Below, in pieces: positions 1 to 64,000 of a DNA stretch of 64,000 bases. Made by a program: the position numbers and the translations under genes. Position 1 is the first letter of the stretch; every line of letters starts with the position of its first letter. Below the pieces are notes generated by a model. It saw nothing but the letters and a program-made list of their open reading frames with translations, did no database searches and had not been told where the DNA came from. Origin of the DNA: an uncultured Alphaproteobacteria bacterium (GTDB taxonomy: Bacteria; Pseudomonadota; Alphaproteobacteria; RF32; CAG-239). The DNA lies in NCBI GenBank assembly GCA_934248075.1, contig CAKQKH010000001.1, positions 51,771 through 115,770 on the forward strand, read 5' to 3'.

Positions 1-468
1 CAAATCAATTCCAGTGCTTTGCAACAGCCGCAAAATTCCTTTAGGGGTAGCGGAAACAATTGCTTCTGGTTCCTTGCAGGCTAACAATCCGGCATTATAC
101 GGATTAAACCCGTCCACATCTTTTTCCGGACGAATAGCCGATAAAATCTTTAGCGGATTAATATGCTCCGGCAACGGCAATTGCACAATAATCCCGTTAA
201 TATGCGGATTCGCGTTCAGTTCGGCAATCACCTCCAACAAAGCGTGTTCGCCAATAGTTTCGCTCATTTCAAAAACTTCGCAGCCGATACCCACCTCTGC
301 CGCCGCTTTCTTTTTATTGCGCACATAGATTTTACTGGCTTCGTTTTCACCAACCAAAACCACTGCCAAAACCGGCATATTTTCACCAGACAGCTCCTGA
401 ACTTTTTGCGCCAACTCAGCCCGAATTTCAGCGCTGATTTTTTTACCGTCAATTATTTGCGCGGTCAT
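1..468 (-). CDS. folD: Bifunctional methylene-THF dehydrogenase/cyclohydrolase FolD, N-terminal ~156 aa (C-terminus lies beyond the window edge)
   Basis: Absent from the ORF track because it runs off the edge. My minus-strand translation from ATG 468-466 gives MTAQIIDGKKISAEIRAELAQKVQELSGENMPVLAVVLVGENEASKIYVRNKKKAAAEVGI...INGIIVQLPLPEHI...DVDGFNPYNAG, a classic FolD N-terminus. Confidence 0.85.
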   Translation of the reverse strand, partial: MTAQIIDGKKISAEIRAELAQKVQELSGENMPVLAVVLVGENEASKIYVRNKKKAAAEVGIGCEVFEMSETIGEHALLEVIAELNANPHINGIIVQLPLPEHINPLKILSAIRPEKDVDGFNPYNAGLLACKEPEAIVSATPKGILRLLQSTGIDL

Positions 469-771
469 CTACAAAACCTCCCTCAGCCAATTTTCCAGTG
501 TGGCGCTGTCTGTTTTTAACAAAATTTTCTTATACCGATCCAGCTCGCCGCCGACAATATCCATTGCTGATTTTGCTATTTTCAACTCACCGGCCAAAAA
601 TTTTATCAGTTCCTGATTGGCGCGGCCTTTTTCCGGCACGCTTACCACATTTATTTTCAGCCATTCCGCCCCATCGGCAGCGGCAAAAATCCCATTTATC
701 TTACAACACGAAGAGTTAGGCGCAAGCCTAACTCTCAAAATCAGACCTTGTGAATTTTCTTCAAAAACCAA
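469..771 (-). CDS. DUF167 (YggU-like) family protein
   Basis: 100-aa ORF. The segment INVVSVPEKGRANQELIKFLAGELKIAKSAMDIVGGELDRYKKILL fits the YggU/DUF167 pattern. Its stop abuts the folD start, and it follows yggT as in many bacteria. Confidence 0.7.
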   Translation of the reverse strand: MVFEENSQGLILRVRLAPNSSCCKINGIFAAADGAEWLKINVVSVPEKGRANQELIKFLAGELKIAKSAMDIVGGELDRYKKILLKTDSATLENWLREVL

Positions 772-779
772 GCTCTATC

Positions 780-1079
780 CTATATCATCAGAGCGCTCAA
801 GCGCAAAACCAAACGACTAATAAAAATCAGCGCCAAAAGCAGAATAAACGGTGAAAAATCAAACCCGGCCAACGGCGGAATTTTTTCACCGATTTTCTTA
901 TAAACCGGCAACGTCAATTTATCCAAAATCTCAACGGTTTTTTGAGCATATTTGTTAGAAGCTTCCAATACTTTAAAATGAATCAGCCAATACAAAACTA
1001 TCTGCACAACCACAATCTTAAAATAAATATCCACGATTAAGCCTATAACATACAAAAACGGCTCAAAAATAGCACCCAT
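780..1079 (-). CDS. YggT family membrane protein
   Basis: Hydrophobic ORF with a YggT-like layout (two TM blocks, internal VLYWLIHF, C-terminal PPLAGFDFSPFILLLAL). I prefer ATG 1079 over track start 1112 because GAAGGAG sits 7 nt upstream of it. Confidence 0.7.
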   Translation of the reverse strand: MGAIFEPFLYVIGLIVDIYFKIVVVQIVLYWLIHFKVLEASNKYAQKTVEILDKLTLPVYKKIGEKIPPLAGFDFSPFILLLALIFISRLVLRLSALMI

Positions 1080-1153
1080 TACAAAATCTCCTTCAAATAA
1101 AAAACTATTCAATCAGATAAACCAGACAGCAGAATCTGTCAACCCTAAACTCA

Positions 1154-2197
1154 CTACGCTATTTCCCGACTTTTATTCTCCAACAGCTCATATTCCCTGC
1201 GGTTGAATCCCGAAAAACGTCTGACCAACGGCTGGCGGACTGCTTGTCGTTCTTGCTCTTCCTTTGACAATCCCATTCTCATGGCGGTTATCTGATCAAC
1301 CATTTTACGGCGGTTGTTTTCAAGCTGCTCTTTCTTGCGCAGAACTTCATTAACACTCAAAGCCTCCGGACGGTATACCGGGCTGTACTTGGTCAGCACT
1401 CCGCCGGTAACCATATCAAACTCTTCACCATCTTTTTGGTTTTGCAAATAACTTTGTCTGGTTTGTTCCAGCTCTTCCGCCGCCGCTGCCATTGCAAGGT
1501 TTCCGGCCATTCGCTGCGCCTCTTTAGTCAATTCCTGTTCGCGCTTTTCTTGCTCATCTGACTTACTCTTGGTTGCTTGCGTGCGATCGCGCAAACGTCT
1601 CAACTCCGAGAGCTTAAAGTTCAAAAAGCTGAGTTTGTTCTGTGCCAGTTCTTTATAATAACCGGTACCGTTTCTTTCTGCTGACTGATAAAGCATGATA
1701 ATCAGTTTCAACTCAGTCTCGCGGTCATCCATAAAGCCTATAAAATCATTGCGAGCTTGAATTTCATCGTCCGTTGTACCATTACTATAAATATCAACCT
1801 CAATCTTGCGTTGCGTCTGCACCCAATCATAATATTCAGCTCGCGGATCTTCAGAAGAATACAGATGTTGCAAAGACTCTGCCAACACATAGCTTATATC
1901 CGACACAGGAACTTCCTGATTATTATAAGTCGGCAGTTTAAGCGGCTGCCCCTTAGCCTGTGCAATCATCAATTTACGGGCATATTCTCTGGTCTCTTCA
2001 GCCTTACGGTGGCGCATATCGCTAATCATCGCCTCCATCCGCGCCCGCTCGTCCAAAGTAGCTTTTTCCACCGGATTATATTCGCTGTCCCGCTCTTTTT
2101 CATAGGCATTCTGTCGGTTAGACATCGCGGCATAAGCATCTAACTCTGACCCTATCAGCGGATTGTAGTAATTATCATATTCTTGTCTTGACGGCAT
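1154..2197 (-). CDS. Hypothetical charged/coiled-coil protein, no recognisable domain
   Basis: 347-aa uninterrupted ORF, E/K/R/Q-rich, with no TM segment or signal peptide. It lies downstream of the TerB-like gene on the same strand. Confidence 0.5.
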   Translation of the reverse strand: MPSRQEYDNYYNPLIGSELDAYAAMSNRQNAYEKERDSEYNPVEKATLDERARMEAMISDMRHRKAEETREYARKLMIAQAKGQPLKLPTYNNQEVPVSDISYVLAESLQHLYSSEDPRAEYYDWVQTQRKIEVDIYSNGTTDDEIQARNDFIGFMDDRETELKLIIMLYQSAERNGTGYYKELAQNKLSFLNFKLSELRRLRDRTQATKSKSDEQEKREQELTKEAQRMAGNLAMAAAAEELEQTRQSYLQNQKDGEEFDMVTGGVLTKYSPVYRPEALSVNEVLRKKEQLENNRRKMVDQITAMRMGLSKEEQERQAVRQPLVRRFSGFNRREYELLENKSREIA

Positions 2198-2222
2198 TTA
2201 AGCCTCCTTGCTTGGATATGCG

Positions 2223-2669
2223 TTAAACTTTTTCAAAAATAACTTTTCCTTCTTCCAGCCAAACTATCCGGTCAATCACCCATTGGCTGATTTGCTCAAT
2301 TTTTTCAAGTTCCAACCCCATCGCCTGACCGACGCGGCCAATCAGCAAAGTTTCCCGATCCGAAAGATCTCCGTCTGAGTTGGCCAGCATACACATTTCC
2401 TTAATCAATTCCATCGCCACCCGACGGCTTTTGATTTTTTTGCTTTCCTCAACTATCTCGTCATCGCTTTTCATCAGTTTGATTTCCGCGGCGTGTTCTG
2501 GCGAAATTTCAAAAGCCTTAGCCAATTCGGTAATAAACTCTTTTTCACCGTCATCGACATTTCCGTCAGCACGAGCCAAACGCACCATCACTTTAATAAA
2601 AGTTATTTTGTCATCTTCGCTCATTTCCGCCAAATAGCTCATATCATTCTCCATCTTCAAATCAGACAT
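2223..2669 (-). CDS. TerB-like (tellurite-resistance TerB / DjlA N-terminal fold) family protein
   Basis: 148 aa with two repeats of the pattern (hydrophobic)A.ADG...D.E...: VMVRLARADGNVDDGEKEFI and MCMLANSDGDLSDRETLLI. This is typical of the TerB fold. Confidence 0.55.
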   Translation of the reverse strand: MSDLKMENDMSYLAEMSEDDKITFIKVMVRLARADGNVDDGEKEFITELAKAFEISPEHAAEIKLMKSDDEIVEESKKIKSRRVAMELIKEMCMLANSDGDLSDRETLLIGRVGQAMGLELEKIEQISQWVIDRIVWLEEGKVIFEKV

Positions 2670-2768
2670 AAAAAAGATCCTTTCGTTGATTTAATTTTGC
2701 TTATATCTTAGCAAATTTTTCAAAAATTTCAATCAAAAAGCTATTTTCTCGGTCGCGAATAAAAAATG

Positions 2769-2797
2769 TTGAAATTAGAACGCCGATAACGTATGCT
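2769..2797 (+). promoter_or_regulatory. Candidate sigma70-type promoter for miaB
   Basis: TTGAAA (2769-2774), a 17-nt spacer, then TATGCT (2792-2797), about 40 nt upstream of the miaB GTG start. Motif match only. Confidence 0.3.
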
Positions 2798-2835
2798 GTT
2801 ATTTAGGCTAATAAATAAAAAGAAAAGAACCAAGA

Positions 2836-4170
2836 GTGAAAAAATATTATATCAAAACTTTCGGCTGTCAGATGAATGTTTACGATTCTCATCGCATTGC
2901 CGCTATTTTAGAAAATTTAGGTTTTTCTCCTGCCACATCGCCAAAATCAGCCGATCTGGTAATTTTTAACACCTGTCATATTCGCGAAAAAGCCGCTGAA
3001 AAAGTTTTTTCAGATTTGGGCAGACTAAACCTCATCAAAGAAGAACGCGCCGCCGAGGGCAAAGATACGGTCATAGGCGTTGTTGGTTGCGTAGTTCAGG
3101 CAGAAGACGAACAAATCGCCAAACGCGCCCCATTTGTAGATTTTGCCACCGGCCCGTTGACATATCATCGTCTGCCCCAAATTTTGGAGCAAATATCGCG
3201 CCGCCGCGGCATCACCCTTATTGATACCGAGTTTCCGGCAGAATCCAAGTTTGATTATTTGCCCCCAAACACTTCCATGGGCGGATGTTCTTTTTTGGCT
3301 ATTCAAGAGGGTTGCAATAATTTTTGCACTTATTGCGTAGTTCCTTACACTCGCGGAGTAGAGACTTCCCGCAATATTGAAGACATCATTGCCGAAGCAA
3401 AAACTTTGGTCGCCGGCGGATCTGTGGAAATCAATCTGCTCGGTCAAAATGTAAACTCTTTTCATGGGCTTGATAAAAACGGCAAAGAGCGCAATCTCGC
3501 ATACCTTTTGCGCTGTCTGAATGATATTGATGGTCTGGAAAGGATTCGTTATACCACATCATATCCCGCCGATGTTGATGATGACCTGATTGCCTGCCAC
3601 CGTGATCTCAAAAAGCTGATGCCTTATTTGCATTTGCCGGTACAATCAGGTTCTGATAAAATTCTCAAGGCCATGAATCGCCGCCACACTCGCGGTCAAT
3701 ATTTGGAAACCGTTGACAAGCTCAAAAACGCCAATCCCGAACTTGGCCTGTCATCAGATTTTATTGTCGGATTCCCCGGTGAAACAGATGAAGATTTTGA
3801 ACAAACTCTGGATTTGGTTCGCAAAGTTGAGTTTGTACAGGCCTTTTCTTTCAAATATTCTCGCCGCGCCGGCACTCCGGCAGCTCTCATGCCCAATCAA
3901 GTTGAAGAAAAAGTCAAAAAAGAACGTTTGGAAATCCTCCAGCAATTGCTATTTTCATATCAGTTAAAGTTTAATAAAGAAAGTATTGGTAAACTCATGC
4001 CAGTTTTGTTCGACATCAAAGGCCGGCACAAAGGAGAGCTTATCGGCCGCACTCCTTGGATGCAGAACCTGCATGCCGAACTCGGCAAGGAATACCAAAA
4101 CCGCATTGTCAACATCAAAGTAACCGGCGCCACCGTCAATTCGTTGTCCGGCATTATTGAAGGAAAATAA
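2836..4170 (+). CDS. miaB: tRNA-i6A37 methylthiotransferase MiaB
   Basis: 444 aa with N-terminal YIKTFGCQMNVYDS, the radical-SAM motif CNNFCTYCVVP and a C-terminal TRAM region. GTG start. Confidence 0.9.
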   Translation: MKKYYIKTFGCQMNVYDSHRIAAILENLGFSPATSPKSADLVIFNTCHIREKAAEKVFSDLGRLNLIKEERAAEGKDTVIGVVGCVVQAEDEQIAKRAPFVDFATGPLTYHRLPQILEQISRRRGITLIDTEFPAESKFDYLPPNTSMGGCSFLAIQEGCNNFCTYCVVPYTRGVETSRNIEDIIAEAKTLVAGGSVEINLLGQNVNSFHGLDKNGKERNLAYLLRCLNDIDGLERIRYTTSYPADVDDDLIACHRDLKKLMPYLHLPVQSGSDKILKAMNRRHTRGQYLETVDKLKNANPELGLSSDFIVGFPGETDEDFEQTLDLVRKVEFVQAFSFKYSRRAGTPAALMPNQVEEKVKKERLEILQQLLFSYQLKFNKESIGKLMPVLFDIKGRHKGELIGRTPWMQNLHAELGKEYQNRIVNIKVTGATVNSLSGIIEGK

Positions 4171-4172
4171 AC

Positions 4173-5138
4173 ATGGCAGAAATTAATTTTGAATTGTTTA
4201 ACAACACTTTGGTTCAACAGCTTGTCGGTCCGCAAGACAACAATTTGCGCCTGATTGAAAAGATTCTCGGCGTTGAAATCGGCTCTTTCGGCAATCAGAT
4301 GAACATCAAAGGCTCTGCCGAGGCTATTGAACAGGCCAAGACCGCCATAGACGTGCTGTACAACAAAGTCAGCAAAGGCATTACCATTAATGAAGAAGAA
4401 GTCAAAGCAGCCATTCGTATTTCCGGAGGTGAGGCCGATTCGGCCGCCGCGCAAGATTTGAGCAATATTGTTCTTAAAACCAAAAAGCGTCATATTTATC
4501 CGCGGTCAGCCACCCAGGCTCTTTACATTCAAGAAATGATGAAAAACGAGCTGGTCTTTGGTTTGGGGCCTGCCGGTACCGGTAAAACTTATTTAGCGGT
4601 TGCTCTGGCCGTATCCATGATGCTAGAAGGCCGCATTGATAAAATCATTCTTTCTCGTCCGGCGGTTGAAGCTGGCGAAAATCTCGGGTTCCTCCCCGGT
4701 GATCTCAAAGAAAAAGTAGATCCCTACTTGCGCCCATTGTATGACGCCTTATATGAGATGTTGCCCGCCGAACAGGTAGATAAGAAAATTGCTCTCGGAG
4801 AGATTGAAATTGCACCGTTGGCTTTCATGCGCGGCCGCACTCTTTCCAACGCTTTTGTCATTTTGGATGAGGCGCAAAACACCACCCCTATGCAAATGAA
4901 AATGTTCCTTACTCGTTTGGGCGAAAACTCTCGCATGGTTGTAAACGGAGATCTCAGTCAGGTTGACCTTCCGCGCGGCACGGTTTCCGGATTAAGAGAC
5001 GCGCTTGATGTTTTGAACGGCACTCCCAACATCAGTTCCGTGCGTTTCAGCGCCGCAGATGTTGTCCGTCATGGTTTGGTTGCCAAGATTGTCAAAGCTT
5101 ATGAGGAGCGGAGCAAGAAAGAATACGGTGATGAATAA
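4173..5138 (+). CDS. phoH: PhoH-like ATPase (YbeZ)
   Basis: Walker A GPAGTGKTYLAV, FVILDEAQNTT and the GDLSQVDLP motif. Conserved position between miaB and ybeY. Confidence 0.9.
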   Translation: MAEINFELFNNTLVQQLVGPQDNNLRLIEKILGVEIGSFGNQMNIKGSAEAIEQAKTAIDVLYNKVSKGITINEEEVKAAIRISGGEADSAAAQDLSNIVLKTKKRHIYPRSATQALYIQEMMKNELVFGLGPAGTGKTYLAVALAVSMMLEGRIDKIILSRPAVEAGENLGFLPGDLKEKVDPYLRPLYDALYEMLPAEQVDKKIALGEIEIAPLAFMRGRTLSNAFVILDEAQNTTPMQMKMFLTRLGENSRMVVNGDLSQVDLPRGTVSGLRDALDVLNGTPNISSVRFSAADVVRHGLVAKIVKAYEERSKKEYGDE

Positions 5139-5649
5139 ACCGCTTATAAACATCGTTCTAGACGATTCGCGCTGGGAACAAGAACTTCCTCTCGTCAATG
5201 ACTTGTCAGATACGGTTTTTAACACCACTTTAGAGTTTGTCAGCAGTTGTGAGCCATCAAAGCTCACTTCTGCCGAGTTGCCCATTGCCGTAAATTTGTC
5301 TTTAAGCAATAATGAAACTGTCCACTTGCTCAACAAACAATTTCGCGGCATGGACAAACCGACCAATGTCTTGTCTTTTGCCAATATAGATGATCCTGAT
5401 TTTGATTTTGAGCCGGCAGGCGTCGAATATCTTGAAATCGGAGATATAATTATTGCTCTGGAAACTTTACAACTGGAAGCCGCAGAAAAACAAATTTCTT
5501 TAGCTGATCATTTTTGCCACCTCTTGGCGCATGGCTTGCTTCATCTTTTGGGATACGACCACCAAGAAGATGCCGAAGCCGAACACATGGAGGACTTTGA
5601 GGTAAAAATTTTGCATAAGCTTAACATTAAAAACCCCTATGAGGAATAA
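5131..5649 (+). CDS. ybeY: rRNA maturation endoribonuclease YbeY
   Basis: Zinc motif HLLAHGLLHLLGYDH. I prefer ATG 5131, which overlaps the phoH stop, over track start 5059, which lies inside phoH. Confidence 0.9.
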   Translation: MNKPLINIVLDDSRWEQELPLVNDLSDTVFNTTLEFVSSCEPSKLTSAELPIAVNLSLSNNETVHLLNKQFRGMDKPTNVLSFANIDDPDFDFEPAGVEYLEIGDIIIALETLQLEAAEKQISLADHFCHLLAHGLLHLLGYDHQEDAEAEHMEDFEVKILHKLNIKNPYEE

Positions 5650-5652
5650 TCA

Positions 5653-6540
5653 ATGTCGGAAGAAATCAAAAACGAAAATTCTTTTTGCTCTTTTGTCAGC
5701 AATTTTTTTCACCGACGACAGCAAGATTCCGTCCGCGAGACTATTGAAGACTTGATTGAAGAAGCCACCGCCGACGGCGATGATCAGTTCTCCGAACACG
5801 AGCAGTTGTTGTTGCAAAACATTTTGTGTCTGCGTAACAAAAAATGCGCCGAAGCCATGATTCCTCGGGCAGAGATTGTTGGTTTTCAAAAAGACGGCTC
5901 CCTTCAGGATCTGGCTAAACTCATAATTTCTTCCGGACACTCCCGCATTCCTGTTTATGGCCAATCGCTTGACGATATTATTGGTATTTTTCATGTTATT
6001 GACTTTGTAAAATGCGTTCTCGGCGGCCAAAAAAATTGCAAATTAGCCGACGTTGTTTCGCCCAATGTCAAATTTGTTTCGCCGTCCATGCGCGTTTTAG
6101 ATTTATTGCGAGAAATGCAGTTACAAAAAGTTCATATGGCTTTTGTTGTTGACGAATATGGTGGAATTGACGGACTGGTAACCATAGAAGACTTGCTGGA
6201 AGAAATTGTCGGCGATATTGAAGACGAGTACGATATAGATCAAGACCCCTACATTGCCGTTCAAGAAAATGGTGAAATCATTGCCGACGCCACGGCTGAA
6301 CTCAGCGAAATCAAAGACACCATCGGCATAGATTTGATTAAAAAATTAGACGCTGACGAAGCTGAAGATGTTGATACATTGGGAGGATTTGTCTTTAATC
6401 TCGCGCAAAGAATTCCCTCTCGCGGAGAAGTGATTGAAGGCCCCGACGGGCTAAAATTCCGCATTTTAGAAGTTGATCCCCGCCGCATTAAAAAGATTAT
6501 GATTATTTGTCCCGCCAAAGATAAAAAAAATGATAAATAG
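5653..6540 (+). CDS. corC: CBS-pair / CorC_HlyC domain protein (CorC/TlyC family)
   Basis: MIPRAEIV...HSRIPVY...VVDEYGGIDGLVTIEDLLEEIVGDIEDEYD followed by the C-terminal transporter-associated domain. Conserved ybeY-corC-lnt order. Confidence 0.85.
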   Translation: MSEEIKNENSFCSFVSNFFHRRQQDSVRETIEDLIEEATADGDDQFSEHEQLLLQNILCLRNKKCAEAMIPRAEIVGFQKDGSLQDLAKLIISSGHSRIPVYGQSLDDIIGIFHVIDFVKCVLGGQKNCKLADVVSPNVKFVSPSMRVLDLLREMQLQKVHMAFVVDEYGGIDGLVTIEDLLEEIVGDIEDEYDIDQDPYIAVQENGEIIADATAELSEIKDTIGIDLIKKLDADEAEDVDTLGGFVFNLAQRIPSRGEVIEGPDGLKFRILEVDPRRIKKIMIICPAKDKKNDK

Positions 6541-8041
6541 TCTGCAAAAGCATTTTCGGATAACTTCTTTTGCCTGCGGCTGGCTGGCCGTTGCGGCGTT
6601 ACCGCCTTTTAACTGTTTGCCGGCTTTGTTTTTCAGCTTCCCGCTTTTGCTATGGTTGCTTCATAAATCAACATCGGCCAAACAAGCTTTTTCCTGTGGT
6701 TATTTTTTTGGCTTTAGTTTTTTTGCTTTTGGCTTGTCCTGGATAAATCGAGCCTTGTTGCTTGATGCCGCTTCCTTTGGCTGGCTTGTTCCCATAGCCT
6801 TTTTGGCATCAGGATTGTTTTTCGGCTTGTTTATAGCCATTCCGGCGGCTTTGTGCTGGTTTTTCAAAACCCCCATTGCCCGCTATATGTCATTTTCAAC
6901 CTTACTGGTTATTTTTGAATGGATTCGCAGTTTTTTTCTTACCGGTTTTCCTTGGAATCTTTTTGGTACCGCGCTTGTTTTTTCCGATCATTTACTGCAA
7001 GCGGCCTCAGTTGGCGGAATATATTTATTATCGTTACTGACAATTTTAGCCGCCGGAGCTCCTTTTTTGTGGTTTGTTCGCCGCAAAATTCTCGCGTTTA
7101 TTATCCCGATTTTAATTTTATCCGGACTATTAGTTTTTGGCTATTTTAAAATTAACCAACATCCTTACACTCCGTCTGATGTTACCATTCGCTTGGTTCA
7201 GCCGGCAATTCCCCAATCTCTCAAATGGAACCCCGCTGTTTTAGAAGATAATCTAAACCGCCATATAAAATTATCTCAACTCCCCGGATTCAATAATATA
7301 GACTTTGTCATTTGGAGCGAAACTGCTTTTCCATTTGCTATTGAAGCGGATTCTTATCACCGTAGTCTTCTGCAATACGCCATTCCCCCGCGAGGTCGCC
7401 TGATAACCGGAGCCTTGCGTTATCAATCTTTATCTTCTGAGCAACCCCGCCTTTATAACTCCATGTTTGTCTTAGACTCCGACAATCAAATTTCCGCCTA
7501 TTATGACAAATCTCATTTAGTTCCTTTTGGAGAATACGTTCCTTTACAACAATATTTGCCTGACTGGATCAGACCTATCACCAAAATGATCGGAACATTC
7601 TCCGCCGGAAACGGATTTAAGGTTATCAAATATGCCGGCCTTCCATCTTTTGGCGGTTTAATTTGCTACGAAGTTATCTTCCCGCATCAGGTTTTAGCAC
7701 CAAACAACAAACCGCAATGGTTGGTAAACATAACCAATGACGGCTGGTACGGAGATTCCGCCGGACCAAGACAACATCTTGCCGCCGCCAAACTCCGTGC
7801 GGTTGAGGAAGGAATAACCATTGTGCGAGTTGCGGGCAGCGGCATTTCCGCTCTAATCTCGCCAATTGGCACCATTATTGATTCCCTCCCGCTTAATAAA
7901 AGCGGCATTCTTGATGTTAAGCTGCCAACAGAGCTTCAGTTTTCCACAACTTATGGTAGGTTTGGCAACACAATTCCCCTGAGTCTGTGTTTTCTAATTT
8001 TAGCTCTTGCGCTTTACAATTCTCACTTGCTCAAGCCCTAA
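6530..8041 (+). CDS. lnt: Apolipoprotein N-acyltransferase
   Basis: 503 aa with multiple N-terminal TM segments, then a CN-hydrolase domain (VIWSETAFPF, YDKSHLVPFGEYVP, ICYEVIFP). Confidence 0.9.
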   Translation: MINSLQKHFRITSFACGWLAVAALPPFNCLPALFFSFPLLLWLLHKSTSAKQAFSCGYFFGFSFFAFGLSWINRALLLDAASFGWLVPIAFLASGLFFGLFIAIPAALCWFFKTPIARYMSFSTLLVIFEWIRSFFLTGFPWNLFGTALVFSDHLLQAASVGGIYLLSLLTILAAGAPFLWFVRRKILAFIIPILILSGLLVFGYFKINQHPYTPSDVTIRLVQPAIPQSLKWNPAVLEDNLNRHIKLSQLPGFNNIDFVIWSETAFPFAIEADSYHRSLLQYAIPPRGRLITGALRYQSLSSEQPRLYNSMFVLDSDNQISAYYDKSHLVPFGEYVPLQQYLPDWIRPITKMIGTFSAGNGFKVIKYAGLPSFGGLICYEVIFPHQVLAPNNKPQWLVNITNDGWYGDSAGPRQHLAAAKLRAVEEGITIVRVAGSGISALISPIGTIIDSLPLNKSGILDVKLPTELQFSTTYGRFGNTIPLSLCFLILALALYNSHLLKP

Positions 8042-8146
8042 AATTTTATATTACCTTTTTCAAATATAAAATGTTATATAAAATTTTGTTGACGTCTCCG
8101 GCGCAAAATCATATGAATATATTATCAGCAATTTAATGGAGAGAAC

Positions 8147-8662
8147 TTGAAAATGATTCGCAACTTAAACAAAAGATCATGTCGCGGCCGCACTCCTCTG
8201 GGAGAGCCAAATCCGATTGATGTCCACGTTGGCAATCGAATCCGCCTCAGACGAACTTTATTGGGACTAAGTCAAGAAAAGTTAGCCTCCATGTTAGGCC
8301 TTACCTTTCAGCAGGTTCAAAAATATGAGCGCGGCATGAATCGTGTAGGCGCCAGTCGTTTGTGGGATATCAGCAAAGTTTTGGAAACTCCCATTAGTTT
8401 CTTTTATGAGGATATGGATAAATCCGTAGCACAGCAATCTCCTCGCATGTTTAGTATTCCAGAAGCCTCATCAAATCCGGAATTTTTAGAAGAAGACGAG
8501 ACAATTTTCAATGATGATCCCATGCAACGGCAAGAAACCATTGAGCTGGTTAAAGCCTATTACAAAATTCCCAATCGCAAAGCCGCTCGTCATCTTTATG
8601 ATTTAATTATCACCATGTCCAAAACCGCATACAACAATTCTCAAGAAGACGAGAAAAAATAA
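8147..8662 (+). CDS. XRE-family helix-turn-helix transcriptional regulator
   Basis: HTH_3 signature VGNRIRLRRTLLGLSQEKLASMLGLTFQQVQKYERGMNRVGASRLWDISKVL. The start could instead be ATG 8153. Confidence 0.75.
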   Translation: MKMIRNLNKRSCRGRTPLGEPNPIDVHVGNRIRLRRTLLGLSQEKLASMLGLTFQQVQKYERGMNRVGASRLWDISKVLETPISFFYEDMDKSVAQQSPRMFSIPEASSNPEFLEEDETIFNDDPMQRQETIELVKAYYKIPNRKAARHLYDLIITMSKTAYNNSQEDEKK

Positions 8663-8679
8663 ATTTGCTGTTTTATCAA

Positions 8680-8709
8680 AAAAAGCTGGCTTTTTGCCAG
8701 CTTTTTTTT
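8680..8709 (+). terminator. Rho-independent terminator after the HTH regulator
   Basis: Stem AGCTGGC (8684-8690) / GCCAGCT (8696-8702), then a T8 run (8702-8709). It lies inside the 5' extension of the track trmB ORF, which argues for the shorter trmB start. Confidence 0.6.
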
Positions 8710-8741
8710 ATTATGTAACAAAAACTAACCTTGAGGATCCC

Positions 8742-9491
8742 ATGCCAGAATCACAATCTTTTCAGTTTTCCAACTCCGATGAACCCAAATTCTTTGGCCG
8801 CCGCACCGGACGTCGTATTCGCAAAGCCAAAACCTCTTTGCTGGAACGCTTTTTGCCACAAATAAAAATTAATCAGAACACTGTATTTAAAACTTCTGAG
8901 CTTTTTGGAGCGCCGGTTAAATCCGTTTGTTTAGAGATTGGCTTTGGCAACGGCGAGCATTTGGCAGGACAAGCCTTAGCTCACCCAGACACCGGTTTCA
9001 TCGGCGCAGAGGTTTTCAAAAACGGCGTTGCCAATCTGCTGAGCCTTATTACCGGCATAAAAAAAGCTGATGAGCTTCCCGAACAAATATCCTTTTCTGG
9101 CGGACGTGTTGACAATATTCGAATTTTTGATGATGACATACGCTTACTGTTTGCTCAAATTCCGGATAATTTTTTAGATAAAGTCTTTTTGCTGTTCCCA
9201 GATCCATGGCCCAAAAAACGCCATGCCTCACGCCGTTTTGTAAATCCGAACAACCTCAAAGAAATTGCTCGCATTCTCAAGCCAAACGGCTTGTTTCGTA
9301 TCGCCACAGATCACCCCGTATATAAAACATGGGTTTTGCGCCAAATGCACGAATGTCCGGACTTTTGTTGGACTGCCGTCTGCGGCGCAGACTGGAAGAC
9401 TCCACCTGCCGATTGGGTTGAAACCAAATATCAACGCAAAGCTCTTCGTGAAGGACGGCGGCCGGTATTTTTAAATTACAAACGTCTTTAA
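8742..9491 (+). CDS. trmB: tRNA (guanine46-N7)-methyltransferase TrmB
   Basis: Motifs LEIGFGNGEHL, LLFPDPWPKKRHASRRF and ATDH..Y. ATG 8742 is downstream of the terminator hairpin. Confidence 0.85.
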   Translation: MPESQSFQFSNSDEPKFFGRRTGRRIRKAKTSLLERFLPQIKINQNTVFKTSELFGAPVKSVCLEIGFGNGEHLAGQALAHPDTGFIGAEVFKNGVANLLSLITGIKKADELPEQISFSGGRVDNIRIFDDDIRLLFAQIPDNFLDKVFLLFPDPWPKKRHASRRFVNPNNLKEIARILKPNGLFRIATDHPVYKTWVLRQMHECPDFCWTAVCGADWKTPPADWVETKYQRKALREGRRPVFLNYKRL

Positions 9492-9536
9492 ATCCTTTTC
9501 GTAAAGACTATATTACCACAAGAAAGGAACATTTAC

Positions 9537-10910
9537 ATGACCAAAAATCAGCAGTCTTATTCCCCTATTCTTTACATTATTTCAGCGGTTGCCGCTCTCG
9601 GCGGTTTGCTTTCTGGTTTTGACATGGGCATTATCTCCGGCGCTCTGTTATTTATCAATCAAACCTGGAATATGACTCCTTTAGAGCAAGGCTGGCTGGT
9701 TAGTTCCGCCATTGCCGGTTCGGTTATCGGCGCGGCGGCGAACGGCTATTTGGCAGACATTTACGGCCGCAAAAAAATTATTTTTGCCACCGCGGTAATT
9801 TTTGTCATCGGTTCTTTGTTCTGTGCTTATGCCCAAACCGTAAATCAGCTTATTTTAGCTCGCATAATCATTGGCATAGCTGTTGGTATGGTCAGTTTTG
9901 CTGCGCCTTTGTATTTGTCAGAATTATCACCGCAAAAAATTCGCGGCACTCTGATTTCATTGTTTCAGTTAGCCATTACTGCCGGAATTCTGCTGTCTTA
10001 TTTGGTTAACCGCATATTCGCAACCACGGAATTAAGTTGGCGCCTAATGCTTGGTTCTGGGATAATTCCCGCGGCAATCTTGCTTATCGGCATAAGTTTT
10101 TTGAGCGATACTCCCCGCTGGCTAATCAGCAAAAACCGAGAACAAGAAGCTAAAGATATTTTTCAAAAAATTGAACCAAATTGCAATCCGGATATTCATA
10201 TAAAAGAGATTAGAGAAACGCTTTCAGCTCCCAAAAAAAACGCCAAAACTCCATGGCAAAAGTGGATGTTTATGCCTGTGTTTGTCGGCGTTGGCATCAT
10301 GTTTGTGCAGATTTGCACCGGTATTAATACTATTATTTACTACACTCCCACCATTTTTCAAATTGCCGGTTTTGATTCTCATATCGGCGCCCTATACGCC
10401 ACCATTGGCATTGGTTTCGTAAACTTTATCATGACTATTGTTGCCATTGCCACCATAGATCGCCTTGGCCGCAAACCGCTTTTATATATCGGGCTGTGCG
10501 GAATGCTCATAAGTCTGTTGGCTCTAGGTGGTTCATTTGCTTGGGCTGAAGATTTGGGCGATACGCGCAAATGGTTGGCGGTTGCGGCCGTAGTTATTTA
10601 CATTGCCTCTTTTGCCATGAGTCTCGGACCGGTAGCCTGGATTATGATTTCCGAGATTATGCCTTTGCAGGTACGCGGATTGGCCATGAGCGCCGCCACT
10701 GTATCCAACTTTGGTTTCAACTTTGTAGTTGTCTTAAGTTTTCTGCCTTTGCTCAACCTCATTGGTAAAGCCGCCACTTTCTGGTGTTTTGCCGGCATCA
10801 CCGTTTTTTCAATTTTGTTTGTATTCCGTTTTGTCCCCGAAACCAAAGGAATTTCGCTTGAACAAATTGAAAAAAACTGGAAAAAAGGTATATCGGCTCG
10901 CAAATTTTAA
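9537..10910 (+). CDS. MFS transporter, sugar-porter family
   Basis: 457 aa and about 12 TM segments. Sugar-porter signatures GFDMGIISGAL, GRKK, PLYLSELSPQKIRG, PRWL, DRLGRKPLL and PETKG. Confidence 0.85.
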   Translation: MTKNQQSYSPILYIISAVAALGGLLSGFDMGIISGALLFINQTWNMTPLEQGWLVSSAIAGSVIGAAANGYLADIYGRKKIIFATAVIFVIGSLFCAYAQTVNQLILARIIIGIAVGMVSFAAPLYLSELSPQKIRGTLISLFQLAITAGILLSYLVNRIFATTELSWRLMLGSGIIPAAILLIGISFLSDTPRWLISKNREQEAKDIFQKIEPNCNPDIHIKEIRETLSAPKKNAKTPWQKWMFMPVFVGVGIMFVQICTGINTIIYYTPTIFQIAGFDSHIGALYATIGIGFVNFIMTIVAIATIDRLGRKPLLYIGLCGMLISLLALGGSFAWAEDLGDTRKWLAVAAVVIYIASFAMSLGPVAWIMISEIMPLQVRGLAMSAATVSNFGFNFVVVLSFLPLLNLIGKAATFWCFAGITVFSILFVFRFVPETKGISLEQIEKNWKKGISARKF

Positions 10911-10927
10911 TATAAGGAACTTGAACT

Positions 10928-12001
10928 ATGAAAATTTTAGTCGGAATGAGCGGCGGCGTAGATTCATCAGCAACCGCTCTGCTGCTCAAACAAGCCGGAC
11001 ACGAAGTCATTGGCGCCACCATGACCATCTGGGATGAAAAAATCCGCCAACTTGCCCCTGGCAGTCGTGATGCCTGCTTTGGCCCCAAGGAAAAACAAGA
11101 CATTGAATCCGCGCGTGAAATCTGCCAAAAACTGGATATTCCATATTATGTTTTTGACTGCCGCGAGCAATACAAAAAACTGGTGTTGAGCAACTTTAAA
11201 CAGGAATATCTTAACGGCCGTACTCCCAATCCCTGCATTTGGTGCAATGCCACTATTAAATTTGAGGCTTTGCCGCGCACCGCCAGAGAAAACGGTTTAG
11301 ATTTTGACAAATTCGCCACCGGCCACTACGCCAGATTAGATTATAATCCCAACAGCAACCGATACTTTTTGCGCACCGCCAAAGACTTGCGCAAAGATCA
11401 GTCTTATTTTATCTACCGCTTGCAACAAGAGCAGCTGGCTAAGATTCTTCTTCCTTTGGGTGAATACAGTAAACCGCAGATTCGCGAGCTTGCCTACCAA
11501 GCCGGCCTAAAAGTTTATGACAAACCCGACAGTCAGGACTTTTATTCCGGCGATTATAGTGATTTGCTAGAAGTTAAAGCCAACCCCGGCAACTTTGTAA
11601 CTAAAGACGGACGAATTCTTGGTCGCCACACCGGCATTTGGAACTATACCATTGGCCAGCGCCGTGGATTAGGCGTGTCATCAGAGCGCCCGTTATATGT
11701 CATCGGTTTCAACAAAGAAAAGAATGAGGTTATATTGGGTCATGAGGAAGAAAGCCTGAAAAAAGGCCTGTTGGCCGGCAACTGCACCTGGATGGATTTT
11801 GAACTACCGACAAAACCTTTTACGGCCACGGCTAAAGTTCGCTCTTCTCAAACTCCCACGCCGGTAACCGTTAGCAAAACCGAAAATGGTATAAAAGTTG
11901 AGTTTATTGATTTGCAAAAAGCCCTCACCCCCGGACAATCCATTGTTCTCTACAATGGCGATATCGTTCTTGGCGGCGGCATCATTGACGAGATTTTATA
12001 A
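10928..12001 (+). CDS. mnmA: tRNA 2-thiouridine(34) synthase MnmA
   Basis: PP-loop VGMSGGVDSS, NPCIWCN, ATGHYAR and KDQSYF motifs. Confidence 0.9.
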   Translation: MKILVGMSGGVDSSATALLLKQAGHEVIGATMTIWDEKIRQLAPGSRDACFGPKEKQDIESAREICQKLDIPYYVFDCREQYKKLVLSNFKQEYLNGRTPNPCIWCNATIKFEALPRTARENGLDFDKFATGHYARLDYNPNSNRYFLRTAKDLRKDQSYFIYRLQQEQLAKILLPLGEYSKPQIRELAYQAGLKVYDKPDSQDFYSGDYSDLLEVKANPGNFVTKDGRILGRHTGIWNYTIGQRRGLGVSSERPLYVIGFNKEKNEVILGHEEESLKKGLLAGNCTWMDFELPTKPFTATAKVRSSQTPTPVTVSKTENGIKVEFIDLQKALTPGQSIVLYNGDIVLGGGIIDEIL

Positions 12002-12065
12002 ATATTTATCTCTTAAAACCGGTAAGCACGGCAAGTAGCACACTAGACACCACCTAGCACTATCT

Positions 12066-12198
12066 TTAGCAAGCTCGGATAGCGTGTGTGAATAATAAGA
12101 TTTTAGGGTAGCGAAAGCGGAGTGTACAACAGAGGTACATGAGCATTTCGCCAACCCGTTAAATCTGTATTAGTCACCAGCTAGACGAGCTTGCCTAA
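12066..12198. ncRNA. Candidate structured RNA / long imperfect hairpin (strand undetermined)
   Basis: TTAGCAAGCTCG (12066-12077) pairs with CGAGCTTGCCTAA (12186-12198). Interior helices are TAGC/GCTA, GTGA/TCAC, TAATA/TATTA, AGATTT/AAATCT, GGGT/ACCC, GCGAAA/TTTCGC, and an apical TGTAC-N7-GTACA. That is about 48 bp in 133 nt, it is more GC-rich than other spacers, and no ORF is present. Confidence 0.3.
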
Positions 12199-12203
12199 TA
12201 CGC

Positions 12204-12905
12204 CTATATTAGATTACCAAAAGTCAATACTAATCCCACAGCCAGCGGTATTGAAAAATTATCATCTATATCAAGCTTGTCTTCATACATTTCAGCCAAA
12301 GTCGCCATAAGGCAGGCAATTACGCTAACCACATTAAACGGATAAAAAAAAGCGCATAACATATTAACGCCCAAAGCGCTCATAAAAAAGGCTGCCGTTC
12401 CCTCAATAGATTTACTTTTGTAGAGTTTTCTGGTGCCATAAGCTTTGCCAAACAAGGCCGCGGCGGTATCGGATATCAACATAACCGTCAAAGCTATAAC
12501 TGCAACCGGCTTAGAAAACAAGACCGTACAGATTATCGCCGCCGCCAACACATACATTGATCCGGTAGGCTGAAATCTGGCGCGTACAGTTTCTTTATTT
12601 CGCAAGGTTTTAGCAAAGAATCTGGCAAAAATCCATCTTGCCCAAAGATAGCGACGGTAGTTGGCATATTCCACAATCACATCGCCAAGCAGCAAGAATG
12701 CAAACAAAGCCACCGAAACACCGGAATGAGCCAAATAGATAAATAGCGGAATCCACAATGAGCTGAGGTGAATGGCCTTGCGATAGAACTCTTTTTTCAA
12801 AGACTTATCAATATGCAGACCGACATATCCCGCCGGATTAATCAAATAATTACGCAAAGAATTAAGTCTTTTCTTCCATTGAACATTGCGATTAAATTTT
12901 AACAT
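12204..12905 (-). CDS. Polytopic membrane protein of the CTP-dependent polyprenol/diacylglycerol kinase (phosphatidate cytidylyltransferase-like) family
   Basis: 233 aa and about 6 TM segments. ISDTAAALFGKAYGTRK...KSIEGTAAFF resembles the D..A...G...G / KS.EG motifs of the CTP_transf_1 / dolichol-phytol kinase families. Confidence 0.55.
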   Translation of the reverse strand: MLKFNRNVQWKKRLNSLRNYLINPAGYVGLHIDKSLKKEFYRKAIHLSSLWIPLFIYLAHSGVSVALFAFLLLGDVIVEYANYRRYLWARWIFARFFAKTLRNKETVRARFQPTGSMYVLAAAIICTVLFSKPVAVIALTVMLISDTAAALFGKAYGTRKLYKSKSIEGTAAFFMSALGVNMLCAFFYPFNVVSVIACLMATLAEMYEDKLDIDDNFSIPLAVGLVLTFGNLI

Positions 12906-13044
12906 CTTTTGTTCTCGCGCCTATTTACCCAAACACATTAATGCTTATAAACGAACCTATTCATTTAGCAAGCATTTTTTACGCACGCCACTTAAAATTA
13001 CTTTTTCTGAAATTATATTTTTATAAATGATTGAGGAGAATAAA

Positions 13045-13263
13045 ATGTTAAACCGGCTCACTAAAGAATATGGCAATCAACACCACAAAAACGATGATGA
13101 AAAAGATTTTATCGTCCGCACCAAACCCGAAGACCGGATGATCGACTCTTTGCCGGAAAGAGATAATCAATGCGCTTTTGAACGAGATATGTACAACTAC
13201 GGCGATCAAGATGATCTGCCGGACAGCGACCGCGCCATGGATAAAAGCTGCAAAAACAATTAA
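13045..13263 (+). CDS. Small acidic hypothetical protein
   Basis: 72-aa ORF. The ATG is preceded by GAGGAG at correct spacing. No recognisable domain. Confidence 0.3.
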   Translation: MLNRLTKEYGNQHHKNDDEKDFIVRTKPEDRMIDSLPERDNQCAFERDMYNYGDQDDLPDSDRAMDKSCKNN

Positions 13264-13277
13264 CTTATATAATTTTC

Positions 13278-13303
13278 AAAAAAAATCCCCCGCAAAGCGG
13301 AGG
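13278..13303 (-). terminator. Rho-independent terminator downstream of tRNA-Arg
   Basis: The minus strand reads CCTCCGC-TTT-GCGGGGG followed by a T8 run (plus-strand A-run 13278-13285). Confidence 0.5.
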
Positions 13304-13312
13304 ATTAACAAC

Positions 13313-13389
13313 TGGCGTACCCGGAGGGATTCGAACCCACGACCCTCAGCGTCGGAGGCTGATACTCTATCCAACTGAGCTACGGGTAC
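13313..13389 (-). tRNA. tRNA-Arg (anticodon CCG)
   Basis: The reverse complement is GTACCCGTAGCTCAGTTGGATAGAGTATCAGCCTCCGACGCTGAGGGTCGTGGGTTCGAATCCCTCCGGGTACGCCA. It has a 7-bp acceptor stem, a D-loop AGTTGGATA, an anticodon loop CUCCGAC, a T-loop TTCGAAT and an encoded CCA. There is one U-U mismatch in the T stem. Confidence 0.88.
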
Positions 13390-13484
13390 AACAGACGTCT
13401 TCCTTACTACAACAAAACATAAAAAAAAACAAGTCTAAAAACATTCATCTGAATCCTTCACTTCTGGTTTTTCAAAAAAAAACC

Positions 13485-13513
13485 TTGACTTTCATAGATT
13501 TTATATGTATTAA
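13485..13513 (+). promoter_or_regulatory. Candidate sigma70-type promoter for rpmB
   Basis: TTGACT (13485-13490), a 17-nt spacer, then TATTAA (13508-13513), about 35 nt upstream of the rpmB ATG. Motif match only. Confidence 0.35.
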
Positions 13514-13546
13514 AAGGCAACTAGTTTTGATAAAAGGATTATAAAA

Positions 13547-13834
13547 ATGGCTAAAAAATGTGATATTTCCGGCACCGGCGTACAGAGTGGCAACAACGTC
13601 AGCCACGCCAACAACAAATCTCGTCGTCGTTTTCTGCCGAATTTGCAGGTTGTTTCTCTGTTGAGCGACACCCTTGGTAAAATCTTCAAACTCAAAGTTT
13701 GCTCCAAAACTTTGCGTTCAATCGAACACAACGGCGGTTTGGATTCCTATTTGGAATCTACTTCTAACTCTAAGCTGACAGATGAAGCTAAAAAGATTAA
13801 GAAGTCAATTGCCAAAAAGAAAGCTGCTAAATAA
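13547..13834 (+). CDS. rpmB: 50S ribosomal protein L28
   Basis: MAKKCDISGTGVQSGNNVSHANNKSRRRFLPNLQ is the canonical L28 N-terminus. Confidence 0.92.
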   Translation: MAKKCDISGTGVQSGNNVSHANNKSRRRFLPNLQVVSLLSDTLGKIFKLKVCSKTLRSIEHNGGLDSYLESTSNSKLTDEAKKIKKSIAKKKAAK

Positions 13835-13858
13835 TAATAAAATACCATAAGCTTTTCA

Positions 13859-13886
13859 GCCCCGTCTCAATGACGGGGTTTTCTTT
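13859..13886 (+). terminator. Rho-independent terminator after rpmB
   Basis: Stem CCCCGTC (13859-13865), loop TCAAT, stem GACGGGG (13871-13877), then TTTTCTTT. Confidence 0.6.
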
Positions 13887-14001
13887 ATCTATCCAAAAGT
13901 TATCCCCGTTATCCCCATTATTAACAGGCCTGTTCCTTGGTCTTTTATTTTTTTGTTGTTATAACCGAGTCAAATCATAATTCTTTTGAACTGCAAAAAA
14001 C

Positions 14002-15477
14002 ATGGAAACACCGGAAATAACATCTCTTCCCCAGAATATCGAGGCCGAACAGGCTCTGCTTGGCGCGATTTTAGCCAACAACAAGGCTTTTGAAAAAGTA
14101 TCGGAATTCTTAAAACCGCAGCATTTTGCCGATTCTATGCACGCCAAAATTTTTGATGTTATATCCAAACTCATCACACGCGGCCATGTTGCAGATGTTA
14201 TCACTCTTAAAAATTACTTTGAGCAAGACGGAACTCTAAACGATGTCGGCGGCATAAAATATTTGGTCAAACTTTCTGATTCCGCCACCCCCCTTACCAA
14301 CGCCGAATATTACGCGCAGTTCATTTATGATAAATATTTGCGCCGAGAATTGATTGCCACCGGTTTTGATATCGTCAACAACGCCACCAAAGAAGACATC
14401 GATTCCGACGCATCAGAGCAAATCGAAGAAGCTGAAAAAAGACTGTTTGAACTATCCAATCAGGGCGACATAAATGGTGGCTTTGTTGATTTTTCCGACG
14501 CTTTGACATCATCTTTGTCACACATTGAACAAGCCTATCAAAAAGACGGAAAAATCTCCGGCCTGCCCACCGCGCTTGATGCCTTAGACAACAAAACCGG
14601 CGGCTTAAACAACTCAGACCTTATCATTATCGCCGGCCGTCCGGCAATGGGCAAAACCGCTCTAGCCACCAACATTGCTTACAATGTCGCCGAATATATG
14701 ATGCATGCCAAAGACTTAGATGAAAAATCCAAAGGTGTGGCATTCTTTTCGCTGGAAATGTCGGCCGACCAGCTGGCCTCGCGTATTCTCTCCACCGTTA
14801 CCCAGACCAATGGCCACAAAATGCGCACCGGAGAATTGGATAACGCCGAATTCACCCGCATCGCCGCCGCTGTGCGCGAGCTGGAAAAAATTCCTCTTTA
14901 TATTGACGATACCCCAGGTCTCAACATCAATTCCATTCGTACCCGCGCCCGCCGTCTCAAACGCAACAAAGGCCTGGGCTGCATAGTAATTGACTACATT
15001 CAACTAATCAGCGGCACCGGCTCCAAACGTTCCGAGGGCAACCGCGTGCAGGAATTGTCCGAAATTTCCCGCGGCTTGAAAATTTTGGCCAAAGAACTAA
15101 ATCTTCCGGTAATCGCGTTATCACAATTAAACCGCGGCGTAGAGCAACGTGATGATAAACGTCCGGTAATGTCTGACTTGCGTGAATCCGGATCAATTGA
15201 GCAAGATGCCGATATTGTAATGTTTGTTTACCGCGAACATTATTATTTACAAAATGAAGAACCGCAGCAAAAGCCTTCCGAAACGCCCGAGCATTTGCAA
15301 AAACGCATGGAAGAATGGGAAGCCCGCAAACGCGCCACTCAAAATGTTGCCGAGGTTATCATCGGCAAGCAGCGTCACGGCCCCACCGGCACGGTTCAAC
15401 TGTTTTGGAATGGCGATTATGCTCAATTCGGCAATCTTGCCAAAGAAGAATATCTGCCTGAGCGTATAGGAGATTAA
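14002..15477 (+). CDS. dnaB: Replicative DNA helicase DnaB
   Basis: N-terminal PQNIEAEQALLGAIL, Walker A GRPAMGKTALA, FSLEMS, IDYIQL and SQLNR motifs. Confidence 0.92.
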   Translation: METPEITSLPQNIEAEQALLGAILANNKAFEKVSEFLKPQHFADSMHAKIFDVISKLITRGHVADVITLKNYFEQDGTLNDVGGIKYLVKLSDSATPLTNAEYYAQFIYDKYLRRELIATGFDIVNNATKEDIDSDASEQIEEAEKRLFELSNQGDINGGFVDFSDALTSSLSHIEQAYQKDGKISGLPTALDALDNKTGGLNNSDLIIIAGRPAMGKTALATNIAYNVAEYMMHAKDLDEKSKGVAFFSLEMSADQLASRILSTVTQTNGHKMRTGELDNAEFTRIAAAVRELEKIPLYIDDTPGLNINSIRTRARRLKRNKGLGCIVIDYIQLISGTGSKRSEGNRVQELSEISRGLKILAKELNLPVIALSQLNRGVEQRDDKRPVMSDLRESGSIEQDADIVMFVYREHYYLQNEEPQQKPSETPEHLQKRMEEWEARKRATQNVAEVIIGKQRHGPTGTVQLFWNGDYAQFGNLAKEEYLPERIGD

Positions 15478-15479
15478 TC

Positions 15480-15704
15480 ATGCCCAATAATTTTCTCAAC
15501 TTGCTTATCTATGTTGTAGCTGCTTCAATCGGCATTGCTGCTCTCATTACTCTGATTGCTCTGGGAGCCACAATTTTTGCGGTTGTTTTTGCTTATGTAT
15601 TTATTCCGTTGTTTATTTTAGCCGGTTTGCGTTGGCTCTGGATCAGATATTATCTTGCCAAACACCCCAAAATTGAGTATTTTAAAGACGATAATAATTT
15701 TTAA
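15480..15704 (+). CDS. Small two-TM membrane protein, hypothetical
   Basis: 74-aa hydrophobic ORF starting 3 nt after the dnaB stop. Confidence 0.4.
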   Translation: MPNNFLNLLIYVVAASIGIAALITLIALGATIFAVVFAYVFIPLFILAGLRWLWIRYYLAKHPKIEYFKDDNNF

Positions 15705-15714
15705 GCCTACGAAT

Positions 15715-16155
15715 ATGACAGCCAAACCATTCTGGAAAACCAAAAAGCCTGAACAATTCACCCCCGAAGAATGGGAATCTGTTTGCATGCACTGCGGACG
15801 TTGTTGTCTGATTAAACTGCAAAATGAAGATGACAACGAAATTTATGAAACCAACGTTGTTTGTCGCTATCATAATTGCAACAATCATCTCTGCACAGAG
15901 TACTCTCGACGCCACGAACTTGTTCCAACCTGCCTAAAGCTAAACCCTAAAAATATTGGCAGTTTAGAGTGGATTCCCGATACTTGTGCCTATTATATTT
16001 TGGCGCGCACCGGAACCCTCCCCGCGTGGCACCCTCTGGTCAGTGGCAAACCTCTTCCAGCTGAGTTTAAAATACCGGCGACGGTTGTAAGCGAACTTTT
16101 GGTACCAGAAGATGAACTTGAAGATCACATCATTGAGGACGAAGATGATGACTGA
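15715..16155 (+). CDS. YcgN-like (UPF0260) Cys-cluster protein, copy 1
   Basis: PFWKTKKPEQFTPEEWESVCMHCGRCCLIKLQNEDDNEIYETNVVCRY...C..Y..R...VP.C follows the YcgN pattern. ATG 15715 is preferred over track start 15655, which overlaps the previous ORF. Confidence 0.7.
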   Translation: MTAKPFWKTKKPEQFTPEEWESVCMHCGRCCLIKLQNEDDNEIYETNVVCRYHNCNNHLCTEYSRRHELVPTCLKLNPKNIGSLEWIPDTCAYYILARTGTLPAWHPLVSGKPLPAEFKIPATVVSELLVPEDELEDHIIEDEDDD

Positions 16156-16648
16156 TGACTGGCTTGACAAGCCCTATGATCCGCAATCGCGTTTTGCCGA
16201 TATCTCAGATGTCGAACCTGAATTTTGGAAAAAGAAAAAACTATCTCAAATGTCCAAACGCGAATGGGAGCTGCTTTGCGACGGTTGCGGCAAGTGTTGT
16301 CTTAATAAACTTGAGATTCGAGGACAAATCAAGTTTACAAACACCGTATGTCGTTTTTTAGATTGCCATAATTGCCTTTGCAAAATTTACAATCATCGTT
16401 TTGAACAAGTGCCTGATTGCCGAGACATCACTCTTTCCGCAGTGAGAGAAAAACCGCGATGGCTGCCCAAAACCTGCGCCTATTGGCTGCTTGACAACGG
16501 CTATGACCTGCCAAACTGGCACCCGCTTATCACTGGCCGCGCCGCTTCTGTGCATGAGGCCGATATGTCGTTGCAAAAACGCCACGTCATCAATGAATCC
16601 GGAGTAAACGACTATGAAGATCACCTTGTTGACTGGCCGGACCTTTGA
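16145..16648 (+). CDS. YcgN-like (UPF0260) Cys-cluster protein, copy 2
   Basis: EFWKKKKLSQMSKREWELLCDGCGKCCLNKLE...FTNTVCRFLD...CKIYNHRFEQVPDC...NWHPLITG. The ATG at 16145 overlaps the stop of copy 1. Confidence 0.7.
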   Translation: MMTDDWLDKPYDPQSRFADISDVEPEFWKKKKLSQMSKREWELLCDGCGKCCLNKLEIRGQIKFTNTVCRFLDCHNCLCKIYNHRFEQVPDCRDITLSAVREKPRWLPKTCAYWLLDNGYDLPNWHPLITGRAASVHEADMSLQKRHVINESGVNDYEDHLVDWPDL

Positions 16649-17321
16649 TTTTTCCGCCGAACTTGGCTTTGATATAAAGGTTGTTAAATCACCCTTGGCC
16701 AAACGGCTGACCTTGCGTATAGATGAAAAAAACCGCATACCCGTGCTAACTTTGCCTCGCTATTGTTCTTCGCGCAAAGCGCTGGAGTTTGTAGATAATC
16801 ATCGTGATTGGATTCAAAATATGTTGGCTCGAATTCCCGCCGCCAGACACTTTGAAAACGGCGAAAGCATTTCCGTTATGGGACAAAGAGTCATCATCTC
16901 GCACAACCCCAAACAGCGCGGTGCTGTTTTACAGGACGGATTTCTAATCATCGGCGGCGAGCCTGAATTTTTACATCGGCGAGTTTGCGATTTTCTCAAA
17001 AAACGCGCCGCCAAAGAGCTATACAAGCTATCCCAGCTCAAAGCCAAACAAATTGATTGTTCTGTTCATAACGTTGCGCTTAAAGACACCAAATCGCGCT
17101 GGGGCAGTTGTTCCAGCAAATCTAACATTAACTACAACTGGCGAATTGTTTTAGCTCCTGCTCACGTTATAGATTATCTTGTCAGCCACGAGGTTGCTCA
17201 CCTTGCGCACCCTGATCATTCGTCATCTTTTTGGGATTGCGTGGCTTTTTTATGCCCAGACTATGAAAATGGTCGCCGATGGCTCAAAATCCGCGGCAAA
17301 GAACTTTATCGCTGGATGTAA
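16614..17321 (+). CDS. YgjP-like (DUF45/M48-related) metal-dependent hydrolase
   Basis: KSRWGSCSSKSNINYNWRIVLAPAHVIDYLVSHEVAHLAHPDHSSSFW contains the HExxH...H signature of the family. Confidence 0.8.
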   Translation: MKITLLTGRTFDFSAELGFDIKVVKSPLAKRLTLRIDEKNRIPVLTLPRYCSSRKALEFVDNHRDWIQNMLARIPAARHFENGESISVMGQRVIISHNPKQRGAVLQDGFLIIGGEPEFLHRRVCDFLKKRAAKELYKLSQLKAKQIDCSVHNVALKDTKSRWGSCSSKSNINYNWRIVLAPAHVIDYLVSHEVAHLAHPDHSSSFWDCVAFLCPDYENGRRWLKIRGKELYRWM

Positions 17322-17396
17322 CTGATTGCTGTTGATTTTACCCCATTCTTTTCCTATATTGATAACAGAGTAAACTTTACAAAAAAGGAAAACCTA

Positions 17397-18125
17397 ATGG
17401 AAAACAAAACTTATTCCCGCGCACAATCAACTGTTTCTGTTGATGAAGGACTTCGTTCTTATATGATTAAGGTGTACAATTTTATGGCCGCCGGTTTATG
17501 TCTTACAGCCCTTAGCGCCTACCTTGTAGCCAACACATCTTTATTGGGACTGTTTTTTAGCTTTAATCCGGCCGGACAAGTAACAGGCATGTCTGGTTTT
17601 GGCTGGCTGATGTTTATTGCCCCGCTGATTATGGTTTTTGCTTTCGGTTGGGTCGTCAATCGCGGAACAGCTTCTCAGGCACAAACCTTGTTTTGGTCAT
17701 ACGCCGCGGTTATGGGCGTGTCTTTGACCCCGATTCTTCTGATATACACCGGAGCCAGCATTGCTCGTGTATTTTTGGTTACGGCCGGAACTTTCGGCGC
17801 CATGAGCCTATATGGCTACACCACCAAACGCGACCTCACCGCCATGGGATCATTTTTAATCATGGGACTATGGGGCATAATCATTGCAATGATTGTTAAC
17901 TTTTTCATGAACAGCGCCGGCCTTGAATATGCCATTTCTATTTTGGCCGTGGTTATTTTTGTTGGCCTAACCGCCTTTGACACCCAGCGCATTCGCGATA
18001 TCTATATGAGTACCGATAATGATGAAATTCTTACCAAAAAAGCTCTCATGGGCGCCCTGAGCTTATATCTTGATTTCATCAATCTGTTTATTTATCTAAT
18101 GCGTTTTATGGGCGACCGTCGCTAA
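17397..18125 (+). CDS. Bax inhibitor-1/YccA family membrane protein
   Basis: 242 aa and about 7 TM segments. It has the N-terminal DEGLRSYMIKVYNFMAAGL and the C-terminal LYLDFINLFIYLMRF typical of BI-1/YccA. Confidence 0.85.
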   Translation: MENKTYSRAQSTVSVDEGLRSYMIKVYNFMAAGLCLTALSAYLVANTSLLGLFFSFNPAGQVTGMSGFGWLMFIAPLIMVFAFGWVVNRGTASQAQTLFWSYAAVMGVSLTPILLIYTGASIARVFLVTAGTFGAMSLYGYTTKRDLTAMGSFLIMGLWGIIIAMIVNFFMNSAGLEYAISILAVVIFVGLTAFDTQRIRDIYMSTDNDEILTKKALMGALSLYLDFINLFIYLMRFMGDRR

Positions 18126-18133
18126 TCAACCAT

Positions 18134-18171
18134 CAAAAAAATCCTGCCTTATCACAAGGCAGGATTTTTTT
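18134..18171. terminator. Bidirectional rho-independent terminator
   Basis: A6, then ATCCTGCCTT (18141-18150), loop ATCAC, AAGGCAGGAT (18156-18165), then T6. It sits between two convergent genes. Confidence 0.65.
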
Positions 18172-19261
18172 ATTTTTTAGCCAACACCAAAGAGCTTTCG
18201 GAATTGTTCTGAGCTTCTTTAACCCCCTCAATAGCTTGTTCAATCAATTTTTTCGCTGATCTTGCCGGATTAGGAAACACACTCACTCCCACGCTGACAA
18301 TCAGATCATGAGTTGTAAAGTTGTCACTGACCCCCTCCTTAAAGATATACATCAGCTTTTTAAGCTCGGCATCAAGGTCATAATTATTGGCCACATCTGG
18401 CATCAATATCCAAAACGGATACTTCAACCCGCGCGCCACCGTATAGTTTTTCTTCAAACTCAAGGCCAAAGTATTGGATATTTTTTTCAATACAAAGTCT
18501 TCCAATCGCAGTTTGCGAAACATTTCCATATTATCAATGCTCACAGCCGCCACGGCAATCAAGTCTTTAGGCAGGCGGGCGTCTTTATAATTTTCATTAT
18601 TCACCGCCATCTGCACTCTATCTTCAAACAAGAAAAAATTTGGCAAACCGGTCAAATCATCATAAAGATTATTAAAAAACGGTTTAGTGCTTTTATTCTG
18701 ATGCCCGCCTACCAAAATAAAAGAAAACCTTTTGGAATCCGGCAAATAAATTGCCTGAAATTCAACTTGCACCGGTTTACCTTTCAGCGAGCGCAATCTG
18801 ATAAGCTGTTTCTTGGCCGAAGTCAACATTTCGCCAATATTAGAGGTCAGCACATTCCAGTCTTCTTTATCCACAAAGCTCAAAAAAGGCTCATCTACAA
18901 CCGTCCGCATATTTTTTATATCCAGCATTTGCATCGCCGTATAATTAAAATATACTGCGCGGTCATCGCTCACCATAATAATTGGCCGTTCTGACGTATT
19001 CATTACCAGATTGACGATATCATTCAGATTAACGTCCATGTCTTGCCAGAAATAATGGTCTTTAACCTTGGCTTTTTGTTGTTGCGGCAACTCAACCGGC
19101 ACCGTCTGGCTTATCGGATTTTCCAACTCCTCAAGATTCACTCCATAATCTGCCGCCTGTTTCAACACAGACAAATCAGCCGCGGACACCTTGCTCAGGT
19201 TGCCACCGCCATCTAGATCATCTGTATTTATTTCTGTACTATTGTCAGTCATTTTTTTCAA
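18170..19261 (-). CDS. PAS-like sensor domain plus degenerate GGDEF domain protein
   Basis: The GGDEF-domain entry motif YDDLTGLPNFFLFEDR is present. The active-site position reads ARGLKYPFWILMP instead of R.GGDEF..L.P, and the RxxD I-site is absent. Confidence 0.6.
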   Translation of the reverse strand: MKKMTDNSTEINTDDLDGGGNLSKVSAADLSVLKQAADYGVNLEELENPISQTVPVELPQQQKAKVKDHYFWQDMDVNLNDIVNLVMNTSERPIIMVSDDRAVYFNYTAMQMLDIKNMRTVVDEPFLSFVDKEDWNVLTSNIGEMLTSAKKQLIRLRSLKGKPVQVEFQAIYLPDSKRFSFILVGGHQNKSTKPFFNNLYDDLTGLPNFFLFEDRVQMAVNNENYKDARLPKDLIAVAAVSIDNMEMFRKLRLEDFVLKKISNTLALSLKKNYTVARGLKYPFWILMPDVANNYDLDAELKKLMYIFKEGVSDNFTTHDLIVSVGVSVFPNPARSAKKLIEQAIEGVKEAQNNSESSLVLAKK

Positions 19262-19369
19262 ACCAAAAACTTGCTTAAGTTTAGAATCTATTTTTCAAAA
19301 AAACAATGCCTAAAATCTTTGTATTTTATTAATAATATTTGGTTATAGTGAGTATTATTTATAGAAAAT

Positions 19370-21439
19370 ATGAAAGAATTCAATATGGCAGAAGAAACTA
19401 CCGCTCCTCAAACTGAAAACTCTGCTTCGGCAACCGTTGCCGCGGCTGAGACAGTCGCGCCTGAGTCACAGGCCGTTGCTGACGAATCCACAAGCATTTG
19501 TCTAGTTAAAGAGCGCTTTGAAATTGATTATAATTCCCCATTGCCCGAACTTGACAGTAACGGAGCCAAAGCTTTTGCCGTAAAAGACAAGATCAAACCC
19601 GAGCGAGAACTTTTTGCGCTTTTGTGCGACAACAATTTTCCGCCGCGTTTGTCAATGTTGCCATATCTCAAAGCTCTTGATCACCCCAATTTGCTCAAAT
19701 TGGTAGAATACAGCGTGGTAGATTATATTCCTCAAAAGACCATGAATATGGCGCTCATATACAATCGCCCCACTGGCCCCAAAGCATCTGACAAAATTTC
19801 CACCGAAAAAATGCCTTTTGAAAAATTCAAGTCTTTGGTATTGTCATTGGCTTCCGGCTGTGAAGCTCTCAAAAGCTACAATTTAACCCATCGCGCCATT
19901 CGCCTTAACAACATATTTTTCAAAGATGCCGAATGTTCTGAACTGGTTTTAGGTGATTGTGCCGCCTCTTTTCCGGCCTTATATCAGCCATCGGCCTATG
20001 AAACCATCGAGAGCATGCTTTGTTTGCCTCAGGGTCGCGGTCAAGGTAGCAGCGGCGATGATATTTATGCTTGCGGCGTGGCCTTGCTGGGTCTGGCTTT
20101 ACAACATGACATTTCTCCGGAAATGTCCACGCCTGAACTTCTGCAGCTCAAGCTTAAAAAAAGCTCTATTTCTGCTTTGACCGGAGGCGACAAACTGCTG
20201 AGTCAATTTGTGCCGGTGCTTAAAGGTATGCTTGATGACTCTGCCGAATCTCGTTGGAACAGCACTCAGATTTACAATTATCTTGACGGCAAGTCCTCAA
20301 GTTTTAACAACGAATCCGGTGAAAAATCCATGCGAGCGCTTACCATTGGCGGTGAAAAATATTATACCGCCAAATCCACCGCTCTGGCTTTGCTGGAAAA
20401 TCAAGAAAATGCCCTCACCGTCGTGCACAACGGCAAATTACTGGAATGGATTAAAAACGGCTTGGAGAATGAAAAACTTTATAATAAAATAGACAAGCTG
20501 ATCCAAAACGACAAAGAAAACCCCAACAACCGCTTGCTGATACCGCAGATATGCGTGTATCTTGATTACAGCCTGCCGGTCAAGTGCGGTGATATTTATG
20601 TTTTTCCGAGTGGTTTGCCCAAGGCCGTATTCCATTATCTCAAAACCAACCAATCTTTAGAAGGTTTTTATCAGGTTCTCTCCGGAGATTTAATCAAAAT
20701 TTGGTATCAAGAACAGCCTTTTCTGCACGCCCCCGCAAACAGCAATGAGTTTCGGGTCTATTTGGCGCGCAATGATTATGGCTACGGCATAGATCGTATT
20801 ATGTATGATTTTGATGATGATTTGCCCTGCACCAGCCCGCTTATCGGCCGCGAGTTTGTAAACTCCCCCTCCAAGCTTTTGCGCGCGCTTGACACCAACT
20901 ATCCTAACAACAAAAACGCAAAACCTTACGACAAAAACATTATCGCTTATTTGCGCTGCAAAATGGGCAAAAAAATTGACGGTATTTTAACCGATCTCAA
21001 CGCCAATCAAGATCTTTTGCAAGCTGCGTCCATTATGCGACTATATGCCAATATCCAAAACAAAAGCGGTCCGGTTCAACTATTTAACCTCACCCAGTGG
21101 CTGATGAAAACCGCTCAACCGATTATTCAGGGCTATCATAATCTCAAGTATCGCAAGTTTTTAGAACGCGAGCTGGTCAAGATATCCAAGACCGGCAAGA
21201 TTATTGGCTTATACGAGATTTTGGATAATGATGAAGCCAAACGCAAGGATAGAGAAGAGTATTCCGAAGCCCTCAAAAAAATAAATATCCTAACCGCCGA
21301 ACGCAATCGCATCTTATCCGGCAACGACAAAGTTGATGAAGAATCCAAAGATCTGGCTATCAAATTCGGATCAATTTTAGCTGTTTTAACCATGCTGAGT
21401 TCATTTATTTTCAGCACTATTTATTGGGCATTAAAATGA
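19370..21439 (+). CDS. Protein-kinase-like (probably catalytically dead) domain protein with a large unknown C-terminal region and a C-terminal TM anchor
   Basis: Kinase-fold landmarks are AFAVKDK (VAIK-like), HPNLLKL, LTHRAIRLNNIFF (HRD loop with D->A), LGDCAASF in place of DFG, DIYACGVALLGL and SRWNSTQIYNYL. There is no Gly-rich loop. The last ~25 aa, ILAVLTMLSSFIFSTIYWAL, are hydrophobic. ATG 19385 is an alternative start. Confidence 0.5.
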   Translation: MKEFNMAEETTAPQTENSASATVAAAETVAPESQAVADESTSICLVKERFEIDYNSPLPELDSNGAKAFAVKDKIKPERELFALLCDNNFPPRLSMLPYLKALDHPNLLKLVEYSVVDYIPQKTMNMALIYNRPTGPKASDKISTEKMPFEKFKSLVLSLASGCEALKSYNLTHRAIRLNNIFFKDAECSELVLGDCAASFPALYQPSAYETIESMLCLPQGRGQGSSGDDIYACGVALLGLALQHDISPEMSTPELLQLKLKKSSISALTGGDKLLSQFVPVLKGMLDDSAESRWNSTQIYNYLDGKSSSFNNESGEKSMRALTIGGEKYYTAKSTALALLENQENALTVVHNGKLLEWIKNGLENEKLYNKIDKLIQNDKENPNNRLLIPQICVYLDYSLPVKCGDIYVFPSGLPKAVFHYLKTNQSLEGFYQVLSGDLIKIWYQEQPFLHAPANSNEFRVYLARNDYGYGIDRIMYDFDDDLPCTSPLIGREFVNSPSKLLRALDTNYPNNKNAKPYDKNIIAYLRCKMGKKIDGILTDLNANQDLLQAASIMRLYANIQNKSGPVQLFNLTQWLMKTAQPIIQGYHNLKYRKFLERELVKISKTGKIIGLYEILDNDEAKRKDREEYSEALKKINILTAERNRILSGNDKVDEESKDLAIKFGSILAVLTMLSSFIFSTIYWALK

Positions 21440-21912
21440 TTAAACCATTACCCCGCAAAACATCAAAAAAACCGGCCTTAAAATTTAATTTATTACAAAA
21501 GTTTCTAATTCTTTTGGTTTTTGCCATTTTGGCTCTCACCGCGCTTCCGGTGGTTGTTATTTTGCTAATCGGTTTGTTGCCGACCATTACAGTTTTGCTC
21601 ACGGATTCCAAAAATTCCGGCAAATTAACCATTGTCGGCTGTTTTAATCTATCCGGTATTTTCATCTGTCTGACTGACATTTTCAATCAATATGCCGCCA
21701 ACCACAGTGTTTCCATTTTAAGCAACATTTTTAATATTGTGATTATGCTTGGCGCCGCCGCGTTGGGTATGATTTTATACTATGAACTTCCCAACTTATT
21801 TATATTCATTTTCAAAAGCTCGGCTCAACGCCGTTTGCGCGGTATTGATGCCAAGCTTGAGAAAATTGCCGCCGACTGGGGGCGCGACAGTATCGGCGAA
21901 ACCGAACAATAA
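21436..21912 (+). CDS. Polytopic membrane protein, hypothetical
   Basis: About 158 aa and about 4 TM segments. Its ATG forms an ATGA overlap with the upstream stop (21436-21439). Confidence 0.45.
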   Translation: MIKPLPRKTSKKPALKFNLLQKFLILLVFAILALTALPVVVILLIGLLPTITVLLTDSKNSGKLTIVGCFNLSGIFICLTDIFNQYAANHSVSILSNIFNIVIMLGAAALGMILYYELPNLFIFIFKSSAQRRLRGIDAKLEKIAADWGRDSIGETEQ

Positions 21913-21915
21913 CCG

Positions 21916-22791
21916 TTATCCAATTGCTTCAATATACTTGGTTATCTTCTTTATAGAATTAAGTTCAATCTGTCGAACGCGTTCTTTAGATATGCAATAA
22001 ACTTTGCTCAAATCATCAAGTGTAACGGCTTTATCGTACATCCGACGCTTAAACAAGATGTCTTTTTCTCGTTTATTTAAGCACACCAACGCCTTATTAA
22101 ACAGGTTGCGCCGGTATTTCATTATTTCTGCATAAGCCAAATTTTCTTCCTGATTTGGCTTTCCGTCCGCAATAAAATCCATCCATTCGCTACCGCTGTC
22201 AGAAGACGAATCAATCAAAGTATTCAAAGAACCATCATGCGCCTTCATTCGCATATTCATATCAGTTACATCTTGAACGCTAACGTCCAAAGTGTTGGCA
22301 ATTCCGTTCAAAAGCTGGGTAGAAAGCTCTCTGTCATCAGTAATATTCAATTTATTTTTAATTTTTCGCAGATTAAAAAACAGCTTTTTCTGCGCCGCGG
22401 TTGTGCCGATTTTCACCAACGACCAAGAATTCAAAATATATTTTTGCACTGATGCCTTAATCCACCATAACGCATAAGTTGAAAATCTAAACCCTTTTTC
22501 AGGTTCAAATTTTTCAACCGCATAAAGCAGCCCGATATTCCCCTCAGATATCATTTCAGCCGAAGACAATCCGTATCCCCGATACTTAGACACCACCTTA
22601 ACCACCAATCGCAGATGTGATGTCACTAATATTCTAGCAATTTCCGGATTTTTGGTTGTCTGATATTTCAGTGCCAGTTTATATTCTTCTTCCTGCTCCA
22701 AAATCGGATATTGCCTAATCTTCTGCAAATATCTGACCATATTAATTTCTGGAGAAAAATCAATTCCGTTCAACGCTTGGACATTTTCCAT
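21916..22791 (-). CDS. rpoH: RNA polymerase sigma-32 factor RpoH
   Basis: RpoH box AAQKKLFFNLRKIK, region 2 GNIGLLYAVEKFEPEKGFRFSTYALWWI and region 4 ISKERVRQIE. Confidence 0.9.
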   Translation of the reverse strand: MENVQALNGIDFSPEINMVRYLQKIRQYPILEQEEEYKLALKYQTTKNPEIARILVTSHLRLVVKVVSKYRGYGLSSAEMISEGNIGLLYAVEKFEPEKGFRFSTYALWWIKASVQKYILNSWSLVKIGTTAAQKKLFFNLRKIKNKLNITDDRELSTQLLNGIANTLDVSVQDVTDMNMRMKAHDGSLNTLIDSSSDSGSEWMDFIADGKPNQEENLAYAEIMKYRRNLFNKALVCLNKREKDILFKRRMYDKAVTLDDLSKVYCISKERVRQIELNSIKKITKYIEAIG

Positions 22792-22925
22792 GTCGTTTAA
22801 CTCCTGTATAAAAAATTACACTGGTAGTTCAACGTCCGAGTCCATGTTCAGGAAAATCGAGTGAATCAACGCTACTCAAAATCACCAAAAACACAACCTA
22901 TACTTTGGTTGTATAAAACTAATTT

Positions 22926-23897
22926 TTACAAACTTCGCAACACCTCAAGCAGCTGCTTAAAATCGTCGGGAAATTCGCTGTCAAACTGCATAAACTTTCC
23001 GCTTCTCGGATGCACAAAGCCCAAACTCTTGGCATGCAGCGCCTGTCTGGAAAACTTATTAATAAATTCTCTTTTAGCGTCATCAATCAGTTTTTCAGGA
23101 ATTTTTTTAGCCTTTACATAAAGCTGATCCCCCACCAGATTACAGCCTAATTTTGCCATATGCACCCTTATTTGATGTGTTCTTCCGGTTTCCAGATTAC
23201 ACTTTACCAAAGATGCCAAACCTTTGTAAGTTTCAATCGTCTGATAATGTGTCACTGCGTGCTTGCCGTTTTTTTGCACCACCGCCATTTTTTTACGGTC
23301 ATACGGGCTTCTCCCGACATCGGCGTCAATTTTTCCTTGCGGCGGATTAGGCAAACCAAACACCACCGCATAATAAGTGCGTTCGATTGAATGCTCAGCA
23401 AATTGGGCGCACAAATTTTGATGAGCGGCGTCATTTTTTGCCACCACCAACAAACCTGAGGTATCTTTATCAATTCTATGCACAATCCCCGGTCGTTTCA
23501 CTCCGCCGATTCCCGACAAATCTTTGCAATGAAAGAGCAATGCGTTTACCAAAGTTCCGTCATACGCCCCCGGCGCCGGATGCACGGTCATTCCCGCCGG
23601 TTTATTCACCACAATGATATCCTCATCTTCATAAACCACATCAAGCCATATATCTTGCGGCAGTGGTTCGGCCTCGGCGGCAGGCGGCACCTCCACCTGA
23701 TAGACCTCGCCTTCTTTTATCTTAAAAGCATTATCGCCGATTGTCGCCTCATCATTAGTAACATTTCCCATAGCAATCAGTCTTTGCACCTGCGCGCGCG
23801 ACAACTCCGGAAAACAATCGCTTAAAAATTTATCGATTCGTTTGCCTTTATAATCTTTATTAACCATTGGTGTGGTATAAATAATCGTGTCGGACAT
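22926..23897 (-). CDS. rluD: 23S rRNA pseudouridine synthase RluD
   Basis: N-terminal S4 domain (RIDKFLS), the catalytic HRIDKDTSGLLVVAK motif and GRTHQIRVH. Confidence 0.9.
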   Translation of the reverse strand: MSDTIIYTTPMVNKDYKGKRIDKFLSDCFPELSRAQVQRLIAMGNVTNDEATIGDNAFKIKEGEVYQVEVPPAAEAEPLPQDIWLDVVYEDEDIIVVNKPAGMTVHPAPGAYDGTLVNALLFHCKDLSGIGGVKRPGIVHRIDKDTSGLLVVAKNDAAHQNLCAQFAEHSIERTYYAVVFGLPNPPQGKIDADVGRSPYDRKKMAVVQKNGKHAVTHYQTIETYKGLASLVKCNLETGRTHQIRVHMAKLGCNLVGDQLYVKAKKIPEKLIDDAKREFINKFSRQALHAKSLGFVHPRSGKFMQFDSEFPDDFKQLLEVLRSL

Positions 23898-23953
23898 TCT
23901 CTGACCTCAAACCTTTGCTTTTAAGGCTATTATAATAAAGGCAAAATCAAAAC

Positions 23954-24259
23954 TTGCAAGGAAGATTAACCGTGGACAAACTCAAATTAATCAAGCTTAT
24001 TGTTGTTGTTTTAACCTTTTTATTGGTTTTTGGCACCCTTGCGGCCCTAGGAACAGTCTATCGCAAAGTGTCATCGTCCGGCAACATCGCTATTTCCAAC
24101 CTCAACCTACACCAGCCTGACGGCAGCAGTATCGAAGATTTCAAGCTTCAAGATCAAAAATTATATCTCTTAATAAAATATGGCGGACAACCTGATCGCA
24201 TCATTATTATAGACTCTGCCGAACCGACAGCCAAACCGGCAGTTATCCGTATTCAATAG
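23954..24259 (+). CDS. Small single-pass membrane protein, hypothetical (operon gene 1)
   Basis: TM segment LIKLIVVVLTFLLVFGTLAALGTV followed by a ~60-aa domain. The start may be GTG 23972, which is preceded by AAGGAAG. Confidence 0.4.
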   Translation: MQGRLTVDKLKLIKLIVVVLTFLLVFGTLAALGTVYRKVSSSGNIAISNLNLHQPDGSSIEDFKLQDQKLYLLIKYGGQPDRIIIIDSAEPTAKPAVIRIQ

Positions 24260-24269
24260 GAGAAATACC

Positions 24270-25118
24270 ATGACAGACACCACTTCTCAAGATAACTTTG
24301 ACGCTCTGCTAGACGAATTTATTTCCAAGCAATTATCTGATACTGAAGATACGGTTGAAGAACTGCACGAGCTAAAAGAAACCAATCGTCCGCAGCCTTC
24401 TTACCCTGGTGAAGAAGCCGAAACTATCAACAACCTCTATCCGGAAGAGCGCCGCTTGTATGATGCCTACCATAACTTCCGTATTGCCATAACCAATTTG
24501 GCGCAGGCCGCAGAGGTAGAAGTTCCGGAATTTCAGTTCACCGCCATGCAAATATACCCGCGTTTTCGCCCCAACCGCGCCAACAAACTTAATCAAGATA
24601 TTTTCAACTCCTGGTCAGCCATGGTTACCGCTCAGCCGGTCAGACTTGCTTCTTTACCGGAAAACCCCTCTGACGAGCAGATTCTATCCTTCGCTGAAAA
24701 AACTACCGACGAAAACCTACAAAACGCGCTTATCTCATACGTTGAGATTCTAATTGAGCTTGACAGTTGTGAAATTGCCTACAATTTACGCAAAGCCAAG
24801 GCCGAAAAACGCCGGATAGAAAAAGAAATTTTTGAAGAAAATCAACATCGCAAAGAGCGCATTCAAAAATACATTGAAGCCATCAGAGCTCAAAATTTCC
24901 CCATTGATGCCGAGCGTTTGGTCAACAATTACTTCAAAACCGCCCGCAAAGATCCCGACGGCGCCCAAAAGATTTTAGAGACCAACCCTGCAACCTATGC
25001 TCCCATTCAAGTTGATAAAATTCCGCCCCGATTCTTTGGCCTGATTAAAACCAAACCGGAAGACGGTATCAGAGTAAACAAAGAAATTGGCAAATTTCTC
25101 AAGGATCTCAAAGTCTGA
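24270..25118 (+). CDS. Acidic cytoplasmic hypothetical protein (operon gene 2)
   Basis: 282-aa ORF with AGGAG 8 nt upstream, 10 nt after gene 1. No recognisable domain. Confidence 0.45.
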   Translation: MTDTTSQDNFDALLDEFISKQLSDTEDTVEELHELKETNRPQPSYPGEEAETINNLYPEERRLYDAYHNFRIAITNLAQAAEVEVPEFQFTAMQIYPRFRPNRANKLNQDIFNSWSAMVTAQPVRLASLPENPSDEQILSFAEKTTDENLQNALISYVEILIELDSCEIAYNLRKAKAEKRRIEKEIFEENQHRKERIQKYIEAIRAQNFPIDAERLVNNYFKTARKDPDGAQKILETNPATYAPIQVDKIPPRFFGLIKTKPEDGIRVNKEIGKFLKDLKV

Positions 25119-25208
25119 ACGATTTAAACATATACAAAATTCTAGACAAAACACGATTTTATGTTATCATAATAGATAACCAGACCCTTTAAAGAAAGGA
25201 ACCGGACA

Positions 25209-26852
25209 ATGACAGCAAGACAAGATGCTCAAAAAAGTGCCAACTCAGGCCGCAAAGAAGCTGAAGATACCAGAAAAGACCCAAACCGCGGAAAAGTTAC
25301 CGGTAATACTACCGGCACCGCGCCAACCCCTGTCAAAACTACGCCTCCAAACGATAATACCACCAAGGTGGACGAAAACCAGTCTCCAGATCAGAAAACC
25401 GATTCCGACAAAACCACTAAGGTGAGTGAAAACCCGTCTCCAGATCCGAAAACCACTGAAGTGAGTGATCTTGATTCTCTGACACACCTTCAGCTTCCTG
25501 ATCAGAACAAACCAACCGACAAGAACACCGCTGAAATTACTCCAACTAAAGACCTTGATGAAATCAATGACGAGGATGATGACAAATTTGATATTCAACA
25601 AGGCGATTTTATTGACTTTTTAATGAAAGACGTGGTTTTGGCCTTTGCGGCCTATTGCGGCAAAAAAGTTACAACACCTTTTGGTATTGCTGCTTACCAG
25701 CTTGGATCCAAGATGTATCATGGAGCCAAAGATCATCTCTGGGATCCGGCTTGGGCCGAAGTAGAAGATGGCTGGAATAAATTCAAGAACAATGTCGTTG
25801 AAGCCTGCCGTAGTGTTGGCGAGTATGAAATCAAGCACGAATTCAAAAATGATGATGAAACCTCCAAATCTGGCAACGACGCAATAAAACAACATAACAA
25901 AACCATCAAATATTACAATCAAAACGTTTTTGGCAATGATGACAGCAAGATGCCGGATTCTTCAATATTTGACCATTTTGCTGAAGCCGTTATGAATGGA
26001 GATATTTCTGATACCCTCCCTGTTAAAGAGGGTCAGGTTTACTTTTGTAAGGATATTGCCAACGACCAACAACAACCTCGTTCAGACCTTTATTGGTTTG
26101 ACCCCAAAAACAAATTAAACATTCCTATCGGTTCGCGTATGATGCAGCAGGCAATTGCTTTAGCTGTTGAGATGACAAAACAGGCAAACGAAAAAATAAC
26201 CGATGAAAACAAAAAGAAAGAAATAAAAGCCAAGTTAGTCAAAAACTTTTCCAAAGTTGCTAAATCTTTTGCCGAGATAGAAGCTCCTGAGAATATTTTT
26301 GTTCGAAATATGATCACGGCTCGCCAGTTGCATGACTGTGCTCTCACTAATAAAAATCCGGATAAGGACACACTCGATCTCTATACCGCTGAAGCTCGAA
26401 AAATTTATTTAGCTGAATACATCAAGATTCAAAAGGGCGAAAGTAAATATAAAAACCTCAAACAACTTCTTGATGCCAGCTACAAAGCCGTAGAAGCTGC
26501 ACATAAAAACATTAGAGAAGGCCGCTATGTAGAAAAAGGAGTTGATCCGCAAACCATCAAGAATGAACCTCTTGACCGGTTACTGCAACAAAACGCCGAA
26601 AAAATTCGCACTACCGATGCTAAAACTCTGCGCCAAGAATTTATGGATACCATCATGAACGACAAAAAAAATAAAAACGCTATGGAAAACATCAATAATG
26701 TTATATCTGCTCTGGAAAATGATAAGCAAAAGGTTGATGACCGGCGCAAAAGATGCGATGATATCAAAAACAAAAAAACAAATGGCAAAGATAAAGATAA
26801 TAATAAAAGCGATAATACAAAACCAACACAATCTCGTGGTAACTCAAGGTAG
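25209..26852 (+). CDS. Large hypothetical protein with disordered repeat-containing N-terminus (operon gene 3)
   Basis: 547-aa ORF with AAGGAA upstream. The N-terminal ~130 aa are T/P/K/D/N-rich with an 18-aa repeat. The rest is a K/E-rich globular or helical region with no motif I recognise. Confidence 0.5.
   Translation: MTARQDAQKSANSGRKEAEDTRKDPNRGKVTGNTTGTAPTPVKTTPPNDNTTKVDENQSPDQKTDSDKTTKVSENPSPDPKTTEVSDLDSLTHLQLPDQNKPTDKNTAEITPTKDLDEINDEDDDKFDIQQGDFIDFLMKDVVLAFAAYCGKKVTTPFGIAAYQLGSKMYHGAKDHLWDPAWAEVEDGWNKFKNNVVEACRSVGEYEIKHEFKNDDETSKSGNDAIKQHNKTIKYYNQNVFGNDDSKMPDSSIFDHFAEAVMNGDISDTLPVKEGQVYFCKDIANDQQQPRSDLYWFDPKNKLNIPIGSRMMQQAIALAVEMTKQANEKITDENKKKEIKAKLVKNFSKVAKSFAEIEAPENIFVRNMITARQLHDCALTNKNPDKDTLDLYTAEARKIYLAEYIKIQKGESKYKNLKQLLDASYKAVEAAHKNIREGRYVEKGVDPQTIKNEPLDRLLQQNAEKIRTTDAKTLRQEFMDTIMNDKKNKNAMENINNVISALENDKQKVDDRRKRCDDIKNKKTNGKDKDNNKSDNTKPTQSRGNSR
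25359..25468 (+). repeat. Imperfect in-frame tandem repeat (54-nt period, 2 copies plus a partial third)
   Basis: ACCACCAAGGTGGACGAAAACCAGTCTCCAGATCAGAAAACC (25359-25400) against ACCACTAAGGTGAGTGAAAACCCGTCTCCAGATCCGAAAACC (25413-25454), about 36/42 identical. A partial ACCACTGAAGTGAGTGA follows. The repeats encode TTKVDENQSPDQKT / TTKVSENPSPDPKT / TEVSD. Confidence 0.8.
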
Positions 26853-26857
26853 TAAAC

Positions 26858-27343
26858 ATGAAAAAACTGCTGAAAATTTTTCGCACTGCTCTGGTTGGTC
26901 TGCTTTGGACTTATTTATTCCTGATTATGTCTAATTATCTGATGTATCAACTTTGGAGCTTTAACTTCATGTCAGCTCACAGTTGGCAAACCATGTCCGG
27001 CTATTGGAACTCAGGCGGCGTTATCAACACCGCGCCGGATTACATCTTTTTACTAATGTTGTTTTCTCTGCCGATTATGTGGCTCGTTGGCTGGATTCTT
27101 TTGCTCAAGATAGAATACTTAAGCATTCTGCTTTATCCGCTTAATGTTTATAATCGCCACATCGTCAACAAATATGGCCATAATTCTTCTCGTGTAATTC
27201 TTCGTAACATCAAATCCAGTCAAAAGATTATTGAAGAAATAAAAGAACAATTAGAATCTATAAAGCCGGCCAAGAGCAAAGAAGTCAACAATATCCGACA
27301 GGAAGTGCAAAAAAAATTGGAAGAGCTGAATAAAAAGAATTAA
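26858..27343 (+). CDS. Trp-rich membrane protein, hypothetical (operon gene 4)
   Basis: 161 aa with about 3 TM segments and a K/E-rich C-terminal helix. It starts 5 nt after the gene 3 stop. Its N-terminal module is paralogous to the next gene. Confidence 0.5.
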   Translation: MKKLLKIFRTALVGLLWTYLFLIMSNYLMYQLWSFNFMSAHSWQTMSGYWNSGGVINTAPDYIFLLMLFSLPIMWLVGWILLLKIEYLSILLYPLNVYNRHIVNKYGHNSSRVILRNIKSSQKIIEEIKEQLESIKPAKSKEVNNIRQEVQKKLEELNKKN

Positions 27344-27431
27344 CCACCGCAACTATTACAAAATAAAACAGTTGTTAACTAATTCTGTGCTACACTTTTC
27401 CAAACTGAGTAATTTTTGGAGATACCCTCTT

Positions 27432-28694
27432 TTGAAACCTTTATTGATACTGATGCGCATTGTTTTTGTTGGTATTTTCTGGAGCCTTTTGTTTCTGGAA
27501 GGTATTCGCGTCATTATGCTCACAAACTGGCATTTTGACATCTTGCGCTTGGATCATTGGTTATATGCTTGGAATCTCTGGCTCGCCGGTTGGGTTATTG
27601 ATGACCCCAAAGAATGGGCCTTTGTCCTGATTATTCTGACCTTTATTCCGGTTTGGCTCACCGGTTGGACGGCTCTGAGCATGATTCATTGGGGCAATTT
27701 GTTGGCAGACATTCTTGAACTTCCGTTAAAAATATTCAAAAAACTATTTGAAAATCAGGTGCAAAAAATTGCCGCCTCTGCCAGCGTTAAGGTTGTCAAA
27801 AAGAAAAAATCTTATAAAGAAATCCGCCCTCGCAGCATTCGCCCGCCACTTGAAGACAGCGCCTATGCCTTGCCGGCGGATCGCAAAGCCGCTTTGTCCG
27901 GAATCCCCGCCAAACCCAAGGCCAAATCACCACAAGCTGACAACAAGCCTGTTGCCACCGGACCAGTTGAGTTTAATCACTCTCTGTTTCAATTTGATGA
28001 TGATGACAACACAGATTTTGACTTTGACCTTTTTGATGATAGCAAAGCCCAAAAAGAATCCGCCTCGGCTCCGGCTCAGGCTGAAGAACCACAACCGGCC
28101 AAATCAGACAAATCTGACAATCGCACCTCCAATCGTGGCAAGCCAGACCGTCAAAACCATCAACGCGGCGGCGCTCAGACGTCATCTCGCGGCAGCAGCA
28201 ATTCAACCTTTGATATTCTCAAACAAAAAGGTTATGAGATTATTACCGGCGCCACTATCAAAAACACCCTTATTGACTTCATTGGTGTTTCCGGCTCCAC
28301 CATTTGCCTGTGTCTCAATGACAAAGAACCCGGAGACTGGCTTGCTGATGAAGAGCGTTTTAATGATGAAGAACCTTTGTGGTTTTCTGAGAGTTCCCAC
28401 CGTATTTCTCCGGTTCGCAAAATAGATGTTGCCCGCAACATTCTTACTGAAAAATTGAGCGAAGCCAACCTTCCGTATAAAATTGAAGCTTTCGTAATTG
28501 AACAAATCGGCAATATCATTAATGCTGAAGATATGTTTGACATTTGGGATAATATGAATATTAACGTAACTCGTATTGATCGCGGCACCCCCAAAGAAAT
28601 TAAGCTTTTTGCCAAAACTTTGGAAGACGCCGACGGCAAAGTTGATAAAGCTGATTTTGAAAAAATCAGAAAATTAATTCGTGGAATTGCATAA
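27432..28694 (+). CDS. Membrane protein with paralogous Trp-rich N-terminal module, disordered linker and unknown C-terminal globular domain (operon gene 5)
   Basis: The track starts this ORF at TTG 27372. I prefer in-frame TTG 27432 because GGAGA sits 9 nt upstream. That start also gives MKPLLILMRIVFVGIFWSLLFL, which is colinear with gene 4's MKKLLKIFRTALVGLLWTYLFL. Confidence 0.5.
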   Translation: MKPLLILMRIVFVGIFWSLLFLEGIRVIMLTNWHFDILRLDHWLYAWNLWLAGWVIDDPKEWAFVLIILTFIPVWLTGWTALSMIHWGNLLADILELPLKIFKKLFENQVQKIAASASVKVVKKKKSYKEIRPRSIRPPLEDSAYALPADRKAALSGIPAKPKAKSPQADNKPVATGPVEFNHSLFQFDDDDNTDFDFDLFDDSKAQKESASAPAQAEEPQPAKSDKSDNRTSNRGKPDRQNHQRGGAQTSSRGSSNSTFDILKQKGYEIITGATIKNTLIDFIGVSGSTICLCLNDKEPGDWLADEERFNDEEPLWFSESSHRISPVRKIDVARNILTEKLSEANLPYKIEAFVIEQIGNIINAEDMFDIWDNMNINVTRIDRGTPKEIKLFAKTLEDADGKVDKADFEKIRKLIRGIA

Positions 28695-28709
28695 GCTCAA
28701 GAGGAACAA

Positions 28710-30941
28710 ATGGCTGTTGAAAAAAAAGGAGAAGAATGGGAAGAATATAATAGCGCCGTCCGCTGGATGGTGATTACGGTTATAATTTCTACCCTGATTA
28801 CAATTTTTTTGGCTTTGGTCGCCATGCCGCTTGGTTATCTTATCGGCACTGGTATTTCCAAAGACAGTATCAATGATGTCTCTCGCTTTTTTAATCTGGT
28901 ATTTATGAAACCGGGATATCTGTATTCTCGTTATTGGAATTGGTTTAAACAGCTACTCAACTATCACGGTGATTTTTCTTTTAGCTTATGGATACCGATT
29001 CTTCCTTTCATCAGTTTTCCTACCGGACTAATCACCGGACTAATCACCAATCCCTACCGTTTTCAGTCAAATATTCATGGCTCGGCTCGCTTAGCCACGG
29101 AAAAAGACATCAACAAAATGGCTCTGCTTGGGTTTGATGGCTTTTGTCAGGTTGTCGGCAAATTCAACAATAAGCTTCTTTTGCTCAAGGAAACCCTTTC
29201 CACTCTGTGCTGCGCTCCTCCGGGTACTGGTAAAACTGCCGGCGTGGTTATTCCAACCATTTTTCACTCGCCCACTCTTAGCATTATCGTTAATGACCCT
29301 AAACCAGAGTTGTGTTTCCAAACCTCCGGCGCTCGTGCCAAAGTAGGGCCTGTGTTCATCATCAACTGGGGTATGGAAGATAACCCTGCTGAAGGTATTT
29401 ATTATCCAAGCTGGAACCCGCTTTCACCTGGGGCTGTTCCGGCTCCTGGTCCATCGCGCGATATGTATATCGATTCCATGTGTAAAGTATTGGTGGAAGA
29501 CCCCAAAGGCGGCGCTGACCCTCACTGGTCAACTACCGGTCGCGCGGCGCTTACCGGATTTTTGCACTTTATTGTTTCCAAATGCGAAAAAGCTCGCGCC
29601 AATGACTACTTTATCGGACGCGTCTATGAGGGCAAACTCGATGATGAAGATCGCAAGGTTCTTGAGGGTTATTATCTGGAGATGAATGATCCGTCTTCTT
29701 CCCGCGCTTTGCAAAATTTGCGTCAGGGAACCCTTAATATAGATAATTACCTGCCAATTGGAACTTGGGCGCTATTACCGGAGAAATGGATTGGCCACGA
29801 AGCTTGTATTGCCATGATTTTGGAATGGATTACCGAGGCTCAAATCAAACAATCACAAGATATTAAACGCCGTATGGATGAAGGCGATCAAATGGCTGCC
29901 ATGGCCGACCCCATGCGTGATTTGCTGGAGGAAGCCATTGAAGAGGCTCGCAAATTCGGTTACGCCCAACGCTGTATTGTTGAGTTGAGCCAGCTTAGCG
30001 CCATGCCTGATAAAGAGCGCGGCTCCGTAATGTCCACCGCCTTTGCCGGCATTGGCATTTTCAAAAACTCGGCCGTGGTTGCCCGCACCAGTTTCAGCGA
30101 CTTATCGTTTAAGGATTTACGCGGTCTAAAAGACCCCATTACCGGAGAGTTCAAGCCTATTTCGGTTTATCTTTCAGTCAACCAGGTAGATGCCCGCGCT
30201 TTGAGTGTTATTTCCGGCACCTTTATTGACCTTATGTCATCATACCTTATTGCTAACCCGCCCAAATTTCATAACCCCACTGACGGCGTTATGGGACCAT
30301 ATTCCTGCTTGTTCGTGCTGGACGAGTTTCCAACCATGCCCAAACTAAAAGCGGTTATTGACGGTCCGGCGGTAGGACGTGGCCAAAAAGTGTCTTATCT
30401 GCTTATCGGCCAAGACTTAGGCCAAATTTCCGGTAAATATGGTAAAGATGACCTCGAAACCGTTATTTCTACCACCGCATGCAAAGTTATTCTGTCACAA
30501 AACAACGAACAAACCGCCCAGCGTTTTTCTAAAATGATTGGTAACAAAACCGTTCAAACCACCTCTTTTTCCAAAAATGAAGGCGGTTTTAGCAAAGGCA
30601 CCAACCCATTTGCCAAAAACGTCAGCTACCAGTTGCAAGGTGTTTCGGTTATCTCAACCACTCAGCTTTTGAGCTTGCCAATGCTCAAACAAGTTGTGCT
30701 TATGCAAAGTTACATTGATCGCCCGATTATGGCCGATTCCCCCCGTTGGTATCTTGATAAAAAGATGAAGGCTTTGCGCAACCTGCCCACCGCGCCAAAT
30801 GTTCCTGACTGGATTGTTGCTCAGCGTGAGGATATCAATGATGATATGCTGGCCAAGCTTGGAATTGACTATGATCCTAATGAAGATTTTGATGATTCTG
30901 AGTTTGAAGATGAAGAAACAGAGGATTCTGCTGAATCCTAA
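28710..30941 (+). CDS. virD4: Type IV secretion coupling protein, VirD4/TraG family
   Basis: It has two N-terminal TM segments, the HGSARLATEKDI entry motif and Walker A CCAPPGTGKTAGVVIPT. Other matches are NDPKPEL, HWSTTGRAALTGFL, Walker B CLFVLDEFPTMPKL, LLIGQDLGQISGKYGKDDLETVISTTACKVILSQNNEQTAQRFS and an acidic C-terminal tail. Confidence 0.82.
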   Translation: MAVEKKGEEWEEYNSAVRWMVITVIISTLITIFLALVAMPLGYLIGTGISKDSINDVSRFFNLVFMKPGYLYSRYWNWFKQLLNYHGDFSFSLWIPILPFISFPTGLITGLITNPYRFQSNIHGSARLATEKDINKMALLGFDGFCQVVGKFNNKLLLLKETLSTLCCAPPGTGKTAGVVIPTIFHSPTLSIIVNDPKPELCFQTSGARAKVGPVFIINWGMEDNPAEGIYYPSWNPLSPGAVPAPGPSRDMYIDSMCKVLVEDPKGGADPHWSTTGRAALTGFLHFIVSKCEKARANDYFIGRVYEGKLDDEDRKVLEGYYLEMNDPSSSRALQNLRQGTLNIDNYLPIGTWALLPEKWIGHEACIAMILEWITEAQIKQSQDIKRRMDEGDQMAAMADPMRDLLEEAIEEARKFGYAQRCIVELSQLSAMPDKERGSVMSTAFAGIGIFKNSAVVARTSFSDLSFKDLRGLKDPITGEFKPISVYLSVNQVDARALSVISGTFIDLMSSYLIANPPKFHNPTDGVMGPYSCLFVLDEFPTMPKLKAVIDGPAVGRGQKVSYLLIGQDLGQISGKYGKDDLETVISTTACKVILSQNNEQTAQRFSKMIGNKTVQTTSFSKNEGGFSKGTNPFAKNVSYQLQGVSVISTTQLLSLPMLKQVVLMQSYIDRPIMADSPRWYLDKKMKALRNLPTAPNVPDWIVAQREDINDDMLAKLGIDYDPNEDFDDSEFEDEETEDSAES

Positions 30942-30943
30942 CA

Positions 30944-31549
30944 ATGAGGAAACCGTTCATGCTGGAATGGTCAAAACCAACGCCAAAATCGGATATTGAC
31001 ACTCCGCATAATTCTTTGCGCGAGCATAGCGCTGATATTATCTCTCCGAAAACACCGTCGGCTCCGTCAGCATCTTTGACCTCAATCATCTACCCTGATG
31101 AAACCCCCTCTCCTCAGCAAATGAAAAATTTGTTGTCTGACTGCATAAACAACTTTGCTCTTCACAATATTGAACTCAAAGAATGCTCATATCAGCCGCA
31201 AACTTGGGCTGAAATGTACAAGAATTACATTGAATATACTCGTTTGCGGCAAAACTTTTTAAGATTTATCAGCCTAACCAAAAGTGACGAATGTAAATTA
31301 ATTGGGTTTGATGATGAGGATATGGAGCTTCTCAAAAATAAGCAATCTCCCGAAAACTACAATACTCACCTAAAAATACCTTTTGATTTTGGCGGTAAGC
31401 TAAATCTTGATAATATCTGTCTTATCAAAACTAACCCTCTTCATGACCAAATTCACCAAATGATAGAAATGCAAATTGGCTGTGGTTTTCTCAAGCAACA
31501 TAAAATAATATATATTCCATGGTTTGACGGGAGCCTTTACCATGAATAA
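30944..31549 (+). CDS. Putative HNH (beta-beta-alpha-Me) nuclease toxin, colicin/pyocin DNase-like C-terminal motif
   Basis: YNTHLKIPFDFGGKLNLDNICLIKTNPLHDQIH aligns by eye with the colicin E9 DNase motif as I recall it, [33 protein letters not shown]. The H..GG..DNI..P..H..IH spacing agrees within 1 residue. It starts 2 nt after the virD4 stop. Confidence 0.5.
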   Translation: MRKPFMLEWSKPTPKSDIDTPHNSLREHSADIISPKTPSAPSASLTSIIYPDETPSPQQMKNLLSDCINNFALHNIELKECSYQPQTWAEMYKNYIEYTRLRQNFLRFISLTKSDECKLIGFDDEDMELLKNKQSPENYNTHLKIPFDFGGKLNLDNICLIKTNPLHDQIHQMIEMQIGCGFLKQHKIIYIPWFDGSLYHE

Positions 31550-31988
31550 GGAACTTATTGACAAACTTTGCAATCAACCTGCTTGTGTCTCTTTTCCGCC
31601 GGCTGTAAAAGCTGATATCGTCAGAGCCTTAGAGCAACTTAAAGAACTAAAATTTGCCGCTCCCACGCCCGATTATATGGCTTTTTTGAGCTATTTGGAT
31701 GGCTACTATTATGACGGATTAGAACTATTTGGCATTAGAACCCATTTGCGGATTTCCAAACAATACACTTTTTCCAATTTGGTTGAGCAGAACCGCAATT
31801 TTTGCCAATACACTTTTTTCATTGGCAAACTAATTATCGGACGCCTGTCAGAACATTTTATAATTTATGATGAACGCAACAAACTATACGCCATTATAGA
31901 TCGTGTAAACCTATGCCCAATGGTTGAATTTTCTGATTTTGACGATTTGTTATCAACTCTATTGCAATTTTGCAGTGTTACCGCCTAA
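31542..31988 (+). CDS. SUKH/SMI1-KNR4-like putative immunity protein
   Basis: VRALEQLKELKFAAPTPDYMAFLSYLDGYYYDGLELFGI, then FIIYDERNKLYAIID and EFSDFDDLL, follow the SUKH-1 pattern (L..lP.dY..FL...nG...g...fgi ... vy.id ... sF.d.l). ATG 31542 overlaps the toxin ORF by 8 nt. Confidence 0.45.
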   Translation: MNKELIDKLCNQPACVSFPPAVKADIVRALEQLKELKFAAPTPDYMAFLSYLDGYYYDGLELFGIRTHLRISKQYTFSNLVEQNRNFCQYTFFIGKLIIGRLSEHFIIYDERNKLYAIIDRVNLCPMVEFSDFDDLLSTLLQFCSVTA

Positions 31989-32170
31989 TCATCATCGCTT
32001 TTATCAGCAGCCTCTTCAAGCTGTTGCAAGTCTTCTTCATCAATTTCAGCGGCTTCAAACCTGTATTTTTCATTAAACCAATTGCCCAAGTCAATATCAG
32101 CGCATCTTTTGCTGCAAAACGGACGATATTTCAAATCCGTAAATTCCTTTTTGCAAATTGGACACTTCAT
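31985..32170 (-). CDS. yacG: DNA gyrase inhibitor YacG (zinc-ribbon)
   Basis: MKCPICKKEF....YRPFCSKRCADIDLGNWFNEKY is the YacG signature, followed by an acidic tail. Confidence 0.85.
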   Translation of the reverse strand: MKCPICKKEFTDLKYRPFCSKRCADIDLGNWFNEKYRFEAAEIDEEDLQQLEEAADKSDDD

Positions 32171-33327
32171 TTTTCAACCCTTCCGCTGCCTTTACAGGTC
32201 GGACATTCAACACTATAAATATCCAACAAGCTCGGCCGGCGCCGCGAACGAACAATTTCCACCAATCCGGCGTGGCTCAATCCATAAACAAAAGTTCTGA
32301 CGGTATCATTTCGCAATTTTGTTTCCAATATTTCTATGGTATTTTTTAGATAGCGATATTCCGATGCCCCTGCAAAATCAATCACTATTTTGCCAGACAG
32401 ATTGCGCAATATTATCTGATGCGCAATTTCTTCAGCGGCCTCATTATTCAGCCGACCCAAACTGCCAGCTCCGTCATCTTCACCGCTGTCAACGTCAATT
32501 GCCGTACAGGCTCTGGTTTCCTCTATAATGATTCTTCCGCCGTTTTTAAGCCTTACTTCCTTCTGCAAGGCATCGATAATCATATCTTCCAACCCTAATT
32601 CAACAAAAGGATTCGCCGCAAACTCAACCGCAAAATCATCTTTCAAAGCGTTTTCAATATTATGATCATTAACCACTATTTTAGTCAAAGTATCTTTGTA
32701 ACGATTAATTGTATCGCTTATTATACAGCTGCGTTCCAACAATAATGCCGGCGCTTTAGCTGTTTTGGCTTTTTGCCGAACCTCGTCAAATTTTTCGCGC
32801 AAAATTTCCATTTCCGCTTTAATGTCGTTTAATTCAGCATCTGCCGCAGATGTTCTGATAATCCAACCTTCTTGTCCGGTAGTGTTTTCCCTAACAAACT
32901 TTTTCAAATCATCAGCTTTTAACTTATCGCTGATTTTAGTAGATGCCTCAATGTTCATTCTATAAGGACAATAAACCAGATTTTGCCCCACAAACTGCAA
33001 TGAACGAACTAATTTTGCGCCTTTTTCCGCCCGCTGTTCCTGCACAACCTGTGCCACCACTTCTTGCCCTTCATTGGCATTTAATTCGTCGCGATCATAT
33101 TCCTCAGCATTAATAAAAGCTTCTCTGTCATCGCCGATATTAACGAAATAACCTATTTTTCCATTAGCTAATTCTATTTTCTTAGTAATTCTGCCTAAAT
33201 AGACATTTCCTTCAGCTGCTTTTGACAAATCAGCTATTTCCAAAGTTTGCAAAACTCCGTTTGCCAACCCCGCCAAACGAACAACCTGATTTTTTTTCTC
33301 ATAAACAATAGTGTCAACAATCGTCAT
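32167..33327 (-). CDS. rng: Ribonuclease E/G family protein (RNase G-like, short form)
   Basis: S1 domain NVYLGRITKKIE...GYFVNIGDDREAFI and catalytic-core motifs TAIDVDSGE and GKIVIDFAG. ATG 33327 is preceded by AGGAGG, and track start 33381 would overlap maf. Confidence 0.85.
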   Translation of the reverse strand: MTIVDTIVYEKKNQVVRLAGLANGVLQTLEIADLSKAAEGNVYLGRITKKIELANGKIGYFVNIGDDREAFINAEEYDRDELNANEGQEVVAQVVQEQRAEKGAKLVRSLQFVGQNLVYCPYRMNIEASTKISDKLKADDLKKFVRENTTGQEGWIIRTSAADAELNDIKAEMEILREKFDEVRQKAKTAKAPALLLERSCIISDTINRYKDTLTKIVVNDHNIENALKDDFAVEFAANPFVELGLEDMIIDALQKEVRLKNGGRIIIEETRACTAIDVDSGEDDGAGSLGRLNNEAAEEIAHQIILRNLSGKIVIDFAGASEYRYLKNTIEILETKLRNDTVRTFVYGLSHAGLVEIVRSRRRPSLLDIYSVECPTCKGSGRVEK

Positions 33328-33340
33328 TTTTTCCTCCTGT

Positions 33341-33910
33341 TTATTTAATTCCGGCACCAAACAACAAATTTCTGGTCTCAAACAGTGGCAAGCCTACCAC
33401 TCCAGAATAAGAGCCTACCATTTTGCGCACCAAACCGGCCAAACGCCCCTCAATTTTATAACCGGCGCAACCAACCCATTCATGCGATTCCACATACTCG
33501 CAAATTTCCTGTTCCGACATATTTTTCATCATAATTTTAGTCATATTCAAACGCGTGGATTCTCTGCCCGCCGCATCAATCACACACACCGCGCTCAATA
33601 CTTTGTGAGCTTTGCCAGATATAAGCCGCATAACCTCTTTTTGTTCTTCATCACTATGTGATTTTTGAATAATTTTCCGCCCGCAAACAATTATCGTATC
33701 ACAAGCCAACACCACTTTTCCCTTATGTTTTTTTGCCACATGACGAGCTTTCTCCACTGCCATTCTCTTCACATAAGCAGATGCTTTTTCGTTCTTAAAT
33801 GGAGTTTCGTCAATATCTGCTGGTTCAATTATTGCCGGAACCATGTCTATTTGTTCCAACAAAAGTTTTCTTTGCGGCGAGCCTGAAGCCAAAATAAAAT
33901 CCTTAACCAC
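33341..33910 (-). CDS. maf: Maf-like nucleoside-triphosphate pyrophosphatase
   Basis: ILASGSPQRKLLLEQI, ACDTIV, GCAGYKIEG and VVGLPL motifs. Confidence 0.9.
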   Translation of the reverse strand: MVKDFILASGSPQRKLLLEQIDMVPAIIEPADIDETPFKNEKASAYVKRMAVEKARHVAKKHKGKVVLACDTIIVCGRKIIQKSHSDEEQKEVMRLISGKAHKVLSAVCVIDAAGRESTRLNMTKIMMKNMSEQEICEYVESHEWVGCAGYKIEGRLAGLVRKMVGSYSGVVGLPLFETRNLLFGAGIK

Positions 33911-34023
33911 TTATCGCTCCGAATATAACAAAAAAAGCAACTTTATTACGCCGCGCCAGAAACCTTAAGTTTACACCAAAAGTAGCTTAAACAGCTAATA
34001 AAATTGCTTTAATTCAAGTTAAA

Positions 34024-34458
34024 TTATTTAACTAACACATCATCATCATAAGTTTTTTCCATTCTTTCATGACGCTCTTGAGCCTCAACCGAAAGAGTGG
34101 CCACCGGACGAACCTCCAGACGCTCAATACCAATCGGATCACCGGTCTCTTCACAATATCCGTAAACTCCGTCTTCTATTCTTTTCAAAGCTTCATTAAT
34201 TTTAGATATCAATTTACGGGCGCGATCACGAGTACGCAATTCCAATGCTTTATCAGCTTCCAACGAGGCTCGATCAATCTGATCCGGCTGATTCAAACCA
34301 CCTTCTTTGAGTTCATTCAAAGTGTCTGTCGCCTGTCCTATCAAAGATTTTTTCCAATTTAACAGCTTCTGACGAAAATATTCCAACTGCATCTCATTCA
34401 TATATTCTTCGTCTGCTGAAGGTTTGTAATCAGGGGGCAGAATGATGTTACTTTCCAT
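34024..34458 (-). CDS. dksA: RNA polymerase-binding regulator DksA (only 1 of the 4 zinc-finger cysteines retained)
   Basis: YMNEMQLEYFRQKLLNWK, the coiled-coil tip DQIDRASLE and GVYGYCEETGDPIGIERLEVRPVATLSVEAQERHE. Compared with the E. coli C..C-x17-C..C, only the first Cys remains. Confidence 0.85.
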   Translation of the reverse strand: MESNIILPPDYKPSADEEYMNEMQLEYFRQKLLNWKKSLIGQATDTLNELKEGGLNQPDQIDRASLEADKALELRTRDRARKLISKINEALKRIEDGVYGYCEETGDPIGIERLEVRPVATLSVEAQERHERMEKTYDDDVLVK

Positions 34459-34559
34459 AAGTTTAACTCCTTAACATCAGTTTGTTTATCATATAGCAGG
34501 TAACATATAAAATTTAACGTAAAAATCAAGTAATTTTCACGTTTTATCACCTATCAAGC

Positions 34560-34982
34560 TCAAGATGTCAGTTTGGCCAACTCGACTTCCACTCTCAACT
34601 CAATCTCAGCCATAATTTCTTGCAATTTTGGATCAGAAGACTCCGCCTGATGCTCTTTTACAAATCTCGATATTTCTATCAATTTATCTTTTGATATATA
34701 TCCAAGCAGCAAAGCGTCGCGTATTTCCTCCAATTTTTCAATCAACGAAAAACCTCTTTTCACCAATTTTTTGCGAATTTCTTGTTCTTCTTCTCTCCCA
34801 ACAGCCTGCGCCGCAAAAATAGCGTCTGCCACAGCAATTCCTGATGTTCCGCCCACTTGTTGCGGCCGACTTGCCATAGTCTCATTCAAATAAGCGGCAA
34901 AGCTTTCTCCACCCGCAGATCTATGCGTGCTTTTTACATTATTTAAATCGTTGGTTTTATTAACATCATTAACCTTAATCAA
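34560..34982 (-). CDS. fliX: FliX-like class II flagellar assembly regulator
   Basis: 140 aa. AIFAAQAV..EEEQEIRKKLVKRGFSLIEKLEEIRDALLLG and the C-terminal SDPKLQEIMAEIELRVEVELAKL resemble alphaproteobacterial FliX as I recall it. Assignment from memory only. Confidence 0.45.
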   Translation of the reverse strand: MIKVNDVNKTNDLNNVKSTHRSAGGESFAAYLNETMASRPQQVGGTSGIAVADAIFAAQAVGREEEQEIRKKLVKRGFSLIEKLEEIRDALLLGYISKDKLIEISRFVKEHQAESSDPKLQEIMAEIELRVEVELAKLTS

Positions 34983-34992
34983 CCATTTTCCC

Positions 34993-35556
34993 CTATTGAA
35001 ACGTCCAGGTTATAACATTTTTATCGCCCGACTTACAGCTGTCGGTTGCTTTTTTAATATTCATCGGCAAATTACTATCGCCGGCGGCATCTGTTCCTGC
35101 CGGTAAAGTAAATAGTTTATCATTAATCTTGAGTTGATATAAGTCGCTGTTTTGCCCATTACTCCAGTTAATTTGACTAAGATTTATACAACTGCGGACC
35201 GGTAAATCCTTAAATGTTATGTCAAAATAATTTTTACCTAAAGTTGATTGTTTAATTTCAACTTCTCCATTTTGTCTATGCATTAACTTATTGCCCGCAA
35301 TCATTTGCGACGGCACCAAACCTTCTTTTTTAATTTTTTCAACTTCAGTAGGAATAGAGGCATAATCACCCTCAAGCCTGTACCGAGAAACAACATTTCT
35401 CTGCACTTCCTGAATTTCGTTCTCTATCATATTTTGCTTAAAAGCCTCAAACATTCCGCCAATAAGTTTCACGGCGGCAACCGTCATCACCGTAACCACT
35501 GATATTACGGCTATTGCCTCCATCATTGTTGCGCCTTGTTGATTACATTTTAGCAT
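34993..35556 (-). CDS. Type IV pilin-like / pseudopilin-like protein
   Basis: Prepilin-type N-terminus QQG/ATMMEAIAVISVVTVMTVAAV, with Gly at -1, Glu at +5 and a hydrophobic helix. There are two Cys in the C-terminal third (RSC...DSC). Confidence 0.5.
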   Translation of the reverse strand: MLKCNQQGATMMEAIAVISVVTVMTVAAVKLIGGMFEAFKQNMIENEIQEVQRNVVSRYRLEGDYASIPTEVEKIKKEGLVPSQMIAGNKLMHRQNGEVEIKQSTLGKNYFDITFKDLPVRSCINLSQINWSNGQNSDLYQLKINDKLFTLPAGTDAAGDSNLPMNIKKATDSCKSGDKNVITWTFQ

Positions 35557-35722
35557 TTTATCTCCTACTGTTCAGGATACCATTAAAAATTTTACTAAAC
35601 AACAATTTTGTAATATAAATTTACTTTATTTTTGCAAATTTTTCAACTATATTACTTCTCGTAATAAACGCCGCAATCGCAGTGTTTATAAATAGTTTAA
35701 CTTTATAAAGGAACGACTAATA

Positions 35723-36259
35723 ATGAAAAAGACTCTTGCTTTGATGGCTGCTGTTTCAGCTTTTGCTTTCACTGCCAATGCCAACGCCTATGAATTTGCT
35801 CCATATGTTGCTGCAGATTACACCTACACCGATGCTCAAAATGCTTTTGAAGTAAACGGTGGTAAAATTGCTCTTGGTACTGATTACAACAAATATTTCG
35901 GTACCGAAGTTTTCTATCAGCGCACTGGTTCTGACCGTGTTCACTCCGCTGGTGAAACTAGTGAATATTCTTTGCAGTCCTATGGCTTAGATGCTTATGG
36001 CTACTTGCCTCTTGGTTGTGATCAGGTATTCTCTCTGGTTGGTACCGCAGGTTTTGCTTTTGAAGATGTTAAATACAAAGAACCTGAAACCAACCGCAAA
36101 ACCGAACATGGTGTTGGTTACCGCTTGGGTGCCGGTGTTGAATACGCTTTCACCAACAACTTTGCTGTAAGAGCCTTGTATCGTTACACCTTCACTGATC
36201 AGTTGGGTGATCTTGATCACATGAATGAATACTCTTTGGGTATCAAATACAACTTCTAG
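35723..36259 (+). CDS. Small outer-membrane beta-barrel protein (OMP_b-brl/porin family)
   Basis: Signal peptide MKKTLALMAAVSAFAFTANA, alternating aromatic beta-strand pattern and the C-terminal GIKYNF. Confidence 0.7.
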   Translation: MKKTLALMAAVSAFAFTANANAYEFAPYVAADYTYTDAQNAFEVNGGKIALGTDYNKYFGTEVFYQRTGSDRVHSAGETSEYSLQSYGLDAYGYLPLGCDQVFSLVGTAGFAFEDVKYKEPETNRKTEHGVGYRLGAGVEYAFTNNFAVRALYRYTFTDQLGDLDHMNEYSLGIKYNF

Positions 36260-36279
36260 TCAAAGTTAGTTACAAAGAA

Positions 36280-36306
36280 GGAAGGGTTATCTGCCCTTCC
36301 TTTTTT
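36280..36306 (+). terminator. Rho-independent terminator after the OMP gene
   Basis: GGAAGGG (36280-36286), a loop, CCCTTCC (36294-36300), then T6. Confidence 0.55.
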
Positions 36307-36370
36307 ATTGCAAAAAATACAATGCTGTTTATATTATAGACCATAGTTTTATTAATCAGAGGAAAAATCC

Positions 36371-36844
36371 ATGAAAAAATTACTGTCTTTATTAATGGTT
36401 TTATTAACCATAAGCGCTTGTTCCAAATCAGAAGAGCAATCGCCAAAACCAACCCCTGCTCCCACAGCTTCAATTGATAAAGACACCATATTTTCTTTTG
36501 ATATAAACACTCTTTCGGCAGGATGCGACAATAATAGCGAGATGGTTTGTGCTATTAATGCCAGCATCAAATGCACTATTAATCCTGAGTTTGCCGAATG
36601 TGCCGAACTCAAGGCTTTTATGCCCAACTTTATTTTCATGCAAGATGATAGCCTGCAACGCCCGACATCGCAGTCTTACAAAATCACCAAAATAAAGCCA
36701 TTGTCTGACGGAACAGTAGAAGTATATACTCAAAGCACTTGCAACGGCAATTGGTTTGGACTATGCAACGGTAACATTATTTATGTTATGGATTATCAAA
36801 ACAATCACTGGATAGTTAAAGACTTATACGCCATAGAAGCCTAA
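36371..36844 (+). CDS. Lipoprotein, hypothetical (Cys-rich)
   Basis: Signal peptide with lipobox LTISAC. The mature part has no known motif. Confidence 0.5.
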   Translation: MKKLLSLLMVLLTISACSKSEEQSPKPTPAPTASIDKDTIFSFDINTLSAGCDNNSEMVCAINASIKCTINPEFAECAELKAFMPNFIFMQDDSLQRPTSQSYKITKIKPLSDGTVEVYTQSTCNGNWFGLCNGNIIYVMDYQNNHWIVKDLYAIEA

Positions 36845-37305
36845 TTATCAGTTATGATATCATCAACTATTTTTTCAAAAGCCTGACTCGTTTCAGAGCT
36901 TGATATATCTTTGTCATCAACTGCTTTTTGGTCATCGCTGTTCATTTCTGCCAAATCAGATTCCAACTCAGCGTTTTTAGGCATTTCTCCGCTTTTACTC
37001 AAAATTGCGATATCATGATTATACTTATCAAATTTAGTTTGATAATCAGGAGTTCCCACAATCTTATTATCTTCATCTTTTTTATGTTCATCAGTCTGAA
37101 CCATTGCTGATTGTTTACGTTGTTCTGCCTCCATTAGCAATTCTTCAGGTAAAGGCGGTAATTTTTCTGGTTGATTAAACTGATCCTTGGCCGGAATAAA
37201 AAAATCTGGTTGCAACTGTTTGCGCACATATTTACCCTGCGCTGATAAGGCCAAACCGCCAAACACCGCAGTCAAAACAATTATCGCTGCAAATTTATTA
37301 AACAT
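36841..37305 (-). CDS. Secreted acidic hypothetical protein
   Basis: Signal-peptide-like MFNKFAAIIVLTAVFGGLALSAQG. The rest is D/E/K-rich. Confidence 0.4.
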   Translation of the reverse strand: MFNKFAAIIVLTAVFGGLALSAQGKYVRKQLQPDFFIPAKDQFNQPEKLPPLPEELLMEAEQRKQSAMVQTDEHKKDEDNKIVGTPDYQTKFDKYNHDIAILSKSGEMPKNAELESDLAEMNSDDQKAVDDKDISSSETSQAFEKIVDDIITDN

Positions 37306-37352
37306 ATTGCCTCCGTAACCATAATTTAACTAATATATTGTATTCAATTTAT

Positions 37353-38012
37353 ATGAAAAAGCTTTTTTTTATATTAATTTTTAGCCTTTTTATTTTAGGG
37401 AATAAAGCTTTTGCAGCTTGTCCTGATAATCTTCCGTCGCCTAAAATTGAGCTTTATACTTCATATGGCAAAATAAATTATATTCAAAATCTGGATAATC
37501 GACAAATAACCGAATTAGCCGCACAAAAAGGTTACATTGAAAAAGGCATATTTGCTTCAGGCCTTTCTTTTGTAGAAGTAAACATGGACATAACCCTTAA
37601 AACCATCGGTGACATAATCGATAAATACGATATCTGCGTATATCCGACTTCAATTCGTCTTTCCATTTATTTTTCCAACCCAACTATTTATATATCCAAC
37701 CAATTATCACCCAATAGCTGTGAATATAAAGTTGTTTTGCGCCATGAGCAAACTCACCAACAAATAAATAAATCCGCGCTTGATTACTTTTTGCCTTTAT
37801 TCAAATCAGCCACTCTAAAAATAGCTCCGACCATAAAACCCATAAATGTAACCAATATTTCAGAAATAGACGCGGCATCAAACATTTTAACCGAAAAATA
37901 CAATCAAAAACTCACGCCGTTGCTAAACTTTTTTAAGCAACAGTTGCAAAAAGAACAATTTAAACTGGATAATCAACTAAATTATCAATATGAAAATACT
38001 CTATGCCGATAA
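37353..38012 (+). CDS. Secreted hypothetical protein with an HExxH motif (DUF922-like putative metallopeptidase)
   Basis: Signal peptide MKKLFFILIFSLFILGNKAFA and an internal VLRHEQTHQQI. ATG 37353 is preferred to TTG 37338. Confidence 0.35.
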   Translation: MKKLFFILIFSLFILGNKAFAACPDNLPSPKIELYTSYGKINYIQNLDNRQITELAAQKGYIEKGIFASGLSFVEVNMDITLKTIGDIIDKYDICVYPTSIRLSIYFSNPTIYISNQLSPNSCEYKVVLRHEQTHQQINKSALDYFLPLFKSATLKIAPTIKPINVTNISEIDAASNILTEKYNQKLTPLLNFFKQQLQKEQFKLDNQLNYQYENTLCR

Positions 38013-38744
38013 TCTGTTTTCATTCAAAACAAAATCCAAAAAACTCATCAGTCCTTTGTATGCATAGTCTATATAAGTTTTATCTTTAGCAGAATTGTTT
38101 TTATAATATATTCTTACGGTAGTCATTCCAGCTTCTTTGGCATATTCCAAATTAGAATAACTATCGTCAACAAACACACAATCCTGAGGTTTAACACCTA
38201 TTTTTTGACAATATTTAAAATATACATCGGCACTTTCATTTTTCTTATAAACACCAAAGTCTTCAACCGAGTAATATCTATCCTTAAAAAACTCCCACAA
38301 CCCCAGATGTTTGAGAATTTTCTCAGAAGCATAGCGATCACTGGCTGTAAAAACATACTGTTCAGCCGGCACTTTTTTAATTTTATCAATTAAATTTTCA
38401 TAAGGAACAATTTTTTCAACCGGCTTGCGACGATGATAAGCAATAAATAAATCTCTAGGATTAACTCCATAATCGCGAAAAAATATTTCTCCGCCATCGC
38501 GATAAATCCTAAAAGATTCTGTAACCAATGCTTTGGCCTTGGCAAAATCCATTTTTACACCCAAATCTTCAATCAAGGCCTGTGCCATGGTTGCGTCTAG
38601 CAAATCAGCAAATTCCTGAGTTTTATTATAGAGTGTATCATCAAGATCATAGATGATAATATTCTTACCAAAAACCAATTTAAGCTCCTTATTTTCAACT
38701 AAAACCTTGCTAATATTAATCAAATAGATAATTTCGTCAATCAA
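38001..38744 (-). CDS. HAD-superfamily hydrolase (pyrimidine 5'-nucleotidase-like, subfamily IA)
   Basis: Motif I IIIYDLDDTLY, motif II FTAS and motif III/IV VFVDDSYSNLEYAKEAGM. TTG start 8 nt after the dnaQ stop. Confidence 0.65.
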   Translation of the reverse strand: MIDEIIYLINISKVLVENKELKLVFGKNIIIYDLDDTLYNKTQEFADLLDATMAQALIEDLGVKMDFAKAKALVTESFRIYRDGGEIFFRDYGVNPRDLFIAYHRRKPVEKIVPYENLIDKIKKVPAEQYVFTASDRYASEKILKHLGLWEFFKDRYYSVEDFGVYKKNESADVYFKYCQKIGVKPQDCVFVDDSYSNLEYAKEAGMTTVRIYYKNNSAKDKTYIDYAYKGLMSFLDFVLNENRLSA

Positions 38745-38752
38745 ATATTGTA

Positions 38753-39442
38753 TTAATTATTCCAAACGGCGTTCTTAATCTTATCCGCCAAAAACTGATT
38801 ATGCACTGAAATTTCTTCTTCACTCAAAGCAAATGTGCGCGCCGGACGAACTTTTTTTTCCATTATACTAAAATTTTCAACACTGTTACTTGTCTTTTTA
38901 TTTTTAGCATCAAGCAACAAACTGGGCTCTTTTCCTCCGAGCAACTCCAAATAAACTTCAGACAACAACTGAGCATCAAGCAAAGCTCCGTGAAAAGTAC
39001 GACTGCTGTTATCTACCTCAAAACGTTTACACAACGCGTCCAAACTGCAACGCGCACCAGGAAATAATGCTCTGGCAATTTCCAAAGTATCAACCACCCT
39101 GCTCCAGTCATATTCCGGCAAACCTATCTGTTTAAGCTCATAATTAACAAAATTAATATCAAAAGAAGCATTATGCGCCACCAATGTGGCATCACCCACA
39201 AAATCAAGCCATTCTTGAGCTATTTTTTCAAAAGTCGGAAAATCCTTCAAATAATCATAGGTCAAACCATGAACTTTGACTACCTCCTCCGGAACATCTC
39301 TTTCCGGATTTATATATTGATGATAAATCACGCCGGTAGGCATATGATTAATAAGCTCCACCGCGCCAATTTCCACCAACCTGTCCCCTTTAGCATAATC
39401 AAAACCGGTTGTTTCCGTATCAAATACAATTTCTCTGGTCAT
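38753..39442 (-). CDS. dnaQ: DNA polymerase III epsilon subunit (3'-5' exonuclease)
   Basis: Exo I FDTETTG, Exo II VAHNASFDINF and Exo III HGALLDAQLLSEVY. Confidence 0.9.
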   Translation of the reverse strand: MTREIVFDTETTGFDYAKGDRLVEIGAVELINHMPTGVIYHQYINPERDVPEEVVKVHGLTYDYLKDFPTFEKIAQEWLDFVGDATLVAHNASFDINFVNYELKQIGLPEYDWSRVVDTLEIARALFPGARCSLDALCKRFEVDNSSRTFHGALLDAQLLSEVYLELLGGKEPSLLLDAKNKKTSNSVENFSIMEKKVRPARTFALSEEEISVHNQFLADKIKNAVWNN

Positions 39443-39443
39443 T

Positions 39444-40028
39444 TCAGGCTTCCAATCCTTTTATTATATTAATCAACTCAACTTTTAACAGATTCTTTGG
39501 TTTATCTGTATCAATTACTATATCGGCCAACATTTTTTTATGTTCATTGTTTATTTGCACATTATTAATCCGCTCAAAATCTTCAGCGCTAACTTTATCA
39601 CGCATCATCACTCTTTTTTTCTGAACTTCCGGATCAACATCTGCCACAATTATAATATCGCAATATTTATCCCAACCCATTTCAAACAACAAAGCCACAT
39701 CAATAAAAAACACATCATCACAAAAAGCATTTCTGCGAATAACTTGTTTCAGTTTTTGCCGCAAAAAAGGATGAATCAGACTTTCCAGAAGTTTAAGTTT
39801 TTTATTGTCGGCAAAAACGATATTTCGCAAAGCTCTTTTATCTGCCTCACCATTATTAACTATCCCATGAAAATTTTCATTCAAAGTTTGTAAAAAAAGC
39901 TTATCAAAATAGAGCCGACGCACCCAAGCATCAATATCAAAAACCGTATATCCCAGTTCTCTAGCCAACTTTGCTAAAGTGGTTTTTCCGCAACCTATAG
40001 ATCCTGTAATAGCGGCAACAATCATCAA
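39444..40028 (-). CDS. coaE: Dephospho-CoA kinase
   Basis: P-loop ITGSIGCGKTT and the coaE-dnaQ arrangement typical of alphaproteobacteria. Confidence 0.9.
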   Translation of the reverse strand: MMIVAAITGSIGCGKTTLAKLARELGYTVFDIDAWVRRLYFDKLFLQTLNENFHGIVNNGEADKRALRNIVFADNKKLKLLESLIHPFLRQKLKQVIRRNAFCDDVFFIDVALLFEMGWDKYCDIIIVADVDPEVQKKRVMMRDKVSAEDFERINNVQINNEHKKMLADIVIDTDKPKNLLKVELINIIKGLEA

Positions 40029-40058
40029 ATAGATCCTTTATTCAATATGTTACGAGTC

Positions 40059-40067
40059 TTATCCACA
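40059..40067 (+). promoter_or_regulatory. DnaA box, perfect consensus TTATCCACA
   Basis: Exact 9/9 match. Related boxes are TTATACACA (reverse strand, 40082-40090) and TTATCAACA (40199-40207), each 8/9. Confidence 0.5.
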
Positions 40068-40259
40068 TATCACACCAAATCTGTGTATAAATTAACCCTT
40101 TATTAGTCTTTATAGCTTTTAATCCTCGTAATGTAAATTTTAATTGCCAAACTTACGCACAGGCACAAATATCATCAACAAGCTGTTAGTAACTTCAATT
40201 ATCAACAATCAGCAAAATTTAGCCTTTACAAATCTAGCCACTTGATTCTGCAAAAACTA

Positions 40260-40274
40260 TTAATAAATAGTTAA
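40260..40274. promoter_or_regulatory. CtrA-type box TTAA-N7-TTAA
   Basis: The sequence TTAATAAATAGTTAA matches the consensus exactly. In AT-rich DNA a chance occurrence is not negligible. Confidence 0.3.
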
Positions 40275-40434
40275 TAATCGTCAACAAGCTTATTAACAAC
40301 AGCTAATCATCTGCATAACATCAGTATAAATATTTAATTAACAGGATTCACTGGGATTCACTAACAACAAAAACATTTTAAATATATTTATTTGGCCCTG
40401 CGGGGCTGTTCATAAAAGTGCATTTCAAAATCAT

Positions 40435-40463
40435 TTGACAGATTTCAAAAATAATCATATAAA
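40435..40463 (+). promoter_or_regulatory. Candidate sigma70-type promoter for rho
   Basis: TTGACA (40435-40440), a 17-nt spacer, then TATAAA (40458-40463), about 47 nt upstream of the rho ATG. Confidence 0.4.
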
Positions 40464-40509
40464 AAGCATACAACATCGTTCCTTTAATATATTTCCCTAC
40501 AAGGTTTAC

Positions 40510-41763
40510 ATGAATTTAAAAGATTTGAAACAGAAGTCTCCTACTGAGCTGTTGACTCAGGCAGAAGATTTGGGCATTGAAGACGCATCTTCCATGCGTG
40601 TTCAAGATTTAATGTTTGCCATTCTAAAAAAAGTGGCTGGTGATGATCAAACCATTTACGGTGAAGGCACTATTGAGGTTATGCAAGACGGTTTTGGTTT
40701 TTTGCGTTCTGCTCAATCCAATTATCTTGCCGGCCCTGATGATATTTACGTTTCTCCGGCTCAGGTTAAAAAATTCGGACTTCGTACCGGAGACACTGTT
40801 GAAGGTGAAATCCGCGCTCCCAAAGATAACGAGCGTTATTTTGCACTCACTAAAGTCAATCGGATTAATTTTGAGGATCCTGAAAAATCCAAGTTGCGGG
40901 TAAATTTTGATAACCTTACCCCTCTATACCCAACCGAGAAGCTTAATTTTGACATAATTTGTGGTGAAAAAGATTACACTACCCGCGTTATTGACCTAAT
41001 TTCTCCACAAGGCAAAGGACAGCGCGGGCTGATTGTGGCTCCTCCCCGCACCGGCAAGACCGTAATGCTGCAAAATATAGCTCACGCCATTGCCACCAAT
41101 CACCCTGAATGTTATCTTATGGTGTTGTTGATTGACGAGCGCCCTGAAGAAGTTACCGATATGACACGTTCAGTAAAAGGAGAGGTTATTTCTTCTACTT
41201 TTGATGAGCCTGCAAGCCGTCACGTTCAGGTTGCCGAGATGGTGATTGAAAAAGCCAAACGCTTGGTCGAGACTAAAAAAGATGTTGTTATTTTATTGGA
41301 TTCTATTACTCGCTTAGGTCGTGCTTACAATACGGTTATTCCTTCTTCAGGCAAGGTATTGACCGGTGGTGTTGACGCCAACGCTTTACAACGTCCCAAA
41401 CGTCTGCTCGGTGCTGCTCGCAACGTTGAAGAAGGCGGTTCTTTAACTATTATTGCCACAGCTCTAATTGATACCGGATCTCGTATGGACGAAGTTATTT
41501 TTGAGGAGTTTAAAGGTACCGGTAACTCAGAAATTATTCTTGACCGCAAGTTGACCGACAAACGCTTATTCCCGACTATTGATATCACCCGTTCCGGAAC
41601 TCGCAAAGAAGAATTGTTAGTTGATCGGGAACGCCTGACCAAAATGTGGGTTTTGCGTCGTGTCTTAATGCAAATGGGCATGACTGACGGCATGGAGTTC
41701 TTGCTGGATAAGTTGCGTGTTAGCAAAGATAATAATGATTTTTTTGCTAATATGAATTCTTAA
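40510..41763 (+). CDS. rho: Transcription termination factor Rho
   Basis: [21 protein letters not shown], Walker [18 protein letters not shown] and [11 protein letters not shown]. The track start TTG 40435 coincides with the -35 hexamer, so ATG 40510 is used. Confidence 0.92.
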
Positions 41764-41769
41764 ACAAAA

Positions 41770-41794
41770 GGCTCTCGGATAGAGAGCCTTTTTT
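41770..41794. terminator. Rho-independent terminator between rho and a convergent HAD gene
   Basis: GGCTCTC (41770-41776), loop GGATA, GAGAGCC (41782-41788), then T6. A-rich on the other side. Confidence 0.6.
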
Positions 41795-41799
41795 CATGA

Positions 41800-42465
41800 T
41801 TAAATATTTTCCAAAAATTTTTTCAGATCTTGCATATTGTCAAAAGCATGCTCAATATGCAGTTTTTTTAATTGTTCCCAAAAATATTCCTTACTAAATT
41901 TCAGATATTCCGTAAAGGCTATTGCATACATTCCCGCTTTCACAGCCGCGGTTAAGCCTGCTAAAGAATCTTCAATAACAATACAATCTTTAGGATTATA
42001 GCCCATATTTTTAGCAGCCAGCAAAAACAAATCAGGCTCCGGTTTGCCGTGCGCTACCATATCTGCAGTAAAGATATTCTTTGCCGGAAAAAAATTTTCT
42101 ATTCCCACCATTTTTATTTTCAAGGCAGTTTTTTCTTTAACACCGCCGGTAGCAATGCATTGAACAAACTTATCCATCTTAAATATTTCGGTGATATTTT
42201 TAGTCAGTGTCAAACCTTTGGTGGTTTTTTGCATATCTATATCCATTGCTTTCTGCCAAAATTCTTTAGTTGTACTAATTCCTAGTTTGTGCAAAACTTC
42301 AGTTTTGGTTTTATCGCTCATTCCTCCCAAAAAGTGATTGGTCTTTTCGAGATTCCAGCCAACATTAAATTCCTTATTAAGAAGTTCCATTCTGGTTTGT
42401 AGCCACATTACTTCTGTGTCGGCGATAACTCCGTCAAAATCCCAAATTATTAATTTCTTATTCAT
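41800..42465 (-). CDS. HAD-superfamily phosphatase (beta-phosphoglucomutase-like, subfamily IA)
   Basis: Motif I LIIWDFDGVIADTE, GKPEPDLF and VIEDSLAGLTAAVKAGM. Confidence 0.75.
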   Translation of the reverse strand: MNKKLIIWDFDGVIADTEVMWLQTRMELLNKEFNVGWNLEKTNHFLGGMSDKTKTEVLHKLGISTTKEFWQKAMDIDMQKTTKGLTLTKNITEIFKMDKFVQCIATGGVKEKTALKIKMVGIENFFPAKNIFTADMVAHGKPEPDLFLLAAKNMGYNPKDCIVIEDSLAGLTAAVKAGMYAIAFTEYLKFSKEYFWEQLKKLHIEHAFDNMQDLKKFLENI

Positions 42466-42644
42466 TTTCAGACTTTCTTCAATAAAAAAAAGGTTTCCAT
42501 AAATGAGCGTACAATCAATGATACGAAATTTTACAATAAACTTATTAAGAAAGACTAAAAAACCGCTCCAGAGTCAAAAAAACGCCCTTTTTGTGCTTGC
42601 AACCATTTTTGAATAATTTTATAAGATGTTATAGAGAGGTTACT

Positions 42645-43982
42645 ATGGATAATAAAACTATATATGCGTTATCAACCGTTTTTGGCAAATCAGGAGTTGC
42701 TATAATTCGTATTTCCGGATCAGAAGCTGCCAAAGTTGTTTCGGCTATGACTGATATTAAAAACATACGTCCGCGTTATGCTTATTTTACAACATTACAT
42801 CATTATAAAACTTCTGCTGTTTTGGATAAGTGCCTGCTTTTATATTTTAAGGCGCCAAATTCTTTTACTGGTGAAGATATAGTTGAATTGCAAATTCATG
42901 GTTCTCGCGCTGTTATTGAGTCTGTAATAGATAGTTTAGCTTCCATACCTGATTTTCGTTTAGCTGAACCTGGAGAATTTTCTAAACGCGCTTTTTATAA
43001 TCAAAAAATGGATTTAACAGAGGCTGAGGGCTTAGCAGACTTGATTGACGCCGAAACCTCCGAACAACAAAAATACGCTATTCGGCAAATGGAAGGCAGT
43101 CTTAAGAATCTTTATGACGGCTGGCGGCAAACTCTGGTTGGCCTTTTGGCTCACCTTGAAGCATATATAGATTTTCCAGATGAAGATATTCCTCAAAATC
43201 TTACTGAAAATATGCAAAACACTGTATTTAAAATTGTTGAAGATATTGAAAATCACCTTAAAGATAATGTTGCTGGTGAGCGTTTACGTGAAGGATATCG
43301 TGTTGTTGTGGTTGGTCCGCCAAACGCCGGAAAATCAAGTTTGCTCAATACAATAGCAAAGCGTGAGGCTGTTATTGTTTCTGATATTGCCGGCACAACT
43401 CGAGATGCTGTTGATATTCATTTAGATCTGGGAGGATATCCGGTTATATTTACTGATACTGCAGGTTTGCGCGAGACAGAAGAGCTTATTGAACAAAAAG
43501 GTATTGAAATAGCATATCATAAAATTAGTGATGCTGATTTGGTAATTTGCTTATTTGATGCCTCAACAGACTCTGTTCAACAATTTGATAATATTGCAAA
43601 ATCATTTAAAAATAAAATGATATTAGTGGCCAATAAAAGCGATAAATTAACTAATGAACAATGTTCAAAACTGCAAAGCGAAGGTTGTTTGGTTATATCT
43701 GCCAAACAATACAAAAGTGTAATAAGTTTATTGCAACAGATTGAATATAAAATAAAATCATCTTTTACTTCTGGCTCAAATCTTCTTATTACCCGTAGTC
43801 GTTATCGAGAAGCTCTGATTAATGTTATAACCTATCTCAGGGAGTTTGGTTTTAATAAAGAAATTGAGTTGACAGCCGAGGATATTCGTTTGGCTGTCCG
43901 TGAACTCGGCAAAATAACCGGACGCGTTGAAGTTGATGAAATTTTAGATAAAATTTTTGGCTCTTTTTGCATAGGTAAGTAA
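42645..43982 (+). CDS. mnmE: tRNA modification GTPase MnmE
   Basis: TIYALST..GKSGVAIIRISG, G1 GPPNAGKSSL, DTAGLRET, NKSD and the C-terminal FCIGK. ATG 42645 is preceded by AGAGAGG. Confidence 0.9.
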   Translation: MDNKTIYALSTVFGKSGVAIIRISGSEAAKVVSAMTDIKNIRPRYAYFTTLHHYKTSAVLDKCLLLYFKAPNSFTGEDIVELQIHGSRAVIESVIDSLASIPDFRLAEPGEFSKRAFYNQKMDLTEAEGLADLIDAETSEQQKYAIRQMEGSLKNLYDGWRQTLVGLLAHLEAYIDFPDEDIPQNLTENMQNTVFKIVEDIENHLKDNVAGERLREGYRVVVVGPPNAGKSSLLNTIAKREAVIVSDIAGTTRDAVDIHLDLGGYPVIFTDTAGLRETEELIEQKGIEIAYHKISDADLVICLFDASTDSVQQFDNIAKSFKNKMILVANKSDKLTNEQCSKLQSEGCLVISAKQYKSVISLLQQIEYKIKSSFTSGSNLLITRSRYREALINVITYLREFGFNKEIELTAEDIRLAVRELGKITGRVEVDEILDKIFGSFCIGK

Positions 43983-44050
43983 TATCTTTAACTTATTGCA
44001 AACAATTTTTTGCTATTATAAGGCAAATGAATTGAATTTTGGATAAAATA

Positions 44051-45898
44051 ATGAATCTCGAATATGATGTAATTGTTATCGGTGGTGGTCATGCCGGATG
44101 TGAGGCTTGCGCGGCCGCCGCCCGCCTTGGCGCCAATACAGCTTTGCTTACTCATAAAATTTCCACTATTGGAGAAATGTCTTGTAATCCGGCTATTGGT
44201 GGCTTAGGTAAAGGCCATTTGGTTAGAGAAATAGATGCTCTTGACGGTCTCATGGCCAAAGTGATTGATAAAGCCGGTATTCAGTTTAGAATGCTAAATG
44301 CGTCTAAAGGACCGGCAGTGCGTGGCCCTCGCGCTCAGGCTGATAGAGACTTATATAAAAAATATATGCTGGAAGCTCTGCAACAACAGCCCAACCTTAC
44401 TATAATAGAAGCTGCTGCAGAGGGTTTTGTTTTTGATGGTGATAATATTTGTGGTGTTAAACTTGCCGATGGCACAGAATTAAAAGCTCGCGCTGTCGTC
44501 TTAACATCAGGAACTTTTTTAAATGGTGTTATGTTTATAGGTCATCAAACCTCAATTGGTGGCCGTGTTAATGATGTTACCTGCACAGGAATAACACCGT
44601 ATTTAAAGTCTAAAGGATTAAAAATAGGTCGTCTCAAAACCGGAACCCCTGCCCGACTTAATGGCAAAACTATTAATTGGTCAATCTTAGAAACTCAAGA
44701 AGGTGATGAAAATCCGCAACCTTTTTCTTTTTTAACCAAAACCATTACCAATCCGCAAATAAAATGTTACGTAACCCATACGAATGAACGCACTCATAAA
44801 ATTATTCGGGATAATTTTTCTAAATGTGCCTTATTTTCTGGTTTAATTACCGGTGTCGGGCCTCGTTATTGCCCTAGTATTGAGGATAAACTAGTTAAAT
44901 TTGCTGATCGTACCAGCCACCAAATATTTCTTGAGCCTGAAGGCTTAAACACTGATGTCGTATATCCCAATGGTATTTCAACATCGTTGCCTGCAGATAT
45001 TCAGGAACAATTTATTCATACTATGGAAGGTTTGGAAAATGTAGAAATATTGCGTCCTGCCTACGCCATAGAATATGATTATGTTGATCCTCAAGAATTG
45101 GATAGCACTCTTGCGGTCAAAAAAATTTCAGGGCTTTATCTGGCCGGACAGATAAATGGCACAACCGGATACGAGGAAGCCGCCGCCCAAGGTGTTTTGG
45201 CTGGTATAAATGCAGCTTTATATTCAGCCGGAAATAATCAAAAATTTATTATCGACCGTTCAGAAGGCTATATTGGTGTAATGGTTGATGATCTTATTAC
45301 TAAAGGTGTTGACGAACCATATCGTATGTTCACATCTCGTTCAGAATATAGGTTGTTTTTGCGCGCTGATAACGCCGATCAAAGACTAACTGAAAAAGGT
45401 TGGAAAATTGGTTGTGTTAGTAATTATAGATACAGTGTATTTAAAGCTAAAAAGCAGGCTATTGATAATTTTAGACTTGAAGCAGAACAAAAATTTATAT
45501 TACCGGCAGAAATGGAAAAACATGGCATTTTAGTAAAGCAAGATGGCGTCCGCCGCACCGCTTATAATCTAATGTCATATCACGATGTTTCACGTGAAAC
45601 CATAAATTCTATTTGGCCTGAATTTAAAAATGTTTCTGATGATATTTATGAACAAGTCGAAATCGAAGCCAAATATTCCGGTTACATTAAAAGACAATTA
45701 GCCGATATAGAAGTTTTCAAAAAAGATGAAAACCTTCATCTGCGAGAAGATATTGATTACAATCAAATAGGTGGCTTGTCTCGTGAAATGGTTAGCAAAC
45801 TGTCAAAAGTGCGTCCATCTACAATTGGCGAAGCTTCGCGCATACCTGGTGTCACACCTGCCGCCATAACCGCAATTTTAGGATATCTAAAAAAATGA
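44051..45898 (+). CDS. mnmG: tRNA uridine-5-carboxymethylaminomethyl synthesis enzyme MnmG (GidA)
   Basis: [37 protein letters not shown] and [19 protein letters not shown]. Confidence 0.92.
45586..45601. promoter_or_regulatory. parS-like site (15/16 match)
   Basis: TGTTTCACGTGAAACC against the consensus TGTTTCACGTGAAACA. It lies inside the 3' part of mnmG. Confidence 0.6.
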
Positions 45899-46521
45899 TT
45901 CGTTATTATCCCACTCTTCAACAAGCTCAGAAAATTTGGCAAGAGGGCTTGGATTATCGTACTCAGACAACCAATTATGTTAATCGCGAAGATTATATTT
46001 TTCATACGCGCGGAGTGGCTGAGGCTGCAAAAATAATCGCTGCTCATACCAAAGATATGGATCCTGAAAAAGCTTATATATTAGGGCTGCTTCATGATTA
46101 TGGTAAAAAATATGACGAGAAAGCATGTGGACTTTTTCACGGACAAGTAGGCTTTGATGAAATGAATAATATGGGATATTATGATGTGGCAAAAATTTGT
46201 CTTACACATTCATTTCCTCGTAAAGATTTTGAAGAAATTCATTACACATCATATCTTCCAGAATGGATTCAATGGGCAAAACATGAATTATCTAAAGTTG
46301 ATTATGATGATTATGATCGTCTGATACAACTATGTGATATGTTTTTTGAAGCTACTCAAAAAGTCGATTTTGAAACAAGATTTAAAAAAATTATTGAGCG
46401 TTACAATTTATCTTCTGACGTTATAAACGTGTTAAGGGAAGATGCTGAGCGTAATCTAAAATATTTTGAAAACAAAACCGGCTGCAACATTTATGATTTG
46501 TTAAATATAAAACATTTATAA
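45895..46521 (+). CDS. HD-domain phosphohydrolase (YqeK-like), copy 1
   Basis: [14 protein letters not shown]...[15 protein letters not shown]...FHG..G...LTHSF...LIQLCD gives the H..HD..H..H..D metal ligand series. An ATGA overlap links it to the mnmG stop. Confidence 0.65.
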
Positions 46522-46544
46522 TATTTAGCGTTAGGATTTTTATA

Positions 46545-47165
46545 ATGACTTTACCATCACTTACTGAAGCGAAAAAACTTTTTGAAAAAGCCTGTCTGGT
46601 TACTGATGAAAATAATTTAAAAGATGGTCTTGTTAAAGGTATATCTCGCCGACACTATCTTCGTGTTGCAGAAAACGCAAAATTAATTGCAAGTAAAACA
46701 GCGTATTTAAACCCTGAAAAGGCATATATTCTTGGGCTATTACATGATTACGGCGAATGTGTGGTATATGGTAATAATTCTTTATTTCACGGTACTACTG
46801 GCTATGATGAAATGATGAAACTTGGGTATGATGAAGTTGCTAAAGTTTGTCTGACACATAGTTTTTTCTGTGAAGATATTGATCCTGATGAGTATCTGTC
46901 TTACCCCAGAGATGAAATACTGCGTGCCGCAGATTATATAAAAGAGCACCCGCTTGATGATTATGATAAATTAATTCAGGTAAGTGATCTAATGGTAAAA
47001 CGCGATAAAAACACCAATATAAGTGACCGATTAGATTTTGTAGCTGCCAAATATCATGTTTCATCAGATGTTATAAAGCGCAAGAAACTATCAGCTTTGA
47101 ATCTTAAAAACTACTTTGATAACCTTTGTGGACAAGATATTTATCAAATTGTGGGAATAATTTAA
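46545..47165 (+). CDS. HD-domain phosphohydrolase (YqeK-like), copy 2
   Basis: Paralogue of copy 1, about 40-45% identical by eye. Shared blocks are [47 protein letters not shown] and SSDVI. Confidence 0.65.
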   Translation: MTLPSLTEAKKLFEKACLVTDENNLKDGLVKGISRRHYLRVAENAKLIASKTAYLNPEKAYILGLLHDYGECVVYGNNSLFHGTTGYDEMMKLGYDEVAKVCLTHSFFCEDIDPDEYLSYPRDEILRAADYIKEHPLDDYDKLIQVSDLMVKRDKNTNISDRLDFVAAKYHVSSDVIKRKKLSALNLKNYFDNLCGQDIYQIVGII

Positions 47166-47965
47166 TGCAAGATTTCTCTTATCATACACACAATAACACA
47201 CAAGGCCTTGCTGATGGTAAAAATACTTGCGAGGAAATGATATCTAAGGCCGAGGAAATAGGTTTTAGTGAGATTGGTGTGAGCAATCATCTTATATATC
47301 ACCCTAATATATCATTAAATCATACGCAAAACTTTAATAATTTTAATAAAGCCCTTGATTATGCTCAAAAAAATATTGATGAAATAAGAGAAACAGCTGA
47401 TCGCCATAAAATAAAAGTTTATGCTGGCTTTGAGGTTGATTATTTTCCGTCTGCGATCTGGCGTAATGCCTTTGAAAAAATAATTAATACAGTCAAGCCT
47501 GACTATTTGATAGCCTCAGCTCACAATGCAATTAGTAAAGATGAAAAACTTATCTATAATCTTTGGCATATTTCGACTCCGATAGATGATGATATGAAAC
47601 AATATCTGATAAATTATTGGCAAAACCTGATTGATTGTATTAAAAGCGGATATTTTAACTTTGTAGCTCACTGTGATTTGGCTTCAAATCTAGGCGTTTG
47701 TGCAGGGGAAGAATGGATTGAGTGGCGCTGGAAGGTAATAGAAGCTATAAAATCGCAAAACCTTCCCTTTGAGATTAACACAAAAGGGATATATCGTTGT
47801 GGTCGCCCCAGCCCTGATTGGTGGATGATAAAAGAGCTTATTGCTTCCGGTGTGCCAACCCTAATCAGTGATGATGCTCACAGTATAGATATGTTGGGAA
47901 GTTATTACTCTGATGTTGAGGCAGAGCTATCCAAAATTCCCAATGTAAAACGTTTCCGTTTTTAA
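47165..47965 (+). CDS. PHP-domain phosphoesterase (HisJ/histidinol-phosphatase family)
   Basis: YHTHN...DG, GVSNHL, GFEVDY, SAHN, VAHCD, EINT and SDDAHS give the PHP metal-ligand series. A TAATG overlap links it to the HD copy 2 stop. Confidence 0.7.
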   Translation: MQDFSYHTHNNTQGLADGKNTCEEMISKAEEIGFSEIGVSNHLIYHPNISLNHTQNFNNFNKALDYAQKNIDEIRETADRHKIKVYAGFEVDYFPSAIWRNAFEKIINTVKPDYLIASAHNAISKDEKLIYNLWHISTPIDDDMKQYLINYWQNLIDCIKSGYFNFVAHCDLASNLGVCAGEEWIEWRWKVIEAIKSQNLPFEINTKGIYRCGRPSPDWWMIKELIASGVPTLISDDAHSIDMLGSYYSDVEAELSKIPNVKRFRF

Positions 47966-48091
47966 TATTTTGATTCAATGAATAGTGTTTAACTTATTGA
48001 AATAAGAGTCTATTTAAAAATATGGCAATAAGGTGTTTATAACTCATCTTTTTGTATTTTAAATTTTTCATAAAAATTATATAAATAACTT

Positions 48092-48718
48092 ATGAAAAAT
48101 TTTTGCGACACATACAATGTTTCACGTGAAACATTTGATAAATTAAAGCACTACCAATCAATGTTGATTGAATGGCAGTCAAAGTTTAATTTGGTCAGCT
48201 CTTCCACATTAGATGATGCTTGGAATCGCCACTTTTTAGACTCTGTTCAACTGTTTCAATATATTCCTAATCAAGCTAAAGTATTATATGATTTTGGCTC
48301 TGGCGCTGGGTTTCCTGGTATGGTGCTGGCTATAATGGCTAATGAAAAAATGCCTGATTTGCAGGTTAGCTTAATTGAAAGCACAACTAAAAAAACACTG
48401 TATTTAAACGCGGTCAAGTCAGAAACAAATACTAATGTTACAATTTTAAATGATCGAATTGAAAATTTACAACTTCCAAAGGCTGATGTGATAACATCAA
48501 GGGCAATGGCCTCATTAACGGAGCTTTTGGGTTATGCTTACAAATTTTGTAAAAAAGAATCTGTTTGCATTTTTCCTAAAGGTAAAAAATATGCCGAGGA
48601 ATTGTCAGAGGCGCATAAACGTTGGAAGTTTAAATGCCAAATTGTTGCCAGCACCCAAAGTGATGAAGGCAAAATTTTAATCATAACCAATTTATCAAAA
48701 GTAAAAGGAGAAAAGTAA
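48092..48718 (+). CDS. rsmG: 16S rRNA m7G527 methyltransferase RsmG (GidB)
   Basis: NLVS......W.RHFLDS and DFGSGAGFPGMVLAI motifs, in position before parAB. Confidence 0.9.
   Translation: MKNFCDTYNVSRETFDKLKHYQSMLIEWQSKFNLVSSSTLDDAWNRHFLDSVQLFQYIPNQAKVLYDFGSGAGFPGMVLAIMANEKMPDLQVSLIESTTKKTLYLNAVKSETNTNVTILNDRIENLQLPKADVITSRAMASLTELLGYAYKFCKKESVCIFPKGKKYAEELSEAHKRWKFKCQIVASTQSDEGKILIITNLSKVKGEK
48118..48133. promoter_or_regulatory. parS centromere-like site, perfect palindrome
   Basis: TGTTTCACGTGAAACA, a 16/16 match to the canonical parS, 26 nt into rsmG and about 600 bp upstream of parA. Confidence 0.8.
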
Positions 48719-49498
48719 ATGCCAAGAATCTTAGCTGTTGCAAATCGCAAAGGCGGCGTTGGTAAAACTACCACGACGGTTAATGTTGCTACGGCGATGG
48801 CTGCGGCCGGCAAAAAAGTTTTGGTAGTTGATTTGGATCCGCAAGGCAACGCCTCTACCTCAATGGGAATTAACAAAAAAGGTCGCATGGCTTCTAGTTA
48901 TGAAGTTTTATTGGGTGAAAAACGTCTTACAGACGCTGTTGTTTGGACTGAAATACCAAACTTTTCTCTTATTCCCTCATCTCCGGATTTGGCCGGAGCA
49001 GAAGTTGAGTTGGTAGATATGCCAAACCGAGAATATGCATTAAAAAAGGCGTTGATTAAAGATGCCGTTAACTATGACTACATTTTGATAGATTGTCCCC
49101 CTTCCCTAAGCTTGGTAACTATAAATGCGCTGGTGGCTGCCGATGCTGTTATTGTGCCGTTGCAGTGTGAATTTTTGGCCTTGGAGGGGGTCACTGATTT
49201 GATACGTAATATCAATCAGATTAAAAAGAAATTTAATCCCTCGTTGGCGTTGCATGGTGTTGTTCTTACAATGTATGATAAACGCAATAATCTCAGCCAA
49301 ATGGTTGAAGATGATGTCAGAAACTTTTTTGGTAAAAAGGTATATGATACAGTAATCCCGCGTAATGTCAGAATTTCTGAAGCCCCTTCGCACGGTAAAC
49401 CGGTGTTAATTTATGATTTTAAATGTCCGGGATCTCAGGCATATATCAGTTTGGCCGGAGAAGTCTTAAAAAGAGAAAAGGAATTGATAGCATGTTAG
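48719..49498 (+). CDS. parA: Chromosome partitioning ATPase ParA
   Basis: Deviant Walker A NRKGGVGKTTT, then DLDPQGN and IDCPPSL. Confidence 0.92.
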   Translation: MPRILAVANRKGGVGKTTTTVNVATAMAAAGKKVLVVDLDPQGNASTSMGINKKGRMASSYEVLLGEKRLTDAVVWTEIPNFSLIPSSPDLAGAEVELVDMPNREYALKKALIKDAVNYDYILIDCPPSLSLVTINALVAADAVIVPLQCEFLALEGVTDLIRNINQIKKKFNPSLALHGVVLTMYDKRNNLSQMVEDDVRNFFGKKVYDTVIPRNVRISEAPSHGKPVLIYDFKCPGSQAYISLAGEVLKREKELIAC

Positions 49499-50487
49499 AT
49501 AATGAATTAGATGAGTTGCTAAAAGATAATAATCAGCTTGCTGACAATCACAGTAGTCACAAACGCAAGAGCTTAGGGCGCGGCTTAAACGCATTGCTTG
49601 GTGATGATGAAGATGATAATACGATTGATTCGACTGCTGCGACTAATAGCATAGATATAGACCAAATTGTCGCCGGCAAATATCAACCGCGCACAGAATT
49701 TGATAGTGATGCAATATTAGCCTTATCAGATTCAATAAAAGAGCGTGGTATATTACAGCCGTTGTTGGTGCGCCCGCTGGGAGATAAATATGAAATTATC
49801 GCCGGTGAGCGTCGTTGGCGCGCCGCCCAAATTGCCGGACTGACAAAAGTTCCGGTTGTAATAAAAGAATTTAGTGATGCTGAGGTTCTTGAAGCCGCTC
49901 TGGTTGAAAATATAATGCGCGAAGATCTATCTGCCATTGATGAAGCGGAAGGCTATCAACGCTTAATAGATGAATTTTCGCATACTCAGGAGGCATTGGC
50001 ACAAATATTTGGCAAATCACGTAGTCATATTGCTAATATGTTGCGCTTGCTTACTTTGCCACAAGATATTAAAGAGTTAGTCAAAAATGGCAAACTGTCA
50101 GCCGGTCATGCTCGCGCTTTGGTTGGACTCGAAAATCAACAATCTCTCGCCAAACAGATTATTGACAAAGAATTAAGTGTTCGTCAAACTGAAGAGCTGG
50201 TAGCCAAGCAAAAGGCTCCTAAAGAACCAAAAGCGAAAACGGAAAAGAATTCTGATATTGCCGATATTGAGCGAGATTTGGTAAAAAGTTTGGGGTTGCG
50301 GATTAAAATCACTCCCAATAAACAAGGCGGAGGAAAAGTTGTTTTACAATATTCTTCTGTTGCTGAACTAGATATGATTATAGAAACTCTTGAGCAGAAA
50401 CGTCGCGGAGAAAATAATCAGAACAGTGTATTTAAAGCGCCGGAAACTTCGGCTAATGAAAAGTTTTCAATTAAAATCGTTGATTAA
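49492..50487 (+). CDS. parB: Chromosome partitioning protein ParB
   Basis: GLGRGLNALL, ParB box QPRTEFD, IIAGERRWRAA and HTH THTQEALAQIFGKSRSHIANMLRLL. ATG 49492 overlaps the parA stop. Confidence 0.9.
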   Translation: MLDNELDELLKDNNQLADNHSSHKRKSLGRGLNALLGDDEDDNTIDSTAATNSIDIDQIVAGKYQPRTEFDSDAILALSDSIKERGILQPLLVRPLGDKYEIIAGERRWRAAQIAGLTKVPVVIKEFSDAEVLEAALVENIMREDLSAIDEAEGYQRLIDEFSHTQEALAQIFGKSRSHIANMLRLLTLPQDIKELVKNGKLSAGHARALVGLENQQSLAKQIIDKELSVRQTEELVAKQKAPKEPKAKTEKNSDIADIERDLVKSLGLRIKITPNKQGGGKVVLQYSSVAELDMIIETLEQKRRGENNQNSVFKAPETSANEKFSIKIVD

Positions 50488-50502
50488 TAAAGGAAAAAAA
50501 CT

Positions 50503-50739
50503 ATGACTATATTGGATAAAATGTTGGAAAACTGCGAAAAAGCAGGCTATGCCACAACAAAAAATGTTCAAAAAATTGCCAATGCAAAACAAATGATGTT
50601 TGGTGAAAAAGAATGGCAGCGTTGCCCTTGCGATGGCAATAATCCTGCTCGTTATTGCATCTCTGAAACCTGCCGCGCCGATATTGAGCGTGATGGCGAA
50701 TGTCATTGTCACTGCTATTGCAAAAAAGACATTGCTTAA
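50503..50739 (+). CDS. Small Cys-rich protein, ferredoxin-thioredoxin-reductase catalytic-chain-like
   Basis: 78 aa. CPC-x9-C-x4-C-x9-CHCHCYC resembles the CPC...C.C...CHC arrangement of FTR beta chains. The call comes from the Cys pattern only. Confidence 0.35.
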   Translation: MTILDKMLENCEKAGYATTKNVQKIANAKQMMFGEKEWQRCPCDGNNPARYCISETCRADIERDGECHCHCYCKKDIA

Positions 50740-50757
50740 TTTTTAGCTCAGTTAAAA

Positions 50758-50786
50758 ACAGCTCCTTTTTAAGGAGCTGTTTTTTT
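50758..50786. terminator. Bidirectional rho-independent terminator
   Basis: ACAGCTCCTT (50758-50767), loop TTT, AAGGAGCTGT (50771-50780), then a T-run. A-rich upstream, between convergent genes. Confidence 0.65.
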
Positions 50787-51858
50787 AGACTTTATCAAAA
50801 TTTATTCGTGGATCAATCCATGAATAAAGGATATCTGATAGCAATTTTAGAATTAATCCTAATAAAGCAAAAATATACAAAGTGCCGAATATCACCGGAT
50901 AATCTCTGGTCATTATTGCTTCATATCCCAATAGTCCCAAACCATTTAAGGAAAAAATCACCTCTATCAGCAGAGATCCTGTAAAAAGCATTTTAATTAA
51001 GAGAGTAGGGAAGCCTGCAATCACAATCAGCATAGCATTACGAAACACATGGTTGTACAATATTTGATTTTGACTCAAGCCTTTTGCTTTGGCTGTCAAA
51101 ACGTATTGTTTGCCCAGTTCATCTAAAAATGAGTTTTTAGTCAACATAGTTAAACCGGCAAATCCCCCAATAACCATGGCCGTTACCGGTAAAGTAATAT
51201 GCCAAAAATAATCTGTTATTTTTTTCCACCATGAAAAAGATTCCCAACCATCAGAGGTTAATCCGCTAAGAGGAAACCAATGCAAATATGTGCCGCCGGC
51301 AAAAAAGACAATCAAAAACACCGCAAATAAAAATACCGGAATTGCAGACCCTAACACTACCGCAAACGATGTCCAAATATCAAATTTTGAACCATCATAA
51401 ACCGCTTTTTTAATCCCCAGCGGAATAGCTATCAGATATATAATCAGCGTTGACCATAATCCCAAAGATATTGAAACCGGCATTCTTTCTTTTATTAATT
51501 GCCAAACAGTCTTATCCTTATAAAAACTTTTTCCAAAGTCAAATCTGGCATATCCTTTTAACATTTTTCCAAAACGAATATGTGCCGGCTGATCAAATCC
51601 AAACTGTTTTTCCAGCTCTTTAATCATATCCTCAGGCACACCTCTGGCGCCCTGATATTTGTCCGATATTTTATCTTGTGTAAATTCTTTGGTTCCCGAT
51701 ATAGCTCCTTTAGCATCAACATTCATTCCGCTGTATTGAGCCAAAACGTGTTCTACTGGTCCGCCCGGAGCAAATTGAATTATAATAAAATTAACCGCCA
51801 AAATTCCCAATAATGTAAAAGGGATAAGCAATAGCCTTTTTAATATGTAATTGCGCAT
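50785..51858 (-). CDS. yejB: ABC transporter permease, oligopeptide/microcin-C type (YejB/OppB-like)
   Basis: MRNYILKRLLLIPFTLLGILAVNFIIIQFAPGGPVE N-terminus and an EAA-like loop LDELGKQYVLTAKAKGLSQNQILYNHVFRNA. ATG 51858. Confidence 0.8.
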   Translation of the reverse strand: MRNYILKRLLLIPFTLLGILAVNFIIIQFAPGGPVEHVLAQYSGMNVDAKGAISGTKEFTQDKISDKYQGARGVPEDMIKELEKQFGFDQPAHIRFGKMLKGYARFDFGKSFYKDKTVWQLIKERMPVSISLGLWSTLIIYLIAIPLGIKKAVYDGSKFDIWTSFAVVLGSAIPVFLFAVFLIVFFAGGTYLHWFPLSGLTSDGWESFSWWKKITDYFWHITLPVTAMVIGGFAGLTMLTKNSFLDELGKQYVLTAKAKGLSQNQILYNHVFRNAMLIVIAGFPTLLIKMLFTGSLLIEVIFSLNGLGLLGYEAIMTRDYPVIFGTLYIFALLGLILKLLSDILYSWIDPRINFDKV

Positions 51859-51859
51859 A

Positions 51860-53674
51860 TTATTTATCCCTCCACCATGTAAAAGGATCAAAACCAACCG
51901 GTGTGTCCATAATCTGGTGTTTTAACCCCTTATGATAAGCAACTCGATTGTGAGGAGAATACCACTGTGGAATAACATAATGTTCTTGCAGTAATACCCG
52001 ATCCAAAGCTCTTATTGATGCCAGATAATCTTCTTGATTATCTGCAGATATGATTCGTTTTATAATATCATCAATCACTGAATTTTTAATTCCTGTAATA
52101 TTGTACGAACCATGAACATCGGCAGATTGGCTTCCAAACATTTCTTTAAGTTCGTTTCCGGGAAGATTACTCATTCTAAAACCCAAAATAGCCATTTCGA
52201 AATCAAAGCTGTCCAAGCGGTTTTTGAAAATATTGGTTTCCAAATTGCGAAACGTCATTTTTACGCCGATTTTCTTTAGGTTTTCAATAAAAGGCAGCAT
52301 CACTCTGGTAAAAGCCGCGCCATTTGCTGAGTTGCTTAAAACCTCAATTTCCAGTGGCTTTCCTGTGTTTAAGTTAGTCATTTTGCAGTCAATAAAATCA
52401 TATCCGGCCGATTGTAAAAGTTTCACGGCTTGACGCAAATTAGCTCTGGTTTGTAGATAATCTTTATGGCTTGGAACACTTGGGTTTTCCGTAAAAACTG
52501 CCTGTGGTAGTTGATCCTTAAATTTGTTTAGAATATCCAGCTCTTTTCCTTGCGGAAGTCCTTTTGCCGCCATTACGGTGTTAGCAAAATAACTGTCGAT
52601 TCTCCGATATTGATTATAAAAAAGCTTGTCATTAGCCCAATCAAAATTAAAAGCCAATCCGATAGCCTGCCGAACACGTCGATCGGCAAATTGCGGTAAT
52701 CTGGTGTTAAATCCAAAAAATTGCAATGTTGCCGGTTGGTTATGGCGAATTTCTTCTTTGATAATCCGTCCTGATTTTACAATATCGTTATTGTAGCCAC
52801 TAACCCAATTTTTGGCGATATATTCTTCTCGTATATCTATCTCTCCGGCAAACAAAGCTTGCAAAGTAACCGTGGTGTCCTGATAATAATCATACCTGAC
52901 TTCAGCAAAATTAAAAAAGCATTTGCGTGAAGGTAAATTCTTACCCCAATAATTATTATTTTTCTTAAAAATCAAAAACTTACTTGGTGAAAACCGCTCT
53001 AATATATATGGTCCGCTTCCCAGTGGCGGCTGCAGCGACGGAGTTGAAAAATCCTTGTGTTCCCAGTCTTTGGCTGAAAATATCTTTAGTTGTGCCAATA
53101 TCAACGGCAATTCTTTGTTGGTAGAGTTGGGGTTAAAATAAAAGCGCACATGATAGTCATTTATTTTTTCTATTTTTTTTATATCCGCGTAATAAATTTT
53201 ATAAAATGGTGCGCCTTTTTTTATAATTGAATCAAAACTAAAGACAATATCATCGGCCGTAATTTTTGAGCCATCACTAAATCTAGCTTTTTCATCAATT
53301 ATAAAACCAATAAAAGAATGATCATCGGGGATTTCAAATTCTTTGGCAATCAGCGGATAGACAGATGTTTCGTCGTCAGTTGGAATAACTCCCAAACTGT
53401 CAAGCGTTAGAGCGGCAACTTCCGGCGAAGCGATTCCCTTAAATATAAACGGATTAAAACTGTCAAAACCTCCATAAGCCGGCATTGTTATTTTGCCGCC
53501 TTGTGGAGCTTTAGGATTAACATACGCAAAATGACTAAAGTCAGCTCCATATTTGGGGTTGTCATATATAGAAATAACCTTGCTTCGTCTGACTTCGGCG
53601 TGCGCGTTAATGCTTATTGCCAATAATGGAGCCAAAATTAGAGGCAGGAGCTTATTTTTTATAATTCTGTTCAT
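51860..53674 (-). CDS. yejA: ABC transporter substrate-binding protein, family 5 (YejA-like)
   Basis: About 604 aa with signal peptide MNRIIKNKLLPLILAPLLAISINAHA and an SBP_bac_5-type body (FNPF, GSGPY, RVRQAIGLAFNFDW). Confidence 0.8.
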   Translation of the reverse strand: MNRIIKNKLLPLILAPLLAISINAHAEVRRSKVISIYDNPKYGADFSHFAYVNPKAPQGGKITMPAYGGFDSFNPFIFKGIASPEVAALTLDSLGVIPTDDETSVYPLIAKEFEIPDDHSFIGFIIDEKARFSDGSKITADDIVFSFDSIIKKGAPFYKIYYADIKKIEKINDYHVRFYFNPNSTNKELPLILAQLKIFSAKDWEHKDFSTPSLQPPLGSGPYILERFSPSKFLIFKKNNNYWGKNLPSRKCFFNFAEVRYDYYQDTTVTLQALFAGEIDIREEYIAKNWVSGYNNDIVKSGRIIKEEIRHNQPATLQFFGFNTRLPQFADRRVRQAIGLAFNFDWANDKLFYNQYRRIDSYFANTVMAAKGLPQGKELDILNKFKDQLPQAVFTENPSVPSHKDYLQTRANLRQAVKLLQSAGYDFIDCKMTNLNTGKPLEIEVLSNSANGAAFTRVMLPFIENLKKIGVKMTFRNLETNIFKNRLDSFDFEMAILGFRMSNLPGNELKEMFGSQSADVHGSYNITGIKNSVIDDIIKRIISADNQEDYLASIRALDRVLLQEHYVIPQWYSPHNRVAYHKGLKHQIMDTPVGFDPFTWWRDK

Positions 53675-54893
53675 CAGCCCAACTACCGAACGGGTATGCC
53701 AAACTATTTTCATCAATTTCTGATTCGGCGCTTTTTGGGGTATCAGATTCCAAAATTTGGCGATTCTCGGTCCATTCTTTTTTTAGATCGTCCAAAGTTT
53801 TTTGAGTATCCGTCATTTCGGTCTCAAACTTTGGCTCAAACCGCTCTTCTTTTTCTTTCGAAAAAGAAACCTGTGGGTTTGGCACATCGTTGATAATATC
53901 TTCTTCCGGAGATGTTGACAGACGCGGAGCTTCAGGTTCATCATCGCTAAAACTGCGTTCTAAGGCTATTGAAAAAGGGTCTCTTTCCGCCTCAGAAGCC
54001 TGAGAAATTTCTTCCGAGTGTTCTTTGCGATTAAAAATATTAATTTTTTTCAGAAAAGACTGCCCGTGACCATCGTTTGTTTCTTCGTCTTTAGTCGCAA
54101 TCGTTTCTTTTGCGGCGAGTTTTATTTCTGGTAAGGCCGATTCGGTGCCAGCCTCGCTGATTCTACTGCTAAATCCGCTTCCATGTTCGCGTCCATATTG
54201 AATTTCTGAAGCCACCGGAGCTAATATTGAATAAACTTTTCCCATAACTCCTGTTTCAATCATGTCTAAAAACAATTTGTCCTTGTCATGATTCTCCAAC
54301 ATTTTGACCACAGCCTGATAGCGAGCGCAAAACTCCATGATTGTTCCACCTAAAACAATATCATATCCGGCCTTATCCAATACTCTTTTTTTGAAATTCG
54401 GTTGAGAATTGTTTACCTCGATAATCACCTTACCGAAAGACCATTTTCCGCCGTTTTGAACTTTTGCCCACAAACTTTCAATTTGCTCTGACGATGCTAA
54501 TTTGCAGCCTTTAATAATTTCTGACAACAATTCATTCATATCGGCAATCAAAAGGTCAAATTTGCTCAGAATAAAGCCATCATTGATATGTTGTTCGGTT
54601 TCTATCAAAACTCTGGCTAACAAATCTGAATAATCCTGATTTTTTTTCATTTGCGCCATAAGTTTGCGCAGCTGCAAAGCGGTTGATTTGTTGTTGATAT
54701 ACTGGTTTATATAACCAAAAACCGCCCAAAACAAAAAGATAGGCAAACAAACCAGCAGAGCGTACAACAAAATATTGACAATTCCGGCATCAAAAAAAGA
54801 AATTCCGGCCAGACTGTCGCTGATAAAGCGCACGGCATATATCAGCCAAAGCAAAGAAGAAAAAACGAGTGTAAAAAAAGCAAGTGCCAACAA
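53652..54893 (-). CDS. Membrane-anchored hypothetical protein
   Basis: 413-aa ORF with two or three N-terminal TM segments, then a soluble region and an acidic tail. It overlaps the yejA start by 23 nt. The start codon is uncertain (TTG). Confidence 0.4.
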   Translation of the reverse strand: MLALAFFTLVFSSLLWLIYAVRFISDSLAGISFFDAGIVNILLYALLVCLPIFLFWAVFGYINQYINNKSTALQLRKLMAQMKKNQDYSDLLARVLIETEQHINDGFILSKFDLLIADMNELLSEIIKGCKLASSEQIESLWAKVQNGGKWSFGKVIIEVNNSQPNFKKRVLDKAGYDIVLGGTIMEFCARYQAVVKMLENHDKDKLFLDMIETGVMGKVYSILAPVASEIQYGREHGSGFSSRISEAGTESALPEIKLAAKETIATKDEETNDGHGQSFLKKINIFNRKEHSEEISQASEAERDPFSIALERSFSDDEPEAPRLSTSPEEDIINDVPNPQVSFSKEKEERFEPKFETEMTDTQKTLDDLKKEWTENRQILESDTPKSAESEIDENSLAYPFGSWADEQNYKK

Positions 54894-55057
54894 GGTTAAA
54901 ACTCCCAGACGTTCTAATAATTAACTACTATATTGGATAATCTTGATTTTTCCAACAAAAAACGCTTCTTATTGCACAAAAAGAAAAATAAGAGTCGAAT
55001 TTTTTGAAAAAATATGTTATCTAATAACAGTTTTGTAAATGACAACAGAGAAGATTA

Positions 55058-56035
55058 ATGAGTACAAGTTCCGACACTTTAGTTTTAGATTTTGAAAAAA
55101 ACATTTTTGAAATTGAATCTAAAATAGAAAGCCTTAAATATCTGGCAAAAGATGAAGATGTTGATATTTCTCAGGAAGTATTGCGTCTGCAAAACAAACT
55201 TGAAAAGCAAATGCGCCAGACTTATTCCAACCTAACGCCATGGCAAAAGTCTCAGGTTGCTCGCCATCCGCAACGTCCGCACTGTTTGGAATATGTTCGT
55301 GGCCTGATAGAAGATTTTACTCCTCTTTGCGGTGACAGGGTCTTTGCCGATGATGAGGCTATGATTGGCGGTATTGGCCGTTTTAAGGGCATATCCGTTG
55401 TTGTTTTGGGGCAAGAAAAAGGCCATGATATTGAATCTCGTATCAAATATAATTTTGGCATGGCCAAGCCTGAGGGGTATCGTAAAGCTCAAAGATTAAT
55501 GAATTTGGCTGATAAATTTAATATGCCGGTTATAGCTTTTGTTGATACTTCCGGAGCTTTTCCGGGGGTTGAGGCAGAGGCCAGAGGACAAGCCGAAGCG
55601 ATCGCTTCTACAATTCAAAAATGCTTGCAGATTCATTCTCCAATGATTTCGGTTGTTATTGGTGAGGGCGGCTCAGGCGGAGCAATCGCGATAGCTACGG
55701 CAAATAGGGTTCTGATGCTGGAGCATTCCATATATTCAGTTATTTCTCCCGAAGGTTGTGCCTCGATTCTGTGGCGTTCTGCCGACAAGGTTAAAGAAGC
55801 CACCGAAGCGCTCAAGTTAACGGCTCAGGATCTGCGCAAGCTTGGAGTCATAGATGAAATAATTTCTGAGCCTTTAGGCGGCGCTCATCGCAATCCTCAG
55901 CAAACTGTCGAGCGGGTAGGGGATTGTATTTTGAAACATCTTAAAGAATTGATGTCGCAGAGTCGAGAAGAGATAAAAAAACGTCGTTCGGAAAAGTTCC
56001 TGCGTATGGGGAGACATTTTGCTGAATCTAAATAA
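55058..56035 (+). CDS. accA: Acetyl-CoA carboxylase carboxyltransferase alpha subunit
   Basis: ARHPQRPH, GRFKGISVVVLGQEKG, PEGYRKAQRLM, DTSGAFPG and GEGGSGGA. Confidence 0.92.
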   Translation: MSTSSDTLVLDFEKNIFEIESKIESLKYLAKDEDVDISQEVLRLQNKLEKQMRQTYSNLTPWQKSQVARHPQRPHCLEYVRGLIEDFTPLCGDRVFADDEAMIGGIGRFKGISVVVLGQEKGHDIESRIKYNFGMAKPEGYRKAQRLMNLADKFNMPVIAFVDTSGAFPGVEAEARGQAEAIASTIQKCLQIHSPMISVVIGEGGSGGAIAIATANRVLMLEHSIYSVISPEGCASILWRSADKVKEATEALKLTAQDLRKLGVIDEIISEPLGGAHRNPQQTVERVGDCILKHLKELMSQSREEIKKRRSEKFLRMGRHFAESK

Positions 56036-57167
56036 TATTTTGGGTCAATATACTAACTTATTGCTACTTTGCGGACTGTTATTGGTGCTTGTTGGCAATC
56101 TGTGGTTTTGGCTTGGTTCCAAAAAACAAAAGAACGATTCTCAGCTTTCAGACATTTTACTGCGCGGACAAGCCGAACTGGCCGGAAGGCTATCTCAGCT
56201 CGGGGAATATAATGCTCAGGAACAAAGCAAAATAACCGCCGCTATTAATGAGCAAAAGTTGGCTATGTTAAAAATCATGGATGAAAAATTGTTAGCCGTT
56301 ACCAAAAGTGTAGGTGAGGGATTACAGCAAAATTCAGCCAAAACCAATGAAACTCTTACAGATTTGCGCGAGCGTTTGGCCAAAATAGATGTTGCGCAAC
56401 AAAAAATATCATCTTTATCCGAGCAGGTTGTGTCTCTGCAAGAGGTGCTGTCTAACAAACAGGCGAGGGGAGCTTTCGGAGAAATACAGCTAAATGATTT
56501 GGTAACCTCGATTCTTCCGCCCAATGCATATGAATTTCAGGTGGTGTTATCAAATACCAAACGGGCAGATTGTGTGCTGAAATTGCCAAATCCTCCGGGA
56601 ACGATAGTTATAGACGCTAAATTTCCACTGGAGAGTTATCATGCTTTGCGTGTGGCAACCAATGAACGCGAGAAAACAGAGGCCGAACGCTTTTTTAGAG
56701 CTTCGGTACTCAAACACATTAAAGATATTTCTGAAAAATATATTATCCCCGGCGAAACTGCGGAATCAGCCTTGATGTTTTTGCCCAGCGAGGCTATATA
56801 TGCTGAACTTCATGCCAATTTTACCGATGTTGTTGAGGTATCTTATCGTTCAAAGGTTTGGATTGTGTCGCCCACCACTCTTATGGCCACGCTCAACACG
56901 GTTAGAGCAGTGCTAAAAGATGCTAAAATGCGTGAACAGGCCGGTGTTATTCAAAAAGAGGTTGGAACACTTATTGAAGACATAGGCCGCCTAGATGGAA
57001 GAATAGAGAGCTTGTCCCGTCATTTTAAACAAGCCAATGAAGATGTTGAGGGGATTCGTGTTTCTTCTGGTAAAATTGGCCGCCGGATTCAGCGGATAGA
57101 AAATATTGAGTTAGGCGAAAATACGGAGCATCATTTGGCGGTGGCGCATCTGGCTAATGATGAATAA
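56019..57167 (+). CDS. rmuC: DNA recombination protein RmuC
   Basis: N-terminal TM segment, a long coiled coil, then the RmuC nuclease-like core (RGAFGEIQL, VIDAKFPLESY, MFLPSEAIY, VSPTTL). Confidence 0.85.
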   Translation: MLNLNNILGQYTNLLLLCGLLLVLVGNLWFWLGSKKQKNDSQLSDILLRGQAELAGRLSQLGEYNAQEQSKITAAINEQKLAMLKIMDEKLLAVTKSVGEGLQQNSAKTNETLTDLRERLAKIDVAQQKISSLSEQVVSLQEVLSNKQARGAFGEIQLNDLVTSILPPNAYEFQVVLSNTKRADCVLKLPNPPGTIVIDAKFPLESYHALRVATNEREKTEAERFFRASVLKHIKDISEKYIIPGETAESALMFLPSEAIYAELHANFTDVVEVSYRSKVWIVSPTTLMATLNTVRAVLKDAKMREQAGVIQKEVGTLIEDIGRLDGRIESLSRHFKQANEDVEGIRVSSGKIGRRIQRIENIELGENTEHHLAVAHLANDE

Positions 57168-57284
57168 TCGAAAGCTCGGGATAACTAACCATTTAAATAT
57201 TGGCTTTTTTTTAATTTGAGATATTGATATTTGAGATAAAAACAGGTAATCTGAACGAAATTAATTAATAAAGAGGAAAATAAA

Positions 57285-57563
57285 GTGACTAAGTCTGAAT
57301 TGATTGAAAAAATTGCTGCAAAAAACCCCCACCTTATGCTCAAAGATGTGGAAAAAATTGTTGCCGTTGTGTTTGATAAAATAACCAACTCTTTAGCCAA
57401 AGGCGATAGAGTTGAATTTCGTGGTTTTGGTGCTTTTTCTGTTCGCACACGTTCTCCGCGCATTGCCAAAAATCCTCGCACCGGTGAGCAGGTAAAGGTT
57501 GAAGAGCGCAATATTCCTCACTTCAAAACCGGCAAACAGCTGTTTGAGTTATTAAATAAATAA
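57285..57563 (+). CDS. ihfB: Integration host factor beta subunit
   Basis: [11 protein letters not shown]...[48 protein letters not shown] start. Confidence 0.85.
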
Positions 57564-57596
57564 AACAGTTTTGTTTTTTTAATTGCAAAAGGAGCT

Positions 57597-58010
57597 ATGC
57601 TCATGGGTTTTATAAAAATGCTTATAGGTTTGCCGTTGGCGGCAGTGATAGTGGTCTTTGCTTTTGTTAACAATGATCTGGTAAACTTCAGCCTATGGCC
57701 TTTTTATATAGAAATTACTGTTTCTCTCAGTGTGGCAATAGTTTTTCTGATTTTGGTCGGGTTTATTATCGGCTGGTTCTTTACATGGTTGTCTTATGCG
57801 CCAATACGCAAAGCCTTGCGCCAGCAGAAAAAACAAAACAAAAAGCTCAATAAAGAACAACAAAAATTAGCCAAAGAAATGGAAGATTTGCACGTAAATT
57901 TGGCCTCTCTCAAAGAATTGGAGGCCCAAATGCCGAAACCGTCTATTTCTGATAAGGTTAAAGGGTTGTTCCGCCCGAAATCAACAACAGCTGATAAGGC
58001 TGACAACTAA
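57597..58010 (+). CDS. LapA/DUF1049-family inner-membrane protein
   Basis: Two TM segments, then a K/Q-rich coiled tail. Typical position after ihfB in alphaproteobacteria. Confidence 0.55.
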   Translation: MLMGFIKMLIGLPLAAVIVVFAFVNNDLVNFSLWPFYIEITVSLSVAIVFLILVGFIIGWFFTWLSYAPIRKALRQQKKQNKKLNKEQQKLAKEMEDLHVNLASLKELEAQMPKPSISDKVKGLFRPKSTTADKADN

Positions 58011-58038
58011 TTTTTTTTCAATAACTAAGGTAAAGATA

Positions 58039-58923
58039 ATGAATTGGTTATCCGATTTTGTACGCCCTAAAATCAAAAAAATTACCACCAAGGAAATTGC
58101 TGATAATTTATGGACCAAGTGTCCTCAATGTGGGCAAATGCTTTATACTAAAGAGCTGGAAAAAAACGACTATGTTTGCTCTTCTTGCGATCATCACCTG
58201 CGGTTGCCGATCCTAAAAAGGTTTGCCATGCTTTTTGATAATGGGGAGTATAAATTGATCACTCTTCCCAAACTCAAAGAAGATCCCCTTAATTTTAGAG
58301 ATTCTAAAAAATATACCGACAGATTGCGGGCTTATCGCAAAGCGACCGGCGCTGATGATGCGATTCGGGTTGCTCAGGGAGAAATTGGCGGCGTAACCTG
58401 TATTGTTGCAGCGTTGGATTTTAATTTTATGGGCGGTTCGATGGGAACAGTTGTTGGCGAGGGAATTGTCAAGGCCGCAGATATTGCCATTCGCGGTAAT
58501 TATCCGCTCATTACCATTACAGCGTCTGGCGGCGCTCGCATGCAGGAGGGGATTCTTTCTCTTATGCAAATGGCCAGAACCACCGCTGCGGTTAATATGG
58601 TAAAGGAAAAAGGCCTTCCTTTCATATCTGTTTTAACAGATCCTACCACTGGTGGCGTGTCAGCTTCTTTTGCCATGCTTGGAGATATCCATATTGCAGA
58701 AAAAGGCTGCGTAATCGGTTTTGCCGGAGCCAGAGTAATTGAACAAACGATTCGCGAAAAACTGCCCGAAGGTTTTCAGCGAGCCGAATATCTTAAAGAA
58801 CACGGTATGGTTGATATTGTTGTTCATCGTCGCGATATGAGAGATACATTAATCCGGGTCATAAGTATTTTGACTCATCAAAAACCACAAATTGATACTC
58901 TGGCGATTGAAAATAAAGCTTAA
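58039..58923 (+). CDS. accD: Acetyl-CoA carboxylase carboxyltransferase beta subunit
   Basis: Zinc ribbon CPQCGQ...CSSCDHH, MGGSMG and SGGARMQEG. Confidence 0.92.
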   Translation: MNWLSDFVRPKIKKITTKEIADNLWTKCPQCGQMLYTKELEKNDYVCSSCDHHLRLPILKRFAMLFDNGEYKLITLPKLKEDPLNFRDSKKYTDRLRAYRKATGADDAIRVAQGEIGGVTCIVAALDFNFMGGSMGTVVGEGIVKAADIAIRGNYPLITITASGGARMQEGILSLMQMARTTAAVNMVKEKGLPFISVLTDPTTGGVSASFAMLGDIHIAEKGCVIGFAGARVIEQTIREKLPEGFQRAEYLKEHGMVDIVVHRRDMRDTLIRVISILTHQKPQIDTLAIENKA

Positions 58924-58930
58924 ATCGAAA

Positions 58931-58955
58931 AGGCCGCGGAAAGCGGCCTTTTTTA
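58931..58955. terminator. Rho-independent terminator between accD and convergent recR
   Basis: AGGCCGC (58931-58937), loop GGAAA, GCGGCCT (58943-58949), then T6. Confidence 0.6.
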
Positions 58956-59543
58956 TAGGGTCTTGCGAGAATTAAGAGCTAACTGCAAAGTTCCTTCGTC
59001 CATATAATCAAGTTCGGCGCCCATGGGAATGCCTTGCGCTAAGGTGGTAATTTTTACACCAGAGTCTTTGAGTCTGGAGGAAAGATAGTGTGATGTTATC
59101 TGTCCATCTACGGTTGCCGGCAGTGCTAAAATAAGTTCTTGCACATCGTCTGCAACAATTCTCTGCATTAAAGATTCAATATTTAAGTCTTCGGGAACAA
59201 TTCCTTCCAAAGCAGAAAGCACGCCTCCCAACACATGATATTTTCCTCTAAATTGCGACACTCTCTCCATTGCCCACAAATCAGCAACATCTTGCACAAC
59301 GCATATAACTTTACTATCGCGCGACGATGAACAAATCGAGCAAGGCGACGTTGTGTCATAATTGCCGCAAATCTCGCAAGTTTTGATGTTCTCAGCCACA
59401 TTTTGCAACGATTCGATTAGTGGCAAAAGAGCGGTTTCGCGTTTTTTTAGCAGCTGCAAAACAATTCTTCTTGCTGATCTAGTGCCTAACGTCGGCAACT
59501 TTGCAACTTGCTTAATAAGCTTTTCTATTTCTGTTCCAGCCAT
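58953..59543 (-). CDS. recR: Recombination protein RecR
   Basis: LPTLGTRSARR, zinf finger-type motif C.IC....CSIC and the Toprim segment VVQDVADLWAME. Confidence 0.9.
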   Translation of the reverse strand: MAGTEIEKLIKQVAKLPTLGTRSARRIVLQLLKKRETALLPLIESLQNVAENIKTCEICGNYDTTSPCSICSSSRDSKVICVVQDVADLWAMERVSQFRGKYHVLGGVLSALEGIVPEDLNIESLMQRIVADDVQELILALPATVDGQITSHYLSSRLKDSGVKITTLAQGIPMGAELDYMDEGTLQLALNSRKTL

Positions 59544-59557
59544 AAGATATCTTCTCG

Positions 59558-59878
59558 CTAAAATGGGAGTTTTAGTCCGCCGAGATTCATTCCGCCAGTC
59601 ATAGCATTCATACTGTCTTGCATTTTGGCATCAATTTTACTTTTAGCATCATTATAAGCCGCCACAATCAAATCCTCTAAAACCTCCGCATCTTCAGGAT
59701 CAATCAGATTTTTATCAAGAGCAATTTTTTTCATCTCAAATTTGCCGTTAAGCGTGATTTTAACCATTCCGCCGCCGGAAGATCCTTCAACTTCTTCCTG
59801 AGCCAGTTTAGCTTGCTCTTCTTCCATTTTTTTCTGCATCATTTGTGCTTGTTTCATAATCCCTTGAATATTCATCAT
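59558..59878 (-). CDS. ybaB: Nucleoid-associated protein YbaB/EbfC
   Basis: MKQAQMMQKKMEEEQ...GGGMVKITLNG...DPED.EVLEDLIVAAYNDA pattern. Confidence 0.85.
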   Translation of the reverse strand: MMNIQGIMKQAQMMQKKMEEEQAKLAQEEVEGSSGGGMVKITLNGKFEMKKIALDKNLIDPEDAEVLEDLIVAAYNDAKSKIDAKMQDSMNAMTGGMNLGGLKLPF

Positions 59879-59880
59879 GG

Positions 59881-61599
59881 TTAATTATCCTCATCAAAAT
59901 AGTTATCATTATCTTCAAAACCTGAGCCGCTGCCGACAATTATTTCAGCTTTATCATCATCTTCCGTAATTTTGCGGGTCAAAGTATCTATTTTTGCACC
60001 CTTAAATTCCGCTAAAATCGCTTTCACTAAAGGCAAATCAGAAACACTTTTCTTGTTGGCGTTATCCTGAGCCTGCTCTTTGTCGGCTATTGTTTCTCCT
60101 AAAGCTCCGGGTAAAATCTCAATATTCCATTTTTTACCGGTAGCCTCCATTAAAACCTTTTGCAAACTGAGCATAAAATCATTATTGATTTTATCCGATG
60201 TTGTAAGTTTCATCTTACCGTCGGCAAATTCAACAAAAGCCAAATCATGCTTAAAACTATATGCCAATAAAACTTTTTTGTTGTTTTCCAAATAAGCGGC
60301 TAATTCTTCCGGCGTATTAAATTTTATACTTGTTTCAGTTTTATGGGGCGATTCTGTGGTTGTTGTTGGCGGTGTTTGCCTGGCAACATCAGCAACGGTT
60401 GATAGTGGAGTAGAGCCGATTAATTCAGATTTTTTTTTTACGTCGTTCAAAATCTCAAACGGCGTTGGCAAAGAGGCTGAATAAGCAATGCGAATAAGAA
60501 TCATTTCCAGCGCGTCTATCTGCACCGGAGCTAAAGCCAGCTCCGACAGTCCTTTAATCATCATTTGCCAAATCTTTGATAAAATTGCAATCGGGGTATT
60601 TGGAGCCAGCCGTTTACAAAAATCTTTTTCGCTTTCTGACAGGCTTGGGTCGTCGGCAAATGCCGGTACAATTTTTACTTTGGCGACCAAATGCGTAATG
60701 TTAATCAAATCTTGCAGTGTGGTCAGCGGAGTTGCCCCATTTTTATACATTTCTGCCAAGGTTTGGACAACTTCATTTACTTTTCCGGCTAATAATTTCT
60801 CAAACAAATCAAAAGTCTGAGTACGGTCGGCCAATCCGATCATATTTTTTACAATATCGGTTTTTACTGCGCCGCCGCCTAAAGAAATAGCCTGATCCAA
60901 TAAAGACAAACCATCACGGCAAGAACCATCAGCGGCCTTAGCAATCAGATGTAAGGCCTCATCTTCGGCGCTCAATCCTTCTTTGGCGATAATGTTTTTA
61001 AAATGATTAACCAAAGTGTCAATCGTCAGACGCTGCAAGTCAAATCTTTGGCAGCGAGACAACACCGTAACCGGAACTTTGCGAATTTCAGTAGTGGCAA
61101 AGATAAATATGACGTGTGAAGGCGGCTCTTCCAGAGTTTTTAACAAGGCGTTAAAAGCGCTTTTTGATAGCATGTGAACTTCGTCGATGATATATATTTT
61201 ATATCTGCCGTTAGTCGGTTTATAGCGCACGCCGTCTAAAATCTCGCGCATATCATCTACACCAGTGCGCGAGGCCGCGTCAAGCTCCAAAACATCTATG
61301 TGTCGCGATTCTGCAATCGCCCGACAATTTTCGCAAATTCCGCAGGGGTTAGTGGTTGGTCCGCCGTGTCCGTCTTTGCCGGTGCAATTAAGCGCTTTGG
61401 CAATAATACGAGCGGTGGTAGTTTTGCCAACGCCGCGGATTCCGGTCAGAATATAGGCATGATGCAAGCGGTTGTTTTTTATGGCGTTAGTAAGTGTCTG
61501 CACCAAAGCGTCCTGTCCCAGCAATTCGTTAAAGTTTTGCGGGCGATACTTGCGGGCTAATACCACATAGTTTTCAGAATTTGGATTGTCTTCAGCCAT
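59881..61599 (-). CDS. dnaX: DNA polymerase III subunit tau (dnaX), with candidate gamma-generating slippery site
   Basis: LARKYRPQNF, GIRGVGKTT, zinc module CGICENC, IIDEVHMLS and SRCQRF. ATG 61599 is preferred to TTG 61614. Confidence 0.9.
   Translation of the reverse strand: MAEDNPNSENYVVLARKYRPQNFNELLGQDALVQTLTNAIKNNRLHHAYILTGIRGVGKTTTARIIAKALNCTGKDGHGGPTTNPCGICENCRAIAESRHIDVLELDAASRTGVDDMREILDGVRYKPTNGRYKIYIIDEVHMLSKSAFNALLKTLEEPPSHVIFIFATTEIRKVPVTVLSRCQRFDLQRLTIDTLVNHFKNIIAKEGLSAEDEALHLIAKAADGSCRDGLSLLDQAISLGGGAVKTDIVKNMIGLADRTQTFDLFEKLLAGKVNEVVQTLAEMYKNGATPLTTLQDLINITHLVAKVKIVPAFADDPSLSESEKDFCKRLAPNTPIAILSKIWQMMIKGLSELALAPVQIDALEMILIRIAYSASLPTPFEILNDVKKKSELIGSTPLSTVADVARQTPPTTTTESPHKTETSIKFNTPEELAAYLENNKKVLLAYSFKHDLAFVEFADGKMKLTTSDKINNDFMLSLQKVLMEATGKKWNIEILPGALGETIADKEQAQDNANKKSVSDLPLVKAILAEFKGAKIDTLTRKITEDDDKAEIIVGSGSGFEDNDNYFDEDN
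60430..60439 (-). other. A10 homopolymer (slippery tract) inside dnaX
   Basis: The minus strand reads GAC GTA AAA AAA AAA TCT GAA TTA ATC. After the tract the -1 frame reads ATC TGA, and the +1 frame reads CTG AAT TAA. Confidence 0.9.
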
Positions 61600-61625
61600 A
61601 AATTTTCCGTTCAAATTAAATTCGT

Positions 61626-61713
61626 GGAGAGCTAAACGACCTCAACCTAATTCGTTACGGCTGCTTCCTTCCGGACCTGACCGAGTTGGCGAACGGATGA
61701 CCCGCCGCTCTCC
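61626..61713 (-). ncRNA. ffs: Signal recognition particle RNA (4.5S/ffs), approximate ends
   Basis: The minus strand contains GGUCAGGUCCGGAAGGAAGCAGCC, the conserved domain IV motif with GGAA tetraloop. It is closed by GGAGAGC...GCUCUCC. It lies immediately upstream of dnaX, which is the common arrangement. Confidence 0.8.
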
Positions 61714-61761
61714 TCTGTTATACTTAACAGATTAGCGTCAATTTTCAAGATAAATTTAGGG

Positions 61762-63168
61762 TTATTCGCTATCAGCTTCCGGTATAATAGCGCCATATAT
61801 GGCAATTTGCGCAGCAGCAGAATCTTTGCCGTAAATTTTGGGTGCGTGATAATTGTCAGAAGTGTCAACCGGATTAAGTTTTTGATCCAGTCCGTCATCA
61901 CTAAAACGCTTGGGAGCGGAATTTACAGAAACATCACCATTTGCTCTTATTTCCATAATATCAAGACTGTGTTGGTTGGTGCCGTCGCCAAAAAATCTAA
62001 AAGCTCCGTTTATGCCCAAATATCCATCAGGATTGGTAATCAGTTGGTTTAGATCATCAGAGTTTTGTCTTGATATCTCGTTAGCCAAAGCGGTTGCGTC
62101 ATATGCAAAAGAATATAAACTGCTTGGCCGTTCTCCAAAAATCTGATTGTATTTACCGGCAAAATAGGCGCTGTGAGCTCTGGAAATAGCCGGATACCAA
62201 CTTTTGCGCATGACCGATTCGTTATTAAGCTTTCCGCCTTCCCACATTGACGTTCCCAAAAACTGAACATCAGGATATGCGGCATCATAATATGCGAACA
62301 TTGATACTGCCGAAGTAAGTCTGGCGCCACTTTCGGGAATCAAAACCATATCAAAGCCGACATCGCCAATACCTTCTTTAGTTTCCATCTGTTTTAACTC
62401 ATATGCTGCATGCTGATTTCCATTTTCAGCTCTAGCGGTTAGCTCTGCGCGCAAGCGAATAACTTCGGCGTGGCGCTGATTATAATTGGTCATTTCTTTG
62501 ATTATGCCTGAAAAATCAGAGTTTTCCGGTTTGTAATAGCCTATAACCGTGAGTTCAACCTTGTTTTTTTGTGCTGACTTGGCGGCGGCCTTGGCCACGG
62601 CGGTGCCGGTCGAATTATCAGGAATCAAAAGCGCCAAACGCTTACGCCCTTGTGCGGCGGCAAAAGTAATCACGCGGTTTACCTGTTCTTCAACCAGTAA
62701 ACCCATTGTATAAACCGTGGGTTGCAACACCTCTTGCGCGGTGGAAAAGGCAATTACCGGCACTCCTTGATAAATAGTTTCTCCGGCAATCGCTTGAACC
62801 TCGGCGCTCATAAGCGGCCCGACAATTAGGTTAACTTTTTGTCTGATAGCATTTTCGGCGGCAATTCGCGCGCCGCTGGGAGTGCTTTTTGTGTCATAAT
62901 ATTGCAAAATCAAGCGTGGATTGTTAATGTCCTCCAGCGCCATCATCGAGGCGTTTTTAAGTCCTTGCCCATGTTTTGCCGCTGACCCTGACAAAGGCAA
63001 CAGCATTCCGACCCTAAAACTGGAAGTGTCGGAAATATTTATTTCGCTGACCTCGGTATTAAAATCTTTTATTCCTCCGTGATCCGAAATCGGAGCTTTT
63101 GAAGATGTTGAGCAAGCTGCCAAATATAAGCAGACAATGAGCAAACTAAATTTTTTTAACACTTGCAT
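61762..63168 (-). CDS. Periplasmic-binding-fold lipoprotein, LpoA/LppC-like penicillin-binding protein activator family
   Basis: Lipobox LYLAAC and a type-I periplasmic-binding-protein-like body (VGMLLPLSG, ALLIPD). It is divergent from rsmI, as lpoA(yraM)/rsmI(yraL) are in E. coli. Confidence 0.6.
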   Translation of the reverse strand: MQVLKKFSLLIVCLYLAACSTSSKAPISDHGGIKDFNTEVSEINISDTSSFRVGMLLPLSGSAAKHGQGLKNASMMALEDINNPRLILQYYDTKSTPSGARIAAENAIRQKVNLIVGPLMSAEVQAIAGETIYQGVPVIAFSTAQEVLQPTVYTMGLLVEEQVNRVITFAAAQGRKRLALLIPDNSTGTAVAKAAAKSAQKNKVELTVIGYYKPENSDFSGIIKEMTNYNQRHAEVIRLRAELTARAENGNQHAAYELKQMETKEGIGDVGFDMVLIPESGARLTSAVSMFAYYDAAYPDVQFLGTSMWEGGKLNNESVMRKSWYPAISRAHSAYFAGKYNQIFGERPSSLYSFAYDATALANEISRQNSDDLNQLITNPDGYLGINGAFRFFGDGTNQHSLDIMEIRANGDVSVNSAPKRFSDDGLDQKLNPVDTSDNYHAPKIYGKDSAAAQIAIYGAIIPEADSE

Positions 63169-63240
63169 TTTACCCTAAAATATAAAACAATCTTTTTTAA
63201 AGTTGTAATAGAATTTTTAGCCATTGTAAAGAGAGGTATT

Positions 63241-64000
63241 TTGAAAAACGGTATTTACATTGTTGCCACGCCGATAGGCAATTTGGGCGATATATCAGCA
63301 AGAGCCAAAGAGATTTTACAGGCCGCGGAGATTGTTGCCTGTGAAGACACCAGAGTGACCAAAAAGCTATTCACTCTGTTAGGGCTTTCAACCCGCAAAG
63401 AATTCATTCGTCTGGAAGACCACAATGAAGCGGCTCAAACTGAAAATCTGGTTGCCATGGCGCAAGAAGGAAAAATCATTGCCCAAGTCAGCGATGCCGG
63501 CAGTCCGCTGATTTCTGATCCCGGCTATAAACTGATTCGCCGTTGTCGGGAAGAAGGGGTGCCGGTGTTTGCGGTTCCGGGGGCCTGCGCACTGATTTGC
63601 GCCTTACAGCTTTCCGGTCTGCCAACTAATAGCTTTATGTTTGCCGGATTTATTCCTAACAAAGAGAAAGCCCGCGTTGATTTATTTAACAAACTTAAAG
63701 ATATTGATACAACTTTGGTGTTTTATGAAACGGCCAATCGTATTGTTAAAACTCTGACGGCGGCCGCAGATGTTTTTGGCGATCGTGAAATTGCGGTTGC
63801 CCGCGAAATTACCAAAGTATATGAAGAGTGCCGCAACGGTACCGCAGCTGAATTAATCGAATATTTTAACGCCAATGAGCCTAAGGGTGAAATGGTGTTA
63901 ATGGTGTCGCCTCCGACCAGCCTAAAACCAAGTGTTGACCTAGAACAAGTATTGCGGGAAGAAATGCGGAACAGCAGCCTTAAAACCGCGGTTAAGGAAG
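63241..64000 (+). CDS. rsmI: 16S rRNA (cytidine1402-2'-O)-methyltransferase RsmI, N-terminal ~253 aa (runs off the window)
   Basis: My translation is MKNGIYIVATPIGNLGDISARAKEILQAAEIVACEDTRVTKKLF...SDAGSPLISDPGYKLI...VPGACALICALQLSGLPTNSFMFAGF. TTG start preceded by GAGAGG. Confidence 0.85.
   Translation, partial: MKNGIYIVATPIGNLGDISARAKEILQAAEIVACEDTRVTKKLFTLLGLSTRKEFIRLEDHNEAAQTENLVAMAQEGKIIAQVSDAGSPLISDPGYKLIRRCREEGVPVFAVPGACALICALQLSGLPTNSFMFAGFIPNKEKARVDLFNKLKDIDTTLVFYETANRIVKTLTAAADVFGDREIAVAREITKVYEECRNGTAAELIEYFNANEPKGEMVLMVSPPTSLKPSVDLEQVLREEMRNSSLKTAVKE

What the first reader, a model, noticed from the sequence alone, without database searches (positions are those of the whole stretch)
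23954..31988. Eight-gene operon built around an orphan type IV coupling protein, ending in a nuclease toxin/immunity pair
All eight ORFs are on the plus strand. Most junctions are tiny: 10 nt, 5 nt, 15 nt, 2 nt and an 8-nt overlap, with two longer spacers of about 90 nt. Housekeeping genes flank both sides (rluD/rpoH and yacG/rng/maf).

The operon contains a small single-pass protein, an acidic 282-aa protein and a 547-aa protein with a disordered repeat N-terminus. Two membrane proteins sharing a Trp-rich module follow, then a VirD4/TraG ATPase, an HNH-motif protein and a SUKH-like protein. Five of the eight have no fold I can recognise.

No VirB/Trb/Tra channel genes, relaxase, integrase or transposase occur anywhere in the 64 kb. 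One hypothesis is a coupling-protein-centred membrane module that recruits or exports a DNase effector, with cognate immunity encoded last. That would be functionally analogous to bactericidal T4SS effector systems but with different accessory parts.
Basis: partly seen in the sequence, partly recalled or inferred. Interest (0 to 1): 0.78.

Follow-up and report, generated by a model that had tools for sequence, protein, structure and literature searches.

The report
Chromosomal coupling-protein operon with DNase toxin
A large group of uncultured gut Alphaproteobacteria keeps, as a core chromosomal operon, a very strongly conserved type IV secretion 'coupling' ATPase with several new partner proteins and, in about a quarter of species, a DNase toxin/immunity pair of the kind otherwise delivered by type VI and type VII secretion.

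Summary
The eight plus-strand genes are real, and the reported junctions are correct apart from one.

o6 is a VirD4-family coupling protein (T4CP) with an intact ATPase. It is inherited vertically. The order o1-o2-o3-o4-o5-o6 is kept in every one of about 70 species loci of gut and rumen alphaproteobacterial MAGs. o6 has a median identity of 82% and is more conserved than sigma-32 in 59 of 66 loci.

o4 and o5 share a two-helix membrane module. o5 also has a weakly NERD/restriction-endonuclease-like cytoplasmic domain. o2 gives a confident all-alpha model with no structural match. o3 is hypervariable.

o7/o8 is a true toxin/immunity cassette. The o7 HNH domain is homologous to the C-termini of a Bacillus LXG (T7SS) toxin and an E. 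coli Hcp-fused (T6SS) toxin. Both of those are followed by YrhA/SUKH genes like o8.

The pair is facultative, present in 20 of 72 loci. Yet o5-T4CP-o7-o8 recurs in a distant lineage, so the link is ancient.

The nearest plasmid relatives of o6 close virB8-11/virD4 operons. No channel genes lie in the window or in any flank. Whether a VirB channel exists elsewhere in these genomes could not be tested.

Best reading: a substrate-recruitment platform that exports the DNase. This is a new variant of a known kind.

The parts
23972..24259 (+). o1: 95-aa single-pass membrane protein of family DUF6476
   Evidence: One hydrophobic segment at residues 9-27. All 20 of 20 orthologues hit PF20082 DUF6476, best E = 1.4e-9; the window copy scores 19.7 bits, below the 24-bit cut-off. 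It lies 10 nt before o2 and is conserved in 69 loci at a median 46% identity.
24270..25118 (+). o2: 282-aa acidic (pI 5.0) soluble all-alpha protein of a new family; candidate adaptor
   Evidence: AF2 model with pLDDT 88.5 and pTM 0.67. No Foldseek match in the PDB (best E = 1.2) or in BFVD (best E = 0.13). No Pfam, NCBIfam, PADLOC, PDB-profile or plasmid hit. 548 homologues, all unnamed or 'hypothetical'. Median identity 50%.
25209..26852 (+). o3: 547-aa hypervariable hydrophilic protein with a disordered repeat N-terminus; candidate substrate
   Evidence: An ORF of 430-755 aa always occupies this slot. Mean column identity is only 15%. One conserved motif (GDIIxYMxKDWxLAGANWA) is present. 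The C-terminus is net positive, mean +2.8 over the last 25 residues, and usually ends in G-x-R. Two 49-nt copies 54 nt apart at 25352-25454. No TM segment.
26858..27343 (+). o4: 161-aa two-TM protein, short paralogue of the o5 membrane module
   Evidence: BLASTP against o5 residues 1-109: 29% identity, E = 2e-13. Invariant Trp residues W17, W33, W43 and W50. Two hydrophobic segments. Present in 78 loci.
27432..28694 (+). o5: 420-aa protein. Two-TM Trp-rich module, disordered linker with a KKKKSYKEIRP motif and an acidic FDFDLFDD motif, then a cytoplasmic alpha/beta domain of weak NERD/PD-(D/E)xK type
   Evidence: AF2 model. Best Foldseek PDB hits are the Nt.BspD6I nickase, the R2 endonuclease and Card1, at E of about 0.01-0.2. 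NERD is the most frequent Pfam family, hit by 16 of 33 orthologues, best E = 0.0022, all below cut-off. A 34-residue stretch, DKEPGDWLADEERFNDEEPLWFSESSHRISPVRK, is almost wholly invariant across 33 sequences, differing at one position. A homologue lies directly upstream of the T4CP in the distant locus L082 (hmmsearch 5.8e-48).
28710..30941 (+). o6: 743-aa VirD4/TraG-family type IV coupling protein with two N-terminal TM segments, intact Walker A and B motifs, and an acidic C-terminal tail
   Evidence: Pfam PF02534 2e-55, PF12696, PF10412. Walker A PPGTGKT in 78 of 78 orthologues. TM segments. 76-96% identical in 80 species loci, and more conserved than rpoH in 59 of 66. Below the cut-off of every curated NCBIfam T4CP family.
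30959..31549 (+). o7: 196-aa protein with a leader of about 65 aa (conserved MWEWS start) followed by a colicin/pyocin-type HNH DNase toxin domain
   Evidence: Residues 68-165 are 31% identical (E = 1e-13) to the C-terminus of a B. subtilis LXG T7SS toxin. Residues 96-194 are 34% identical to an E. coli Hcp-fused HNH toxin. The profile hits the pyocin AP41 DNase HNH motif (E = 0.069). H137, N152, H162 and H166 are invariant.
31542..31988 (+). o8: 148-aa YrhA-family (SUKH-type) immunity protein, overlapping o7 by 8 nt
   Evidence: NCBIfam NF038335 YrhA family, 1.6e-16, 60.5 bits against a 55-bit cut-off. Similar to the immunity genes that follow the Bacillus LXG toxin (E = 5e-6) and the E. coli Hcp toxin (E = 1e-7). 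The Bacillus protein hits SMI1_KNR4/SUKH Pfam families. o8 always co-occurs with o7.

Best explanation
The operon encodes an inner-membrane substrate-recruitment platform built on a VirD4-type hexameric ATPase (o6).

o6 is anchored next to two paralogous two-TM proteins, o4 and o5. The cytoplasmic NERD-like domain of o5, with its invariant acidic loop, and the soluble all-alpha protein o2 act as lineage-specific adaptors.

The platform takes up cytoplasmic cargo. One cargo is o7, a colicin-type HNH DNase that is kept harmless in the producer by the SUKH/YrhA immunity protein o8. o7 carries a short N-terminal leader where other bacteria have the Hcp or LXG trafficking domains. The hypervariable, positively tailed o3 is a second candidate cargo.

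Cargo is then passed to an envelope-spanning channel, most probably a VirB-type T4SS encoded elsewhere in the genome. The DNase is delivered into neighbouring bacteria.

Shown here: gene identities, operon conservation, toxin/immunity homology and ancient linkage.
Inferred: physical contacts, export, the channel and the target.
For: T4CP identity and activity:
- T4CP domains are present and Walker A is invariant in 78 of 78 orthologues.
- Conservation is extreme. Median identity is 82%, against 77% for rpoH and 66% for rluD. This argues for an active, selected machine.

Partners:
- o4 and o5 share a TM module.
- o5 lies immediately upstream of the T4CP both in this clade and in L082.
- o5 carries a 34-residue loop that is almost wholly invariant, as expected for an interface with an equally conserved partner.

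Cargo:
- The o7 toxin domain and the o8 immunity protein match, as a pair, cassettes delivered by T7SS (LXG) and T6SS (Hcp).
- Such LXG toxins act as DNases and mediate competition (PMC8321402).
- Hcp-ET1 is an HNH DNase delivered by T6SS (PMC6099711).
- o7 has no signal peptide or TM segment, so it needs a dedicated exporter.
- A cognate cytoplasmic immunity protein implies that the nuclease acts outside the producer's control.

Linkage:
- When present, o7/o8 follows o6 directly in 19 of 20 loci, across different downstream contexts.
- The o5-T4CP-o7-o8 set recurs in a lineage whose MiaB is only 50% identical.

Channel:
- The nearest plasmid relatives of o6 terminate virB8-9-10-11-virD4 operons. 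The family therefore descends from channel-coupled T4CPs.

Precedent:
- Bactericidal T4SSs recruit their effectors through VirD4, and one such effector is a DNase (PMC8740702, PMC11253643).
Against: - No VirB/Trb gene lies in 64 kb of the window, in +/-10 kb of 80 related loci, or in seven more distant orphan loci. Whole genomes could not be searched.
- o7 lacks the C-terminal XVIPCD or Arg-rich signals of known T4SS substrates. Its last 25 residues have a net charge of about +1.
- o7/o8 is missing from 52 of 72 species, while the rest of the operon stays intact. The toxin therefore cannot be the main reason for the conservation.
- No interaction was tested.
Confidence: 0.5

Rival explanations
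1. A stand-alone, channel-independent machine. The T4CP with o4/o5, and perhaps o1-o3, forms a new minimal translocon or membrane complex that works without any VirB-type T4SS. It might move o7 or o3 across the inner membrane, or act on another substrate.
For: - Every member of the wider clade examined is orphan. This covers the window clade, L081, L082, L092 and four T4CPs paired with a pentapeptide-repeat protein.
- These orphans group apart from the plasmid T4CPs linked to virB genes in a rough NJ tree.
- The operon has its own four membrane proteins.
- The partner proteins belong to no known T4SS family.
Against: - T4CPs are not known to translocate anything across an envelope on their own (established knowledge of T4SS architecture, summarised in PMC8740702).
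- Nothing in the operon looks like an outer-membrane or periplasm-spanning component.
- Scattered T4SS genes are normal in some Alphaproteobacteria such as Rickettsiales (own knowledge).
- Absence of a channel was not tested genome-wide.
Confidence: 0.2
2. A DNA-centred function. The T4CP acts as a DNA translocase with two nuclease-type partners, the membrane-tethered NERD-like o5 and the HNH protein o7 regulated by o8. Possible roles are DNA release, DNA uptake, or interception and degradation of incoming DNA.
For: - T4CPs belong to the FtsK/TrwB DNA-pump superfamily (established knowledge). PF10412, the 'DNA-binding domain' family, hits at 1.5e-16.
- o5 gives weak NERD and restriction-endonuclease-fold signals.
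- o7 has an intact HNH catalytic motif.
- The o5 linker and the o6 tail carry acidic-aromatic motifs that resemble SSB-type tails (the resemblance is from own knowledge).
Against: - There is no relaxase and no oriT-like inverted repeat.
- PADLOC finds no defence-system protein in the operon.
- The o7/o8 pair is homologous specifically to interbacterial toxin/immunity cassettes.
- The first position of an ExK-like motif in o5 is not conserved (N, S, T, I or L), so nuclease activity is doubtful.
- Defence systems are usually patchy, not more conserved than sigma-32.
Confidence: 0.13
3. o7/o8 is an independent selfish or orphan toxin-immunity cassette that merely sits downstream of o6. The T4CP operon does something unrelated, such as exporting host- or protist-directed effectors like o3.
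For: - The pair is absent from 52 of 72 loci with no effect on o1-o6.
- The same cassette type moves between T6SS, T7SS and other contexts.
- o7 and o8 evolve fast, at a median 42% and 40% identity.
Against: - The pair lies directly after o6 in 19 of 20 cases, in at least two different downstream contexts.
- It recurs in the distant L082 lineage together with o5.
- The conserved MWEWS leader replaces the trafficking domain.
- The junction to o6 is short and no + strand terminator-like site lies in it.
Confidence: 0.12
4. A remnant of a decayed conjugative or mobilisable element.
For: It is a T4CP without a channel, as in mobilisable elements. The nearest annotated relatives are on plasmids.
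Against: - Position and gene order are the same in about 70 species, next to rluD/rpoH.
- Purifying selection is very strong and the ATPase motifs are intact.
- There is no relaxase, integrase or repeat boundary, and no compositional break.
Confidence: 0.02

Closest known systems
Bactericidal VirB/VirD4 T4SS (X-T4SS) of Xanthomonas citri, Stenotrophomonas maltophilia and Lysobacter, with X-Tfe effector/immunity pairs. These include the DNase TfdA.
   Same: - A chromosomal VirD4-family coupling protein.
- A cytoplasmic nuclease toxin with an adjacent cognate immunity gene.
- No Sec signal on the toxin.
- In the known systems, VirD4 is the receptor that selects the toxin (PMC8740702, PMC11253643).
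   Different: - The known systems are in Xanthomonadales, Burkholderiales and Neisseriales, and virD4 sits beside virB1-11.
- Their effectors carry a C-terminal XVIPCD of about 120 aa.
- Here the host is a gut alphaproteobacterium and no virB genes are nearby.
- The toxin has a short N-terminal leader and no Pfam-detectable C-terminal signal.
- Four or five extra unknown partner proteins are present.
Polymorphic HNH-DNase toxin with a YrhA/SUKH immunity cassette. Examples are the B. subtilis SPbeta-region LXG toxin (in the yokI-yokJ position) and the E. coli Hcp-ET-type Hcp-HNH fusion followed by a yrhA-like gene.
   Same: - A homologous toxin domain (E = 1e-13 pairwise) and a homologous immunity protein.
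- The same gene order, toxin then immunity, and tight coupling.
   Different: - The trafficking domain is LXG for T7SS or Hcp for T6SS.
- o7 has neither. It has only a leader of about 65 aa, and it is encoded directly after a T4CP.
Dot/Icm coupling complex (DotL with DotM, and DotJ as a paralogue of the DotM membrane region)
   Same: A T4CP is preceded by a membrane protein with a cytoplasmic domain. A shorter paralogue shares only the membrane module (the DotJ/DotM relation is from own knowledge).
   Different: - No sequence or fold similarity to DotM was found.
- o6 is VirD4-like, not DotL-like.
- There are no IcmS, IcmW or DotN homologues.
Alphaproteobacterial megaplasmid virB8-virB9-virB10-virB11-virD4 operons (Sphingosinicella, Erythrobacter, Microvirga, Thalassospira)
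   Same: These carry the closest annotated T4CPs, at 32-37% identity over 66-82% of o6.
   Different: Those T4CPs directly follow the channel and ATPase genes and lie on plasmids with replication and repair cargo. o6 is chromosomal, origin-proximal and separated from any such genes.

Membership tests
Type IV coupling protein (VirD4/TraG/TrwB superfamily) | T4SS-DNA_transf / TraG-D_C / TrwB_AAD_bind domains score above the Pfam gathering cut-offs | tested here: met
   188.9, 80 and 60.8 bits against cut-offs of 20.1, 22 and 20.5.
Type IV coupling protein (VirD4/TraG/TrwB superfamily) | N-terminal membrane anchor, plus Walker A and Walker B NTPase motifs | tested here: met
   Two hydrophobic segments at residues 20-38 and 95-113. 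PPGTGKT is present in 78 of 78 orthologues. A hhhhDEFP motif was found in 64 of 78 by a strict pattern.
Type IV coupling protein (VirD4/TraG/TrwB superfamily) | Genetic association with a VirB4-containing T4SS and/or a relaxase | tested here: inconclusive
   None in the 64-kb window, in +/-10 kb of 80 related loci, or in seven distant orphan loci.
Curated T4CP subfamilies (NCBIfam VirD4, IncP TraG, Ti TraG, F TraD, CD1115) | Score above the family cut-off | tested here: not met
   Best scores are 127 bits against a 250-bit cut-off (CD1115) and 124 against 728 (VirD4). The same holds for the distant orphans and the plasmid relatives.
Polymorphic HNH-DNase toxin / YrhA-SUKH immunity cassette | Toxin domain homologous to characterised family members, with a conserved HNH catalytic motif | tested here: met
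   E = 1e-13 to the LXG toxin C-terminus. tblastn E = 2e-4 to the Hcp-HNH toxin. H137, N152, H162 and H166 are invariant. The pyocin AP41 HNH motif is aligned.
Polymorphic HNH-DNase toxin / YrhA-SUKH immunity cassette | Cognate immunity gene of the same family immediately downstream | tested here: met
   o8 scores 60.5 bits on NF038335 against a 55-bit cut-off. It overlaps o7 by 8 nt. It is similar to both reference immunity genes.
Polymorphic HNH-DNase toxin / YrhA-SUKH immunity cassette | N-terminal trafficking domain (LXG, Hcp, Rhs/PAAR, CdiA and the like) | tested here: not met
   No Pfam hit in any of 17 o7 orthologues. There is only a leader of about 65 aa with a conserved MWEWS start.
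Polymorphic HNH-DNase toxin / YrhA-SUKH immunity cassette | Toxicity of the toxin and neutralisation by the immunity protein | not testable with these tools
   Needs expression experiments.
X-T4SS effectors (X-Tfe) | C-terminal XVIPCD domain recognised by the VirD4 all-alpha domain | tested here: not met
   No Pfam family at E <= 1 in o7 or its orthologues. This assumes the XVIPCD model is in this Pfam copy, which is from own knowledge. The HNH domain itself occupies the C-terminus of o7.
Dot/Icm DotM/DotJ | Sequence or fold homology to DotM | tested here: not met
   No Pfam, NCBIfam or PDB-profile hit. The top 50 Foldseek PDB hits contain no DotM entry.
NERD / PD-(D/E)xK nuclease fold (o5 C-terminal domain) | Significant profile or fold match, and conserved catalytic D...(D/E)xK | tested here: inconclusive
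   NERD is hit by 16 of 33 orthologues, but the best E is 0.0022 and all are below cut-off. Foldseek gives E = 0.013 to the Nt.BspD6I nickase with TM scores below 0.2. D282, D297, K298 and E299 are invariant, but the position before D297 varies.
DUF6476 (o1) | Pfam PF20082 match | tested here: inconclusive
   All 20 of 20 orthologues match, best E = 1.4e-9. The window copy scores 19.7 bits against a 24-bit cut-off.
Known anti-phage defence systems (PADLOC) | Any operon protein matching a defence model | tested here: not met
   No hit for o1, o2 or o4-o8. o3 has only a hit at E = 0.56.

The most novel reading that the evidence does not exclude
The whole clade of chromosomal orphan T4CPs works without any VirB channel. 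The clade comprises the window clade, L081, L082, L092 and the T4CPs paired with a pentapeptide-repeat protein. On this reading, a VirD4-type ATPase with its own dedicated membrane partners (o4/o5, plus o1-o3) is a new, self-contained secretion or processing machine. It has become a core function of uncultured gut Alphaproteobacteria, and it has co-opted a T6SS/T7SS-type DNase cassette through a new N-terminal leader.
Probability: 0.2. Interest if true: 0.9.

Novelty: new variant of a known kind. Interest (0 to 1): 0.6.

Why it matters
Coupling proteins are normally studied as parts of plasmid conjugation machines or pathogen T4SSs. Here one is a core gene, more conserved than the heat-shock sigma factor. 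It occurs in a clade of at least 186 species-level genomes of uncultured gut and rumen Alphaproteobacteria.

If it feeds a T4SS, this would extend bactericidal T4SSs to the mammalian gut microbiota and to Alphaproteobacteria. It would also show that one toxin/immunity cassette can be re-addressed to T4SS, T6SS or T7SS simply by swapping its N-terminal module.

That gives a concrete, testable candidate for a new T4CP targeting signal (the MWEWS leader). It also gives candidates for new T4CP adaptor proteins: o2, o4 and o5, the last with a 34-residue loop that is almost wholly invariant.

If no channel exists, it would be a new kind of machine built around a T4CP.

Tried and rejected
- Decayed mobile element. 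Rejected on synteny, conservation and the absence of mobile-element genes.
- Anti-phage defence system. No PADLOC hit in the operon.
- DotM/DotJ homology for o5/o4. No sequence or fold support. Kept only as a functional analogy.
- Profile searches of o2, o5, o7 and o8 against PDB sequences. Nothing for o2, only low-complexity noise for o5, and weak motif-level hits for o7 and o8.
- phmmer of o6 against PDB sequences. No hit at E <= 0.001.
- tblastn of o2 and o5 against 72,556 plasmids. No match.
- Foldseek of the confident o2 model against the PDB and BFVD. No match.
- Promoter and terminator scan. Counts were within chance. The only notable site is a 10-of-12 promoter-like match at 25143-25170 in the o2-o3 spacer.
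- Repeat search for oriT-like inverted repeats. Nothing beyond chance.
- Literature searches for this clade (RF32 / CAG-239) with T4SS, and for orphan T4CPs. Nothing relevant.
- One distant T4CP (P0246) was not on record.
- The upstream kinase-like 689-aa protein and the 162-aa membrane protein are syntenic. They are separated from the operon by rpoH/rluD on the other strand and were not counted as parts.


Full report
**1. Observation**

The region holds eight co-directional ORFs. Homologue starts and an independent gene call on a 163.8-kb public contig of the same organism refine them as follows:

| Gene | Coordinates | Length |
|---|---|---|
| o1 | 23972-24259 | 95 aa |
| o2 | 24270-25118 | 282 aa |
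| o3 | 25209-26852 | 547 aa |
| o4 | 26858-27343 | 161 aa |
| o5 | 27432-28694 | 420 aa |
| o6 | 28710-30941 | 743 aa |
| o7 | 30959-31549 | 196 aa |
| o8 | 31542-31988 | 148 aa |

- The junctions are 10, 90, 5, 88, 15 and 17 nt, then an 8-nt overlap.
- The flanks are rpoH and rluD upstream, and yacG, rng, maf and dksA downstream, all on the minus strand.
- The window is ordinary chromosome near the origin. mnmE-mnmG-rsmG-parA-parB lie at 42.6-50.5 kb, and the cumulative GC skew reaches its minimum at about 42 kb.
- No conjugation, T4SS-channel, relaxase, integrase or transposase gene was found.
- There is no compositional break at the operon.

**2. The coupling protein**

- o6 carries all three T4CP Pfam domains and two N-terminal hydrophobic segments.
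- The Walker A motif is identical in 78 of 78 orthologues, and the C-terminal tail is acidic.
- It reaches no curated NCBIfam T4CP subfamily, scoring 124-127 bits against cut-offs of 250-728.
- A scan of one genome per GTDB species found 186 relatives. The 80 best are 76-96% identical. All are uncultured 'Alphaproteobacteria bacterium' or 'proteobacterium' MAGs from human, primate, ruminant, rabbit and other guts, CAG:495 among them.
- Median identity of o6 to the window copy is 82%. The comparison figures are 77% for rpoH, 66% for rluD, 56% for rng and 89% for dksA.
- o6 is more conserved than sigma-32 in 59 of 66 loci. This is not what a decaying mobile-element gene looks like.

**3. The conserved operon**

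o1-o2-[o3 slot]-o4-o5-o6 is found in the same order, next to rluD, in every locus with enough sequence.

- **o1** is a single-pass protein of DUF6476. All 20 of 20 orthologues hit the family. The family is wider than this operon (own knowledge), so its specificity to the system is uncertain.
- **o2** is acidic and soluble. AlphaFold2 with 37 sequences gives a confident all-alpha model (pLDDT 88.5). It has no Foldseek match in the PDB or BFVD. It also has no sequence match in Pfam, NCBIfam, PADLOC, PDB or plasmids.
- **o3** always fills its slot with 430-755 aa but is hypervariable, with a mean column identity of 15%. Three features persist:
  - one conserved amphipathic motif;
  - a repeat-bearing disordered N-terminus;
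  - a hydrophilic, net-positive C-terminus that usually ends in G-x-R.
- **o4 and o5** share a Trp-rich module with two TM helices (29% identity, E = 2e-13).
- **o5** continues with a disordered linker that carries a basic KKKKSYKEIRP motif and an acidic FDFDLFDD motif. It ends in an alpha/beta domain.
  - That domain contains a 34-residue stretch that is almost wholly invariant among sequences that are otherwise about 60% identical.
  - It gives convergent but sub-threshold signals for a NERD / restriction-endonuclease-like fold. NERD is hit by 16 of 33 orthologues, best E = 0.0022. Foldseek finds the Nt.BspD6I nickase, the R2 endonuclease and Card1 at E of about 0.01-0.2.
  - Catalytic competence is doubtful.

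**4. The terminal pair**

- o7 residues 68-165 align at 31% identity (E = 1e-13) with the C-terminal toxin domain of a B. subtilis LXG polymorphic toxin. That toxin lies in an SPbeta-like region between yokF and bsrG, and the next gene there is annotated as a YrhA family protein.
- o7 residues 96-194 align with the C-terminus of an E. coli protein whose N-terminus is Hcp (PF05638, 2e-11). It too is followed by an o8-like gene.
- o8 passes the NCBIfam YrhA-family cut-off.
- The HNH residues are invariant in 17 orthologues. The only PDB profile hit is the HNH motif of the pyocin AP41 DNase.
- LXG toxins of this group deplete chromosomal DNA and mediate competition (PMC8321402). Hcp-ET1 is an HNH DNase delivered by T6SS (PMC6099711).
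- o7/o8 is therefore a member of a known toxin/immunity cassette. It lacks the usual trafficking domain and has instead a leader of about 65 residues with a conserved MWEWS start.

**5. Is the pair part of the system?**

- It is facultative. Both genes are present in 20 of 72 informative loci, and they are always found together.
- In 16 loci yacG abuts o6 directly.
- When present, the pair follows o6 directly in 19 of 20 cases. This includes loci whose further downstream genes are entirely different (L037, L040, L042, L065).
- The decisive result came from an exhaustive search of 50%-identity representatives, which found more distant full-length relatives of o6.
  - One of them is L082, with a T4CP 56% identical and a MiaB only 50% identical to the window's.
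  - L082 has an o5 homologue directly upstream (5.8e-48), and o7 (1.1e-21) and o8 (2.3e-28) homologues directly downstream. It has no o1-o4.
  - In a rough NJ tree its T4CP is sister to the window clade, with 87% bootstrap support.
- The four-gene set o5-T4CP-o7-o8 is therefore ancestral. o2-o4 are additions specific to the clade, and the toxin pair has been lost repeatedly.

**6. The wider family and the channel question**

- Other distant relatives, at 35-53% identity, are also single T4CP genes among housekeeping genes.
  - One is in a MAG labelled Rickettsiales (L081).
  - One is followed by an unknown 393-aa protein (L092).
  - Four are immediately preceded by a pentapeptide-repeat protein; the two translated (L083, L084) have a basic C-terminus (L083, L084/85, L086, L087).
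- The closest annotated relatives on plasmids, at 32-37% identity, all close canonical virB8-virB9-virB10-virB11-virD4 operons on alphaproteobacterial megaplasmids.
- The family therefore descends from channel-coupled VirD4 proteins.
- Whether the gut clade still has a VirB channel elsewhere could not be tested.
- This is the main open point of the analysis.

**7. Mechanism**

I commit, at about 0.5 confidence, to a substrate-recruitment platform.

- The o6 hexamer sits in the inner membrane flanked by o4 and o5.
- The cytoplasmic domain of o5 and the soluble o2 serve as adaptors.
- The cargo includes the o7 DNase, held inactive by o8, and probably o3.
- Cargo is passed to a VirB-type channel encoded elsewhere and delivered into neighbouring bacteria. 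This is the logic of the Xanthomonadales X-T4SS, where VirD4 selects toxins and a DNase effector is known (PMC8740702, PMC11253643).
- Gene identities, conservation and linkage are shown. All contacts, the export step, the channel and the target are inferred.
- The toxin pair is dispensable in most species, yet o6 stays extremely conserved. The platform must therefore have other, more important cargo, and the fast-evolving o3 is the obvious candidate.

**8. Rivals**

- A channel-independent machine (0.2).
- A DNA-centred function that uses the two nuclease-type partners (0.13).
- A coincidental toxin cassette (0.12).
- A decayed mobile element (0.02).

**9. Novelty and score**

- The T4CP, the toxin domain and the immunity protein belong to known families. 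o2, o3, o4 and o5 do not.
- The following appear undescribed in the literature I could search:
  - the arrangement itself, a core chromosomal T4CP operon in gut Alphaproteobacteria;
  - a T6SS/T7SS-type cassette attached to it by a new leader;
  - a wider clade of orphan T4CPs with either o5-type or pentapeptide-repeat partners.
- I rate it a new variant of a known kind, with interest 0.6. It would rise sharply if genomes prove to lack a VirB channel.

Noticed in passing
window 34993-35556 (-): A 187-aa type IVb pilin-like protein lies alone between fliX (34560-34982) and an OmpA-like beta-barrel gene. It hits PilS N-terminal at 4.9e-9 and Bundlin at 9e-7. No pilus assembly genes are nearby. 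It is conserved in synteny in 24 related loci (cluster c4).
   Followed up: partly
window 19370-21439 (+) and 21424-21912 (+): [quoted passage not shown] It hits Pkinase at 2e-5 (below cut-off) and PADLOC MkoA at 9e-11. The pair is syntenic in about 48 related loci but lies across rpoH/rluD from the operon.
   Followed up: partly
L083 8772-10001, L084 8958-9995, L086 7216-8376, L087 8672-9997: In four independent lineages a pentapeptide-repeat protein of 345-441 aa lies immediately upstream of an orphan chromosomal T4CP 35-43% identical to o6. The two that were translated (L083, L084) have a strongly basic C-terminus. This may be a second type of T4CP partner or substrate.
   Followed up: partly
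window about 40-43 kb: The cumulative GC skew reaches its minimum near 42 kb, between rho (40435-41763) and mnmE (42591-43982). mnmG-rsmG-parA-parB follow. The replication origin is therefore probably inside the window, about 10 kb from the operon.
   Followed up: no
L007 2772-8224: In one MAG contig the o2-o3 segment appears twice in tandem (282 aa + 533 aa, a 134-aa ORF, then 282 aa + 533 aa again). This could be a real duplication or an assembly artefact.
   Followed up: no
L031 12655-15012; also L060, L063, L058, L069, L073, L076: Recurrent families of Cys-rich secreted proteins with signal-peptide-like N-termini (clusters c23, c45, c19) lie near the 3' end of the operon in several species. 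In L031 two of them are inserted between o6 and o7.
   Followed up: no
window 15655-16155 / 16112-16648 and 45895-46521 / 46545-47165: Two tandem paralogue pairs: two CxxCxxCC (PF03692) proteins, and two similar HD-domain proteins between mnmG and rsmG (HD domain confirmed for the first only).
   Followed up: no
window 25143-25170 (+): The best sigma-70-like match in the region lies in the 90-nt o2-o3 spacer (TAGACA, 16 nt, TATCAT, with an extended TG; 10 of 12 positions). It could be an internal promoter for o3-o8. Overall promoter counts are within chance.
   Followed up: no
L082 8489-8767 and 13437-13880: In the distant o5-T4CP-o7-o8 locus a 92-aa RHH_4 protein precedes the o5 homologue. 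An unknown 147-aa ORF follows the o8 homologue.
   Followed up: no

What the first reader, a model, noticed from the sequence alone, without database searches (positions are those of the whole stretch)
30944..31988. Colicin-like HNH nuclease and SUKH-type immunity gene, translationally coupled and fused onto the virD4 3' end
The 201-aa ORF starts 2 nt after the virD4 stop. Its C-terminus carries H-x7-GG-x4-DNI-x8-PLH-x2-IH. That spacing superimposes on the colicin E9/pyocin S DNase HNH motif as I remember it. The catalytic His is retained, and the first His of the HH pair is Thr. Its ~130-aa N-terminus has no LXG, PAAR, RHS, WXG or Sec signal features.

The next ORF overlaps by 8 nt and looks like a SUKH/SMI1-KNR4 immunity protein rather than a colicin Im protein. 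A toxin/immunity cassette in operonic linkage with a T4CP suggests a T4SS-recruited antibacterial, or host-directed, DNase.
Basis: partly seen in the sequence, partly recalled or inferred. Interest (0 to 1): 0.7.

Follow-up and report, generated by a model that had tools for sequence, protein, structure and literature searches.

The report
HNH DNase toxin–immunity pair behind VirD4
Two overlapping genes right after a VirD4-type secretion ATPase gene encode a DNA-cutting toxin and its antidote of an already known kind (relatives of E. coli YhhZ/YrhA), here with a new short leader and a conserved link to the ATPase in uncultured gut Alphaproteobacteria, which hints at an undescribed way of delivering it.

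Summary
The toxin gene most likely starts at ATG 30959 (196 aa), 17 nt after the virD4 stop and in another frame, so it is not fused. The immunity gene (31542-31988) overlaps it by 8 nt.

No curated model hits the toxin directly. A family profile does reach C-terminal toxin domains of PAAR/T6SS, RHS, PT-HINT, PT-TG and LXG toxins, at E about 1e-12 to 1e-15. It also matches E. coli YhhZ (Hcp-HNH; hhalign probability 97%, E 8e-11). The catalytic His, the Asn and two distal His are invariant.

The downstream protein passes the NCBIfam YrhA-family cut-off. It is homologous to the SUKH immunity genes that follow those toxins. It is therefore a YhhZ/YrhA-type cassette, not a colicin/Im pair.

The context is what is new. 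The protein has an N-terminal M-W-[DE]-W-S leader and a disordered linker instead of a known trafficking domain. The order p161-p440-T4CP-HNH-SUKH is kept in two lineages (T4CP about 60-96% identical). No VirB genes lie in the window or in the 65 related loci scanned. In nine loci (about seven distinct genomes) the pair lacks the T4CP.

T4CP-dependent export is plausible but unproven.

The parts
28710..30941 (+). VirD4/TraG-type type IV coupling protein (T4CP), 743 aa. It has N-terminal TM segments, intact Walker A/B motifs and an acidic C-terminal tail.
   Evidence: Pfam T4SS-DNA_transf 2e-55, TraG-D_C 1.9e-22 and TrwB_AAD_bind 1.5e-16. The nearest annotated plasmid relatives (35% identity) are VirD4 genes inside virB8-9-10-11-D4 clusters. 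It is 81-96% identical across species in which sigma factor, RluD and RNase G are 56-87% identical.
30959..31549 (+). HNH (His-Me finger) DNase toxin, 196 aa from the conserved start. The mechanical ORF extends upstream to ATG 30944.
   Evidence: There are 44 close homologues, all about 185-200 aa and starting MWEWS/MWDWS. The profile reaches PAAR, RHS, PT-HINT, PT-TG and LXG toxins. BLASTP to E. coli YhhZ residues 286-381 gives 34% identity, E 2e-11. hhalign gives probability 97%, E 7.7e-11. The AF2 model has pLDDT about 96 over residues 50-201.
30959..30973 (+). N-terminal leader peptide M-[WL]-[ED]-W-S (MLEWS in this window).
   Evidence: M6, W9 and S10 are invariant and W7 is nearly invariant in alignment A1. 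The motif is present in all HNH orthologues of both lineages. No other ORF of at least 85 aa in the loci or the window has it. It also occurs in distant relatives with 100-250-aa linkers.
30974..31108 (+). Variable, predicted-disordered linker (residues 11-55 in 201-aa numbering).
   Evidence: pLDDT is 46-67. Length and sequence vary in A1. In the second lineage it expands to Q/P/Y-rich stretches of up to about 250 aa.
31109..31546 (+). Structured toxin domain: a helical/beta pre-HNH part plus the beta-beta-alpha-metal core. The core is at nt 31349-31456, residues 136-171, PENYNTH...N...H...H.
   Evidence: DSSP on the model gives E139-143, E158-162 and H163-179. H142, N157, H167 and H171 are invariant. 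Profile positions 39-189 are matched in polymorphic toxins.
31542..31988 (+). Cognate SUKH (SMI1/KNR4, YrhA-family) immunity protein, 148 aa, cytoplasmic. Its start overlaps the toxin stop by 8 nt.
   Evidence: NCBIfam NF038335 YrhA family scores 60.6 bits against a cut-off of 55. Orthologues pass Pfam gathering scores: SMI1_KNR4 26.1>25.4 and SUKH_5 30.4>27. It is homologous to the genes downstream of RHS, PAAR and LXG-like toxins, at 56, 41 and 25 bits. It matches E. coli YrhA at E 1e-6 and the B. subtilis YrhA-family protein at E 5e-6. There is one copy per locus.
27432..28694 (+). p440/p420: membrane protein conserved with the T4CP. It has an N-terminal 4-helix membrane domain, an acidic disordered middle, and a C-terminal domain with a weak PD-(D/E)XK/NERD-like signal.
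   Evidence: It has more than 1000 homologues, all unnamed. Pfam NERD gives E 0.12. The AF2 model is of moderate quality. Foldseek's best matches are Nt.BspD6I nickase (E 0.01, probability 0.82), the R2 endonuclease and Mus81. It sits next to the T4CP in both lineages.
26858..27343 (+). p161: small membrane protein, a paralogue of the p440 membrane domain.
   Evidence: BLASTP to p440 residues 1-109 gives 29% identity, E 2e-13. It is conserved in the operon.
23954..26852 (+). Upstream operon genes: a DUF6476-like small membrane protein (23954-24259), soluble p282 (24270-25118) and the hypervariable, low-complexity p547 (25209-26852).
   Evidence: The gene order is kept in orthologous loci, and the orthologues of the first gene hit PF20082. 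p282 is 45-76% identical and p547 is 26-41% identical over most alignments or not detectable.

Best explanation
The 196-aa protein is a stand-alone version of the YhhZ/Hcp-ET1-type His-Me finger (HNH) DNase toxin domain. The overlapping downstream gene encodes its cognate cytoplasmic SUKH (YrhA-family) immunity protein.

**Shown**
- Both proteins are homologous to toxin/immunity pairs carried by T6SS (Hcp, PAAR), RHS and T7SS (LXG) toxins.
- The general-base His, the structural Asn and two helix His are conserved.
- The stop and start codons overlap.
- The genes are linked in an operon-like way to a VirD4-type coupling ATPase in two divergent lineages of gut Alphaproteobacteria.

**Inferred**
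- Toxin and immunity protein are made together, and the immunity protein blocks the DNase in the producer.
- The invariant N-terminal M-W-[DE]-W-S peptide and its flexible linker replace the Hcp, PAAR, LXG or RHS delivery modules. They present the toxin to the coupling ATPase encoded just upstream.
- The ATPase feeds the toxin into a type IV secretion channel encoded elsewhere.
- The DNase is injected into neighbouring cells and degrades their DNA. Sister cells survive because they carry the immunity protein.

**My probabilities**
- About 0.9 that this is a genuine HNH toxin/SUKH immunity pair of the YhhZ/YrhA type.
- About 0.45 that it is exported in a T4CP-dependent way.
For: **Toxin domain**
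- The profile search gives 505 hits. The domain is C-terminal in proteins with Tox-PAAR-like, RHS core, PT-HINT, PT-TG and LXG modules.
- One PAAR toxin lies in a ClpV-VgrG-DUF2169 locus.
- Several of these proteins reach the Pfam HNH cut-off of 21.4 bits: 22.0, 23.6 and 21.4.
- The match to E. coli YhhZ (T6SS_HCP + HNH) is BLASTP E 2e-11 and hhalign probability 97%.
- YhhZ is group 32 of the His-Me finger classification (PMC5714182). In E. coli, Hcp-ET1, an Hcp fused to an HNH-DNase domain, is a T6SS-delivered antibacterial DNase (PMC6730261).

**Catalytic residues and fold**
- H142, N157, H167 and H171 are invariant.
- The model shows beta-beta-alpha topology at high pLDDT.
- The top Foldseek hits are HNH domains, but they are not significant.

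**Immunity protein**
-.
- The overlap with the toxin gene is conserved: 8-14 nt here and in L001, L004, L005 and L007, and 4 nt in yhhZ-yrhA.

**T4CP link**
- The order T4CP-HNH-SUKH is found in about 25 of 33 species. It is found in every second-lineage locus that has enough upstream sequence.
- No terminator-like site lies between the genes on the + strand.
- The leader motif is specific to these proteins.

**Precedent**
- S. maltophilia TfdA is a T4SS-delivered GHH/HNH DNase with an adjacent immunity gene (PMC11253643).
Against: - No nuclease activity, toxicity, neutralisation or secretion has been measured.
- The window protein itself hits no Pfam or NCBIfam model. Its structure has no significant PDB match.
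- The first His of the colicin/YhhZ 'HH' pair, a metal ligand in colicin E9 (my knowledge), is Thr or Val in this subfamily.
- No VirB4, B6, B8, B9, B10 or B11 homologue is detectable in the window or in the 65 related loci scanned.
- Nine loci (L001-L003, L028, L030, L031, L034, L035, L038) keep the pair without an adjacent T4CP operon. They represent about seven distinct genomes, because L002 and L035 are the same contig and L001-L003 share one protein.
- Known T4SS signals are C-terminal or internal, not N-terminal. There is no XVIPCD and no C-terminal tail beyond the fold.
- The pair is single-copy and vertically inherited, with no orphan cassettes. That is unlike classical polymorphic toxin loci.
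Confidence: 0.5

Rival explanations
1. The pair is a non-exported, intracellular module, such as an addiction, stress or abortive-infection type toxin-antitoxin pair. It merely sits at the end of the T4CP operon. The DNase acts on the producer's own DNA or on invading DNA when the immunity protein is lost or titrated.
For: - No recognised trafficking domain or signal peptide.
- No T4SS channel genes within 64 kb or in the related loci.
- The pair persists without the T4CP in about seven distinct genomes.
- It is single-copy and vertically inherited at a fixed chromosomal site next to housekeeping genes.
Against: - Every more distant relative with an identifiable N-terminal module is a secreted toxin: Hcp, PAAR, RHS, LXG, PT-HINT or PT-TG.
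- An invariant N-terminal peptide with a length-variable disordered linker looks like a delivery leader.
- Adjacency to the T4CP is kept across T4CPs that are only about 60% identical.
- No PADLOC defence model is hit.
Confidence: 0.25
2. The HNH protein is a DNA-processing partner of the coupling ATPase. It would be a nickase or end-processing nuclease for T4CP-driven DNA export or uptake, possibly working with the PD-(D/E)XK-like domain of p440. The SUKH protein would be its regulator rather than an immunity factor.
For: - T4CPs are DNA-translocase relatives that dock relaxosomes (established knowledge).
- The operon contains a second nuclease-like domain. The p440 C-terminus matches Nt.BspD6I nickase at Foldseek E 0.01 and Pfam NERD at E 0.12.
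- No relaxase gene was seen in the operon. The operon proteins gave no relaxase family hit, and this was not specifically searched for.
- The T4CP is the most conserved gene of the region. That suggests a core function.
Against: - The toxin/immunity homology is specific and two-sided, covering both genes of the pair.
- HNH and SUKH evolve fast (32-60% and 35-65%) while the T4CP is 81-96% identical. That is unlike a fixed enzymatic partner.
- The pair survives without the T4CP in some genomes.
- The nuclease assignment of p440 is weak.
Confidence: 0.1
3. The HNH domain is catalytically dead, because the first His of the HH pair is lost. It would serve as a DNA-binding or adaptor module.
For: - Thr or Val replaces the first His throughout the subfamily.
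- The window protein has no direct Pfam HNH hit.
Against: - The general-base His, the Asn and both distal His are invariant.
- The sister subfamily has kept HH but lost the last His (H...T). Each subfamily therefore retains the base and two candidate His ligands.
- An immunity gene is retained in every locus that has sequence downstream of the toxin gene.
- Many active HNH enzymes lack the HH doublet (established knowledge, for example Cas9 HNH and T4 endonuclease VII).
Confidence: 0.05

Closest known systems
E. coli YhhZ/YrhA and Hcp-ET1/ETI1 (Hcp-fused HNH-DNase T6SS effector with immunity; His-Me finger group 32)
   Same: - The toxin domain is homologous over about 125 residues (BLASTP E 2e-11, hhalign probability 97%).
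- The immunity proteins are homologous, both YrhA family.
- The toxin stop and immunity start codons overlap in both.
   Different: - There is no Hcp carrier. The window protein has a 5-residue W-x-W leader and a disordered linker instead.
- The neighbour is a T4CP, not a T6SS.
- The motif is N-T-H...H...H here, against V-H-H...H...(F/T) in YhhZ.
- I did not verify that the STEC Hcp-ET1 protein itself is the YhhZ orthologue. That rests on my recollection.
B. subtilis SPbeta-type LXG (T7SS) polymorphic toxin with a YrhA-family immunity gene
   Same: - Direct tblastn hit of the window toxin to the C-terminus of the LXG toxin (E 1e-7 to 3e-8).
- The downstream gene is annotated as YrhA family and hits SMI1_KNR4.
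   Different: - It has a 200-aa LXG domain for T7SS export.
- It is carried by a Gram-positive prophage or plasmid.
- It keeps the HH doublet.
PAAR-, RHS-, PT-HINT- and PT-TG-linked polymorphic toxins carrying the same C-terminal domain
   Same: - Same toxin domain (profile E 1e-12 to 1e-15).
- Same immunity family downstream.
   Different: - They are large multidomain proteins with recognised trafficking or release modules.
- The window protein has none and is single-copy, with no orphan cassettes.
Stenotrophomonas maltophilia TfdA and the Xanthomonadales X-T4SS effectors (X-Tfe/X-Tfi)
   Same: TfdA is an HNH-superfamily (GHH) DNase delivered by a VirB/VirD4 T4SS for interbacterial killing, with an adjacent immunity gene (PMC11253643).
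   Different: - TfdA is 899 aa, with an N-terminal nuclease and a C-terminal XVIPCD that binds VirD4.
- The window protein is 196 aa with a C-terminal nuclease, no XVIPCD and an N-terminal motif.
- The HNH subfamily is different.
- No VirB cluster lies nearby.
Colicin E9/E7 and pyocin S2/AP41 DNase domains with Im immunity proteins
   Same: - Same superfamily.
- The spacing from the general-base His to the Asn (15 residues) and between the two distal His (4 residues) matches.
- The best PDB sequence alignment falls exactly on the AP41 HNH motif.
   Different: - That alignment is not significant (E 0.43 for the protein, 0.93 for the profile).
- There is no Pfam Colicin-DNase hit.
- The first His is Thr.
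- The immunity protein is SUKH, not an Im four-helix protein.
- There are no receptor-binding or translocation domains.
Bartonella VbhT/VbhA (from my knowledge; not checked here)
   Same: A toxin-antitoxin pair embedded in a T4SS/T4CP locus, whose toxin is a T4SS substrate.
   Different: It is a FIC toxin with a C-terminal BID signal and belongs to a conjugative Vbh system.

Membership tests
HNH / His-Me finger (beta-beta-alpha-metal) nuclease superfamily | beta-hairpin followed by an alpha-helix (beta-beta-alpha topology) | tested here: met
   The AF2 model has pLDDT about 96 in this region, with strands 139-143 and 158-162 and helix 163-179. This is predicted, not solved. The Foldseek top hits are HNH domains but are not significant (E>=0.34).
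HNH / His-Me finger (beta-beta-alpha-metal) nuclease superfamily | General-base His at the end of strand 1, structural Asn, and metal-binding His or Asn on the helix | tested here: met
   H142, N157, H167 and H171 are invariant in 34 sequences. The same columns align with HH...N...H in YhhZ and in the polymorphic toxins.
HNH / His-Me finger (beta-beta-alpha-metal) nuclease superfamily | Match to a curated HNH profile at its threshold | tested here: inconclusive
   The window protein has no Pfam or NCBIfam hit. Homologues reached by its family profile score 21.4-23.6 bits on PF01844, whose cut-off is 21.4.
HNH / His-Me finger (beta-beta-alpha-metal) nuclease superfamily | Metal-dependent nuclease activity | not testable with these tools
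   This needs a DNase assay of the purified domain and its H142A mutant.
YhhZ / Hcp-ET1-type toxin domain (His-Me finger group 32) | Significant sequence homology to the YhhZ C-terminal domain over the whole domain | tested here: met
   BLASTP gives 34% identity over 101 aa, E 2e-11. hhalign of A1 against YhhZ gives probability 97%, E 7.7e-11, over 121 columns. The group definition is in PMC5714182.
YhhZ / Hcp-ET1-type toxin domain (His-Me finger group 32) | Cognate YrhA-family (SUKH) gene immediately downstream | tested here: met
YhhZ / Hcp-ET1-type toxin domain (His-Me finger group 32) | V-H-H doublet and fusion to a T6SS/T7SS/RHS carrier | tested here: not met
   The motif is N-T-H here. 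There is no carrier domain. The protein is therefore a divergent subfamily of the domain, not an Hcp-ET-type effector.
Colicin/pyocin DNase family (Pfam Colicin-DNase) with Im immunity | Profile match, HH doublet and an Im-type immunity protein | tested here: not met
   There is no Pfam hit at E<=1. The AP41 match has E 0.43. Thr141 replaces the first His. The immunity protein is SUKH.
SUKH / SMI1-KNR4 immunity superfamily (YrhA family) | Curated profile match at threshold | tested here: met
   NCBIfam NF038335 scores 60.6 against a cut-off of 55 for the window protein. Pfam gives nothing for the window protein itself. Orthologues pass the cut-offs: P0051 SMI1_KNR4 26.1>25.4, and the L001 protein SUKH_5 30.4>27 and SMI1_KNR4 26.4>25.4.
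SUKH / SMI1-KNR4 immunity superfamily (YrhA family) | Encoded directly after a toxin gene and homologous to immunity genes of homologous toxins | tested here: met
   A profile of the orthologues hits the genes after the RHS, PAAR and LXG-like toxins at 56, 41 and 25 bits. The RHS one is Pfam SMI1_KNR4 at 41.4 bits.
SUKH / SMI1-KNR4 immunity superfamily (YrhA family) | Binds and neutralises the toxin | not testable with these tools
   This needs co-expression rescue and pull-down experiments.
Classical polymorphic toxin system (Zhang et al. 2012) | N-terminal trafficking domain, and variable C-terminal tips with orphan toxin or immunity cassettes | tested here: not met
   There is no trafficking domain. 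There is exactly one SUKH gene per locus and no extra cassettes. That paper states that T4SS is not used by classical polymorphic toxins.
T4SS substrate / X-Tfe-type antibacterial effector | C-terminal XVIPCD or another known T4SS signal | tested here: not met
   The protein ends within the nuclease fold (last strand 188-193 of 201). It has no Pfam hit of any kind. XVIPCD is described in PMC11253643.
T4SS substrate / X-Tfe-type antibacterial effector | Genetic linkage to a T4CP | tested here: met
T4SS substrate / X-Tfe-type antibacterial effector | Presence of a T4SS channel (VirB/Trb or Dot/Icm) in the genome, and T4CP-dependent translocation | tested here: inconclusive
   No VirB4, 6, 8, 9, 10 or 11 homologue is present in the 64-kb window or in the 65 related loci scanned with 8-10-kb flanks. 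Whole genomes could not be scanned. Translocation cannot be tested here.

The most novel reading that the evidence does not exclude
The VirD4-like ATPase, its two paralogous membrane partners (one carrying a PD-(D/E)XK/NERD-like domain) and the soluble operon proteins may form a chromosomally fixed, VirB-independent machine in gut Alphaproteobacteria. The dedicated cargo, or DNA-processing subunit, would be this DNase. It would be recognised through an N-terminal M-W-[DE]-W-S leader. That would be a new class of T4CP signal and a new delivery route for a polymorphic-toxin domain.
Probability: 0.15. Interest if true: 0.85.

Novelty: new variant of a known kind. Interest (0 to 1): 0.55.

Why it matters
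The toxin domain and its immunity protein are of a known type. They are known only on T6SS, T7SS and RHS-type carriers, and the 2012 survey of polymorphic toxins stated that T4SS is not used by such toxins.

Here the same cassette has been stripped to a minimal form. It has a new invariant N-terminal peptide and has been kept next to a VirD4-type ATPase over long evolutionary distances, in abundant but uncultured human-gut Alphaproteobacteria. If the ATPase exports it, three things would follow:
- a T4SS-delivered DNase with a design unrelated to the XVIPCD effectors of Xanthomonadales;
- a candidate N-terminal recognition signal for a coupling protein;
- a competition weapon in a poorly known gut lineage.

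The unusually strong conservation of the T4CP and its unnamed membrane partners, with no VirB genes nearby, is a separate open question.

Tried and rejected
**Searches that gave nothing or nothing significant**
- Direct Pfam and NCBIfam scans of the toxin found no family.
- PDB sequence searches with the protein and with the profile found only an insignificant pyocin AP41 alignment (E 0.43 and 0.93).
- Foldseek of the AF2 model against PDB found no significant whole-fold match. HNH domains were at the top, but with E>=0.34.
- PADLOC found no defence-system model for any of the eight operon proteins.
- PDB sequence searches found nothing for the T4CP, p440 and p547. For p282 there were only chance-level hits.
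- p440 had no match in the plasmid collection.
- VirB4, 6, 8, 9, 10 and 11 proteins from the two nearest plasmid systems were searched against the window and all loci. There were no hits.
- Literature searches for the lineage (RF32) with secretion systems returned nothing relevant.

**Leads considered and dropped**
- Nine orthologues hit Pfam CRISPR_Cas9_WED below threshold (best 25.3 bits against a cut-off of 27), in the helical pre-HNH region. All nine are from one close clade. I treated this as unexplained and probably chance.
- I rejected 'colicin-like' as a family assignment, and I rejected 'fused to virD4'.
- I considered that the N-terminal motif might be conserved only because of the virD4 3' end. 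I rejected this because the motif is kept where the T4CP is not adjacent.

**Failed call**
It was repeated with A3.
Full report
**What is at the coordinates**

Three + strand genes lie between 28710 and 31988.

- The first (28710-30941, 743 aa) is a VirD4/TraG-type coupling protein (T4CP). It hits Pfam T4SS-DNA_transf at 2e-55, TraG-D_C at 1.9e-22 and TrwB_AAD_bind at 1.5e-16. It has intact Walker A (PPGTGKT) and Walker B (VLDEFP) motifs and an acidic C-terminal tail.
- The second ORF runs 30944-31549. All 33 aligned homologues begin at its second Met with M-W-[ED]-W-S, and an AGGAA sequence lies about 8 nt before ATG 30959. The gene is therefore most likely 30959-31549 (196 aa). It starts 17 nt after the virD4 stop and is in a different reading frame.
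- The third gene starts at ATG 31542 and ends at 31988 (148 aa). Orthologues of 146-148 aa confirm this start. It overlaps the toxin stop by 8 nt (ATGAATAA).

No terminator-like site separates the three genes on the + strand. A convergent yacG gene begins right after them.

**Is it an HNH nuclease?**

Direct scans fail.

- There is no Pfam or NCBIfam hit.
- The best PDB sequence match is an insignificant alignment (E 0.43). It does fall exactly on the HNH motif of the pyocin AP41 DNase.

The family evidence is much stronger.

- Forty-four close homologues exist. In an alignment of 34 of them (32-80% identity), the residues P136-E-N-Y-N140, H142, I145, P146, F149, G150, G151, N157, H167 and H171 are invariant.
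- An AlphaFold2 model built on this alignment has pLDDT about 96 from residue 50 to 201. It places H142 at the end of strand 139-143, N157 before strand 158-162, and H167/H171 on helix 163-179. That is the beta-beta-alpha-metal arrangement.
- Foldseek gives no significant whole-fold match in the PDB. Its top hits are HNH domains: Cas8-HNH, Nme1Cas9 HNH, McrA, EsaD and teneurin Tox-GHH.

The decisive result is an exhaustive HMMER search with the family profile against 1.84 billion representatives. It gave 505 hits at E<=1e-3.

- Profile positions about 39-189, the whole structured domain, recur as the C-terminal domain of long proteins.
- The N-terminal parts of those proteins are Tox-PAAR-like, RHS repeats with the RHS core, PT-HINT, PT-TG or LXG.
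- One PAAR protein sits after ClpV, VgrG and DUF2169 genes.
- Several of these proteins reach the Pfam HNH gathering score of 21.4 bits: 22.0, 23.6 and 21.4.
- The window protein also hits B. subtilis SPbeta-type LXG toxins directly (E 1e-7 to 3e-8).
- It matches the C-terminal domain of E. coli K-12 YhhZ, which is T6SS_HCP + HNH. BLASTP gives 34% identity over 101 aa at E 2e-11. hhalign gives probability 97% at E 7.7e-11.
- YhhZ defines group 32 of the published His-Me finger classification (PMC5714182).
- In E. coli, Hcp-ET1, an Hcp fused to an HNH-DNase domain, is reported as a T6SS-delivered antibacterial DNase (PMC6730261). I did not verify that Hcp-ET1 is the YhhZ orthologue.

The active-site motif comes in three versions.

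| Version | Motif | First His of 'HH' | Last distal His |
|---|---|---|---|
| Polymorphic toxins | VHHK-P...GG...N...PYH-x3-T | kept | lost (Thr) |
| Bridging group | VHHKLPIHGGG...H-x3-H | kept | kept |
| Window subfamily | N-[TVI]-H...H-x3-H | lost | kept |

Each version keeps the general-base His, the Asn and at least two candidate His ligands. The Thr at position 141 therefore does not by itself argue for an inactive enzyme.

**Is the next gene an immunity gene?**

- The 148-aa protein passes the curated cut-off of NCBIfam NF038335, the 'YrhA family' (60.6 against 55 bits).
- Its orthologues pass Pfam gathering scores for SMI1_KNR4 and SUKH_5.
- YrhA is the gene that overlaps the end of yhhZ in E. 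coli. The window protein aligns to it at E 1e-6.
- The gene after the B. subtilis LXG-HNH toxin is annotated as YrhA family and hits SMI1_KNR4, SUKH_5 and SUKH_6. It aligns to the window protein at E 5e-6.
- A profile of the window orthologues hits the genes that follow the RHS, PAAR and LXG-like toxins at 56, 41 and 25 bits. The RHS-linked one is Pfam SMI1_KNR4.

Both halves of the pair therefore have homologous counterparts in established toxin/immunity systems. This is strong evidence that the pair here is a cognate toxin/immunity cassette. The protein has no signal peptide. That fits a cytoplasmic inhibitor of a DNase.

**How the pair is embedded**

Record titles of the related genomes place the window in uncultured, mostly human-gut Alphaproteobacteria, for example 'Proteobacteria bacterium CAG:495', Hadza and MGYG-HGUT MAGs. 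FliX and other neighbours fit that class. I recall that CAG:495 belongs to the GTDB order RF32, but I did not test this.

In 33 species representatives, about 25 show the following order at a fixed chromosomal site:

- sigma factor and RluD on the opposite strand;
- then a DUF6476-like gene, p282, p547, p161, p440, the T4CP, HNH and SUKH.

Conservation differs sharply between the genes.

| Protein | Identity to the window protein |
|---|---|
| T4CP | 81-96% |
| Sigma factor | 74-87% |
| RluD | 64-86% |
| RNase G | 56-82% |
| HNH toxin | 32-60% |
| SUKH immunity | 35-65% |

In nine loci the HNH-SUKH pair stands alone after rpmJ, without the T4CP operon. The same downstream neighbours (peptidase S11, MipZ, PGM) follow it there as in T4CP-linked loci. 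These nine loci represent about seven distinct genomes, because L002 and L035 are the same contig and L001-L003 carry the same protein.

A second, more divergent lineage was found through a metagenome scan.

- Its T4CP is 59-68% identical and its HNH 27-38% identical to those of the window.
- Its toxin is 336-418 aa because of a long Q/P/Y-rich linker.
- It has the same p161-p440-T4CP-HNH-SUKH order in every locus with enough upstream sequence.

Each locus has exactly one SUKH gene and no orphan cassettes.

The leader M-W-[DE]-W-[ST] is present in every orthologue of both lineages, including those without an adjacent T4CP. No other ORF of the loci has it.

**What could not be shown**

- No VirB4, B6, B8, B9, B10 or B11 homologue was found in the window or in any of the 65 related loci scanned.
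- The nearest annotated T4CPs (35% identity) do sit in virB8-11/D4 clusters on alphaproteobacterial megaplasmids.
- Whole genomes could not be scanned with the remaining quotas.
- The operon proteins p282, p547, p161 and p440 hit no curated family.
- p161 is a paralogue of the p440 membrane domain.
- The p440 C-terminal domain has a weak PD-(D/E)XK/NERD-like signal: Pfam NERD at E 0.12, and Foldseek Nt.BspD6I at E 0.01 with probability 0.82, on a moderate-quality model.

**Interpretation**

- Shown: this is a YhhZ/YrhA-type HNH toxin and SUKH immunity cassette in a minimal stand-alone form. It has a conserved N-terminal peptide and a flexible linker. It is linked in an operon-like way to a VirD4-type ATPase in two lineages.
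- Inferred: the leader and linker replace the usual carriers and hand the DNase to the T4CP. A T4SS encoded elsewhere then delivers it into neighbouring cells.

A precedent for a T4SS-delivered HNH-superfamily DNase with an immunity gene exists in S. maltophilia TfdA. It uses a C-terminal XVIPCD and a different HNH subfamily (PMC11253643). [quoted passage not shown]

The rivals are:
- a non-exported intracellular module;
- a DNA-processing role beside the T4CP;
- an inactive domain.

Evidence for and against each is given in the structured fields.

**Verdict**

The finding is real, and its core reading (HNH toxin plus SUKH immunity behind virD4) is right. Three labels need changing.
- 'Colicin-like' should be replaced by 'YhhZ/Hcp-ET1-type'.
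- 'Fused' should be dropped.
- 'T4SS-recruited' remains a reasonable but untested hypothesis.

It is a new variant of a known kind. Interest is moderate, raised somewhat by the unexplained, very strongly conserved T4CP operon.

Noticed in passing
window 23954-30941 (and L004-L041, L046-L061): The VirD4-like T4CP is the most conserved protein of the region. It is 81-96% identical across species whose sigma factor, RluD and RNase G are 56-87% identical. It always travels with four unnamed proteins: p282, the hypervariable p547, p161 and p440. No VirB genes lie nearby. p440 alone has more than 1000 unnamed homologues. This 'orphan' T4CP operon looks like a core, uncharacterised system of gut Alphaproteobacteria.
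   Followed up: partly
window 27432-28694 (p440), C-terminal about 160 aa: The membrane-anchored protein next to the T4CP has a C-terminal domain with weak PD-(D/E)XK/NERD-like signals. Pfam NERD gives E 0.12. The Foldseek top hits are Nt.BspD6I nickase (E 0.01), the R2 restriction-like endonuclease, Mus81 and Card1. A block DKEPGDWLADEERFNDEEPLWFSESSHR is invariant in 26 homologues.
   Followed up: partly
window 26858-27343 and 27432-27760: p161 and the N-terminal membrane domain of p440 are paralogues (29% identity, E 2e-13).
   Followed up: yes
P0036-P0042 clade of toxin orthologues, residues about 16-92: Nine orthologues give sub-threshold hits to Pfam CRISPR_Cas9_WED (best 25.3 bits against a cut-off of 27) in the helical region before the HNH core. 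This is unexplained and possibly chance within one close clade.
   Followed up: partly
L042, L046-L061 (second lineage); P0065-P0077: The long-linker toxins carry a second W-E-W motif ('MWEWQF.Q..LPGMDL') at the start of the structured domain. They also have a conserved C-terminal extension (SGG-x4-DRSVYAGF) that the window subfamily lacks.
   Followed up: no
P0135, P0106 (remote homologues): The same HNH domain is fused to a Mu-type portal protein fragment (P0135). It occurs three times in tandem in a 665-aa protein (P0106). A further group of short homologues has Lys/Arg-rich N-termini.
   Followed up: no
window 19370-21439: A 689-aa protein has a weak eukaryote-type protein kinase domain (Pfam Pkinase at E 2.3e-5, below the cut-off). 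It is conserved upstream of the sigma factor gene in a related locus (L005).
   Followed up: no
window 34993-35556: A type IVb pilin-like gene (Pfam PilS, Bundlin) lies next to fliX and dksA. It is conserved in the related locus L004.
   Followed up: no
window about 34000-54000: G+C content drops from about 42-45% to about 34-39% over roughly 20 kb, although the genes there are housekeeping (rho, mnmE, mnmG, an ABC transporter).
   Followed up: no
L019 (JAISFX010000123.1): A 3-kb contig carrying the toxin/immunity pair is filed under a 'Lactobacillus sp.' MAG. This is probably a binning error. Also, three E. coli chromosomes are listed as plasmids in the plasmid collection (H17-H19).
   Followed up: no
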